Position numbers and translations under genes: made by a program. Positions 1 through 37,721 of a DNA stretch of 37,721 nucleotides are shown in pieces (within the stretch, counting starts at the first letter, position 1; every line of letters starts with the position of its first letter). The notes beneath the pieces are model-generated. The model worked only from the letters and a program-made list of their open reading frames with translations. It searched no databases and was not told the DNA's origin. The DNA lies in the IMG/VR virus record IMGVR_UViG_3300044614_001486, positions 1 through 37,721 of that record, one strand, 5' to 3'. The DNA comes from a virus (Duplodnaviria; Caudoviricetes).

Positions 1-1
1 G

Positions 2-1768
2 ATCTACGGCACGCGCGCCACCATCTACCTGCGCGACTACTGCTCGCTGATCCTGCAGACCAATCGAGCCATCATCGAGGGCTTGCAACTGACCCGTGGC
101 AACGGCGACGGGCAGCTTTTCCAAGTGGGTGGCGGCGCACAAATTCGACGCTCAATCCTCGATCAGGGCGCGAGCAACAACCTGCTGGTCAATGACTCCG
201 GCTCGGGCAGCAAGGTTGTGTCGTCGCTGCTTGTTGGCAAGACTGGCGGCACGTTTCTCGCGGATGGCAACGGCTCTCTGATGCTGGAGCGCTGCACCTT
301 GGTAGCCAATGGCGCGGTCAGTGCAGCAAGGTCGAACTTCTCGGGCCTTGGCGCGGCAGGCTGCGCATTCTTCGGCTTCACCACCGACTTGGACGGCACG
401 CCACTCGGTGGCACCACGCACAACGCCACGAGCAACGGCACGGCGCTGGGCACGAGCGGTCAGACGGGCCTGGCCTCTGGCGACTTCGTGAACACCGGGA
501 GTGGCACCGAGGACTATAGACGCGCTTCTGGCAGCACCAAGCTCGGCAACACAGGCACGACCATCAGCGGCGTCACGGTTGACCTGTTCGGCCTGAGCAT
601 CCCGCAGGGAGCGGCGCCGGACATCGGGGCAACTGAGTTCGAGGAGGCCTCTGGCCCTGTCATCACCGGCCCCTCTGGCGCAGCCGGCGCGGCGAGCATC
701 ACCCACGCTGTCAACGAGAACCAGAACAACGCCGGCACCTGGTCGGCCACCGGCGGCACGGCCTGGAGCCTGACCGGCACCGATGCGCCCGCGCTGGCGA
801 TCTCGTCCGGCGGCGTCGTCACGCTCGCGTCGGGCAACTTCGACCGCGAGACAAAGGCCTCGTATAGCTTCAACGTGCTTCGAGACTCTGCTACTCAGGC
901 GGTCACTCTCAACATCAACAACGTCAACGAGGCGCCGTCGTTTGTTGGGCCTGACATCAGCGTTCCTACGCTTGTGGTCAACTCCTCGATGACTCCGATC
1001 AGTGTCGTCAGCCGGTTCTCTGACCCTGACTCCGGAGACTCTGGCACGTACAGCGCCGTCGGTACATGGCCCGCTGGAGTAACGGTCAGCTCGGCAGGCG
1101 TTATCAGTGGAGCGCCGACTACTGTAGGGACCAGCTCCAACCTGCGAGTCAGGAGGACAGACGTCGGATCGCTTACTGCGGACAGCAACCTGTTCGGCAT
1201 CACGGTGTCGTCCTCATCGTCCCCAGTCTCCTTCAGTGGGACTGTTGGCGCTCAGAGCGGGACGGTCGGAAGCGCGTTTGCTTGGAGCGGATCCAGCCTG
1301 TCCAGCTTCTTCTCGGGCAGCCTTGCGCCGTTTGCCTACAGCGTGGTATCCGGCAGCCTTCCGCCTGGCCTTTCCATCAACTCCAGCACCGGAGTTGTCA
1401 GTGGCACCCCGACCGCCTCCGGCAACTACTCCGCCACGTTCCGAGCCACAGACACCGGCTCAAACACGGCGAACAGCAACAGCGTGTCGTTCAGCATCGC
1501 GGCCGCCCCGTCATCCGGCTTCAGTGCGACAGTTGGGCCGTTCTCGCTCAACACCGGCAGCCCAGCGATGGCCGCCGGCGAGGTGCTCTCGTTCACGGCA
1601 ATCGCTGGAAACACCGGATCGGGCACGACAGTGATCAACGGCACGGTGACGCTTGGGGCCGGCGGCTCCGGCTTGATCAACACGTTCCCGTCGTCAGGAA
1701 CTTGGCAGGTTAACTTGCGCAACTCTGGCGGAACCGGCCGCTGGCACAACGTGGTGACGGCGGCCTGA
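2..1768 (+). CDS. 5'-truncated virion surface/adhesin-like protein (beta-helix-like N-part, cadherin-like domain, two putative Ig (He_PIG-like) domains)
   Basis: Frame is open from position 2 (IYGTRATIYL...), so the true start lies upstream of the window. G/S/T-rich. Contains PDIGATEF, a cadherin-like ENQ...FDRETKASYSFNV...NVNEAPSF segment, and Ig-like motifs WPAGVTVSSAGVISGAPT and LPPGLSINSSTGVVSGTPT. Confidence 0.75.
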   Translation: MYGTRATIYLRDYCSLILQTNRAIIEGLQLTRGNGDGQLFQVGGGAQIRRSILDQGASNNLLVNDSGSGSKVVSSLLVGKTGGTFLADGNGSLMLERCTLVANGAVSAARSNFSGLGAAGCAFFGFTTDLDGTPLGGTTHNATSNGTALGTSGQTGLASGDFVNTGSGTEDYRRASGSTKLGNTGTTISGVTVDLFGLSIPQGAAPDIGATEFEEASGPVITGPSGAAGAASITHAVNENQNNAGTWSATGGTAWSLTGTDAPALAISSGGVVTLASGNFDRETKASYSFNVLRDSATQAVTLNINNVNEAPSFVGPDISVPTLVVNSSMTPISVVSRFSDPDSGDSGTYSAVGTWPAGVTVSSAGVISGAPTTVGTSSNLRVRRTDVGSLTADSNLFGITVSSSSSPVSFSGTVGAQSGTVGSAFAWSGSSLSSFFSGSLAPFAYSVVSGSLPPGLSINSSTGVVSGTPTASGNYSATFRATDTGSNTANSNSVSFSIAAAPSSGFSATVGPFSLNTGSPAMAAGEVLSFTAIAGNTGSGTTVINGTVTLGAGGSGLINTFPSSGTWQVNLRNSGGTGRWHNVVTAA

Positions 1769-1770
1769 TC

Positions 1771-2178
1771 ATGTGGCGCAACATGAACGAGACCGCTGGA
1801 GGGCGCCCGATCTTTGGGACGCCTTTCGTTGGTCTACTCGGCTCCGAGATCTTGGCCGCCACAGGCTCTGGGCCCAATGGGCCCGGTGCGATGTTCAACG
1901 ACGGCCTGGTTGCTGGGAGCCGCTACAGGATGCTGCTCAGCAGCCCCGCATCCTTCCCCGGCGTCGTCTACGAAGACGGATCACTTGAGGCGACGGCTTC
2001 GGTGTCCACGACTTATAGGCTGTACGAGGACAACATCCTTGTCTCCATGTTCGCGGGGGTCTTCGACATTCCCCTCGATGTGGTCATCGGGACCGCTCCT
2101 CCTGTCGCTGGGGCAGCGGTCCCAGACGTCACGCCGGCGCCGTGGGACGACATCGTGTACGTGCCCAGCAAGGCCTGA
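1771..2178 (+). CDS. hypothetical phage structural protein (135 aa)
   Basis: ATG 2 nt after the upstream stop; codon usage matches the neighbours; tiles the operon. Confidence 0.7.
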   Translation: MWRNMNETAGGRPIFGTPFVGLLGSEILAATGSGPNGPGAMFNDGLVAGSRYRMLLSSPASFPGVVYEDGSLEATASVSTTYRLYEDNILVSMFAGVFDIPLDVVIGTAPPVAGAAVPDVTPAPWDDIVYVPSKA

Positions 2179-2187
2179 GGAAGAAAC

Positions 2188-2475
2188 ATGACTCTCGCGA
2201 CCAAGAGATCCCGCAAGCAAACGCGCGAGGCGCGCGACTACATCTTCGACCTGTCCGAGTGGTTCTCGACGCGGGATGACACGCTCGCCTCGGCTTCGAT
2301 CATCGTGCCGCCCGGCATCTCGGCAACGCTCGAGACGGTTGGCCTGCGCCTCAGGGTCACCGTGTCTGGCGGCACGCCTGACAACGAGTACAACATCGTG
2401 ATCCTCGTCACCACCAGCGCCACGAATCCGGTGATCCGCGAGATCGACCTATACGTCGAGATCCAGGAGCAATGA
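2188..2475 (+). CDS. small beta-rich virion protein (fibre/adaptor-like, 95 aa)
   Basis: GAGGA SD; DYIFDLSEW...VSGGT..Y.I pattern typical of small phage Ig-like proteins; stop overlaps the portal start. Confidence 0.7.
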   Translation: MTLATKRSRKQTREARDYIFDLSEWFSTRDDTLASASIIVPPGISATLETVGLRLRVTVSGGTPDNEYNIVILVTTSATNPVIREIDLYVEIQEQ

Positions 2476-4961
2476 TGGGTCAGCAGAGCGATCAGGAGAT
2501 CTACATCATCGCAGCAGAGGCTGCGTTTGAAGAAGCGCCGCCACCGTCTAACCAAAGCCAGCTTCTCCAGTCTCTTGGTGCGACCCTGCTCGAGGAGTTC
2601 AAGCGCGCCGAGTCTGACCGGCAGCTGACCGAGCAGCGCTGGCTGCGCGACCTGCGTCAGTACCGCGGCCAGTACGACCCCGATGTGGAGGCCAAGATCG
2701 GCAAGGCGCGGTCGCGGGCATTCGTGCGCAAGACGCGCGTCAAGATCAAGACGATCGACGCCCGCGTGGCGGACCTGCTGTTCCCGACCGGCATCACCAA
2801 GAACTGGGCCATCAAGGAGACACCGAAGCCGACCATTTCGCCGGAGGCGGTCGCCAAGATCACGCAGCAGCTTCTGCAGCAGCGCCAGCAGGAGCTGATG
2901 CAGCAGGCCGAGCAGATGGTGCAGCAGGCCGTGGAATCCGGCATGCCGCAGGAGCAGGCGACCTCCCAGGCGCGGGAGCAGGTTGCGGCGCAGATCGAGC
3001 AGCTCTCGAGAACCCCTCCGCCTCGCGAGGTGATCGAAGAGGCGGCCAAGGCCATGGCCAAGGAGTCGGCCAAGCGAATGAGCGACGTGATCGCCGATCA
3101 GCTGGTCGAGGCTCGATACAAGCCGATCGCGCTGAAGACGATCCACAGTGGCCACCTGTACGGCATCGGCATCATGAAGGGGCCTCTTGTCGAGAAGAGG
3201 ATCAAGACTCGCTTTTCGATGGCCGATGGCAAGTGGACACCGCAGTCCAGCGAGTATTACCTGCCGTTCCTGGATCACGTCCCGGTGTGGCGCTTCTACC
3301 CGGACATGAGCGCCACCGAGCTGCGCGCCTGCCGCTTCGTCTACGAGCGCCACACCATGACGCGCCAGGAGATGAGCGACCTGGCCACGCGCAAGAGCTT
3401 CGAGAAGTGGCGCCAGCACATCGTCGACTGGATACAGGCCAACCCCAAGGGTCACGCGCAGCCGCGCTACTGGGACAACGAGCTGCGCACGATCGGAGAT
3501 CGCAACAGCACCCAGGGCGACGCCGGAGGCACCTATGAGGTACTGGAGCGGTGGGGCTGGATGAACGGAGAGGATCTTTCCGCCGCCGGCGTGAACGTGC
3601 CGCAGGACAGGATCCACGAATCGTTCTTCTCGAACATCTGGATGCTGCCCAACGGAACGATCATCAAGGTCGCTCTGCAGGCCCTCGACGGCACGACCTG
3701 GCCGTACCACATCTACTACTTCGACAAGGACGAGTCGACGATCTTCCCAGAGGGCCTGGCGAGCATCATGCGCGACGACCAGGAGATGCTCAACGCATCG
3801 ACCCGGATCATGATCGACAACGCGGCCATCACCAGCGGCCCGCAGCTCGAGGTCAGCCCGCACCTCCTGTCCACGAATCAGAACATCGACGAGATCACTC
3901 CGTGGAAGATCTGGCCGCGTAACAACACCAACCCGGGCGCGCCCGCCATCCGAGAGATCAACCTGTCGTCAAACACCGGCGAGCTTGCGCGCATGGCGCA
4001 GATGTTCGAGAACAACGCCGACGAGACGACCGCAATCCCGCGCTACATGAGTGGCGAGAACGTGACCTCCGGGGCTGCTGGCACGAGCTCAGGCCTGTCG
4101 ATGATGATGGGCGCCGTCAACATCGTGACAAAGGACCTGGTCACCAACTACGACGAGGGCGTCACGATCTCCTTTGTGACCGGCATGTACCACTGGAACA
4201 TGAAGTTCAACAAGGACGACTCCATCAAGGGCGACTACGACATCGAGGCCACCGGCAGCGCCAGCCTGGTTGCCAAGGAGGTTAGGGCGCGCCAGCTCAA
4301 TGAGTTCGCTCAGCTCACAGCCAACCCGCTCGACGACCCGTGGATCAAGCGCGGCCAGCTCAACAAGCTGCGCGCAGAAGCGAACGAGCTGGTCGACTGC
4401 GTCAAGACGCAGGAGGAGTTCGAGGCCGAACGCAACAGTCCGCAGGCCATGATGCAGGCGCAGCTCCAGCAGCAGACGCTGATGCTGCAGATGCAGACCA
4501 TGGCCGCGACACTGGAGAAGACGATGGCCGAGTCGCAGCGCATCATGGCCGAGACCAAGAAGAGTCTGGAGTCGGTGGCGCTGATCCGCGCTCAGACCGT
4601 CGAGACCAAGGTGTCCGCGGCCTACGCCGGACTTCAAGCCGGCGGCGTGGCCACCAGCAACCCGGTCATCGCTCCCGCGGGCGACGAGATCCTTCGGTCG
4701 AGCGGGTGGCAGGACGCCACGCCAGAACCGAGCATGGCGCAGCTCAACACGCCGCCGGTTCAGGAGGAGCCCGGCACGCACCAGGTGCTCGGCAGCGGCC
4801 AGTCCTTCGCCGTCGAGCCGCGCGGCAACACGGACCCCGCGTCTCCGGGCAACGCGGACACCGGCGCGCCGAGCGCAGATCCCCCGGACGCCGCCCCGCA
4901 GCCGGCTACCGGCATGGTCGGCCTGAACGAAGGGATCGAGACTCAAAGGATTGATGGATGA
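2472..4961 (+). CDS. portal protein (podovirus-type)
   Basis: 829 aa. Motifs WLRDLRQYRGQY, FVRKTRVKI, FYPDMSA, MRDDQEMLNASTRIMIDN and TSSGLSMMMGA; Q-rich coiled-coil C-terminus; lies upstream of scaffold and capsid. Confidence 0.88.
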   Translation: MMGQQSDQEIYIIAAEAAFEEAPPPSNQSQLLQSLGATLLEEFKRAESDRQLTEQRWLRDLRQYRGQYDPDVEAKIGKARSRAFVRKTRVKIKTIDARVADLLFPTGITKNWAIKETPKPTISPEAVAKITQQLLQQRQQELMQQAEQMVQQAVESGMPQEQATSQAREQVAAQIEQLSRTPPPREVIEEAAKAMAKESAKRMSDVIADQLVEARYKPIALKTIHSGHLYGIGIMKGPLVEKRIKTRFSMADGKWTPQSSEYYLPFLDHVPVWRFYPDMSATELRACRFVYERHTMTRQEMSDLATRKSFEKWRQHIVDWIQANPKGHAQPRYWDNELRTIGDRNSTQGDAGGTYEVLERWGWMNGEDLSAAGVNVPQDRIHESFFSNIWMLPNGTIIKVALQALDGTTWPYHIYYFDKDESTIFPEGLASIMRDDQEMLNASTRIMIDNAAITSGPQLEVSPHLLSTNQNIDEITPWKIWPRNNTNPGAPAIREINLSSNTGELARMAQMFENNADETTAIPRYMSGENVTSGAAGTSSGLSMMMGAVNIVTKDLVTNYDEGVTISFVTGMYHWNMKFNKDDSIKGDYDIEATGSASLVAKEVRARQLNEFAQLTANPLDDPWIKRGQLNKLRAEANELVDCVKTQEEFEAERNSPQAMMQAQLQQQTLMLQMQTMAATLEKTMAESQRIMAETKKSLESVALIRAQTVETKVSAAYAGLQAGGVATSNPVIAPAGDEILRSSGWQDATPEPSMAQLNTPPVQEEPGTHQVLGSGQSFAVEPRGNTDPASPGNADTGAPSADPPDAAPQPATGMVGLNEGIETQRIDG

Positions 4962-5197
4962 GGCAAATGAGCATTCACGAGCAGATGGTGGCCAAGGTCG
5001 CTGCGGTGCGCGAGTACCGCGAAGGCGACGCGCTTCTCCACGTTCTCGGGTTGCTGGAACTCATCGAGCTCTCCTATAAGGAGCGACTCGCCGATGTTGC
5101 GGCCGAGGACCTTCACAAGGTGCAGGGTGCGCTGAGGCAGGCCAAGAGCCTGAAGGAAGCCATCTTCGGACTTCCGGGGAGCGTTCCTCTACTGTGA
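4958..5197 (+). CDS. small helical protein between portal and scaffold (79 aa)
   Basis: ATGA overlap with the portal stop; LHKVQGALRQ resembles the small post-portal genes of podophages. Confidence 0.7.
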   Translation: MRQMSIHEQMVAKVAAVREYREGDALLHVLGLLELIELSYKERLADVAAEDLHKVQGALRQAKSLKEAIFGLPGSVPLL

Positions 5198-5226
5198 GGG
5201 GGCCGGCATTCGGCGCGAGAGGAAGC

Positions 5227-6183
5227 ATGGATCCCGAAATCGAAGAGATCGACCCCGAGTTCGCCGCCGCCTTCAACGAGGGCGAGGACGCCCCGGGCCT
5301 TGGCGCCGGAGCGGGCGATGCCGCCGGCGCCGCCGACGCCGCGGATGGTGGCGAGCTTGGAGACGGCGAGGTCGCTCAGCCGGCCGGCGAGGAGGCCGCT
5401 GTCGCGCCTGCTGCCGCAGCACCGGCGGCCGGCCCCGAGCTCTCACCCGAGGCGCTCGAGCAGCAAGCCCAGAAGCTGCGCTCCTGGGAGGGGCGACTGA
5501 GGGCTCGAGAGGCCGAGATCAGCGGCAAGGCCGCGAAGCCGGCAGCCGGGCAGGACGCCGAGGAGGCGTCGGAGATGCTCGAGGGCGTCGCCGGAGCTGC
5601 GGCCGTCGGCGGGTCCGAGGATCTGGCCCAGGCCGCCAACGCGGCCGCGGAGGCCGTGGAGTCCGGAGAGATGACTCCGGAGCAGGCGATGGCCCAGTTG
5701 TCCGAGGACTTCGGCAACGAGTTCATCGGCATGATCAAGGTGTTGGCCAAGGCCTTCGCCAAAGAGGAGGTCGAGCCCGTCGCCAAGAAAGCTGACGAGC
5801 TGGACACGAAGTTCAACAGCACGGCGGAGCGGGCCCACTTCACCGCGATCGCCGCGCGTCACCCCGACTTCCGCGACGTCGCGCAGTCGCCCGACTTCAA
5901 GGCCTTCCTGGATGGCCTGCCCGATGACGTTCGCGCCGATGCGCAGAACGTCGCCCAGGGCGGCACGGCCGAGGAGGTGATCGATCTGCTGGACGTCTTC
6001 AAGGAGACGGCCGGCAAGAAGCAGGCCCCCGCCGCGGCCGCCCAGCCCTCGCAAGAGGACACTGGCGCCGCCGTCGACGAGGACCTGCAAAGCATGGAAG
6101 GCGTGCGCTCTGGTGGCGTGCGCCTGCCAGAAAAGCCCGCGGCCCCGAAGGACGACTTCGAGGGTGCGTGGGAGGCGTTCTGA
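5227..6183 (+). CDS. capsid scaffolding protein
   Basis: GAGAGGA SD before ATG 5227. Acidic and Ala-rich with a coiled coil; IAARHPDF...SPDFKAFL and C-terminal DDFEGAWEAF; directly upstream of the capsid gene. Confidence 0.78.
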   Translation: MDPEIEEIDPEFAAAFNEGEDAPGLGAGAGDAAGAADAADGGELGDGEVAQPAGEEAAVAPAAAAPAAGPELSPEALEQQAQKLRSWEGRLRAREAEISGKAAKPAAGQDAEEASEMLEGVAGAAAVGGSEDLAQAANAAAEAVESGEMTPEQAMAQLSEDFGNEFIGMIKVLAKAFAKEEVEPVAKKADELDTKFNSTAERAHFTAIAARHPDFRDVAQSPDFKAFLDGLPDDVRADAQNVAQGGTAEEVIDLLDVFKETAGKKQAPAAAAQPSQEDTGAAVDEDLQSMEGVRSGGVRLPEKPAAPKDDFEGAWEAF

Positions 6184-6650
6184 TGGCAACAGTCGCCATC
6201 CGGCTAGAGGACTTGGTGTACGACCAGGATACCGGATTCATCTCCGGCCCGTTCGGTCAACAGAGCACCTGGATCGATCCGGAGGGCAGGGTTCGAGTCA
6301 AGGTTGGTGGCCGCGTCTACTCGGCGCACCGTCTGGCTTGGAGACTGATGTACGGCAAGTGGCCAGAAGGCGAGATTGACCACATCAACGGCAACAAGGC
6401 GGACAACCGGATCTGCAATCTAAGGGACGTCGATCGCTCGACGAACCAACAGAACGCAAAGAAGGCGCAGTCGAACAACAAGTCCGCCGGTCTGCTTGGT
6501 GTTTCTCTCCACAAGTCGCGCAACAAGTTCAGGGCGCAAATCACGTACGACAAGAAGAGGCATCACATCGGCTATTTCGACACCGCTGAGCTTGCTTATG
6601 CGGCGTACCTGAGCGAGAAGCGACGGCGTCACGCCGGCTGCACGATCTGA
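6183..6650 (+). CDS. free-standing HNH homing endonuclease with AP2-like DNA-binding domain
   Basis: TGATG coupling. AHRLAW...EIDHINGNKADNRICNLR (HNH_3), then GVSLHKSRNKFRAQI...IGYFDTAELA (AP2-like). Confidence 0.9.
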   Translation: MATVAIRLEDLVYDQDTGFISGPFGQQSTWIDPEGRVRVKVGGRVYSAHRLAWRLMYGKWPEGEIDHINGNKADNRICNLRDVDRSTNQQNAKKAQSNNKSAGLLGVSLHKSRNKFRAQITYDKKRHHIGYFDTAELAYAAYLSEKRRRHAGCTI

Positions 6651-6918
6651 GAAAGCCTGCGAGGCAAATTCTGCCCTCACAGCCCTGCAACCCGAGCGCA
6701 GGGATACGAATGCCAGGGCCGGCGTTGCGCGGTGCGCCGGATATAGCCCACCGAGCACTTTCTGGAGCATGACGCAAGTCGCATGCGGCTGGACGCGGGA
6801 TACGCCAAGCGCCCCGAGCACGTTCACGAGAGCCTGTTGCTGACCCCGAGTCCGCTCCTTCCAAGGTGTCCGGCGCCCATGCCGGACTGGTGCATGCCAA
6901 CTTTGAAAGGACATCAAC
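6651..6918 (+). promoter_or_regulatory. structured 5' leader of the major capsid gene with SD (AAAGGA 6906-6911)
   Basis: Longest intergenic gap in the window. Hairpins 6683-6703, 6719-6740 and 6868-6887; repeated GGATA and CCGAG motifs. Confidence 0.5.
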
Positions 6919-7902
6919 ATGGCATCGACTCTCTACGGCGACATTTCGCCCCGCACGGCTGCGTACGCCGAAAAAGAGCTGCTCAAGCGCGGCCTCCCGT
7001 TCCTGGTACTCGAGAAGTTCGGTCAGGCCAAGCCTCTGCCGAGCAACAGCACCCGCATCATGCGGTTCCGCCGCTACAACGCGCTGCCGAACAACCCCGT
7101 GACGCTGAGCGAAGGCGTGACGCCGGCCAGCCAGCAGATGAACGTCACCGACGTACAGGCCACCCTGCAGCAGTACGGCGGCCTGACCACGATCAGCGAC
7201 GTCATCCTCGACACGCACGAGGACCAGACGCTGCAAGAGGCAGTCTCGCTGCTGGGCGAGCAGGCTGCGCAGATGATCGAGAAGATGCGCTACGGCGTGC
7301 TGCGCGCTGGCACCAACGTGATCTTCGCCAACGGAGCGAGCCGTGGCGCGGTGAACACCGCCATCTCGATCACCCTGCAGCGCCGGGCCGTCCGCGCCCT
7401 GAAGCGCCAGAACGCGCGCTTCATCACCTCGATCGTGCGCTCGACCCCGAACTGGGGCACCGAGAACGTGGCCCCCGGCTACGTCGCGCTGATCCACCCG
7501 GACTGCGAGGCCGACGTGCGCGGACTGAGCGGCTTCACCCCGTCCGAGCGCTACGGCTCGATGACGCCGTGGGAGAACGAGCTGGGCAAGGTCGAGGACG
7601 TGCGCTACTTGTCGTCCACGATCTTCGAGCCGTTCATCAATGCCGGCGGCGCGGTGGGCACGATGCTGTCGAGCGGCGGCTCGAACGCTGACGTCTACCC
7701 CGTGCTGTTCCTGGGCGCGCATGCGTACGCGACGATCGCGCTGAAGGGCATGTACGCCCTGACGCCGATGGTCGTGAACCCCAAGCCCAGCGACAGCGAC
7801 CCGCTGGCCCAGCGCGGCCACGTCAGCTGGAAGGCCTATCAGACCTGCGTGATCCTGAACGATGCGTTCATGGTTCGCGGCGAAGTGGCTGCCACTGCCT
7901 GA
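6919..7902 (+). CDS. major capsid protein, N4-gp56 family
   Basis: YGDISPRTAAYA, LEKFGQAKPLPSN, LSEGVTP, QQYG, ENELGKVEDVRY, DPLAQRGHVSWK; strong SD; highly biased codons. Confidence 0.93.
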   Translation: MASTLYGDISPRTAAYAEKELLKRGLPFLVLEKFGQAKPLPSNSTRIMRFRRYNALPNNPVTLSEGVTPASQQMNVTDVQATLQQYGGLTTISDVILDTHEDQTLQEAVSLLGEQAAQMIEKMRYGVLRAGTNVIFANGASRGAVNTAISITLQRRAVRALKRQNARFITSIVRSTPNWGTENVAPGYVALIHPDCEADVRGLSGFTPSERYGSMTPWENELGKVEDVRYLSSTIFEPFINAGGAVGTMLSSGGSNADVYPVLFLGAHAYATIALKGMYALTPMVVNPKPSDSDPLAQRGHVSWKAYQTCVILNDAFMVRGEVAATA

Positions 7903-7906
7903 TGAC

Positions 7907-7931
7907 GATGGGGGAGGGCAGCCTCCCCGTC
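7907..7931 (+). terminator. stem-loop after the capsid gene (terminator or mRNA stabiliser)
   Basis: GGGGAGG-gcag-CCTCCCC directly after tandem TGA TGA; no U-tract. Confidence 0.45.
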
Positions 7932-7961
7932 TCGCAACACACCTCTGAAAGGAATCCTCAA

Positions 7962-8507
7962 ATGTCTCGCCTCGACGACATCTTCTCTGGCCCGGTTCGC
8001 CGGGTCCTGGCCGCCACCACGACCAGCGCCCACGTCCTGGCCGCCACCGGCGGCGCGACCGCCACTGTGGCAACCACCGGCGCCATCGTCTCCCAGATCG
8101 ACGGCATCACCCGCAGCCGTGCGGCTTTGTCGGCGCAGTCCATTGCCCCGACGCACGACATCTTCGGCAGCGCCAACAGCGCCGTCTACGCGGTGCCGGT
8201 GGGTCAGACCATCTACACGGTCCTGGGCGTCAACGCGGCCGGCGCGATCGCGGTCGTGCAGGGCACGTTCGCTGGCCAGAACCTGGTCCCGTCGCCCACC
8301 GCCGGTGTCGGCGCCCTGACCCAGGCTGGCACCAGCTTCGTGGGTGACGGCTCGATCCCGAACCTGCCAGACGGCTTCGCGCCGCTGGGTCTTATCAGGA
8401 CGGTGACGACCTCCGCCACGTTCACGCCGGGCACGACCCTGCTGAACGCGGCCGGCATCACGCACACGTTCTTCGACATCGGCCTGATCCCGTCCGTCAA
8501 GCCCTGA
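7962..8507 (+). CDS. putative capsid decoration protein (181 aa)
   Basis: AAAGGA SD before ATG 7962; A/T/G/V-rich beta protein directly after the capsid gene. Confidence 0.7.
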   Translation: MSRLDDIFSGPVRRVLAATTTSAHVLAATGGATATVATTGAIVSQIDGITRSRAALSAQSIAPTHDIFGSANSAVYAVPVGQTIYTVLGVNAAGAIAVVQGTFAGQNLVPSPTAGVGALTQAGTSFVGDGSIPNLPDGFAPLGLIRTVTTSATFTPGTTLLNAAGITHTFFDIGLIPSVKP

Positions 8508-8550
8508 TCGGGCATGACGGCGAAGGCGAGGCGGCTTAGGTCGCCTCGCC
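8494..8550 (+). terminator. two tandem stem-loops after the capsid/decoration genes
   Basis: CCGTCA-a-GCCC/GGGC-a-TGACGG (8494-8520) and GGCGAGGCGGC-ttag-GTCGCCTCGCC (8525-8550); no U-tract. Confidence 0.5.
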
Positions 8551-8589
8551 ACCCTCCACGCAAGTGGATCTTCTGTGAGGAACCCAACA

Positions 8590-8958
8590 ATGTCTGCCAA
8601 CTCCCAAGTCTCGACCCTCGAGGCGCCGCGCGCGCCGGTCCAGCCGCAGGCCGCCGCCAAGGTCGCCGCCAAGGTCAAGTCCAACGGCCACGACGTCGCC
8701 CTGTCCGGCAAGCGGGCCTCGATCACCATCCACCAGTCCGAGGGCATCGGCGGCGAGGACGCGGTGGTCGTGGGCCTGAACGGCTTCATGTACCAGATCC
8801 CGCGCGGCACGCCGCAGGACGTTCCGCTCGAGGTCCTGATGATCCTCGAGAACGCGATCACCAGCATCGTCAGCACCGACAAGGCCGGGGCCGAAGTGCG
8901 TCGCGAGATTCCGCGGCACAACATCTCGGTGCACGGCCGCGACAAGCTTGACGCCTGA
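8590..8958 (+). CDS. conserved phage hypothetical protein (122 aa)
   Basis: GAGGA SD. VVGLNGFMYQIPRG...VPLEVLMILENA resembles post-capsid genes of phages with N4-gp56-type capsids. Confidence 0.75.
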   Translation: MSANSQVSTLEAPRAPVQPQAAAKVAAKVKSNGHDVALSGKRASITIHQSEGIGGEDAVVVGLNGFMYQIPRGTPQDVPLEVLMILENAITSIVSTDKAGAEVRREIPRHNISVHGRDKLDA

Positions 8959-8969
8959 GGGAGTCCTGA

Positions 8970-9761
8970 ATGGGCGCCACCCTTGTCCGAGAGCTCTTCT
9001 ACCGGGCCTCTGCGCAGCTCAATGACCTGAGCCCGCAGTTCACTCGCTGGAAGCAGCGCGAGCTGGTGGACGCCTGCAACGATGGCCAGCGGGCCGTCGC
9101 GAAGTACATCCCGTCGAGCTCGGCCCGGGTGGACTCCGTCCGGCTCGCCAGCGGCAGCCGGCAGTCGATCGAGCGCATCCTGGCGGCCGGCATCATCCCT
9201 GGCGACGGCCTGTCGCCGGCAGATGTCAACGGCACCTACTTCCAGGCCGCCATCCGCAACATGGGCGCCAACGGGCTGACCCCCGGCGCACCCATCCGCG
9301 TGATCGACCGCGAGGTGCTGGACACCACGACCCCCGACTGGCACACGCCACCGACCGGAACCTACACCGGCGTGCGAGGCGTGGTTTTCGACCCGCGCTT
9401 CCCGAAGTTCTACTACGTGTGGCCCGCAGTGCCGGCCGCAACCAACTGGTGGATCGAGCAGTCGATGCTGGCCGACCCGGTGCTCACCCCCCACGCGGCA
9501 GAGGGAACGTACGCCTGGGACGGCACGAGCAACGTCACCATCTCGATCGACGACAAGTACGTCGACGATCTGCTGACCTACATCATGGCGCGCGCCTTCA
9601 TGAAGGACGCCGAGTGGGCCGCGAATCCGCAGATGGCTCAGAGCTATACCTCCATGTTCGTCGGGAGCGTGAATGCCCAGGCCGCAGCCCTCACTGGCGC
9701 AAACCCGAACCTGCAGTCCCTGCCGTTCAATCCAAACGTGCCTAAGAGGGCGGCTCAGTGA
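8970..9761 (+). CDS. head-tail adaptor protein
   Basis: GAGGGAG SD. LND...TRWKQRELVDACNDGQ and LLTYIMARAFMKDAE match the adaptor pattern; expected position. Confidence 0.72.
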   Translation: MGATLVRELFYRASAQLNDLSPQFTRWKQRELVDACNDGQRAVAKYIPSSSARVDSVRLASGSRQSIERILAAGIIPGDGLSPADVNGTYFQAAIRNMGANGLTPGAPIRVIDREVLDTTTPDWHTPPTGTYTGVRGVVFDPRFPKFYYVWPAVPAATNWWIEQSMLADPVLTPHAAEGTYAWDGTSNVTISIDDKYVDDLLTYIMARAFMKDAEWAANPQMAQSYTSMFVGSVNAQAAALTGANPNLQSLPFNPNVPKRAAQ

Positions 9762-10408
9762 GGCCCTCGGAACTCTACTCGCGCATCCTTCCATACGTGG
9801 CTGGCTGCCCAGAGGCGATGGTCGACCAGGCCGTTGTAGATGCCGCTGCTGAGCTGGCAATGTCCAGCCAGTCGATCTTTGATGCGGCCCCTCGGATCCG
9901 CCTCGTTGAAGGCAAGTCGACATACTTCATCTCTGTCGACTCCGGGATGGCAGTAGAGTCCATCTCCTCTGTCTTCGGGCCTGGTGGCCGTGAGCTTCGC
10001 CATGCGCCAAGCCCGCAGGCGCTCTCGGACATGCTCCAAGACTGGCGCACCGCGGAGTCCAGCGAGCCGACTTACTACAGCACCTGGGGTTCTGCCGAAC
10101 AGGTGACCGTCTACCCTCGCCCAGCAAGGCTTAAGCCAGGCGCTGAGATTGTCGTGTACGGTACGTGGCGCCCAACCATGGACGCCACCTCATTTCCCGA
10201 TGAGTTTGGTCGCGAGCACTTCCTGACGATCGTCGAGGGCGCCAAGTCCAAGCTCATGTCCATGCCGGACAGGAAGTGGACTAACCTTCAGCTGGCCGGC
10301 GTGCACGCCAGCGGGTTTCAGTCCGGCATCATCGACGCCCGCATCAAGGCGCTACACGCCAACGCGGCGGGCTCCATCAAGGCCAGGCCTCAGCGATTCG
10401 GGGGCTGA
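9758..10408 (+). CDS. second adaptor / tail tubular protein A-like
   Basis: GTGA overlap. ILPYVAGCPE, VTVYPRP, IVEGAKSKLMSMPDRKWTN. Confidence 0.68.
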   Translation: MRPSELYSRILPYVAGCPEAMVDQAVVDAAAELAMSSQSIFDAAPRIRLVEGKSTYFISVDSGMAVESISSVFGPGGRELRHAPSPQALSDMLQDWRTAESSEPTYYSTWGSAEQVTVYPRPARLKPGAEIVVYGTWRPTMDATSFPDEFGREHFLTIVEGAKSKLMSMPDRKWTNLQLAGVHASGFQSGIIDARIKALHANAAGSIKARPQRFGG

Positions 10409-10409
10409 C

Positions 10410-12035
10410 ATGCCTGCGATTGTCGTCAAGGCTTTCGGCGGCATGAGGCCCATCGTGGAGCCCCATCTGCTTGATCCGTCGGAGTCCGTGCTGGCCCAGA
10501 ACGTGCGCCTCATCAGCGGCGCGGTTCAGCCCCTGCGCGGGTCGACCGTTCTGCGCTCGCTCAACGTCACGGCGCCCAAGACGATCTGGCGCTTCGGCAA
10601 CAGCACGAACGAGAGCGAGTGGTGGCTCGAGTTTGCAAACCAGACGGACGTCATCCGATCGCCGATCCCGTCGGACTCGTGGGGGCGGACCTACTGGACC
10701 GACGGCGCGACACCGAAGTACGCCCCCAGCACGCTGCTGCTGTCCGGCACCGGCGCGTACCCTGGCGCAAGCTACACGCTCGGTGTTCCGGCGCCGACGG
10801 CCGCACCGTCCATCTTTGGCGCGGCCAGCAGTGAGCCGAGTGCCGAGACTCGCTCCTACGTCTACACCTACGTCTCGGCCTTCGGAGAGGAGGGCCCGCC
10901 CTCGCCGCCCTCGCCGCCGCAGACGCTCAACCCAGATTTGGCCGTCACCGTCTCATCGATGCAGACCGGCCCGTCTGGCGCGTACAGCATCACGCTCAAG
11001 CGCATCTACCGCACGTCGGCCGTCGGATCGAGCGCGCAGTTCCAGTTCGTGACGGAGATCCCGGTGGCGACCACGAGCTACGTCGACACCGTCGCCCAGG
11101 CATCGCTCGGCGAGGTGCTGGCCACAGAAGATTGGCAGCCCCCGCCGGCCGGCCTGCGCGGCCTGAAGATGCTCGCAAACGGGGGCGCCATCGGGTTCGT
11201 CGGCAACACCGTCTACACGACAGAGCCGAATCTGCCTCACGCCTGGGCCCACTCCACGGCCATCGAGGACACGATCGTCGGGATCGGCGTCTTCCGTCAG
11301 GGGGCGGCGCTCCTCACCAACGGGCACCCTTACATCTTCACCGGGGCAGACCCCGGGGCGATGACGCCAGAGCGGCTTGAGCGCCCGCTGGCCTGCCTGT
11401 CGCGAGAGAGCATCGTCGACACCGGGGACGGCTGTCTGTACGCATCGTCAGAGGGCTTGGTGTCGGTAGGCGCCGGCGGCGCCGAGGTCGCCACCAAGCG
11501 GCTCATCAGCCAAGCGCAGTGGCATGCGTACGACCCGTCTTCGATGGTTGGCGCCGTCATCGAAGGCCGATACCACTGCCTGTACACCACCAGCGGCGGC
11601 CAGCGCGGCATGCTGATCTTCGACTTCGAGGGCGGCGGGGCGGTGTTCACCGTCAGCAACATCAACGAAGCCACCGCGATCACCGCGATGTACGCGGACC
11701 CCAGGACTGGGAACCTCTACATGGCGCAGGGCGGCAACATCGTCAGGTACGACCGCGGGAGCGCTCTGTCTGGCGTCTGGCGCAGCGGCATCTACCGACT
11801 GGCTTCGCCCGCCAACATGGCCTGCTTCGCTGTGGATGCAGCGTCCTACCCAGTGACCCTGCGCGTCTTCGCGGACGGTGCCATGGTGCACACGGCTAGC
11901 GTTGCCTCGAGGTTCGCGCAGCGCCTCCCAGCAGGTTTCGAGGCGACCGAGTGGAGCTTCGAGCTTGAGGGCTCCGCCAAGATGACGCGGATCGTGCTCG
12001 CGACATCCATGTCGGAGCTGAAGGAGGCGCTGTGA
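10410..12035 (+). CDS. tail nozzle / DNA stabilisation (tubular B-like) protein
   Basis: 541 aa beta-rich. FGGMRP, RSYVYTYVSAFGEEGPPS, RIYRT, EPNLPHAW, ACLSRESIVD. Confidence 0.78.
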   Translation: MPAIVVKAFGGMRPIVEPHLLDPSESVLAQNVRLISGAVQPLRGSTVLRSLNVTAPKTIWRFGNSTNESEWWLEFANQTDVIRSPIPSDSWGRTYWTDGATPKYAPSTLLLSGTGAYPGASYTLGVPAPTAAPSIFGAASSEPSAETRSYVYTYVSAFGEEGPPSPPSPPQTLNPDLAVTVSSMQTGPSGAYSITLKRIYRTSAVGSSAQFQFVTEIPVATTSYVDTVAQASLGEVLATEDWQPPPAGLRGLKMLANGGAIGFVGNTVYTTEPNLPHAWAHSTAIEDTIVGIGVFRQGAALLTNGHPYIFTGADPGAMTPERLERPLACLSRESIVDTGDGCLYASSEGLVSVGAGGAEVATKRLISQAQWHAYDPSSMVGAVIEGRYHCLYTTSGGQRGMLIFDFEGGGAVFTVSNINEATAITAMYADPRTGNLYMAQGGNIVRYDRGSALSGVWRSGIYRLASPANMACFAVDAASYPVTLRVFADGAMVHTASVASRFAQRLPAGFEATEWSFELEGSAKMTRIVLATSMSELKEAL

Positions 12036-14881
12036 CGCGCCAGACGAAGGTGCCTTCGCTGCCGGCGCCGACGGCAAACAACCAGCTCGACTTCGCAAAG
12101 GCAGTCAAGGGCATATTCGATGTTCGAGAGGGACTCGCTGGCGACCCGCTCGACTCCAACGTCACGTTCCGCGCGCTGGTTGACAGCGGGATCATCTCGG
12201 TCTCACGCAACAGCGCTGGCGGCATCGGCAGCATCGGCGGCGCCCCGGCAACCGGAGGCGGGCCGCCGGACCTGACTTCGCCACCTGTCGCGACCGGCCT
12301 GACCGTCACAAACACCCTCACCAGCATCATCCTGCAGTGGGACGCCTGGCCGTACGGCAACCACGCCTTCACCGAGATCTGGCGCTCCGAAACAACCAGC
12401 ATCGGCGCGGCCGTCCTCATCGGCACCAGCGCGACGCGGTTCTACGCTGACGCCGTCGGGCGGACGGGCCGAACCTACTACTACTGGATCAGGTTCAGGA
12501 GCGAGTCCGACGTTCCGGGCCCGTACAACTCGGTGAGCGGCACTGTCGGCTCGACTGGCGTGATTAACAACAGCGACCTTGGCCCACTCATCATTGAGGC
12601 TGGGAACCTGGCCGCGGGCTCCGTGACAGCTGCTAAGTTTGTCAGCTCGATCGAGCCCATCAGCATCGTGCTCGGCGCGCTGCCGACCGCGCTGTCAACC
12701 CGCACCATATTTCTCTCAAGCGACGGCAAGCTGTATCGTTGGAATGGCTCCGCCTACGTCGCAAGCGTTCCTGCCACAGACCTGGCCGGGACGATTACCA
12801 CTACGCAGATCGCAGACGACTCGATCTCGACACCAAAGCTCGTTGCCGGCTCAATCACGACATCGAAGATCGCCGCAGGCGCGGTGACTGCCAACGAGAT
12901 CGCAGCTAACACGATCGCCGCAGGGCAGATTGCGGCGGGCGCCATCACGGCGACCAAGATCGCCGCCAACGCGATTGCGGTCGGCACTGCGGCGATTCAG
13001 AACGGCGCGATCACCAACGCGATGATCGACAACCTGTCAGCAACCAAGCTCACCGCCGGCTACGCCGCGGCGGTGGATCTTGAGGCCGGCGTGTTTGCCG
13101 GATCTGAGTTCTACATCGGCGGCGTCGTGACGTATGAGTACGGCGACCCGCTTGCGCCCACCCAGCGAACCGGCATCCTGAGCGTGGCTTCGCCAGCGGT
13201 CGCGCTCAACGACGACGGCGCCACGTTCAACGTGGACTACTTCCGCATCTTCAACGGGTCTGGCATCGAGATCCCGTTCGAGATTGTCGGCGGCGCCGTC
13301 CGCGCCAGGCGGGCGAACATCGAAGACTTGCAGGTCACCAGCGCCAAGATCGACCACATCATCCAGTCTTCCAACTGGAACGGCGCTCACACGCCGCTGA
13401 CGCCGAGCGCAGACCCGCACTACAGCTCTGTCGGGCTGCTGCTGAACTTCGACGCTTCAAGCACCGCAGACCAGTCGTCACTGGCCAACGCCCCCATCAC
13501 GGCGACGGGCATCTCTTTCGAGACGGCATCGCCTTTGGCTGGCGCGGCCAGCATCATCAGCACTTCATCCTCTCAGCTGCTCTACGCGCCGAGCACGACC
13601 TTCAACCACCGCAGCGTCTACACGATCGAGTTCCGCATCAGGCGCACCACGGGGCAGTCGAACGGCTACTTCATGGGGCGCAGTGCGTCGCAGTACATGG
13701 CCATCTTCGACATGAGCCTGTCTGTCACGAACTTCGGCGCCCCGCTGACGGCCAACCTGTCTAGCGGAGTCAACCACCACATCGCCCTGTGCTCTGACGG
13801 CACCACGCTGCGCTTGTTCCGCGACGGGGTGATGGTCGACAGCAGCGCGCCGTCGGCCGCCAACCTGGATGCCCAGCCCTTTGGCGTGCTGGGCATACCG
13901 GGCCGCCCAGACCTGCCGCCGCCCGCCGCGGCGATCGACGCCTTCCGCCTGACGCAGGGCGTTGCCAGGTACACCGCCAACTTCACGCCGCCTGCGGGCC
14001 CGCTGCCGGGCGGGCCGACGCCGGGATTCTTCACCAACTTCGGCACACAGGGCTGGGCGATCTCCAAGTCTGGCGATGTCGCCATCAACAGCCTGTACTC
14101 GCGCGGCGCCATCGCGGGCGGCGGGTTCTCCCCGGTCGACTGGTCTTGGCCCACGTCGGGCGGCGGGTTCTTCGTCGGGCCGCAGGGCATCCGCCTCGGG
14201 CGAGAGGCGTCGGGCCAGTTCTTCGAGGTTGCCGCCGGCGGCGCCATCCGGGCGCCAGGCCTCAACATATCCGGCGGCGTTTTAACTCTCGGTGGATCCG
14301 CTGGATCGGCCGTGATTCAAAACACGTCCAGCTCCGCATTTATTGACCTTGACGCCTCCGCAGACGAGCCGTTCATTCAGGCGACAAGTGCAGGCGCGAG
14401 CACAATTATCTACGCCAACGGAAAGGCTTTCTTTACCAACGAAGAAACCTCTGGAACCTGGTTTGGGGCAGCAGAGCTCATTGGCTCTAGGGTCGTTGGC
14501 GGTGGCGGCAAGGGCGGCGGAACAACGCTTGAGTATTTCCCGCAAGAGGCTCTGGTGGAGTTCGACACCGGATTTAGAGCTGATCTTCTTGACATACGAA
14601 ACAGGAGCTTTACTGCCCGCGTTGGGAATATCTCCGCCGCAAGAGTTGGCGGCCCGTCTGGTGCTGGTGCGTTCCTTGAGGCTGTACAGGTTGAGGCGTC
14701 CACGTCTTCTTCAATTCCGTTCACAGTTGTCCCGTTCAACCCGGCTAACAACCCGTATGGCGGAACTAGCTGCGCCATATTCATCGTTGTTCGGCTGCGA
14801 CTTAGGCCGTCGGCCAACTGGGCGCAATTCACTTCGTTCCAGATTACCAGCCTGAGCTGGGTTCTTGATAGGGTGGCTTAA
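12032..14881 (+). CDS. tail fibre / receptor-binding protein (FN3-like, ITxxKI repeats, LamG/ConA-like domain, variable tip)
   Basis: TEIWRS...YYYWIRF FN3-like segment; tandem (I/V)TAxKIAAGA repeats; LamG-like DPHYSSVGLLLNFD...HHIAL...ARYTANFTPP. Confidence 0.82.
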   Translation: MTRQTKVPSLPAPTANNQLDFAKAVKGIFDVREGLAGDPLDSNVTFRALVDSGIISVSRNSAGGIGSIGGAPATGGGPPDLTSPPVATGLTVTNTLTSIILQWDAWPYGNHAFTEIWRSETTSIGAAVLIGTSATRFYADAVGRTGRTYYYWIRFRSESDVPGPYNSVSGTVGSTGVINNSDLGPLIIEAGNLAAGSVTAAKFVSSIEPISIVLGALPTALSTRTIFLSSDGKLYRWNGSAYVASVPATDLAGTITTTQIADDSISTPKLVAGSITTSKIAAGAVTANEIAANTIAAGQIAAGAITATKIAANAIAVGTAAIQNGAITNAMIDNLSATKLTAGYAAAVDLEAGVFAGSEFYIGGVVTYEYGDPLAPTQRTGILSVASPAVALNDDGATFNVDYFRIFNGSGIEIPFEIVGGAVRARRANIEDLQVTSAKIDHIIQSSNWNGAHTPLTPSADPHYSSVGLLLNFDASSTADQSSLANAPITATGISFETASPLAGAASIISTSSSQLLYAPSTTFNHRSVYTIEFRIRRTTGQSNGYFMGRSASQYMAIFDMSLSVTNFGAPLTANLSSGVNHHIALCSDGTTLRLFRDGVMVDSSAPSAANLDAQPFGVLGIPGRPDLPPPAAAIDAFRLTQGVARYTANFTPPAGPLPGGPTPGFFTNFGTQGWAISKSGDVAINSLYSRGAIAGGGFSPVDWSWPTSGGGFFVGPQGIRLGREASGQFFEVAAGGAIRAPGLNISGGVLTLGGSAGSAVIQNTSSSAFIDLDASADEPFIQATSAGASTIIYANGKAFFTNEETSGTWFGAAELIGSRVVGGGGKGGGTTLEYFPQEALVEFDTGFRADLLDIRNRSFTARVGNISAARVGGPSGAGAFLEAVQVEASTSSSIPFTVVPFNPANNPYGGTSCAIFIVVRLRLRPSANWAQFTSFQITSLSWVLDRVA

Positions 14882-15198
14882 TGCTCTGGTTTATCAATAA
14901 GGAAGACGGCGCGCTGGTTTCATCGATCAGGCCAACCAGTCCAGGGGACTATGCGGGCAGTAGCCTGCATGTTTCGTCGCCGCCGCCAAGTTGCGCTACT
15001 GGCGAGTGGGCGGTGTGGTCTGGCGATGCGTGGAGCTGCGTTGTTGACATGAGGGGCACCACATGGCACCACCCGGACACGCTACAAATGCTGACAATCT
15101 CCCTTGTCGGGGAGCGCCCGCCGGCTGGTTGGGTTGCGGGGCCGCCAGCATCGCCAGCCAACGGCCGGGCCATCATCTACAGCGTGGAGGGCCTATGA
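14881..15198 (+). CDS. tail fibre assembly protein-like
   Basis: TAATG coupling. PPP...AVWSGDAWSCVVDMRGTTW resembles the Tfa family. Confidence 0.7.
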   Translation: MLWFINKEDGALVSSIRPTSPGDYAGSSLHVSSPPPSCATGEWAVWSGDAWSCVVDMRGTTWHHPDTLQMLTISLVGERPPAGWVAGPPASPANGRAIIYSVEGL

Positions 15199-15725
15199 CG
15201 GTGCCGCGCCGCATGTGGAGAGGCCTTTCGACAGGCGATGCCCCGCGCGTCGAGCCTGTCCGCGCCTTCGGCTGGATCGTGCACAAGCACACCCTGCCGC
15301 CAGGCGGCCGGCTCATTGTGGTCTCGACGCAGGCCGTGTCGCGCGATCGCGCGCCGAACCTGGCGATCTACACCGCAGGCCGTGGTGTCGTCACCAATGA
15401 CACTGTCGGCGCGATTCCAGACCGAGAGCCCGGCATGTTCACCGGCGACCGACCCGATCACCCGGCCGGCACCACCACGATCGCGGCCCCCGACGGGCTT
15501 GAGTTCTGGTGCTTCAACTGGCACGCCAACCGCGGCGCACTGCCGGCTGCGACGCCGCTGCGCTGCGCGAGCGCGGAGTCGGTTGAACTCCAGGCCGGCC
15601 AGAGGGTCCTTCTGTGCGCGGGCAAGCTCGGCGACTTCGAGCCCGGCCCGTTCGTGGCGCCCGGCGGCCCCCTTGAGGCCAGCGGCGACGTGTACGGCTT
15701 CTTGATCGAGGGCGATCGTGGGTAA
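15195..15725 (+). CDS. hypothetical protein, possibly cupin-like (176 aa)
   Basis: GGAGG SD and ATGA overlap at 15195; beta-rich with an FWC motif. Confidence 0.65.
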   Translation: MTVPRRMWRGLSTGDAPRVEPVRAFGWIVHKHTLPPGGRLIVVSTQAVSRDRAPNLAIYTAGRGVVTNDTVGAIPDREPGMFTGDRPDHPAGTTTIAAPDGLEFWCFNWHANRGALPAATPLRCASAESVELQAGQRVLLCAGKLGDFEPGPFVAPGGPLEASGDVYGFLIEGDRG

Positions 15726-16449
15726 GCAACCTCTGTGGATGATATCGGCGGGGCACTTGGCGGGCTTGGCCGGCATCTTGCTTGGGCTTTGGCTCGTGGC
15801 AACGGGGGCCGCCAGCCCGTGGTGGCTGCTGCTGTGGCCGCCTCTGCATGTGCTGGGGTCGCTCATGCTTTCGGTGGGCCTTCACCGCTACTTCGCGCAC
15901 GGCTCGTTCCGGACCACCCCGTTCTGGCACAACTTCATGGCGCTCTACAGCGTGCTGCTGCTCAACGGCAGCCCGCACGGCTGGGCCGCGGCGCACAACG
16001 CTCACCACGCCTTCTCGGACACCGATCGCGACCCACACATCGCCGACTGGACCTACCTGGTCTGGAAGCGATACCGTCGCACGCCGCTGGTGACGCGCGG
16101 CCTGCGCAGACTGAGCGGCGACCCGGTGTGTGCATTCGTGCACCGCAACGGCCTGTGGATCTGGATTGCGGTCACGGCGTGCTGCCTGTCCATCTCGCCG
16201 ACCCTCTACGTCTTCGCGTACCTGATGCCGCTCGGCAGCGTGCACCTGATCGGGGCGCTGCACCAGGTCACCAGCCACAAGAACCTGGCCCCCCGTGACA
16301 TCTGGTGGCTCGAGCTCCTGCTGCCGGCCTGCGGAGAGTGGCTCCACAAGACCCACCACGACCACCCGGGACGGTGGGACTTCAAGACCAAGCCACACCA
16401 CCTGGACCTCGGATCTCGCTTCGTGCGGGCCATCCGCACGGCGCCCTGA
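15718..16449 (+). CDS. membrane fatty-acid desaturase (delta-9/OLE1-DesC-like)
   Basis: Hydrophobic segments plus three His boxes: HRYFAH (15883-15900), HNAHH (15994-16008, followed by FSDTDRDPH) and GEWLHKTHH (His box at 16345-16359). Confidence 0.9.
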   Translation: MGKQPLWMISAGHLAGLAGILLGLWLVATGAASPWWLLLWPPLHVLGSLMLSVGLHRYFAHGSFRTTPFWHNFMALYSVLLLNGSPHGWAAAHNAHHAFSDTDRDPHIADWTYLVWKRYRRTPLVTRGLRRLSGDPVCAFVHRNGLWIWIAVTACCLSISPTLYVFAYLMPLGSVHLIGALHQVTSHKNLAPRDIWWLELLLPACGEWLHKTHHDHPGRWDFKTKPHHLDLGSRFVRAIRTAP

Positions 16450-16529
16450 GGCGGCCCGCCGAGTCCTTGGAATACCGCAGCCCTGCGCCAGATCCGTCCA
16501 TAGAATCGGCGGCCACAACCCGGCCCGCC

Positions 16530-17153
16530 ATGAGCAACTTTCACAAAATCGCGCAGGGAATAGATGCGTCCGCTCAATCGGCGGCTGCGTCTTTGCCGAC
16601 CGCATTCTGGGTGGATGACTTCCTGATCGACCCGGTGGCGACGCGGCTTGACGCGATCGGCGCCGAGTTCATCGACTGGGAAGGCCCCGACGGCCAGGTC
16701 TACAAGCGCGTCTGCCTGAAGGAAGTGCCAGGCCTGCGCGAGGGCCTTGAGCGCATCTTCGGCGGCGTCGAGATCCTGGCCCAGGGCTACCGCCTCAACT
16801 ACGCCGGCGAGCCACCGAACCAATCCATCCACGCCGACATCGGCTGGGGCGACTGGGCTGCTGTCCTGTGCCTGACGAACGGCCCCGGCGGCACCGCGCT
16901 CTGGCGACATCGCGAAACAGGCGCCGAGGCCATCCACTCGGGCCAGCACGACCTTCTGGCGCGCCTCCAGGCCGACTTCGTCAACGCCGACGCCTGGGAG
17001 CTGCGCAGCCTATCGCCGATGGCCTTCAACCGATGCGCCATCTACGACAGCCGGCTCTTCCACAGCCGGTGGCCATTTGAGGCCTTCGGCTCCACGCCGG
17101 AAGATGGCCGCCTGGTGGCTGTGGCGTTCTTCAACGCCAAGGTGCGCCCTTGA
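16530..17153 (+). CDS. 2OG-Fe(II) oxygenase-like protein (DUF6445-like)
   Basis: VDDFLIDP, IHAD (HxD), AAVLCL, GGTALWRH, FNRCAIYDSRLFHS (distal His), RLVAVAFF. Confidence 0.78.
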   Translation: MSNFHKIAQGIDASAQSAAASLPTAFWVDDFLIDPVATRLDAIGAEFIDWEGPDGQVYKRVCLKEVPGLREGLERIFGGVEILAQGYRLNYAGEPPNQSIHADIGWGDWAAVLCLTNGPGGTALWRHRETGAEAIHSGQHDLLARLQADFVNADAWELRSLSPMAFNRCAIYDSRLFHSRWPFEAFGSTPEDGRLVAVAFFNAKVRP

Positions 17154-17602
17154 TCCGGCGCGCCGGCCAGGCCGACATCGACGTCATCGTCGACATGGGC
17201 GAGAGGTTCTACGCGACGACGAAGTACCGCGAGTGGGCCCCGTTCTGCCGCGACTCATCGCGCCATCTTGTGCAGCGCCTGGTCGACGACGGGGTCGTTC
17301 TGCTGTCCGAGCGCGGCGGCTCTGCCGACGGAATGGTCGGCGTCTTCGTTGCGCCGTTCATGTTCTGCCACGACGTGCTGTGTGCACACGAGGTCTTCTG
17401 GTGGGTTGAACCCGAGTCTCGCGGCGGCCTGACTGCCTGGCGGCTGCTGCAGCGCCTTGAGCAGGAGTGCTCCGCGGCCGGATGCTCGGCCATCCAAATG
17501 CTATCGCTGGACACCTCTCCGAGCCAGGCCGACAAGCTGTACGAGCGAGCCGGCTACGGGCACACGGAGAAGGCATTCACCAAGATCCTGAGGAGGATGT
17601 AA
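17150..17602 (+). CDS. GNAT-family acetyltransferase
   Basis: MIRRA...DI, EVFWWVEPESRGG, KLYERAGY; this position just before internal virion genes is common in podophages. Confidence 0.85.
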   Translation: MIRRAGQADIDVIVDMGERFYATTKYREWAPFCRDSSRHLVQRLVDDGVVLLSERGGSADGMVGVFVAPFMFCHDVLCAHEVFWWVEPESRGGLTAWRLLQRLEQECSAAGCSAIQMLSLDTSPSQADKLYERAGYGHTEKAFTKILRRM

Positions 17603-18549
17603 TGGCTGCAATCACTGGGGCCGCGCTTGTGGGCGCCACCGTCTACTCGGCTAACAAGGCGTCGAAGGCTCAGAAGGGCGCCACCGCAGCAGCTGCTGAC
17701 GCCGCCGCCCGCTCTGACGAACTGTCTCGCGAGCAGTTCGACTGGAACAAGTGGGTCTACGAGAACGACATCGCTCCGTCCAACAAGGCCAACCAAGAGC
17801 TGCAGATGCTTCTGGCGGAGGACTACCTCGACACGTCGCAACAGCAGAAGCGCTTTGCTGAGGAGCAGCGCGACGAGTACCGGAGCACCTTCCTGCCGTT
17901 AGAGCGGCGGGTCGCCGCCGACGCGATGGGGTACGACTCTGAGGCCAACGTTCGCCGCAAGTCCGGCGAGGCGGCGGCTAACGTGAACCAGCAGTTCAGC
18001 AACGCCATCGGCCAGCGTACGCGCGCGCTGGGCCGCTACGGCCTGTCCTCGAGCGGCGGCACCGGGCAGCTGGCCAAGGACACCCTGGCCCAGGCTGCGG
18101 CCGCAAGCGGCGCGGCCACTGGTGCGGCGACCGCCACCGAAGACAAGGCGATCGCTCTGCGGTCTGGTGTTGCCAACTTCGGGCGCAACATGCCCAACAC
18201 CTCGGCCCAGTTCTTCGCCGGCAGCAACAACTCCAACGCTGGCGCCTCGGGCGCGTCTGACGCCGCATCGCGGGCAACCATGCCTGGCGCCAACTTCATG
18301 AACAACGCCTACGACTCCCGCGTCGGCGGCATTATCCGCTCCGGCACCATGCTCGCCAACGCGCGCGCTGGCGAGGCCGCCATGTGGGGCAATGTCGCCC
18401 AGGGCCTTGGGCAGATGACCGGCTCCATGTGGAATCAGGCCGGCGGGTGGGGTGGCATCAAGGCTGGGCTCGGCGGGCTCTTCTCGCCGGCAGCCACGCA
18501 GCCGCACACGACAAACACCTACGGTCCGGGCGCCACTGGCGGCTGGTAA
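17602..18549 (+). CDS. internal virion / DNA ejection protein (315 aa)
   Basis: AGGAGG SD, TAATG coupling. Hydrophobic A/G-rich N-terminus, coiled coil, Gly-rich C-terminus; no Cys. Confidence 0.72.
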   Translation: MAAITGAALVGATVYSANKASKAQKGATAAAADAAARSDELSREQFDWNKWVYENDIAPSNKANQELQMLLAEDYLDTSQQQKRFAEEQRDEYRSTFLPLERRVAADAMGYDSEANVRRKSGEAAANVNQQFSNAIGQRTRALGRYGLSSSGGTGQLAKDTLAQAAAASGAATGAATATEDKAIALRSGVANFGRNMPNTSAQFFAGSNNSNAGASGASDAASRATMPGANFMNNAYDSRVGGIIRSGTMLANARAGEAAMWGNVAQGLGQMTGSMWNQAGGWGGIKAGLGGLFSPAATQPHTTNTYGPGATGGW

Positions 18550-18558
18550 GGAGACAAG

Positions 18559-20169
18559 ATGTCACTCGGACTTCTCGGCGCAGTTTCTGGCGCATACCAG
18601 GCCATCCGCGGCGGAATCGACGACGACAACCGCCGTCGCGACATCGATGAGGAGCGGGCCTACCTCCGCGAGGCGCGAGAAAACGCTCGAGTCGATCGCG
18701 CGTTCGGCCTGCAGCAGCGCCAGCGCCAGGTCGACGAGCAGGCGCGCCTCGATCGCATTCGCGAGGCCGAGCGCAACATCCCGACCACCCGCGAAGTCGA
18801 CACCAGAAACGCGACCGTCAAGCAGATCACGGTCGACGACGAAGACACCCCGTCCGCCGCGGCCCTGCCGGTGATGCAGACCCGCCAAGCACCGAAGTGG
18901 CTGCAGATCAAGCAGCGGGCAGACATCTACCGCAAGGAGGGAGACCTCAACACTGCGCAGACCCTGTACGACGCCGCTGACAAGGCCCAGTTCGCTGAGA
19001 GCGCGCAACGCTTCGGCCAGGTTCGCGCCGGCGCAGAGTCGATGTCGATCGCCGAGCTGGCTCAGTCGCTGCAGGACATCTACAACTCAGACCCCCTGCC
19101 GGCCAAGGTGCTGGGCTACGAGCCCACCTCATCCGGCGGCGTGCGCGTTCGCATCAGGAACGAGGATACGGGCCAAGAGCAGACCCTCGACGCGAAGAAC
19201 AAGGACGACCTGCTGCTGCGTGCCGAGCAGTATTTCAGCCCGCAGACGTTCGACGCCTGGGTGCAGTCCAAGGCCGCGTCGCAGCGCAAGATCGAGGAGG
19301 AGCTGTCAAAGCCTCGGACCCTGAGGCCCGGCGAGATCGACTACCAGCCGCTCACCGGCAAGGTGATCGGTCGCAACACAACCCCGACGGCGGCGCAGGT
19401 TCGGGCGGCTGGTGGTGCGGGCGGCGCGGGCGGCTCGGCGCGGGCGGGCGCAAAGCCGGTCGACCAGAACAAGGACATCGACGACGCGGTCAAGTTCATC
19501 GTCGATAGCTCCAACTTCAAGGACCAGACCACGCCCGCCGACAGCTCGCGCTTGCGCCGCCTGGCGCGGCAGTTCTACGACCAGTCGAGAAACGCCGATG
19601 GCGTGCCTCAGCTAGACGCGACTCGCGCTGCGGAGGTGGCGGCCGTCGCTGTCACGCAGCCCGATCGCCTGCGCCTCAACTTCAACCCGCGCACCGGAGA
19701 GATCGTGCGCGAGCTGCAGATGGAGGGCTCGTCCTTCATTGTGGAGCGCGTCGGCAAGCCTGGCGCCGCGGGCGGGCTGAAGAAGGAAGAGCTCGAGCAA
19801 GTGGCGCGCGACCAGCTGTCTGCCGCCCCTGTCGAGCAGCGAGAGCTGTTCCTGCGCGCCGCGCGCTCGCCGGCGGAACTCAAGGCCGTCATGTCCGAGA
19901 TTGAGGCCGCCCAGCGCTCGCAGCAAGGCATGCAGAGCCTCACCGAGGCGCTTGGCCGCGCGCCGTCGGAGGACGAGATCAAGGCGGTGGTCAAGATGAC
20001 GCAGGACCGCGTCGCGGCCTACGGTGGCCTCTTCTCGTCACACCTCCCGAAAAGTCTCGTCAATCCGCCGAAGCGGGAAAAGAAGACGCCAGGGGGCCTC
20101 GGCCTCGATTGGCAGGTAGAACCCGGACTCGGCAACACCGCTGCCGAGATGCTGAACCAAGGCTACTGA
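18559..20169 (+). CDS. internal virion / DNA ejection protein (536 aa)
   Basis: AAGGAG SD. MSLGLLGAVSGAYQ N-terminus and charged coiled coil; no Cys seen. Confidence 0.72.
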   Translation: MSLGLLGAVSGAYQAIRGGIDDDNRRRDIDEERAYLREARENARVDRAFGLQQRQRQVDEQARLDRIREAERNIPTTREVDTRNATVKQITVDDEDTPSAAALPVMQTRQAPKWLQIKQRADIYRKEGDLNTAQTLYDAADKAQFAESAQRFGQVRAGAESMSIAELAQSLQDIYNSDPLPAKVLGYEPTSSGGVRVRIRNEDTGQEQTLDAKNKDDLLLRAEQYFSPQTFDAWVQSKAASQRKIEEELSKPRTLRPGEIDYQPLTGKVIGRNTTPTAAQVRAAGGAGGAGGSARAGAKPVDQNKDIDDAVKFIVDSSNFKDQTTPADSSRLRRLARQFYDQSRNADGVPQLDATRAAEVAAVAVTQPDRLRLNFNPRTGEIVRELQMEGSSFIVERVGKPGAAGGLKKEELEQVARDQLSAAPVEQRELFLRAARSPAELKAVMSEIEAAQRSQQGMQSLTEALGRAPSEDEIKAVVKMTQDRVAAYGGLFSSHLPKSLVNPPKREKKTPGGLGLDWQVEPGLGNTAAEMLNQGY

Positions 20170-20175
20170 CCGCAC

Positions 20176-23100
20176 ATGCAAGATCCCATCCTGAGCCTGA
20201 TCGCCGAGTCCGCCAAAGAGCTTGGTGCATCGCAACCGCGTCCCGCCTCCCAGGCCGGCGGCGTCGAGGGATTCGTGCAGCAGTACGGCCCCGTGGCGCA
20301 GCGCGTCGGCGGCAAGATCGGCGTCGAGCCGGCGGTGCTGCTGGGGCAGTGGGGGCTTGAGACGGGCTGGGGGCGCAGCGTCATCCCGGGCACGAACAAC
20401 CTGGGCAACATCAAGGACTTCACCGGCGCCGGCCCGCAGGCCACCGACAACATGACCGGGTCGCGCGACGCGTACCGGGCCTACGAGTCGCCGGACAGCT
20501 TCGGGGAGGACTTCGCGGGCCTGATCGCAAGGCGCTACCGCACGGCGGCCGGATCTGGCTCTGACGCAGGCCGGTACTTCGCCGAGCTCAAGAAGGGCGG
20601 CTACGCGGAAGACCCGGACTACGTCAACAAGGGCGTTGCGGCCGCCAGGATGGCCGCGACCGCGATGGGCGGCAGTCTTGCCGCAGCACCGCCGCAGCAG
20701 CCGACCAGCAGGTTCGGCGGCCCGCGCAGCGAGATGCTCGATCCGCGGCCGCCGGCGCCCACGCGAAGCCGCGGCGTATTCGAGGCCATCAACGACACGG
20801 TCATCGAGTTCGGCAACGCTGTGGCCGGTGCCGCCGGCGCGGTTGGCAGCTTCGTCTCGCCCGGCAATCAGTTCTCTCAGGCCGTTGAAGAGTTCATCCA
20901 GTCCGGCGTCGAGAAGCAGAGCGACGTCGTGCGCGCCGAGAAGGAGCGCCTGGCTGCCGACATGGAGGCCGCCCCGGACGCCAGCGCCGAGGTCACCACG
21001 ATGCTCGGCTACATGGCGCGCAACCCGGCGCTGACAGCGGCCCAGGTTGCCGGCTCCTTTGTGCTGCCCGGCGCGGCCGTCAAGGGCGCGTCGAGCTTTG
21101 CGCAGGCGGTTGGTGTCGGCGCGCGCGGGGCTGCAAGAGCTGGCCTGGCGGGCGGCGCGGTGGCCGGCGCAACCATGGGCGGCGGCGACGCAGCCGGCAC
21201 AGCCTACGAGCTGGTCATGAAGTCCCCGGACGACGTCATTCTGCAGAGCCCCGATGCTCAGCAGCTGATCCGCCAGGGGATCACCGATCCGGCCCAGATC
21301 AAGGAGGCCATCGCCCAGAAGGCGGCCGCCCAGGCGCGCGTGCTGCCAGCGATCCTTGGCGCCGCCACCGGCGTCATCGGCGCCGAGCGCCTGCTGGCCG
21401 GCCTGCCTGGCGCCGGCCGCACCCGCGTCGGCAACGCGCTCGCCACCGGCGGCATCGAGGGCAGCACCGAAGCCGTCGAAGAGGCGGCCACCGTCATCGA
21501 GGGCCAGCGCGCCGCGGCGCAGTACAACCCCGAGATCGACTCGACCAAGGGCGCTGCCGGAGCGGCGACCATGGGCTTCGTTGGCGGCGCTGGCGTCGGC
21601 GCCGTCGCCGGGGCGCTGCAGTCGCCCGAGATGGCCCCCGTCATCCAGAAGGCTCAGGAGCCCAACAGCCCGCTGTCGAAGTCGGCCGTCGCTGGCACGG
21701 CGGCGTCTCCGCCTGTGGCGCCCGTGGCCCCGCCCGACCCAGCCGCCCGCCTAGCCGAGCTTGAGGCCATCGGCCAGCAGGGCGGCATCTTCACGCCCGA
21801 GCAGCGCAAGGAGTACGAGGCGCTCAATGCTTCGCGCGAGGCCACGCCGGGCGCCCAGCCCGACGAGATCGCCCCGCGCCTCGCCGCCATCAAGTCCGCC
21901 CTCAACCCGGGCGTGCTCGACGCCCTGCGCGCCGAGGGCTCCGACTACACCGCGAAGGACCTGCTCAAGGACCTGGCCGTCGCCTCCAGCAAGAGCGCCC
22001 AGCCGACCGCGCGCGAGCAGGCCCTGACCCGCATCGAGACCGGCCTGCAGTGGGCCGGCGCGAACCCGGCGCCCACGGTCGAGCCGAACATCGACGAGAT
22101 CACCGGCGCCACGCAGGGCGATGTGCGCCAGCCTGGCGCGCGCCCTGGCATCGGCCAGCTCCGCACCGGCGTGGATCGCGACGCAGCCCTGACGGCGCGC
22201 GCCCAGCAGGCCGGCACCCAGTTCGAGCGCGACCAGATTAACGCCCAGCGCAAGACGAACCTGGAGATGCGCCTCGGCGCCAGGCCGGCCAACAGCGCAC
22301 AGGCTGTCGGCGGCGAGAACAGGCCTCAGGCTGTAACGCCGGCCGAGCAGGCGCGCCTCGAGGCCGCCGCCCTTGGTGGCCAGGTCGATGCCAGCAAACG
22401 CCAGGACGAACCGCGCCAGGCCGTGATCGACCGCGCCCTGCGCAACGTCGAGGAGCGCGGCGGCGTGGCCAGCCCGGCCGAGGCGCAGATCTTCGCCGAG
22501 GCCGGCCTGGGCAAGCCCTACGACCGCATCGACGAGAGCCTGGCGCCGCCGCCGTCCACCGACGAGCGCCTGACGCAGGCCACGGGCATCGCCCTGGGCC
22601 GCCGGCCGCGCGAGACGGTGGTGCCGGGCCGGCAGGACGTCGCCGCCCAGGCCGCCGCCGAGCAGCAGGCCCGCAGCGACAGCCGCATGAAGCGCCTGGC
22701 CGAAGAGCGCGCCGCCGCGGCCGCCAAGCGCGACCAGGCGCAGCCCAAGGCGCCCGCCGGCGCGCCGCCGGCCGACGACGTGATCGCCGCGCTGAAGACC
22801 ATCCCCGCGCTGCGCACCGCCGAGCAGAAGGCCGTGGTCGACGCCGCCCGGGCGCGCATGACCGCCGAGCAGATGCGCGTTCTGCAGGACGCTGCGGTCA
22901 ACCCGGCCAACCTGAGCGCCACCGACAAGCTGCAGCTGCAGCAGATGCGGGAGCCTCGTCGGTCAGCCGAGAGGGCGCCGTGGCGCGAAGGTGAGACCAA
23001 CACGCTTGAGCAAGACGGCGCCACCATCGAGTACAACGTGCTCGACGACAAGGTGACGATCAACGACGCGGCCGTCCGCCCCGAGAGCCGCGGCCGCGGC

Positions 23101-24561
23101 GCCTTCCGGCGCGCCATGCAGTCCCTGCTTGCGCGTGCAGACGAGGCCGGCCTGCCGGTTGAGCTGATGGCGTTCGACGCCACAGGCTTCTCTGATGACG
23201 CGCGCCTTGAGCGCTTCTACGAGTCGCTCGGGTTCCGCACCGTCGGCAGGGACGATGGTGCCGCCATCATGCGCCGGCAGCCGTCTGCGGCCACCAAGTC
23301 AGCTGAGCGCGCCTCTTCAGCACCTGCTGAAACTGCGCCGCGCAGTGAAGCCGGCAGCCCAGCCGAACCCGCAGTCATCCGCAAGCGCCGCCGCCAGCTC
23401 GACGCCCTGGCCGACCAGGGCTACGAGACCGTCGAGCGCCGCGACGGCGTGTTCTTCATTCGCAATTCGCGAACCGGCGACGAGGTCCGCCTGAGCGGCC
23501 GCGCCGATGCCGCCCTGGCGCGCGCCGCGGTCAAGGCCATGGTCGACGCGCGCGCGCATGCCGCGGCCACGAGCCCGCAGAACGACCGCAAGGAGCCGAC
23601 GCCGGCGCAGAAGGCGGCCGGTAACTACAAACTCGGCATGCTTCGGTTCGATGGACTGGACATCGCCATCGAGAACCCCGAGGGCAGCGTTCGAAGCGGC
23701 ACGGACCGCGGCGGCAAGAAGTGGTCCGTTCGCATGAAGGCCCACTACGGCTATATCCGCCGAACCCTTGGCGCCGATGGCGACGGCGTGGACATCTACT
23801 TGCACGCATCGCCGACGGCCGGCGCCCCGGTGTTTGTCATCGATCAATACAACGATGACGGCACGTTCGATGAAACCAAATCGGTCGTCGGCGCTCAAAG
23901 TCGAGACGAGGCCATCCGCATCTACGACGCGCACTTCTCCGACGGATCCGGGCCGCGCCGCCGGGGCGATGTGACGCAGATGTCTGTCGACGAGTTCAAG
24001 TCGTGGGCTCGGTCGCCGGGGTACAACAACTGGCGAAAGGCGAGAAGTCGCTGCGCAGATCCCAAGGACCAGGCGTACCGGGAGTACGGGGCGAAGGGGA
24101 TCAAGATGAACGAGGAGTGGGCGGAGAGCTTCGCGGCGTTTCTGCGGGACGCGGGGCCGAGGCCGACTCCGGCGCACTCCCTGGATCGAATCAAGGGGGA
24201 CAAAGGGTACGAGCCGGGCAACGTACGCTGGGCAACCAGGATGGAGCAGAGTCAGAACAGGCCGGGCTTCGTGCACGCGCTGACGCACCGCGGCAAGACG
24301 ATGACATTGGCGGAGTGGGCTCGCGAGCTGGGAATTCCGGCCGGTCGGATCTACAAGAGGGTGCAGCAGGGCCTTTCGGCGAGCGAAGCCCTCGAGCCCG
24401 GCTTGATGCCTCGGGGGGCGCCTCCGCGCAACCTAACTCTGGACGGCGAGACGCTTCCACTCAAGGCGTGGGCGCGCAAGGTGGGGATTCATCCCGATAC
24501 GCTGCGGAAGCGCCTGGACAAGGGGATGGAGTTGCGTCAGGCGCTAATCAAGCCGGCGTAA
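20176..24561 (+). CDS. giant ejection/polyvalent protein A: GH73 (FlgJ-like) muramidase, Gly/Ala membrane region, GNAT, InPase-like domain; in this frame it runs into an HNH-type endonuclease
   Basis: GQWGLETGWG...NNLGNIK...GGYAEDPDY (about 20260-20640); GNAT VRPESRGRG...LERFYESLGF (about 22975-23280); AGNYKLG...IENPEGSVRSG...HYGYIRRTLGADGD (about 23560-24005). Confidence 0.85.
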   Translation: MQDPILSLIAESAKELGASQPRPASQAGGVEGFVQQYGPVAQRVGGKIGVEPAVLLGQWGLETGWGRSVIPGTNNLGNIKDFTGAGPQATDNMTGSRDAYRAYESPDSFGEDFAGLIARRYRTAAGSGSDAGRYFAELKKGGYAEDPDYVNKGVAAARMAATAMGGSLAAAPPQQPTSRFGGPRSEMLDPRPPAPTRSRGVFEAINDTVIEFGNAVAGAAGAVGSFVSPGNQFSQAVEEFIQSGVEKQSDVVRAEKERLAADMEAAPDASAEVTTMLGYMARNPALTAAQVAGSFVLPGAAVKGASSFAQAVGVGARGAARAGLAGGAVAGATMGGGDAAGTAYELVMKSPDDVILQSPDAQQLIRQGITDPAQIKEAIAQKAAAQARVLPAILGAATGVIGAERLLAGLPGAGRTRVGNALATGGIEGSTEAVEEAATVIEGQRAAAQYNPEIDSTKGAAGAATMGFVGGAGVGAVAGALQSPEMAPVIQKAQEPNSPLSKSAVAGTAASPPVAPVAPPDPAARLAELEAIGQQGGIFTPEQRKEYEALNASREATPGAQPDEIAPRLAAIKSALNPGVLDALRAEGSDYTAKDLLKDLAVASSKSAQPTAREQALTRIETGLQWAGANPAPTVEPNIDEITGATQGDVRQPGARPGIGQLRTGVDRDAALTARAQQAGTQFERDQINAQRKTNLEMRLGARPANSAQAVGGENRPQAVTPAEQARLEAAALGGQVDASKRQDEPRQAVIDRALRNVEERGGVASPAEAQIFAEAGLGKPYDRIDESLAPPPSTDERLTQATGIALGRRPRETVVPGRQDVAAQAAAEQQARSDSRMKRLAEERAAAAAKRDQAQPKAPAGAPPADDVIAALKTIPALRTAEQKAVVDAARARMTAEQMRVLQDAAVNPANLSATDKLQLQQMREPRRSAERAPWREGETNTLEQDGATIEYNVLDDKVTINDAAVRPESRGRGAFRRAMQSLLARADEAGLPVELMAFDATGFSDDARLERFYESLGFRTVGRDDGAAIMRRQPSAATKSAERASSAPAETAPRSEAGSPAEPAVIRKRRRQLDALADQGYETVERRDGVFFIRNSRTGDEVRLSGRADAALARAAVKAMVDARAHAAATSPQNDRKEPTPAQKAAGNYKLGMLRFDGLDIAIENPEGSVRSGTDRGGKKWSVRMKAHYGYIRRTLGADGDGVDIYLHASPTAGAPVFVIDQYNDDGTFDETKSVVGAQSRDEAIRIYDAHFSDGSGPRRRGDVTQMSVDEFKSWARSPGYNNWRKARSRCADPKDQAYREYGAKGIKMNEEWAESFAAFLRDAGPRPTPAHSLDRIKGDKGYEPGNVRWATRMEQSQNRPGFVHALTHRGKTMTLAEWARELGIPAGRIYKRVQQGLSASEALEPGLMPRGAPPRNLTLDGETLPLKAWARKVGIHPDTLRKRLDKGMELRQALIKPA

Positions 24562-27500
24562 CGCCGGCACTTTCCGTCGATCCCGACCGCGCGCCTGGCA
24601 CCACCTTCACCGTCCGCATGGACGGCAAGAACGTCGAGTTCAAGCGGGCCGACGTGTCGCAGCTCGCCGAGACCGAATCGCCCGAGCGCGATGGCAAGGC
24701 CCGCCGCATCAGCCGCAAGTCCGCAGCACTCATCAGCGCCATCGGCGCGGCGATGGGCAAGCGCGTGCAGTTCTTCGAAGACGTCAACGGCGAGCGCCCG
24801 GGCGACGGCTTCGTGAGGCCAGCCGACCCCGACACCATCTACCTGAACACGGTGTCGACGATCAACCCGCTGTCCGTCTTCGGGCACGAGTTCCTGCACA
24901 CGCTGCGCCAGACCAACCCGCAGGCCTGGGACGCCATCGCGGCTGTCGTGAAGACGCGCGTGAAGAACCCCAAGGGCTTCCGCCGCGACTACTACGGCGC
25001 CGAAGAGGCCGATGCCCGCGGCGACGGTGCGCTGAGCGAAGAGCGCGACGGCGAGCTCGAGGAGCTGGTCTCCGACCTCGGCGGCAACTTGATGGCCGAT
25101 CAGTCCTTCTGGCGCGAAGTATTCGCAAAAATCTATGCCGACAACGGCAAGGACGCCAAGGGCACCATCGCCCGCCTGATCGCGCAGCTGCAGGGCCTGA
25201 TCGACATGGCCGTGGCCGCAGTGAAGGGCCCGCGCTTCCGCGCAGACCGCTTCATCAGCGACATGGATGCCATCAGGGCGGCCTACCGCGACGGCCTGGC
25301 GGCTTACCTCAAGGAGAGCGGCAAGTCGAAGGCCGGGATGCAGGCGGAGGTGCTGCGCTCGGTAAATGGCGTGTCCATGAGTCCGGCCCGAAAGACCGAC
25401 GACAAAACGATTTATTGGCACGGGTCTCCAAGCGGCGACTTAAGGGGCGGTTCAACTGGCCTTCACCTTGGAACCAAGCTCGCCGCAACGCAGGCGCTAG
25501 AGGCTCGAATTGGAGTTCCAGCGACCGGAGAGTGGGACGGCGCCCGAGAGTATGGGTCAACCCTTCTGGCTGGAAAGAAGACGCTCAAGCGCCTGCAAGA
25601 GGAGCGCGGCTACTTCCTGACCACCGGCCTAAACGCCGGTTCGCGAGGCAACCCGGTCCCGGATGAAGACTACCTGCCGCAAGTTGAGTTGAAGTATGCC
25701 GACGGCACGCCAATGCCAATGAGCGTTCGCCCCAGTGTTCGCCCTTTCAGACTCAACACTGAGATGTCGAATTTCAAGTTCCAGCCGCATGAGGACTTCA
25801 AGGCCAATGGGTACATGTCCGCAGCCAAGAAGCGCGGAACGGCTCGTCGCGGCTACTACTACAGCAATGTCGCTGAAGACAGCGGCAGTATCTCTGTCGT
25901 GGTGCCGGATGGCAGTCATGTCACGCCCGTGGACGACAGTGAGGTCACCAAGTCCCCCGAGCGCGGCATCCACTTCAGCAAGAAGCAGCTCACCGCCATC
26001 AACGGCGCCTACTACGGCACCGGCCTGAAGGGCCTCGAGGCCGAGCGCCTGGCGCTGAGCGATGACCCGCGCCTCAAGACCCGCGTCTACTTCTACGTGG
26101 ACGAGGGCAATGGCGTGCGCCCCGAGGCTGGCGTCGGCGGCTACGCGCACGAGGTCGAGCTGCCGAAGCTCTACGACGCCAAGGCCAACGCCGAGAAGCT
26201 CTGGAACAGCGGCGACCTGAACGGCACCGAGAGCCGCATCCTCGATGCCGGCTACGCGGGCTACTTTGTCAAGAAGCACGAGACCGGGCAGGGCTTCGCG
26301 GTCGTCATCGGCGACGCGGCCAAGAGCATGCCGGCCAAGCCCATCGCGAACCCGAAGATCGCCGGCCCGATCTCGACCGGTGTGCCCGAGACCATCAAGG
26401 CCGCTCCGAGCTCGAAGGAGATCGACCTCATCGATGTGGGCAACATCCCTGGCGCCACGCTGCGCGCGGGCATGCTGCGCTTCCCGGCCGACAGCCGCGA
26501 ACAGGCCAACGCCGAGATGGCGCGCATCGGCTCCGACCTGCGCTTCAGCAAGGAGCGCCTGTCGACGCCGGCCGAAGAGGTGGCCGCGGTGCGCAAGCAG
26601 TACGAGGGCACCGACAAGTGGCTCAAGGCGCCAGACGGCACCGCTACGCGCTTGACTGAACGCCAGTGGCTGCACGTTCGTACGCCGAGCTTCAAGAAGT
26701 GGTTTGGCGACTTTGAGAAGTTCGCCGGCCGCCGAGGCGGGGTCTGGGCCGACGACAAGGGCGAGGTCTCCAAGGTCGTCGGCCGCAACGGCGAGCCGCT
26801 GGTCGTTTACCACGGCACCGACAAGGGCGGCTTCAGCGAGTTCTCGCGGCCCGGCGGAAGCCAGCGCGGAGACCTTGGCATCTTCACGACTGACGAGCGA
26901 GGCGTGGCGCGCACATACGTGCACCGCGGCCGCGCGCGCGACATTGGCCCTGGCGACATCGAGGAGGACGGCGAGTATCGCGACCCGGTGGCTGGCATCT
27001 ACGCCCTCTTCATCAACATCCGCAACCCGCAAGAGTCTGACTTCGAGGGCGCCAACTGGGACGGCAGCCGCAACGGCCAGTACATGGTCGTCGACGACGA
27101 CGGCGAGCAGCTCTACGCCGACGACGGCCGCGGCTACTTCGAAGACCGCGACGACGCCTTTTCTCTGGTAATGAGCAAGGGCGGCAACATCGAGCCGGCC
27201 CAGGATCACTACGAGACCACTGACAGCGTGGTGCGCGAAGCTCGTCGCAGCAAGAACGACGGCGCCATCATTCGCCAGGTGACGGACGATGGCGGTGGCG
27301 GCGGCGGCTGGTACGAGGCATCCGACGTCTTCGTGGCTTTCGAGCCCAACCAGGTCAAGAGCGCCGACTTCAACGACAGCACGTACAGCGCCGATGAGGA
27401 TGACATCCGCCGCAGCGCTGTTCGCGACGTAACTGAGGCGCCCGAGTTCAAGCGCTGGTTCGGCAACTCGAAGGTGGCGGACAGCCGGGGCCGGCCTCTG

Positions 27501-30287
27501 GCGGTGTACCACGGCAGCGGCTCTCCAAACATCCGAAGTTTCAGGCGGGGAGTTGATGGGGCCGGCTGGTTCTCTGAGTCCCCAGGGCTGGCTAGTCAAT
27601 TTGCCGAGGAGGGCGGCGGCGGACGAGGGGACACCGTCTACCCCGTCTACCTCGCGCTGCAAAACCCTCTCGACGTGAACACGCCGGAGGGCAGGGCCAT
27701 CATGGCTCAGGCCAACAATGACCGGCCAGGGCTTTCGACTGAAGAGCAGCTGAGCCCGCTCGGGTACGACGGAGTGATCGCAAATGAGGGAGGGGGGCGA
27801 GTCACATACCTCGCATTCCGCCCCGAGCAGATTAAGTCCGTCTTTAACCGCGGCACCTTCGACGCCACCGATCCGGACATCACGCGCAGCGTTGCGCGCG
27901 AGCCGCGTGAGCGTGTGCACGGATTTGAAGTCAGCACGCGCGAGCCGTACGCCAAGCCGACGAAGGACTTCGCGCCAGAAGACTCTCGACGCGACCTGCT
28001 GATCAGCGACTTTGCCTCGGGCCTTGGCCAGAGCAAGTGGCTCTCAGCCGTGTCGGAGCTGGTCGAAGGCTACCCGAACTACCGCGCCGCCGCGACCGCC
28101 AACGCGCCCGAGAAGAAGCTCGAGCGCACGGTTCGCCAGATGGTCGAGAACCTGCTGTGGCTGCACGACCAGGTGCCAGCCGACACGCGCAACCGCAGCA
28201 AGCTGTGGTACGACGGCGCCAGGGCGATCGCCGAGCGCTGGTCTCGTAAGTACAGCATCAGCGACGCGCAGGCTGCCGGCATCCTGGCCGTGCTGAGTCC
28301 GCAGAAGGACTGGTTCATGAATGTGAGCCTGGCCAACCGCGTAGCGGACATCATGACCGACCGGCAGGCCTTCCGCTGGTCGAAGCAGATGGACGAGACC
28401 TCCGCCAGGATCTTCGGCAAAGAGGCCTACCAGGAGGACATCGACGCGATCCGCGGCCAGACGCTGCAGGACCTTGATGACGCCTACCTGCGCGCGATGT
28501 GGCTCCGCGTCTACGACCAGGCTCACAACCCGAGTTCGTTCTACATCGTCTCGCCGGAGGGTGACTTCGTGGCCGAGGCGCGCACGAAGGACGGCACGCT
28601 CGGCCGCGTCGCGTGGGGCGGCAACAGCACCATCGCGAAGGCTGTCTCTGTCTTCGACAACGGGTCGTTTGAGAACATCAGCGCGCAGCTTGGCCGCAAG
28701 CACAAGGTTCGCAACTTCTACAACAACATCCTCGTGCCGAACAGCCCGAACGGGCACGTCACGATCGACACGCACGCTGTGGCGGCCGCGCTGCTGCGAC
28801 CGCTTTCTGGCAATTCGATCGAGGTGATGCACAACTTCGGCGGCCCGAAGAGCGCGCACGCAGGCCTCGAAGGGACGTACGCACTCTACGAGGAAGCCTA
28901 CCGCCGCGCAGCCGCAGAGCGTGGCATCCTGCCGCGTGAGATGCAGTCGATCGCCTGGGAGGCTGTGCGCGGCCTGTTCGTGCCCACCTTCAAGGCCCAG
29001 CGGCGCAACGTCGAAGCAGTCGACGGCGTGTGGACCCAATTCCAGAAAGGACGCCTGAGTTATGAAAACGCCCGAAAACAAGTCCTCGAACTTGCTGGAG
29101 GCATTGAAGCCCCTAGCTGGGCGGGACGCGACCCTGGCGCGTATGTTGAAGATGAACCGGCCGCTGACGATGGAGACCTGGCTGCGGATGGAGTACCCGC
29201 AGGGGATTCCGCGGCTGACGGCGGAGATTCTGGCCGGCGTGCCGGCGCCTCTGCGCGCCGCAGCCGAGCCCGAGACGGAGAGCGAGGGGATGAGGGCCGA
29301 AGCCTTGCGCCGCTTGCGGGCGCGCCGTCTATCGCAGGCGCAACCGGCCCCGACCCGCGACTCGTCGAAGTAGCCGAGCGGTACGCCGCCAGCAGGGGCA
29401 TCCAGCTCCGTCGCCAGGCGGAGTACGTCAAGGTCGACCCCGAGCGCGCCAAGCGCATCGCCGAGGCCTACGACGCGATGCCGCACGCGCCGCAAGACCC
29501 CGCGGTCAAGGCTGCGTACCAAGACCTCATCCAGCAGACGCGCGCGCAGTACGACGCCCTGGTGGGCGCGGGCTACAAGTTCTGGTTCATGGACCCGGAA
29601 GCCGACCCGTACGCCGGCAACCCGTGGAACGCGATGCGCGACCTGCGCGCCAACCAGCGCATGGCCGTCTTCCCGACCGCGGCCGGCTTCGGCACGAGCG
29701 ACTTCGACCCTGCGGCCAACCCGCTACTGGCCGACGCCGGCCTGGAGTGGGGCTTCGGCTCGCCGGACGGCCAGAAGAAGCGCGTGCTGGTCAACGATTT
29801 GTTCAGGGCAGTTCATGACGCCTTCGGTCACGGCCTGGAGGGCGCCGGCTTCCGCGCCGACGGAGAAGAAAACGCCTGGCAGGCCCACGTCCGGCTCTTC
29901 ACGGGCCCCGCGGTGGGCGCCATCACCAGCGAGACCCGCGGCCAGAATTCGTTCTTGAACTACGGCCCCCACGGCGAAAAGAACCGCACGGCCAAGGTCG
30001 CGGACACGGTCTTCGCCGATCAGAAGACCGGTCTCATGCCCGATTGGACCTGGACCGAGGGCCGCGCCGAGGATGCGGTTCAAGGCCCGTCTGCGCCGCC
30101 TTCGCCGCCCGCCGACCTGGTGAAGATCTTCGAAGACATGCGCAGCTCTCCCGGGGCCCGCAAGTCCGCAAAGGCGGCCGCCGCGGCGCACCCGCTTTCG
30201 GCCAAAATCCAAGAGATCGAGCGCGACTTCTTGGACATCCTCGACGAGCTTGAGACGTCACAAGTTCTGGGCATCAACTGCGACTAA
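24003..30287 (+). CDS. giant polyvalent protein B (start uncertain): HExxH zincin-like peptidase, four ART-like domains, helical glycosylase-like domain, HDxxGH domain
   Basis: GHEFLH (His at 24885-24899); YWHGSP, GIHFS, LVVYHGT and LAVYHGS modules with FK(K/R)WFG and Q(V/I)KS; WYDGA...LSPQKDW...KVRNFYNN...VTIDTH; FRAVHDAFGH (HDAFGH at 29814-29831). No clear SD at GTG 24003 or ATG 24618. Confidence 0.85.
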   Translation: MGSVAGVQQLAKGEKSLRRSQGPGVPGVRGEGDQDERGVGGELRGVSAGRGAEADSGALPGSNQGGQRVRAGQRTLGNQDGAESEQAGLRARADAPRQDDDIGGVGSRAGNSGRSDLQEGAAGPFGERSPRARLDASGGASAQPNSGRRDASTQGVGAQGGDSSRYAAEAPGQGDGVASGANQAGVTPALSVDPDRAPGTTFTVRMDGKNVEFKRADVSQLAETESPERDGKARRISRKSAALISAIGAAMGKRVQFFEDVNGERPGDGFVRPADPDTIYLNTVSTINPLSVFGHEFLHTLRQTNPQAWDAIAAVVKTRVKNPKGFRRDYYGAEEADARGDGALSEERDGELEELVSDLGGNLMADQSFWREVFAKIYADNGKDAKGTIARLIAQLQGLIDMAVAAVKGPRFRADRFISDMDAIRAAYRDGLAAYLKESGKSKAGMQAEVLRSVNGVSMSPARKTDDKTIYWHGSPSGDLRGGSTGLHLGTKLAATQALEARIGVPATGEWDGAREYGSTLLAGKKTLKRLQEERGYFLTTGLNAGSRGNPVPDEDYLPQVELKYADGTPMPMSVRPSVRPFRLNTEMSNFKFQPHEDFKANGYMSAAKKRGTARRGYYYSNVAEDSGSISVVVPDGSHVTPVDDSEVTKSPERGIHFSKKQLTAINGAYYGTGLKGLEAERLALSDDPRLKTRVYFYVDEGNGVRPEAGVGGYAHEVELPKLYDAKANAEKLWNSGDLNGTESRILDAGYAGYFVKKHETGQGFAVVIGDAAKSMPAKPIANPKIAGPISTGVPETIKAAPSSKEIDLIDVGNIPGATLRAGMLRFPADSREQANAEMARIGSDLRFSKERLSTPAEEVAAVRKQYEGTDKWLKAPDGTATRLTERQWLHVRTPSFKKWFGDFEKFAGRRGGVWADDKGEVSKVVGRNGEPLVVYHGTDKGGFSEFSRPGGSQRGDLGIFTTDERGVARTYVHRGRARDIGPGDIEEDGEYRDPVAGIYALFINIRNPQESDFEGANWDGSRNGQYMVVDDDGEQLYADDGRGYFEDRDDAFSLVMSKGGNIEPAQDHYETTDSVVREARRSKNDGAIIRQVTDDGGGGGGWYEASDVFVAFEPNQVKSADFNDSTYSADEDDIRRSAVRDVTEAPEFKRWFGNSKVADSRGRPLAVYHGSGSPNIRSFRRGVDGAGWFSESPGLASQFAEEGGGGRGDTVYPVYLALQNPLDVNTPEGRAIMAQANNDRPGLSTEEQLSPLGYDGVIANEGGGRVTYLAFRPEQIKSVFNRGTFDATDPDITRSVAREPRERVHGFEVSTREPYAKPTKDFAPEDSRRDLLISDFASGLGQSKWLSAVSELVEGYPNYRAAATANAPEKKLERTVRQMVENLLWLHDQVPADTRNRSKLWYDGARAIAERWSRKYSISDAQAAGILAVLSPQKDWFMNVSLANRVADIMTDRQAFRWSKQMDETSARIFGKEAYQEDIDAIRGQTLQDLDDAYLRAMWLRVYDQAHNPSSFYIVSPEGDFVAEARTKDGTLGRVAWGGNSTIAKAVSVFDNGSFENISAQLGRKHKVRNFYNNILVPNSPNGHVTIDTHAVAAALLRPLSGNSIEVMHNFGGPKSAHAGLEGTYALYEEAYRRAAAERGILPREMQSIAWEAVRGLFVPTFKAQRRNVEAVDGVWTQFQKGRLSYENARKQVLELAGGIEAPSWAGRDPGAYVEDEPAADDGDLAADGVPAGDSAADGGDSGRRAGASARRSRARDGERGDEGRSLAPLAGAPSIAGATGPDPRLVEVAERYAASRGIQLRRQAEYVKVDPERAKRIAEAYDAMPHAPQDPAVKAAYQDLIQQTRAQYDALVGAGYKFWFMDPEADPYAGNPWNAMRDLRANQRMAVFPTAAGFGTSDFDPAANPLLADAGLEWGFGSPDGQKKRVLVNDLFRAVHDAFGHGLEGAGFRADGEENAWQAHVRLFTGPAVGAITSETRGQNSFLNYGPHGEKNRTAKVADTVFADQKTGLMPDWTWTEGRAEDAVQGPSAPPSPPADLVKIFEDMRSSPGARKSAKAAAAAHPLSAKIQEIERDFLDILDELETSQVLGINCD
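24007..24561 (+). mobile_element. HNH-type homing endonuclease coding segment fused in frame to protein A and overlapping ORF B in another frame
   Basis: YNNWRKARSRCADPKDQAYREYGAKGI...SLDRIKGDKGYEPGNVRWAT, followed by two HTH repeats (TLAEWARELGI, PLKAWARKVGI). Confidence 0.85.
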
Positions 30288-31196
30288 TCCATGGCACAGA
30301 CCTGCACCTACAGCTTCACCGCCCCCGATGGCAAGAAGACCGTCCTTACCGGCCAAGCGGCCTTCAAGGCCTGGCTCGTGGCGGGTGGGCTGGAGTACCT
30401 GCGGGGGGCGGCGAATGATGCGCGGTCGAGCGCCGAGCGTGATTTGCAGTACCCACTGGCGCCGGCCGGCGAGCGCTACGAAGAAACCGGCATCAAGCCG
30501 CGGATGATGTCTCCCGACGAGTTCTTGGCCAGCGTGCGCCCGCTGGACATCGACGGCGCATCTCGCGACAACATCGAAGACCTGAAGCAGCACATCCTGT
30601 CGGGGCGCAAGCTCGACCCTCTGCACATCCGCAGCGATGGCAAAGAGGATGGCAGGCATCGGGCGGTGGCCGCCAAGGAGCTTGGCATCAAGCTGGTGCC
30701 GGTGATCGACGAACGCGGCGGCGCCCGAGCTAGCCGCGCGCGCGACGTCACGGAGACGCCTGAGTTCAAGCGCTGGTTTGGCGACAGCAAGGTGGTGGGC
30801 GCCGATGGTAGGCCGCTGGTTGTGTACCACGGGACCAATGCGGACTTTGATGCGTTCAAGACCGGCTTGAACAAGGCTTCTGGCGAGCGCGGCATCTTCT
30901 TTTCTCCAGACCCCGCTGTGGCTGCTGCCTACGCTGGCGTTGATCCGGAAGGAAACTTCAACGCTCCCGAGATTGGCAGCGTGATGCCGGTTTTCCTGTC
31001 GCTACAGAACCCGCTTGTCGTGGACTTTAAGGGCGACCGGCTAGGGCGCGTTGCAGCGATCAAGCGCGCACGCGATGGCGGCCACGATGGGGTGATTCTG
31101 AAAAATCACTACGATGCTGGTGGCGTGCAGGATCAGTACGTCGCCTTCCGCCCAGAGCAGATCAAGAGCGCCACCGGCAACCGCGGCACCTTCGAC
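27444..31196 (+). repeat. dispersed exact repeats at the ends of two ART cassettes
   Basis: GAGTTCAAGCGCTGGTT at 27444-27460 and 30762-30778; AACCGCGGCACCTTCGAC at 27846-27863 and 31179-31196. Confidence 0.8.
29062..29373 (+). CDS. nested small gene (103 aa) overprinted in the +1 frame of polyvalent protein B
   Basis: AAAGGA at 29046-29051, 10 nt before the ATG. Protein-like sequence (DATLARMLKMNRPLTMETWLRMEYPQGIP). The host frame turns into a D/G/A linker with A/T-ending codons over the same span. Confidence 0.65.
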   Translation: MKTPENKSSNLLEALKPLAGRDATLARMLKMNRPLTMETWLRMEYPQGIPRLTAEILAGVPAPLRAAAEPETESEGMRAEALRRLRARRLSQAQPAPTRDSSK

Positions 31197-34100
31197 CCCA
31201 ACGACCCCGACATCCGCCGCAGCGTAGAGCGCAAGCTCGCAGGCGGCGAGCCCATCCGCCTGTACCACGGCAGCGACGTCGAAATCAAGCAGTTCGACAA
31301 GACCAAAGCACGCACCGCGAAGCACATCTACCTAACAGACCAAGAGGAGACCGCGCGCAAGTACGGCGACAAGCTGATGCGCGTTGAGGCCAAGCCCAAG
31401 AACATGCTTTGGCTCGGCCCGGAAGACATCGGCCCGCGCGAGACCAAGGCGCTGCGCCGCGTGTTCGCCGACATCGGCGAGGACTACGGGTACGAGGACT
31501 TCGACACCTTCCTTGAGACGGTGACCGGCGCAACCGGAGAGCTGTACGGGGCCAACAGCCGATTCCAAGACGCCCTGATGGACGAGCTGTTCGCGGCGGG
31601 CTACGACGCGGTCGCGTTCCCAGACCCTGTGCCGGGTGGCGGCTGGTCGATGTCGTACGTCTTCGACGACCCTGCGCTTCTGACGGTGCGCGGGGATGAT
31701 GGGCTGAGCCAAGGCGACGCGGGGCGGGACATCCGCCGCTCCGCCGAGCGCGACGCCAACTTCGGCGGCGCCTACCTTGACAGCACATTGCGTCGCGCGC
31801 GCGAGCAATTCAGAACCAGCTTCGGCGTTGATTTTGGCCAGAGACTTACGCGCGACTACGAAATGGTCGACGTCGGCACACTAGAGCCAAGCAATGATGT
31901 CGACGAGGGCAGGGTCGATGAGCTTGTCGTCGCCATGTTTAACGAGAGCCCATTTGACAGCAAGATTCCGCCTATTTTCATCGACTCCGAGGGCAACATC
32001 CTTGACGGCAATCACCGCGTCGAGGCGGCAAAGAGGGCTGGCCTCTCGTCGGTGCCGGCGTTCGAGCTGTATGACGCCGACGAAGGGCCGCAGATCATCC
32101 GCTCCACCGAGCGCCCCTGGTACTACAGCCAACTCGCCCGCGCCATCGAAGGCGTCCCCGCGCGCCTGGACAACATGGCCGCCCCGCAGTGGGCCCAGTG
32201 GCTCAAGGCCAACGCCAGCAAGCTCGGCGTGAAGCAGGACGAGATCACCTGGTCCGGCATCGAAGACTTCCTCAGGCTCAAGGGCAAGGAGAAGGTCTCG
32301 AAGGAGGAGATCGGCGCGTACCTGGCAGAGGGTGGGGTGCGGGTGGAGGAGGTGACATCCCCGGTTGGCAAAAGCATCGGCGTCAGCGACTTTAGCCAAT
32401 ACACCCTCCCCGGCGGCACTGCCTACAGGGAGGTGCTGCTGACGCTGCCGGAGCCGAAGCGCGACCTTTCGCCCTACGAGAAGGACATCGTGGTTCGCCG
32501 CAAGGACACCGGCGTATACGACTTTGAGGCCACCTACAAGACGCCCGGCGGCCGCGAGCTGCGAGGCGTTGGCGACACAGAGGAGGAGGCCCGCGCAGGC
32601 GTTCGCTCTCTGCTCGCCATGATGCAGTTCACGGAGCCTGCCAGCTACAGGAGTAGCCACTGGGACCAGAAGAACGTCCTCGCCCACGTCCGCCTTAACG
32701 ATCGAGTTGATGCCGAGGGCCGGCGCACGTTGTTCGTGGAAGAGCTCCAGTCCGACGCAGGCGCCGATGTTCGCAAGAAAGGCTTCATCGACAGCTACAA
32801 GCTCGAAGACGTGCAGCCGACCGACGGACCGCTGCCCGACACCTTCTACTACCTCAAGACCCCCGACAACGTCTTCCAGATCCCGAAGTCGCGGCACGCC
32901 AGCGAGCAGGCTGCGCGCGAGTACATCGTCCGCGAGAAGAAGATCAACAGCGGTGGCGTGCCGCGCATGCCGTTCATCGACGACACCACCAAGTGGCTCA
33001 ACCTCGCCCTGAAGCGCGTCATCGCGATGGCCGCCACAGAAGGCTACGACGCGGTGGCGTTTGTGAATGGGGAGCAGAGCGCGGATCGGTATGACCTGAG
33101 CAAGCAGGTCGACGAGCTCGTCTGGTCAAGGTCAGATGACAAGTATTCCCTGACAGCTCGAAACCGAATCGACGGCGTCTCCCAAAAGATCGCCGACGAC
33201 GTGCCCGAGGGCCGCCTGGAGGACTACGTCGGAAAGGAGATCGCCAAGAAGATCGTTGCCGAGCGTGGCAAGCGATGGACGGCCACGTACCGCGGCCTCG
33301 ACCTCAAAGTCGGCGGCGAAGGCATGAAGGCCTTCTACGACAAGATCGTCCCCCAGGCCGCCAGTGCGCTGGTGAAGAAGATGGGCGGGGAGGGGATGAC
33401 CAAGGTCACGCTGCCGGGCGCCGACGCGACGCCCCTCGACTCTTACCGCGTTGGCGACGACGGCAATGGCGGCTATGCCGTCATCTGGCGCGCCACCGGA
33501 GAGCAGGTCTCCTCCGGCCACGCGACAAGGGCAGAGGCAAAGGCGGAGATGGTCAAGATCGCCGACAGCGACCCCGTCATCGCGCCGGCCTTCCTCATCA
33601 CCGACGAGATGCGCGACAAGGCCTCCGGCGGCATGCCGCTGTTCAGCCGCGAGAGGGCCATCGCCCTGCCAATGGCCGGCGACAAAGTTGATGGCCTCGT
33701 TGTGCGTGACGGCGTGCCGAACTATGGGAGCATTGAAGCGTCCCTGACTAACTACGAAGTCCTGCCAGGGATCCGCGAAGTTCCGTTTGACCTCTTTAGC
33801 GGCCCAGACCCCCAGACGGCACGCACCCGCAAGCTGGCAGCAGACATTGAGGAGTCTGGCGAGATAGCGCCGCTGATCGTGGTGTTTGATGGCGAGGACC
33901 ATTACATCCTTGAAGGCGCCCATCGCTTTGACGCCCTGCAGCACATTGGGAAAAAGTCGTTCCCGGCCAAGGTGGTGGTTGATAAGTCGGGGGCAGGCGA
34001 TGCGCGGCTGAGCCGCGAGCGCGACCCGCGCACCGAGACGCCGGAGTTCAGGGCCTGGTTCAAGCGCAGCAAGGTCACCGCTTCCGGCCGCGCCGGCGGC

Positions 34101-37100
34101 GTGCCGCGCGTCGTGTATCACGGGACTGGAGACGACTTCTCCAAGTTTGACCCGAGAATGGTCGACGGCTTTTCCGCCATCGCAGAAGGCTTTTACTTCA
34201 CATCCAGCCCGTACGAAGCCGAGCAATACGGCGATGTGCTGATGCCGGTCTATCTGTCGCTTCAGAACCCGGCGCCGAAGTCTGTTTGGGACCCAATGGC
34301 CAGGGCCATCGCACGCGGGGAGACCGACTCCGCGGAGGTTCGCGAGCGACTCCAGTCAATGGGGTACGACGGCATTGCTGGCTCAGATGACATGGCATCC
34401 GAGCTCGACACAAAGGTCTATGTCGCGTTCTGGCCGACCCAGATCAAATCCGCCATCGGCAACGACGGCAGCTACGACGAGACCGACCCCAGCATCCTCT
34501 CCAGCGCCGCGCGCAACTGGGAGAGCCCTGGCGCGTCGAAGTTCGACGACGTGGTCTACAAGATGCAGAACCGCCAGGTCGACCTCCTGCGCGTGCAGCA
34601 GGCCATCCAGGAGGCCGGCAAGCAGATCAGCGAGGACGCCAACACCTACCTCCGCGAAGAGCTCTTCCACGGCCGCGCCGCGAAGCGCACGCAGGACTTC
34701 ACCAAGCGCGAGCTCGAGCCCTTGACCGAGGAGATGGCCAAGCGCGGCCTGACGCTCGAGGAGCTGGACGAGTACCTGCACGCGCGCCACGCGCCAGAGG
34801 CGAACCGGCTCATCGCCGAGCGCAACCCCGACAGCCCGCTCCTGCAGGACGGCGGGTCCGGCCTCGACACCGCGCTCGCGCAGCAGTACATGTCCGACCT
34901 CGCGGCAGACAAGAAGGCCCACCTCGAGGCCGTCGCCGCCATGGTCGACAAGATCCTGGCCAAGACGCGCCAGCTGATGGTCGACTACGAGCTCGAGAGC
35001 CGCGACACCGTCAAGGGCTGGGGCGAGATGTTCCAGCACTACGTGCCGCTTATGCGCGAGGACGACGGCGACGCCCCGCAGCGCCTGGGATCTGGCCAGG
35101 GCTACAGCATCAAGGGCCGCGAGGTGAAGAGCCGCACCGGCTCGACCAAGAAGGTCGTCGACGTCTTCGCCAACATCGCCATGCAGCGAGAGCGCGTGAT
35201 CGTGCGCGGCGAGAAGAACCGTGTCGGCCAGGCGCTGGTGAACCTGGCGCGCGACAACGAGAACAGGGACTTCTGGACCGTCGACCTGGCGCCGACCACG
35301 CCGACCTACGACCCCAAGAAGGGCGTCGTCGTGCAGCGGCCGGACCCGATGTACAAGATGCGGCCCAACGTCGTCGTGGCCAAGTTCCGCGAGGAGGACG
35401 GGTCGGTCAAGGAGCACGCAGTCATCTTCAACGAGGGCAACGCGCGGGCCATGCGGACGGCGGCCGTGATGAAGAACCTGGAGATGGATCGGCTGGAGGG
35501 GCTGCTGGGCGCCAGCGCCGTGGTGACTCGGTACTTCGCCGCGATTTCTACCCAGTGGAACCCCGTCTTCGGTGTCGTGAACTTCATCCGCGACTTCCAG
35601 AACGTGCTCATCAACCTGAATGGCACCCCGCTGGACGGCAAGCAGTCGCAGGTGGCGAAAGAAGCCTGGGGCATGACCAAGGCCATCTGGACGAACCTGC
35701 GCAGCGGCAAGCTGGACACCGAGCGGCAGAAGCTGTGGGACGAGTTCCAGAGCGTCGGCGCGCAGACCGGCTTCCGTCAGATGTTCGCCGACAGCAAGGA
35801 CCGCGCCGACGACATCCGCTCGGCCATCAATCCCGACTACTGGATGGACTCGAAGCTGGGCAAGGTCTTCACCGCCAACGGCGTGCTGAAGGTGCCGGTG
35901 TCGAAGGCATCGAAGGTTGTGAGGGCTGGCTTCCAGGCCCTTTCGGATTACAACGAGACGCTGGAAAACTCGATGCGGCTCGCCGTCTACAAGGTGGCGA
36001 AAGAGTCCGGCATGTCCATTGAAAATGCTGCCTCTCTAGCAAAAAACGCCAGTGTTAACTTCAATCGCAAGGGACAAGTAGCGCAACAGGCCGGCGCCTT
36101 GTTTGCGTTTTACAACGCAGCATCTGCCGGCACCGCTCGCCTCGGCGAACTGCTGTTCACGATGGAGCCTGGGCAGATCAAGACCTTGCGCCTTTCTCGC
36201 GTCGGCAAGCGCATCGTCGCCGGCGGTGTGATGATCGGCGTGATGCAGGCCCTGGCCCTGGCGGCGGCGGGCTACGGCGAAGACGACCCGCCGCAGTTCA
36301 TGCGCGAGCGATCGATCATCATCCCGACGTTCGATGGTCGCTACGTGTCCATACCGATGCCGCTGGGCCTGCACGTTCTGCCCAACATTGGCCGCGTCGC
36401 CACGGAGTGGGCCATGGGTGGACTCGACAAGACGCCCGAGCGTGTCGTCGGCATGCTCGGCATGTTCGCTGACGCCTTCAACCCGATCGGCAACGCTGGC
36501 ATGTCGATGCAGACCATCGCACCCACCGCGCTGGACCCGCTGGTTGCGCTGACGGAGAACCGCGACTGGCAGGGCCGCCCGATCACGCGCGAGTCGATGA
36601 ACCCTGCGACGCCGGGGCACGCCCTGGCGCGCGACACCGCGACCTCTTGGGCCATCGCCATCGCGAAGGGCGTCAACACACTCACCGGCGGCAACGACTA
36701 CGTGGCTGGGGCGATCAGTCCTTCGCCAGACCAGGTCGACTACCTCATCGGCCAGCTGACTGGCGGCGTCGGCCGCGAGATCTCAAAGCTCGAGCAGACC
36801 ATCACCGCCACGGTGACGGGCGAAGAGCTGCCTATCTTCAAGGTCCCGCTGGTCGGCCGCTTCGGTGGCAACACGGCCAGCCAGGCAAGCGAGGGCTCGA
36901 ACTTCTACGGCAACGTGAAGCGCCTCAACGAGCTGGAGACGGAGATCAAGGGCCTGCAGCAGGACGGCAAGGCCTCGGAAGCCGCGCAGCTGCGGGCATC
37001 CAGGCCTGACGCCTACCTCATTGCGCAGGCCAACCGAGCCGAGCGCGACATCTCCAAGCTGCGCAAGGAGAAGTCGCGACTGGTGAAGGAGGGCGCGCCC

Positions 37101-37190
37101 CGCGACCAGGTGCGCGCCATCGAGGAGCGCATCACGGCGCGGATGGCGTCTCTGAACCGGGCCGTCGAGGCGCTCGGCGCTACGCGTTGA
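30291..37190 (+). CDS. giant polyvalent protein C: three ParB/Srx-like domains, three ART-like domains, EELQSD domain, LPD38-like C-terminal region
   Basis: EDGRHR, LDGNHR and LEGAHR ParB-like motifs; TPEF..WF...YHG...QIKS ART-PolyVal-like modules; YYSQL...LFVEELQSD; HYVPLMR, VNFNRKG, YVSIPMPLG, TENRDWQGRPI. Confidence 0.88.
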   Translation: MAQTCTYSFTAPDGKKTVLTGQAAFKAWLVAGGLEYLRGAANDARSSAERDLQYPLAPAGERYEETGIKPRMMSPDEFLASVRPLDIDGASRDNIEDLKQHILSGRKLDPLHIRSDGKEDGRHRAVAAKELGIKLVPVIDERGGARASRARDVTETPEFKRWFGDSKVVGADGRPLVVYHGTNADFDAFKTGLNKASGERGIFFSPDPAVAAAYAGVDPEGNFNAPEIGSVMPVFLSLQNPLVVDFKGDRLGRVAAIKRARDGGHDGVILKNHYDAGGVQDQYVAFRPEQIKSATGNRGTFDPNDPDIRRSVERKLAGGEPIRLYHGSDVEIKQFDKTKARTAKHIYLTDQEETARKYGDKLMRVEAKPKNMLWLGPEDIGPRETKALRRVFADIGEDYGYEDFDTFLETVTGATGELYGANSRFQDALMDELFAAGYDAVAFPDPVPGGGWSMSYVFDDPALLTVRGDDGLSQGDAGRDIRRSAERDANFGGAYLDSTLRRAREQFRTSFGVDFGQRLTRDYEMVDVGTLEPSNDVDEGRVDELVVAMFNESPFDSKIPPIFIDSEGNILDGNHRVEAAKRAGLSSVPAFELYDADEGPQIIRSTERPWYYSQLARAIEGVPARLDNMAAPQWAQWLKANASKLGVKQDEITWSGIEDFLRLKGKEKVSKEEIGAYLAEGGVRVEEVTSPVGKSIGVSDFSQYTLPGGTAYREVLLTLPEPKRDLSPYEKDIVVRRKDTGVYDFEATYKTPGGRELRGVGDTEEEARAGVRSLLAMMQFTEPASYRSSHWDQKNVLAHVRLNDRVDAEGRRTLFVEELQSDAGADVRKKGFIDSYKLEDVQPTDGPLPDTFYYLKTPDNVFQIPKSRHASEQAAREYIVREKKINSGGVPRMPFIDDTTKWLNLALKRVIAMAATEGYDAVAFVNGEQSADRYDLSKQVDELVWSRSDDKYSLTARNRIDGVSQKIADDVPEGRLEDYVGKEIAKKIVAERGKRWTATYRGLDLKVGGEGMKAFYDKIVPQAASALVKKMGGEGMTKVTLPGADATPLDSYRVGDDGNGGYAVIWRATGEQVSSGHATRAEAKAEMVKIADSDPVIAPAFLITDEMRDKASGGMPLFSRERAIALPMAGDKVDGLVVRDGVPNYGSIEASLTNYEVLPGIREVPFDLFSGPDPQTARTRKLAADIEESGEIAPLIVVFDGEDHYILEGAHRFDALQHIGKKSFPAKVVVDKSGAGDARLSRERDPRTETPEFRAWFKRSKVTASGRAGGVPRVVYHGTGDDFSKFDPRMVDGFSAIAEGFYFTSSPYEAEQYGDVLMPVYLSLQNPAPKSVWDPMARAIARGETDSAEVRERLQSMGYDGIAGSDDMASELDTKVYVAFWPTQIKSAIGNDGSYDETDPSILSSAARNWESPGASKFDDVVYKMQNRQVDLLRVQQAIQEAGKQISEDANTYLREELFHGRAAKRTQDFTKRELEPLTEEMAKRGLTLEELDEYLHARHAPEANRLIAERNPDSPLLQDGGSGLDTALAQQYMSDLAADKKAHLEAVAAMVDKILAKTRQLMVDYELESRDTVKGWGEMFQHYVPLMREDDGDAPQRLGSGQGYSIKGREVKSRTGSTKKVVDVFANIAMQRERVIVRGEKNRVGQALVNLARDNENRDFWTVDLAPTTPTYDPKKGVVVQRPDPMYKMRPNVVVAKFREEDGSVKEHAVIFNEGNARAMRTAAVMKNLEMDRLEGLLGASAVVTRYFAAISTQWNPVFGVVNFIRDFQNVLINLNGTPLDGKQSQVAKEAWGMTKAIWTNLRSGKLDTERQKLWDEFQSVGAQTGFRQMFADSKDRADDIRSAINPDYWMDSKLGKVFTANGVLKVPVSKASKVVRAGFQALSDYNETLENSMRLAVYKVAKESGMSIENAASLAKNASVNFNRKGQVAQQAGALFAFYNAASAGTARLGELLFTMEPGQIKTLRLSRVGKRIVAGGVMIGVMQALALAAAGYGEDDPPQFMRERSIIIPTFDGRYVSIPMPLGLHVLPNIGRVATEWAMGGLDKTPERVVGMLGMFADAFNPIGNAGMSMQTIAPTALDPLVALTENRDWQGRPITRESMNPATPGHALARDTATSWAIAIAKGVNTLTGGNDYVAGAISPSPDQVDYLIGQLTGGVGREISKLEQTITATVTGEELPIFKVPLVGRFGGNTASQASEGSNFYGNVKRLNELETEIKGLQQDGKASEAAQLRASRPDAYLIAQANRAERDISKLRKEKSRLVKEGAPRDQVRAIEERITARMASLNRAVEALGATR

Positions 37191-37695
37191 GCGGATGGCC
37201 GGCGTGCAGCTTGAGACGCGCGGACTGCGCGAAGCATGCGGCATCGAGAAGCGTGTAGAAGGCCTTGCGAACCCTGCCGCCCGGCACCTGGATCTGAACA
37301 AACCACTGGCGATTGCCGCGTCCGAGGAAGTAGACGTTGCGGCAGCCGGTGCTCAGGTTGTTGACCTGGGCGCCGCGCCGGTTCTGGCCGTTCTCAACCT
37401 TGTCTGAGCGCCGCAGGTTGGCCCACCTGTTGTCGCTCTTGATGTGATTGACGTGGTCGATGCACTCCGGCGGTCGCTCGCCGGTCATCATGATCCAGAT
37501 CACGCGGTGCGCCAGCAGCAGCCTCTTGTCCAGGCGCACAACGGTGTACCCGGAGCGCTGCCTGCAGCCAGCTTCGCTGCCGGCGCGGCCAGTGCTTGAG
37601 ACGTTGCGCCGCCAAGTGAGGCGGCCGGTCTCTGGGTTGTATTCCAGCGCCTCCAGCAGGCGCTCTCTTGAAGGGTACTCGACAGTCTTTGGCAT
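37180..37695 (-). CDS. free-standing HNH homing endonuclease (convergent)
   Basis: LEYNPETGRLTW, AHRVIW...IDHVNHIKSDNRWANLR, AP2-like tail; its stop overlaps the stop of protein C. Confidence 0.88.
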   Translation of the reverse strand: MPKTVEYPSRERLLEALEYNPETGRLTWRRNVSSTGRAGSEAGCRQRSGYTVVRLDKRLLLAHRVIWIMMTGERPPECIDHVNHIKSDNRWANLRRSDKVENGQNRRGAQVNNLSTGCRNVYFLGRGNRQWFVQIQVPGGRVRKAFYTLLDAACFAQSARLKLHAGHPLNA

Positions 37696-37700
37696 GCCGA

Positions 37701-37709
37701 GTTATACCA
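37701..37709 (-). promoter_or_regulatory. extended -10 promoter (TGgTATAAC) for the minus-strand HNH gene
   Basis: The minus strand reads TGG TATAAC TCGGC ATG; no SD between the -10 and the ATG. Confidence 0.55.
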
Positions 37710-37721
37710 GTGTCAACGCAT

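Follow-up and report, generated by a model that had tools for sequence, protein, structure and literature searches.

In phages, HNH endonuclease genes frequently lie within group I introns or within inteins (PMC11855218). HNH insertions hidden out of frame, in the absence of either, have been described in DNA methylases of mycobacteriophages as the ShiLan domain and Pacc40 gp60 (Arsenault, Gosselin and Gogarten 2025, PMC11855218). Polyvalent proteins of phages, with domains such as InPase, ART-PolyVal and LPD38, are predicted to be packaged in the virion; in the passages of that work considered here, the single mention of HNH concerns GmrSD, and nested genes are not mentioned (Iyer et al. 2017, PMC5512222). 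A literature search, with subscription papers mostly outside its range, found no publication that describes hidden HNH genes within polyvalent proteins or beside InPase.

The locus studied here lies in a 37,721 nt stretch of a caudoviricete genome (IMG/VR record IMGVR_UViG_3300044614_001486; 'the window'). Its host gene resembles the polyvalent proteins of Iyer et al. (PMC5512222) in that it lies among virion genes and combines several conflict domains in a single giant polypeptide. As described for ShiLan and Pacc40 gp60 (PMC11855218), an HNH gene of about 190 aa lies wholly inside an open host ORF, signs of an intron or intein are lacking, the host-frame reading is predicted to fold poorly and the distribution appears patchy; in both cases translation of the nested gene is a prediction. 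The differences are considerable (PMC11855218). ShiLan uses the third frame, has zinc fingers and no detectable ribosome-binding site (a leaderless start was proposed), and is inserted among conserved residues of a non-essential methylase, whereas the present family uses the second (+1) frame, has an Asp-Arg/Tyr core, two HTH modules, one Cys and Shine-Dalgarno-like sites, and sits in giant virion polyvalent genes, mostly at domain boundaries. It is not, therefore, a ShiLan domain proper. The family is also far wider than ShiLan and has a link to InPase. No methylase-nested record occurred among the matches listed (40 of 428 and 60 of 481; the Tiff81 HNH matched at 39.7%). The principle of a hidden HNH gene was thus published in 2025; new here are the HNH type, the frame, the host gene, the breadth of the family and the InPase link.

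The reading preferred here, at a probability of about 0.8, is that ORFs A and B are one virion polyvalent protein of 3389 aa and that a separate 190 aa HNH gene lies wholly within its coding sequence in the +1 frame, where the host frame specifies a disordered spacer. The features concerned are as follows.

20176..24015, + strand: ORF A part of the giant polyvalent gene (Pfam; one ORF with B in relatives L001 and P0001)
23605..24009, + strand: InPase domain (Pfam PF18823), a candidate homing target
24010..24015, + strand: junction lacking 58 nt (contig alignments to other runs)
24012..24573, + strand: host-frame spacer on the HNH DNA, G/A/D/R/S/Q-rich, predicted to be disordered
24016..24561, + strand: nested HNH, codons 10–190 with the stop codon, in +1 with respect to the host gene (PHROG 3377)
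24034..24039, + strand: CGA AAG, HNH codons 16–17, in frame, not conserved, no role needed
24574..30287, + strand: ORF B part, with a HExxH zincin-like motif (by eye), ART-PolyVal and DUF7178 (Pfam)
29062..29373, + strand: second nested +1-frame ORF, 103 aa, with an SD-like site, kept in L001
30291..37190, + strand: ORF C, next gene of the polyvalent cluster, 2299 aa, with ART-PolyVal, ParB and LPD38 (Pfam)

The giant gene and a 58 nt gap in the record

In the letters of the window, ORF A (20176–24561, 1461 aa) carries a glucosaminidase (aa 39–154), a GNAT (950–1020) and an InPase domain (1144–1278, PF18823), and ends in the HNH directly after InPase. The -1 frame is free of stops from 23874 to 30287 and continues as ORF B; the HExxH motif of ORF B was read from the sequence and has no Pfam match. 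No SD-like site precedes the ATG of ORF B at 24618, and similarity to the related locus L001 begins 44 nt before it, so that this Met is likely internal. The initial annotation had described this layout and explained it by a programmed -1 frameshift at CGA AAG that would join A to B, with unshifted ribosomes making an A-HNH fusion. The layout is correct for the window as written, but the run of ORF A from InPase through the HNH to a stop at 24561 does not hold for the phage as represented in other assemblies. Bridging contigs from four of six sequencing runs (X1, X3, X4, X5) have a net gain of 58 nt at 24010–24015, each aligning in two pieces, the first to 24015 and the second from 24010, with 52 letters between them. 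The X6 contig has a 61-letter loose end past 24015, and in X2 no contig bridges the junction, a piece beginning at 24014 with three unaligned letters before it. Runs X3–X6 come from four other studies, and X1 and X2 may be the source of the window. The short junction was found in none of the contigs of the six runs, including X1 at a depth of 35.7; assembled contigs drop rare variants and cannot show absence.

The window record therefore lacks 58 nt that are present in other assemblies of the phage, and both the A-HNH fusion and the offset between A and B are products of this gap. The contigs bear out one alternative of the initial annotation, a deletion or assembly indel by which an HNH that had been nested became fused to A. 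The missing piece, flanked by copies of an imperfect 6 nt repeat (one mismatch), supplies the end of InPase, an SD-like AGGAG, an in-frame stop ahead of the HNH, and codons 1–9 of the HNH itself. In relatives the conserved InPase tail consists of Trp, seven residues and Lys-Pro; the window junction truncates it, and the missing letters restore the rest. Of the 52 inserted letters, 30 were read and the others are one letter and seven codons, the HNH N-terminus being taken from protein P0124; the 22 letters not read directly include two codons at which a host-frame stop is possible. Since 58 is 1 modulo 3, its restoration places ORF A in frame with ORF B, giving 3389 aa with the 22 unread bases counted in. 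The spacing between blocks shared with L001 then differs by 588 nt (196 codons), and by 530 nt without the 58 nt. Searches for the 3389 aa product itself among the protein search results, and for an exact 21 nt sequence in viral contigs, gave no match. In the related phage protein P0001, InPase, spacer and B form one ORF of 2985 aa, and the A+B region is likewise one ORF in L001. From such comparisons, A is likely continuous with B in the full-length genome, and the two are likely one virion polyvalent protein. The case further cautions that what looks like a convincing recoding site may be no more than a small gap in a single assembly.

The nested HNH gene and its double reading

With the 58 nt restored, the HNH becomes a separate +1-frame gene of 190 aa, preceded by a Shine-Dalgarno site of its own. 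It matches PHROG 3377 (E = 1e-51, over 24004–24558), and residues R67, Y74, W81, Q87 and N90 are invariant in 12/12 HNH sequences. The model (pLDDT 84.6) shows strands at 64–67 and 79–82 and a helix at 84–90, a beta-beta-alpha core of the Asp-Arg/Tyr type, accompanied by two predicted HTH modules. On these grounds the encoded protein is a predicted HNH (His-Me finger) endonuclease. R67 and Y74 are spaced as Arg93 and Tyr100 of PacI (PMC13139853). The best structural match was also PacI (Z 5.3, RMSD 3.2, 76 aligned, residues 1–91), and the last HTH matched the I-TevI DNA-binding domain (Z 3.9) and I-HmuI (Z 3.1), all of them weak; Foldseek searches of the PDB and PDB sequence searches with the HNH returned nothing significant. 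PacI acts as a restriction-type dimer, and both I-HmuI and I-TevI are encoded within introns; for the present HNH, nuclease activity is a prediction. No sigma-70-type promoter was found within 23500–24800.

Several observations bear on the host frame over this DNA. Over 24003–24560 it has no Cys, His or Trp, and G makes up 55% and C 28% of the third codon positions of the HNH, as against 34% and 51% in the host gene, both the residue gap and the skew as initially annotated; a similar bias (61% G-ending codons) is seen in the nested ORF at 29062..29373. The spacer is modelled with low confidence (pLDDT 45.4). The open -1 frame exceeds chance for this HNH, both with host codon usage (P = 0.022) and when the synonymous codons of the HNH itself are shuffled (P = 0.0007). 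In the visible HNH, 0/38 at-risk codons make a host-frame stop, and across the nested loci T occurs at 0/233 sites where it would create a host-frame stop and at 91/744 safe sites (p = 7e-12; L134, which is not nested and has T at 8/34 at-risk sites, is excluded). High-GC controls show a mild depletion too (88/770 versus 463/2663, odds ratio 0.61). Over 21 pairs, identity is 49.7% in the HNH frame and 31.0% in the host frame. These counts suggest that the host frame is selected to stay free of stops, and are sequence-level evidence for selection on both frames.

The arrangement recurs in relatives. A complete HNH ORF in another frame of a stop-free host ORF is fully seen in P0001 and six loci; among seven distinct motif-selected loci, six have the HNH nested in +1, always with an ATG or GTG that follows a purine-rich stretch. 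An InPase-spacer-B segment is also present in a prophage of Paracoccus hibiscisoli (L130). The HNH P0003 can be co-encoded with P0001 at 150/150 positions, while shuffles gave about 106 clashes. As a baseline, 1/98 HNH copies in the fetched loci lies within a frame open for more than 1000 codons on both sides, and that copy (L048) is itself a member of the nested family. Nested HNH genes occur in phages GP4 and Gamede, with no CDS annotated in the records examined, and are lacking in Gervaise, Gerry and RPZH6; a module swap is seen among Ralstonia phages. L001 has neither this HNH nor InPase; it carries another HNH as a 552 nt in-frame insertion missing from the window, which makes a filled and empty pair for that HNH. 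None of six distant HNHs was nested; a sample of 800 genomes from two bacterial families gave six HNH matches in five genomes, none of them nested. Among the close relatives, none combined InPase with an empty site. Host-frame alignment to metagenome contigs gave 433 pattern matches, none confirmed; a longer core motif returned the same three viral contigs and an N-terminal motif none, and a word-index search of longer proteins with the spacer alignment yielded one protein (P0125). Two loci, L073 (two copies) and L063, were rejected, as their open -1 frame over the HNH has no giant ORF and is taken to reflect ordinary neighbours or high-GC chance. Plasmid matches were all below 60% identity, and HNH matches under DNA polymerase genes were present among the matches listed (60 of 481).

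How the short record arose is a separate matter from the nesting. That it is a real minority deletion variant, formed by slippage between the 6 nt repeats rather than by assembly error, is unlikely, though the repeat and the contig breaks near the junction in X2 and X6 speak for it; the short form is in no aligned contig, with the limit noted above. Such a variant would make the A-HNH fusion, leave B without a start and probably be defective; it bears solely on how the record came about and is compatible with a nested HNH. The frameshift proposal can be given hardly any credence. CGA AAG is a known shift site, in B. subtilis cdd and IS1222 (PMC5009743), and the hexamer is in frame and rare here (2 in 8504 codons); it was found as initially annotated, with GGGG at 24018–24021 and the only Cys of ORF A at 24052. 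Unlike in those systems (PMC5009743), it is kept at this position in 0/6 nested relatives, the closest relative P0003 having Gln-Lys, and no second frame needs to be entered, a shift being required only for the short form. It is also very improbable that the gene is truly split, with a stop in the 22 unread letters ending A, an ordinary HNH gene and a self-starting B. Those letters leave room for it, and the clade splits the giant gene elsewhere, at the B/C junction; P0001, however, is open at the same codons, the visible HNH avoids host-frame stops throughout, and conservation begins upstream of an ATG that has no SD. Removal of the HNH segment by splicing of RNA or protein, the usual situation of phage HNH genes (PMC11855218), appears more improbable still: only about 12 nt separate the HNH stop from resumed host similarity, no Rfam intron or intein Pfam match was found, the Cys and His on which intein chemistry depends are missing from the host frame, and selection on that frame would be pointless if the segment were cut from the RNA. 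An endonuclease overprinted on a linker with neither intron nor intein, as initially proposed, is supported by these results and by the nested relatives.

Under the preferred reading of a nested gene, ribosomes likely start on the HNH at a binding site of its own within the host gene, while those that translate the host gene likely read through the same DNA as a disordered spacer. This presumes that the 22 unread letters hold no stop, that both frames are translated and that nothing is spliced. The HNH codons (G-ending, with no T before AA, AG or GA) would prevent stops in the host frame and make its product hydrophilic, and for this reason the HNH may survive in a virion gene that is probably needed.

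Association with InPase and possible homing

Similar hidden genes are likely to recur in dozens of related giant proteins, often close by InPase. Of the 254 protein clusters matched by a profile of the spacer frame, the best 150 include 51 InPase carriers, and in 50 of these the spacer directly adjoins InPase, 39 times behind the domain at 12–38 aa and 11 times before it; in InPase proteins longer than 1000 aa it adjoins the downstream side in 24 of 34. At other InPase loci the spacer was behind the domain in 0/45. On a quick InPase tree, HNH adjacency changed at least 12 times, and HNH-adjacent InPases clustered more than shuffles. This adjacency suggests that InPase-coding DNA is the homing target. 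The predicted homing endonuclease would cut rival alleles in or near InPase DNA during co-infection, and the cassette would be copied by recombinational repair, a proposal to which we give slightly less than an even chance.

It is possible, if somewhat doubtful, that the nested HNH is real and does not home on InPase, the flank of that domain being a tolerant linker, or the two being inherited jointly, whether as the legacy of a single old insertion or because the HNH is useful as an accessory nuclease. Other insertion places do exist, with some family members following a ParB-like domain and others occupying plain linkers; the giant gene also holds further small nested genes, and the clustering on the tree is compatible with a single origin. 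The occurrence of the spacer on both sides of InPase, its prevalence downstream in the long proteins, its absence behind the domain at the other InPase loci and the repeated changes on the tree speak against this alternative.

Beside introns and inteins, such nesting is a little-tested third lodging for selfish endonucleases in genes; its hosts had been a few methylases of mycobacteriophages and now probably include many giant proteins of virions. Some 'low-complexity linkers' of phage giants are accordingly unannotated genes, as in GP4 and Gamede. InPase DNA provides a concrete candidate target, by which homing becomes directly testable. More tentatively, widespread splice-free homing endonucleases may serve as dual-coding spacers in giant virion proteins, with a target in the adjoining InPase DNA, and drive the swapping of polyvalent domains. 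If so, the cutting of rival alleles would make polyvalent proteins mosaic, as where InPase and HNH alternate with a ParB-like module.

The junction of ORFs A and B

The window, a 37.7-kb phage record, carries genes for portal/adaptor, capsid, tail and internal virion proteins. Behind them lie three giant ORFs with these domains:

ORF A: glucosaminidase, GNAT, InPase, HNH
ORF B: ART-PolyVal, DUF7178
ORF C: ART-PolyVal, ParB, LPD38

Such domains are those described for polyvalent proteins of phages in PMC5512222, in which virion packaging of polyvalent proteins is predicted.

All statements of the initial annotation about the letters of the window were found correct on re-reading of the sequence. 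Its proposal of a -1 frameshift at CGA AAG joining A and B fails, however, as other assemblies carry 58 extra nt that put A and B in one frame. The junction was compared in contigs from six of 21 listed runs, of which X3-X6 represent four other studies and X1 and X2 possibly the source sample of the window. In X1, X3, X4 and X5, a single contig aligns as two segments: the first stops at 24015 and the second begins again at 24010, with one mismatch. Between the segments lie 52 letters (6782/6835, 565/618, 188/241 and 196/249, respectively), a net gain of 58 nt. The X6 contig has a 61-letter loose end past 24015, and X2, with no bridging contig, has a piece starting at 24014 with three unaligned letters, as expected from the long form. 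The short junction was not found in contigs of any of the six runs and is peculiar to the window's record; it may stem from misassembly or from a rare deletion event between the imperfect 6-nt repeats, two origins that look alike at the contig level.

Missing letters 1-30, read in frame A, supply ten residues that complete the InPase tail known from relatives (Trp, seven residues, Lys-Pro), and include an AGGAG site with an HNH-frame stop just after it. P0124, a 190-aa HNH of public assemblies with almost the same sequence, has nine residues ahead of the window's Pro-Gly-Tyr; 30 + 1 + 21 letters are exactly 52, and the ATG lies 6 nt behind AGGAG. With 58 = 1 mod 3, A is predicted to continue into B (3389 aa); 30 of the 52 letters were read, and the other 22 leave only two codons at which a host-frame stop could occur. 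For the window HNH protein, the open -1 frame exceeds chance expectation (P 0.022 with one null, 0.0007 with another), although this 66% GC genome has many -1 shadow frames of 150-290 codons.

Nested HNH genes and their host frames

At the sequence level, two relatives confirm the layout of A and B. In the locus L001, A and B lie in one frame, open for 3158 codons, and InPase and HNH are replaced by a module that we take to be ParB-like from its DGHHQ motif; a Pfam search of this module gave no match. Similarity to the window starts again at 24574, upstream of the ATG at 24618. The single match of the protein search, P0001 (2985 aa), has InPase, B and, between them, a spacer (the host-frame reading of HNH-coding DNA) 52% identical to the window's in one ORF, and the HNH P0003 is co-encodable with it in +1 at 150/150 positions, compared with ~106 clashes in shuffles.

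An HNH-frame motif search of three collections gave nine loci, seven of them distinct, and six of the seven show +1 nesting with an open host frame. The host ORF extends at least 740 codons before and at least 1200 after the motif in L127, L128, L129 (= L130, Paracoccus hibiscisoli) and L132; L131 (Rubrivivax MAG) and L135 are nested but on a contig edge or short contig, and L134 is a free-standing HNH of different architecture. Each nested locus has a purine-rich stretch before ATG or GTG, with a clear SD in most. As a baseline, 4 of 98 HNH copies in fetched loci have an open -1 frame, with a giant ORF only for L048 (= L127), and nesting was absent in all six distant genome matches of the HNH. 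Among cultured Ralstonia phages, GP4 and Gamede have a related HNH nested in +1 within the annotated DarB-like gene; at that place, Gervaise, Gerry and RPZH6 (three relatives examined among 54 records) have the ParB-like module instead.

Both reading frames appear to be under selection. Among codons of the nested copies (n = 7) for which a T ending is available, T is used at 0/233 sites where a host-frame stop would result and at 91/744 elsewhere (p 7e-12; 0/195 and 73/651 without the window), a count that excludes L134 (8/34, not nested) and is thus partly conditioned on openness; 26 high-GC control HNHs gave 88/770 and 463/2663. Host-frame Cys, His and Trp stand at 0, 0.2 and 0.2% (2.0, 5.4 and 1.6% in control shadows), and third-position G at 53.5% (37.7% in controls). 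Over 21 pairs, conservation is higher in the HNH frame (49.7%) than in the host frame (31.0%), with R67, Y74, W81, Q87 and N90 invariant in the HNH. AlphaFold models the HNH (12 rows) with a pLDDT of 84.6 and the spacer (seven rows) with one of 45.4; PacI was the top structural match of the HNH model, a weak one (Z 5.3), and the Rfam search returned no family match.

Further hidden and neighbouring genes

Two unrelated phage groups carry an HNH cassette or the same ParB-like (DGHHQ) module at matching places:

Window 23539-24573, HNH cassette; L001 2164-2668, ParB-like module
L139, HNH cassette; L141-L143, ParB-like module

The same module directly precedes the HNH in L128 and L131. The window also has two apparently free-standing genes:

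6168-6650, + strand, HNH_3 gene
37180-37695, - strand, HNH_3 gene

The L001 giant gene holds two more hidden HNHs, one a clean insertion of 552 nt in frame and one antisense; the latter, an HNH_3 gene (5590-6315, - strand) with an open host frame, is missing from the matching place in the window. In L152 (G803:C1 9305-9799), a further +1 nested HNH interrupts a conserved block as an in-frame insertion of 552 nt. Close to each of its ends, a similar Gly-Glu-His motif occurs in the host frame, much like the resemblance between ends described for ShiLan, a hidden out-of-frame HNH of mycobacteriophage methylases. B contains a second +1 nested ORF of 103 aa (29062-29373, + strand) with an SD-like site, and 61% of its codons end in G; no Pfam family was found for it, and it has a near-identical copy at L001 8309-8620. 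The Ralstonia phage DarB-like gene has a conserved +1 nested ORF of ~107 aa (L141 2081-2473, L142 1829-2221, L143 2413-2805), and in L143 (RPZH6) a partly duplicated ParB-like module (~1300-1900) splits this gene into two annotated CDS. At the protein level, residues ~205-390 of P0125, a 1578-aa LPD38 protein (NCBI/Logan), resemble an HNH-shadow spacer.

At 30270-30293, B ends Ile-Asn-Cys-Asp-stop. C, which shares its frame, starts 3 nt downstream without a clear SD and has Cys as residue 5. The junction is identical in L152 and P0001 ends likewise, indicating a conserved split, the products of which are possibly disulfide-linked or read through.

Breadth of the family and adjacency to InPase

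A profile of seven spacers matched 254 clusters (E <= 0.001) among 1.84 billion representatives. Among the best 150 of these, length is 1000 aa or more in 62 and below 400 aa in 36, some of the latter probably being miscalled shadows of free HNH genes. The +1 HNH core motif is encodable (at most one mismatch) in 138 of the 150 compared with 2/150 shuffles, a partly circular, protein-level test. InPase, LPD37/38/39 or RadC domains occur in 17 of 20 scanned matches.

InPase is present in 51 of the best 150 clusters. In 39 of them the spacer begins 12-38 aa after InPase, and in 11 it ends no more than 80 aa ahead of it. The HNH motif was found behind InPase in 0 of 45 independently found InPase loci. 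A quickly built tree of 84 InPases requires at least 12 changes for the HNH-adjacent ones, although its support is low and a single origin would still be compatible with it. Homing of the HNH on InPase-coding DNA would be the best-fitting mechanism; free-standing homing endonucleases adjoin the conserved gene they cut. A tolerant linker is a plausible alternative.

No paper was found in the literature searched for an association of hidden HNH genes with polyvalent proteins or InPase. The nested HNH differs from the ShiLan domain (PMC11855218) in its frame and host gene, in the architecture of the enzyme and in the signal at its start, so it is not that domain itself, but the two would share the same way of life, predicted from sequence in both. 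The hidden dual-coding endonuclease first proposed for the window stands, as a member of a broad family.

Follow-up and report, generated by a model that had tools for sequence, protein, structure and literature searches.

Polyvalent proteins of the virion are believed to bring many enzymes into the cell at infection, which raises the question of how a phage that carries them avoids harming itself. We addressed this question at a locus of a Caudoviricetes virus (IMG/VR record IMGVR_UViG_3300044614_001486, 37,721 nucleotides, hereafter the window), where a first-pass annotation had proposed that an effector inside a polyvalent protein is followed by an out-of-frame gene for its antidote, overprinted on the next linker as a toxin-antitoxin cassette. 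The host ORF, ORF B, has the character of a phage polyvalent protein, in that several disparate conflict domains occur in one giant ORF beside virion genes (Table 1). Its virion gene block includes an N4-gp56-type capsid gene, and ART-PolyVal, InPase, LPD38, ParB and lysozyme-like domains were identified with Pfam in the giant ORFs here. These resemble the giant multidomain ORFs in virion gene blocks reported for phage polyvalent proteins (Iyer et al. 2017, PMC5512222); the words "glycosylase" and "overlap" are absent from the main text of that paper, and a nested partner gene was not met there.

Table 1. Positions in the window of the features discussed in the text
Feature	Coordinates	Strand	Remarks
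Host polyvalent protein ORF B	24003..30287	+	Two ART-PolyVal domains, DUF7178, others; virion gene block
HNH endonuclease	24010..24561	+	phrog_3377, E 8e-52; shares the frame of ORF A; +1 relative to B
DUF7178 (PF23802), long form, 354 aa	28059..29120	+	Pfam E 4.3e-27; predicted HhH-glycosylase fold
K216, invariant Lys	28704..28706	+	48/48; start of second HhH-like helix; presumed catalytic
D237, invariant Asp of TIDTH motif	28767..28769	+	48/48; within predicted interface; presumed catalytic
SD-like AAAGGA	29046..29051	+	Rare host codons AAA GGA; 10 nt 5' of ATG 29062
P0001, nested gene	29062..29373	+	103 aa; +1 frame of ORF 24003-30287; ATG 29062, TAG 29371-29373
Partner N-terminal ~20 codons (16-21)	29062..29120	+	Overprinted on the domain's last helix; weak constraint in nested frame
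Conserved partner core, about residues 20-65	29119..29256	+	D..L..M....P.T.E.YL.LAYP.G.P......E..LP; predicted binding part
D/G/A/R linker, host frame	29121..29373	+	Carries polyprotein across nested gene

The sequence evidence confirms that the +1 ORF behaves as a real gene. The AAAGGA, the ATG and the 103 codons to the TAG all lie where the annotation had placed them, in the +1 frame. The length of the ORF proves nothing, because synonymous recoding of the host peptide leaves a +1 frame open in 78% of cases. G-ending codons account for 64 of the 104 codons in the nested frame, and GC3 flips over the ORF: the nested frame has 0.87, whereas the host frame, at about 0.9 in the flanking windows, falls to 0.54. 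Thus, both the G-ending codons and the compositional drop of the host frame, which here reads as a D/G/A/R linker, were as first described. Among 23 alternative-frame ORFs (ATG start, at least 40 aa, inside the three giant ORFs of the window), GC3 exceeded that of the host by more than 0.1 in only two, the nested ORF and the HNH gene, in both cases by 0.32. The start region, AAA GGA ... TAT GA, is identical in 5/5 among the listed members of the window's clade, and its codons have usages of 6%, 7% and 10% in the long ORFs of the window. No sigma-70 promoter was found upstream of the nested ORF or of an antisense copy (L170). The product had been called globular and helical; an AlphaFold2 (AF2) model of P0001 residues 10-73 is indeed helical (mean pLDDT 76.6), but the conserved core spans only about residues 20-65.

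The HNH gene had been cited as a parallel to the nested gene. It does share the +1 geometry, but it is fused to ORF A and offers no parallel cassette. Moreover, it is absent at the A/B junction in both relatives examined (L151 and L152), in which a single ORF covers A and B. The HNH gene is a separate mobile insertion, an element of a different kind that is not part of the cassette. No contig bridging 24000-24010 was found among the 31 of 165 pieces listed, and the A-HNH junction is either a true variant or a mis-join.

Selection was estimated in both frames, as the first-pass annotation had suggested. Over the core, pairwise and hence mutually dependent estimates of dN/dS in the nested frame were 0.26 (32 sequences), 0.21 (18 sequences) and 0.27 (window versus the relative L004), which indicates purifying selection, whereas the host frame gave 1.6-2.1. 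Thus, selection moves to the nested frame there, and because that frame carries the constraint, the host linker is the passenger, the reverse of an antidote overprinted on a linker. Overprinting does hold for the first 16-21 codons, where the 62-aa clade gave dN/dS of 0.18 for the host frame and 0.94 for the nested frame. The gene does not begin after the glycosylase-like domain, as had been thought, but 59 nt before its end, within its last helix. The start offset varies by clade (+7, +22 and +52 nt), and in the main nested clade the position of the ATG is unchanged in 62/62 loci. Third positions of nested codons are poor in T (113/1472 and 55/882), as avoiding stops in the host frame would require, and the partner is conserved down to about 38% domain identity.

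The nested gene and the domain are tightly linked. Using a profile partly built from the loci it scored, we found the partner directly behind DUF7178 in 80/83 distinct loci identified by the domain (64/64 viral contigs, 15/16 GTDB loci and 1/3 cultured phages), while 0/89 control windows upstream of the domain reached the 10-bit cut. Conversely, the domain lies upstream in 46/47 loci identified by the partner, the last being cut by a contig end, and in 26/27 loci from a motif scan, the last having it tail-to-tail on the other strand. L170, considered as an orphan partner, was rejected, as its domain is present tail-to-tail. The expectation that homologues follow the domain, nested or free-standing, is therefore borne out at most loci but not always: a profile that finds divergent copies detected no partner in 1719 ORFs of phages zth2-2 and CRP-738, whose domains retain the Lys and Asp, and L143 has no clear partner. 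A tblastn search of cultured phages with one partner gave no match; the cultured bacterial strains Jannaschia seohaensis DSM 25227 and Pseudofulvimonas gallinarii DSM 21944 carry the nested form. The gene is less hidden from standard gene callers than had been supposed, since P0001 and a family of 970 related clusters are already represented among called proteins, although it goes without annotation in phage OP947163. P0065, a six-repeat match, was excluded from the broad profile as a low-complexity repeat protein. Thus, as in effector-immunity and type II toxin-antitoxin pairs, a small gene is tightly linked just downstream, and the sequence comparisons support a real and independent small protein that is under selection and associated with the glycosylase-like domain.

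The arrangement of the pair varies. The partner is in the +1 phase in 111/116 distinct loci that have one, and free-standing copies occur in frame 0 (L140), in +2 (L078, L144 and L153) and antisense with their own GGAGG and GTG start (L170); in L078 the partner remains linked downstream of an inserted extra domain. Because it is found nested, in tandem in three frames and once antisense, the partner appears to be a separate protein. In-frame fusion was seen in 0/120 domain proteins, and two of 150 called partner proteins extend into the domain in frame, namely P0087, a fusion known from a single contig, and P0148, with about 30 domain residues. Longer, fused partners were looked for and none was found, a negative of little weight. 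Nesting is not forced only by an internal position of the effector, as had been proposed: the host ORF stops within 60 codons of the nested stop in 58/119 distinct loci, usually at 12, and in 12/12 among the listed short-tail loci its stop adjoins the ATG of the following gene, of ~900 aa, or overlaps it. The tandem layout was considered as the ancestral one. In a quick unrooted tree of 53 domains it needs four changes, two of them forced by starred branches, and the nested-internal layout is scattered over deep branches, so that this tree favours neither polarity.

The upstream domain is predicted to have an HhH glycosylase fold with a Lys/Asp active site. Its AF2 model (pLDDT 90.5) was used for a VIA fold search, in which 22 of the top 24 rows were HhH glycosylases and the other two a queuine salvage enzyme, consistent with the original "glycosylase-like" label. 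The best match was 3n0u (Z 8.7, a value only slightly higher than those the tool assigns to common arrangements; rmsd 3.9, 189 aligned), the first unrelated row scored 3.8, and OGG2 and AGOG were the best structural matches. PaMx11 gp46/PUGT (Z 3.5, rmsd 4.9, 168 aligned) ranked far below the HhH glycosylases. Foldseek gave no match to the model at E 0.001, and a DUF7178 profile run against PDB sequences found no glycosylase. K216 and D237, which we take to be the catalytic pair from the general anatomy of HhH-GPD enzymes, are placed where expected on the model. The long form found here contains a ~100-residue insert; short stand-alone DUF7178 proteins of about 200 aa appear to lack this subdomain, and two phages have such relatives under the annotations "glycosylase" and "N-glycosylase/DNA lyase". 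DUF7178 is not mentioned in the literature searched.

Complex prediction, which had been recommended for the pair, gave an ipSAE of 0.72, compared to 0.00 for the best of three controls; this mark is reached by 116/157 solved complexes and 2/215 mismatched pairs, a calibration that holds only roughly for alignments built here. The runs share at least 76% of contacts, with a partner pLDDT of at least 80. The predicted interface comprises residues 21-33 and 41-59 of P0001 and, on the domain, the invariant residues P81, Q82, W186, G212, K216, D237, T238 and V256, thus including both presumed catalytic residues. The contacts predicted with most confidence involve domain residues 142-146 and 188-193, which flank the cleft and do not include K216/D237; conservation at the interface (0.70) is barely above the domain mean (0.67). 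Partner cores are net acidic in 42/48 cases (median 6); that of the window is net neutral. The model thus places the partner across the active-site cleft and, because it is predicted to plug the active site, the partner is likely a built-in inhibitor, although such a model is unable to tell an inhibitor from an activator.

The partner family is unnamed. No match above cut-off was found for 32 members in Pfam, six in PHROGs, five in NCBIfam or four in PADLOC, and a search of the ESM Atlas with residues 15-68 gave no usable match. PDB folds compared with the partner model yielded nothing above Z 3.5, and Ugi, p56 and SAUGI were not among the rows listed; BFVD contains a single unnamed 77-aa look-alike (A0A516LVL4, E 0.1). 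No description of the pair was found in the literature searched, which excludes most subscription journals.

On balance, we lean towards the nested protein being a cognate inhibitor of a virion-borne glycosylase. By inhibiting the domain, it would protect the phage's own DNA during polyprotein synthesis. The partner would be produced from the late mRNA that also encodes the polyprotein, with ribosomes initiating internally at the start inside the domain's last helix, and would therefore be made wherever the enzyme is. The polyprotein would probably be packaged and injected without the partner. In the next infected cell the glycosylase/AP lyase could then act unchecked on the DNA of the host or of a rival. 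As the start of the partner gene lies within the end of the domain, the two would travel as one module, and where the polyprotein continues, or has to reach the overlapping start of the next virion gene, the host frame may remain uninterrupted across the partner and read as a junk linker. More tentatively, the pair may represent a widespread module in which an HhH glycosylase injected from the virion damages the DNA of the host or of rivals and a dedicated inhibitor, encoded by a nested gene, keeps it in check.

We consider it rather unlikely that the partner is instead an accessory or activating subunit, or a folding chaperone, for a domain that may modify rather than remove bases, for which HhH-fold amino acid:DNA transferases provide a model. 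The linkage (80/83) and the complex score (0.72) fit such a subunit equally, the best contacts are made with the insert subdomain, apparently absent from short stand-alone DUF7178 proteins, two phages with such short proteins have no partner, and PUGT is among the fold matches. Nevertheless, the model covers K216 and D237 with partner residues, glycosylases far outrank PUGT, the long domain alone suffices in zth2-2 and CRP-738, and the frequent fusion expected of an obligate subunit was not seen.

It is less probable still that the domain is a non-toxic repair glycosylase of the 8-oxoG type for the injected genome, timed or damped by the partner, with no toxin-antitoxin pair involved. The OGG2 and AGOG matches, the annotations of the short relatives and the dispensability of the partner in two phages agree with this, yet the linkage survives inversion and domain insertion, and the neighbouring domains are conflict domains such as ART-PolyVal. 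To our knowledge, repair glycosylases normally need no dedicated linked inhibitor, which also counts against this reading.

We give little credence to the +1 ORF being the tail of a frameshifted product, with the domain followed by a small C-terminal module that has no initiation of its own. The prevalence of the +1 phase would suit this, as would P0087 and P0148, but P0087 comes from one contig, free-standing copies occur in frame 0, +2 and antisense with their own start signals, and the SD and ATG are maintained through rare host codons. Finally, we find it scarcely credible that the frame is open by chance in a GC-rich linker and specifies no second protein: however often +1 frames of this length are open, the GC3 flip, the dN/dS switch, the conservation at low domain identity and the free-standing homologues contradict it.

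If the nested protein is a cognate inhibitor, the pair differs from known systems in several respects. Lambda Rz/Rz1 is a case of a +1-frame gene wholly inside the gene of its interaction partner, whereas the partner here lies mostly over a linker behind one polyprotein domain, and the pair also occurs in tandem and antisense. Published systems provide further comparisons. In the MuF polymorphic toxin/immunity pairs of temperate phages, a head-associated enzymatic domain is matched by a small neutralising protein (PMC12226406). Here, too, an enzymatic domain on a phage protein has a cognate small partner gene, but the domain is internal to a polyvalent protein, has a predicted HhH glycosylase fold and is only presumed to be toxic, and its partner is in most cases encoded out of frame within the host gene; ORF B gave no match to a MuF domain at E 0.01. 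Ugi, p56 and SAUGI are small, mostly acidic proteins that block the DNA-binding cleft of host uracil-DNA glycosylase (PMC3711442, PMC3902945, PMC3794593). The partner cores resemble these DNA mimics in being mostly acidic, but the partner is predicted to be helical and to bind the phage's own enzyme, of another (HhH) fold, to which it is genetically tied. The Dag antiphage glycosylases are host defences against modified phage DNA (bioRxiv 2025.10.29.685425). The predicted HhH fold and presumed Lys/Asp arrangement are those of OGG2, AGOG, EndoIII and the Dags, in the last of which HhH enzymes serve as weapons, as this domain would; unlike the Dags, the domain is phage-encoded, carries the insert and is accompanied by a partner.

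These results give DUF7178 and an unnamed family of small proteins a predicted fold and a likely role. If correct, the partner would represent protein-based inhibition of an HhH glycosylase, for which we found no example in the literature searched. The same two genes, variously nested, in tandem or antisense, offer a natural series for the origin of gene overlaps. A predicted cleft-binding partner for one polyvalent domain allows the idea of self-protection to be tested directly, and, if that idea is true, out-of-frame genes in linkers would mark those domains of polyvalent proteins that are dangerous to their own phage.

The window is a complete virus record of 37.7 kb (GC about 0.65) from lake-water metagenomes, which encodes an N4-gp56-type capsid gene, an SU10 adaptor, and three giant polyvalent-domain ORFs. 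Inspection of ORF B confirmed that an ATG preceded by an SD-like hexamer opens 103 codons to TAG in the +1 frame, and that codon use flips over the span, with GC3 of 0.87 in the nested frame vs 0.54 in the host frame. An open +1 frame of such length is nothing unusual, as it persists in 78% of synonymous recodings of the host peptide (n=5000). When the nested peptide is recoded instead, only 12% of the synonymous variants keep the host frame open. What does stand out is the codon flip: among 23 alternative-frame ATG ORFs of the three giant genes, it occurs in two, the nested ORF and the HNH endonuclease segment. Elsewhere in ORF B, a stretch where host GC3 falls to 0.64-0.72 has stops in both other frames and is probably a recently acquired domain rather than a nested gene.

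Features of the window and of loci L151 and L170
Feature	Sequence	Coordinates	Content
ORF A	window	20176-24561	glucosaminidase, GNAT, InPase, then HNH
ORF B	window	24003-30287	two ART-PolyVal, DUF7178
HNH segment	window	24010-24561	+1 relative to B; fused to A
CGA AAG hexamer	window	near 24033	
Low-GC3 stretch	window	25353-25950	
DUF7178 domain (PF23802)	window	28059-29120	354 aa
SD-like hexamer	window	29046-29051	
Nested ORF (partner)	window	29062-29373	+1 frame
Next domain of B	window	29376-30284	phrog_3170-like; HDAFGHG and GEENAW, resembling a zinc-metallopeptidase-type motif
ORF C	window	30291-37190	ART-PolyVal, ParB, LPD38
Second HNH	L151	9263-9799	nested +1
Partner	L170	G003:C1:11764-11930 (+)	own GGAGG and GTG
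Domain	L170	11941-13011 (-)	

The domain-based search produced 80 viral loci (the best 80 of 211), 16 GTDB loci, and five cultured-phage records, three with a full-length match. At least 250 nt lie beyond the domain in 78 of 81 rows (the 80 loci and the window), and 77 of these 78 have a motif-bearing +1 ORF; in the other, L078, the partner lies in tandem behind an inserted domain. After truncated rows were dropped and identical ones collapsed, 98 loci with a domain end gave 94 evaluable and 83 distinct loci. The partner scored at least 10 bits in 80 of these 83 (64/64 viral, 15/16 GTDB, and 1/3 cultured phages; only 10-20 bits in four), using a profile built in part from rows later scored. 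The same profile found none in 89 upstream control windows at 10 bits (maximum 7.6). In the reverse search, the domain was upstream of the partner in 46 of 47 loci, many on contigs overlapping the domain-found set, and the remaining locus was cut by a contig end. A DNA pattern for another motif variant matched 27 loci, 26 with the domain upstream and one, L170, with an opposite-strand partner, tail-to-tail with the domain gene and overlapping it at the stops. In phage LS06-2018-MD07 (OP947163.1), the giant CDS over a divergent nested partner (16 bits) is annotated only "methyltransferase".

The partner family comprises 970 clusters at 50% identity (profile search, E up to 0.001), and has no name in the libraries searched (Pfam, 32 members; PHROGs, 6; NCBIfam, 5; PADLOC, 4). 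In two called proteins, P0087 and P0148, the partner shares its frame with domain sequence; the former, known from a single contig, could be a natural fusion or a frameshift error. Three others (P0013, P0115, and P0061), which either contain a partner-like stretch twice or are extended by long acidic segments, are possibly orphan immunity genes.

Selection was compared in two gap-free clades of 32 and 18 distinct sequences, within which pairs are not independent. Where the nested gene overlaps the last helix of the domain (its first 16 codons), constraint lies in the host frame, with dN/dS of 0.18 and 0.38 vs 0.94 and 0.71 in the nested frame. Over the core the values reverse, to 0.26 and 0.21 (nested) and 2.0 and 1.58 (host), and it is the third positions of nested codons that vary (0.25 and 0.22 vs 0.07-0.09). 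Thus, the first-pass view of a gene overprinted on a linker must be inverted for the core, where the small gene is constrained and the linker is the passenger. Between the window and its relative L004, codons 22-65 show the same pattern (nested 0.27, host 2.11), and codons 66-103 are weakly constrained in both frames (0.67, 0.85). The AAA GGA ... TAT GA string, which uses rare host codons, is kept in all five members shown of the window's clade, and the ATG holds one position in 62/62 main-clade loci.

Among 119 distinct loci, 58 have a nested partner and a host ORF that stops no more than 60 codons beyond it, and 37 a nested partner with the host continuing or running off the locus; the partner is in tandem +1 in 16, +2 in three, frame 0 in one, antisense in one, and absent from three. 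A quick unrooted tree left the order of layouts unsettled. An effector's position inside a polyprotein had been offered as the reason for nesting, but it does not account for every case: in the commonest layout the host stops 12 codons past the partner. In 12/12 short-tail loci shown, the host stop adjoins the start of the following gene (~900 aa) or overlaps it, from which we infer that translational coupling may keep the host frame open.

The HNH overlap at the A-B junction shares the +1 geometry of the nested ORF, as first proposed, but is a mobile insertion rather than a second immunity cassette: it is absent from this junction in L151 and L152, where A and B form a single ORF (3333 codons or more in one, 3113 or more in the other). 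With HNH fused to A in the window, B has no evident start, its first GTG lacking an SD. Contigs from three lake runs stop at both HNH borders, so the window's HNH may be polymorphic or mis-joined. The CGA AAG hexamer is a candidate -1 shift site. The second HNH, in L151, lies midway through a conserved domain, flanked by TSETRGQNS and GEHNRSAKV, while the host frame runs open across it for ~185 codons; this HNH seems to be a mobile endonuclease that inserts without breaking the host frame.

The AF2 model of the domain is helical and confident (pLDDT 90.5, pTM 0.88). Foldseek gave no match at E 0.001 (AGOG ranked 7th and 10th); the top 24 VIA-align rows are all HhH glycosylases or the related queuine salvage enzyme, led by Thermotoga OGG 3n0u (Z 8.7 over 189 aligned residues, rmsd 3.9), and the first row outside these families has Z 3.8. 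K216, which opens the helix after a hairpin, and D237, just before the next helix, are invariant in 48/48 domain sequences, a placement that we take to match that of the two catalytic residues in bifunctional HhH-GPD enzymes. Short stand-alone relatives in two phages carry a glycosylase annotation, and an ORF profile scan detected no partner with them.

When the domain (354 aa) and partner residues 15-69 were modeled together, each with a 48-row alignment, the complex scored 0.72 (runs 0.72, 0.71, and 0.78; best of three controls 0.00); the scoring mark was reached by 116/157 solved complexes and 2/215 mismatched pairs, counts that are only rough for these alignments. Runs shared at least 76% of contacts, with partner pLDDT of at least 80. 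The predicted interface (domain residues 81-82, 118-150, 186-194, 209-216, 237-238, and 250-260) includes eight invariant residues, and its tightest contacts lie beside the cleft. It excludes the last helix; therefore, covariation through shared nucleotides is not the source of the predicted contacts. The model supports domain-partner binding and is silent on the sign of its effect.

The partner is most likely a cognate inhibitor, a reading modeled on the toxin-immunity pairs of MuF proteins (PMC12226406, in the part available), in which an effector has its cognate neutralizer, and on the virion delivery proposed for polyvalent proteins (PMC5512222, main text). Both proteins would come from one late mRNA; packaging of the polyprotein would leave the partner behind, and after release the polyprotein's domain would be toxic. 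Against inhibition, zth2-2 and CRP-738 retain Lys and Asp with no partner detectable in 1719 ORFs scanned by a profile that recovered 6/7 divergent long-domain test loci; the window's partner core is not acidic; and the closest contacts adjoin the cleft. An accessory subunit, which would likewise bind the domain, is appreciably less likely, and a repair enzyme damped by the partner, compatible with the glycosylase-like fold, slightly less so again. A frameshift tail would suit the common +1 layouts, but is improbable beside the inverted partner of L170 with its own start; that the +1 ORF, however ordinary its length, makes no protein is the least credible reading, given its constrained core.

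The literature searched held no account of DUF7178 or of the domain-partner pair. The word "glycosylase" is absent from the main text of Iyer 2017 (PMC5512222), whose supplements could name the domain otherwise. HhH glycosylases serve as host weapons, according to the accessible part of bioRxiv 2025.10.29.685425, and the glycosylase inhibitors found act, in the portions of those sources available, on UDG or deoxyinosine repair. The pair is predicted to be a new form of effector-immunity pairing, drawn from two uncharacterized families.
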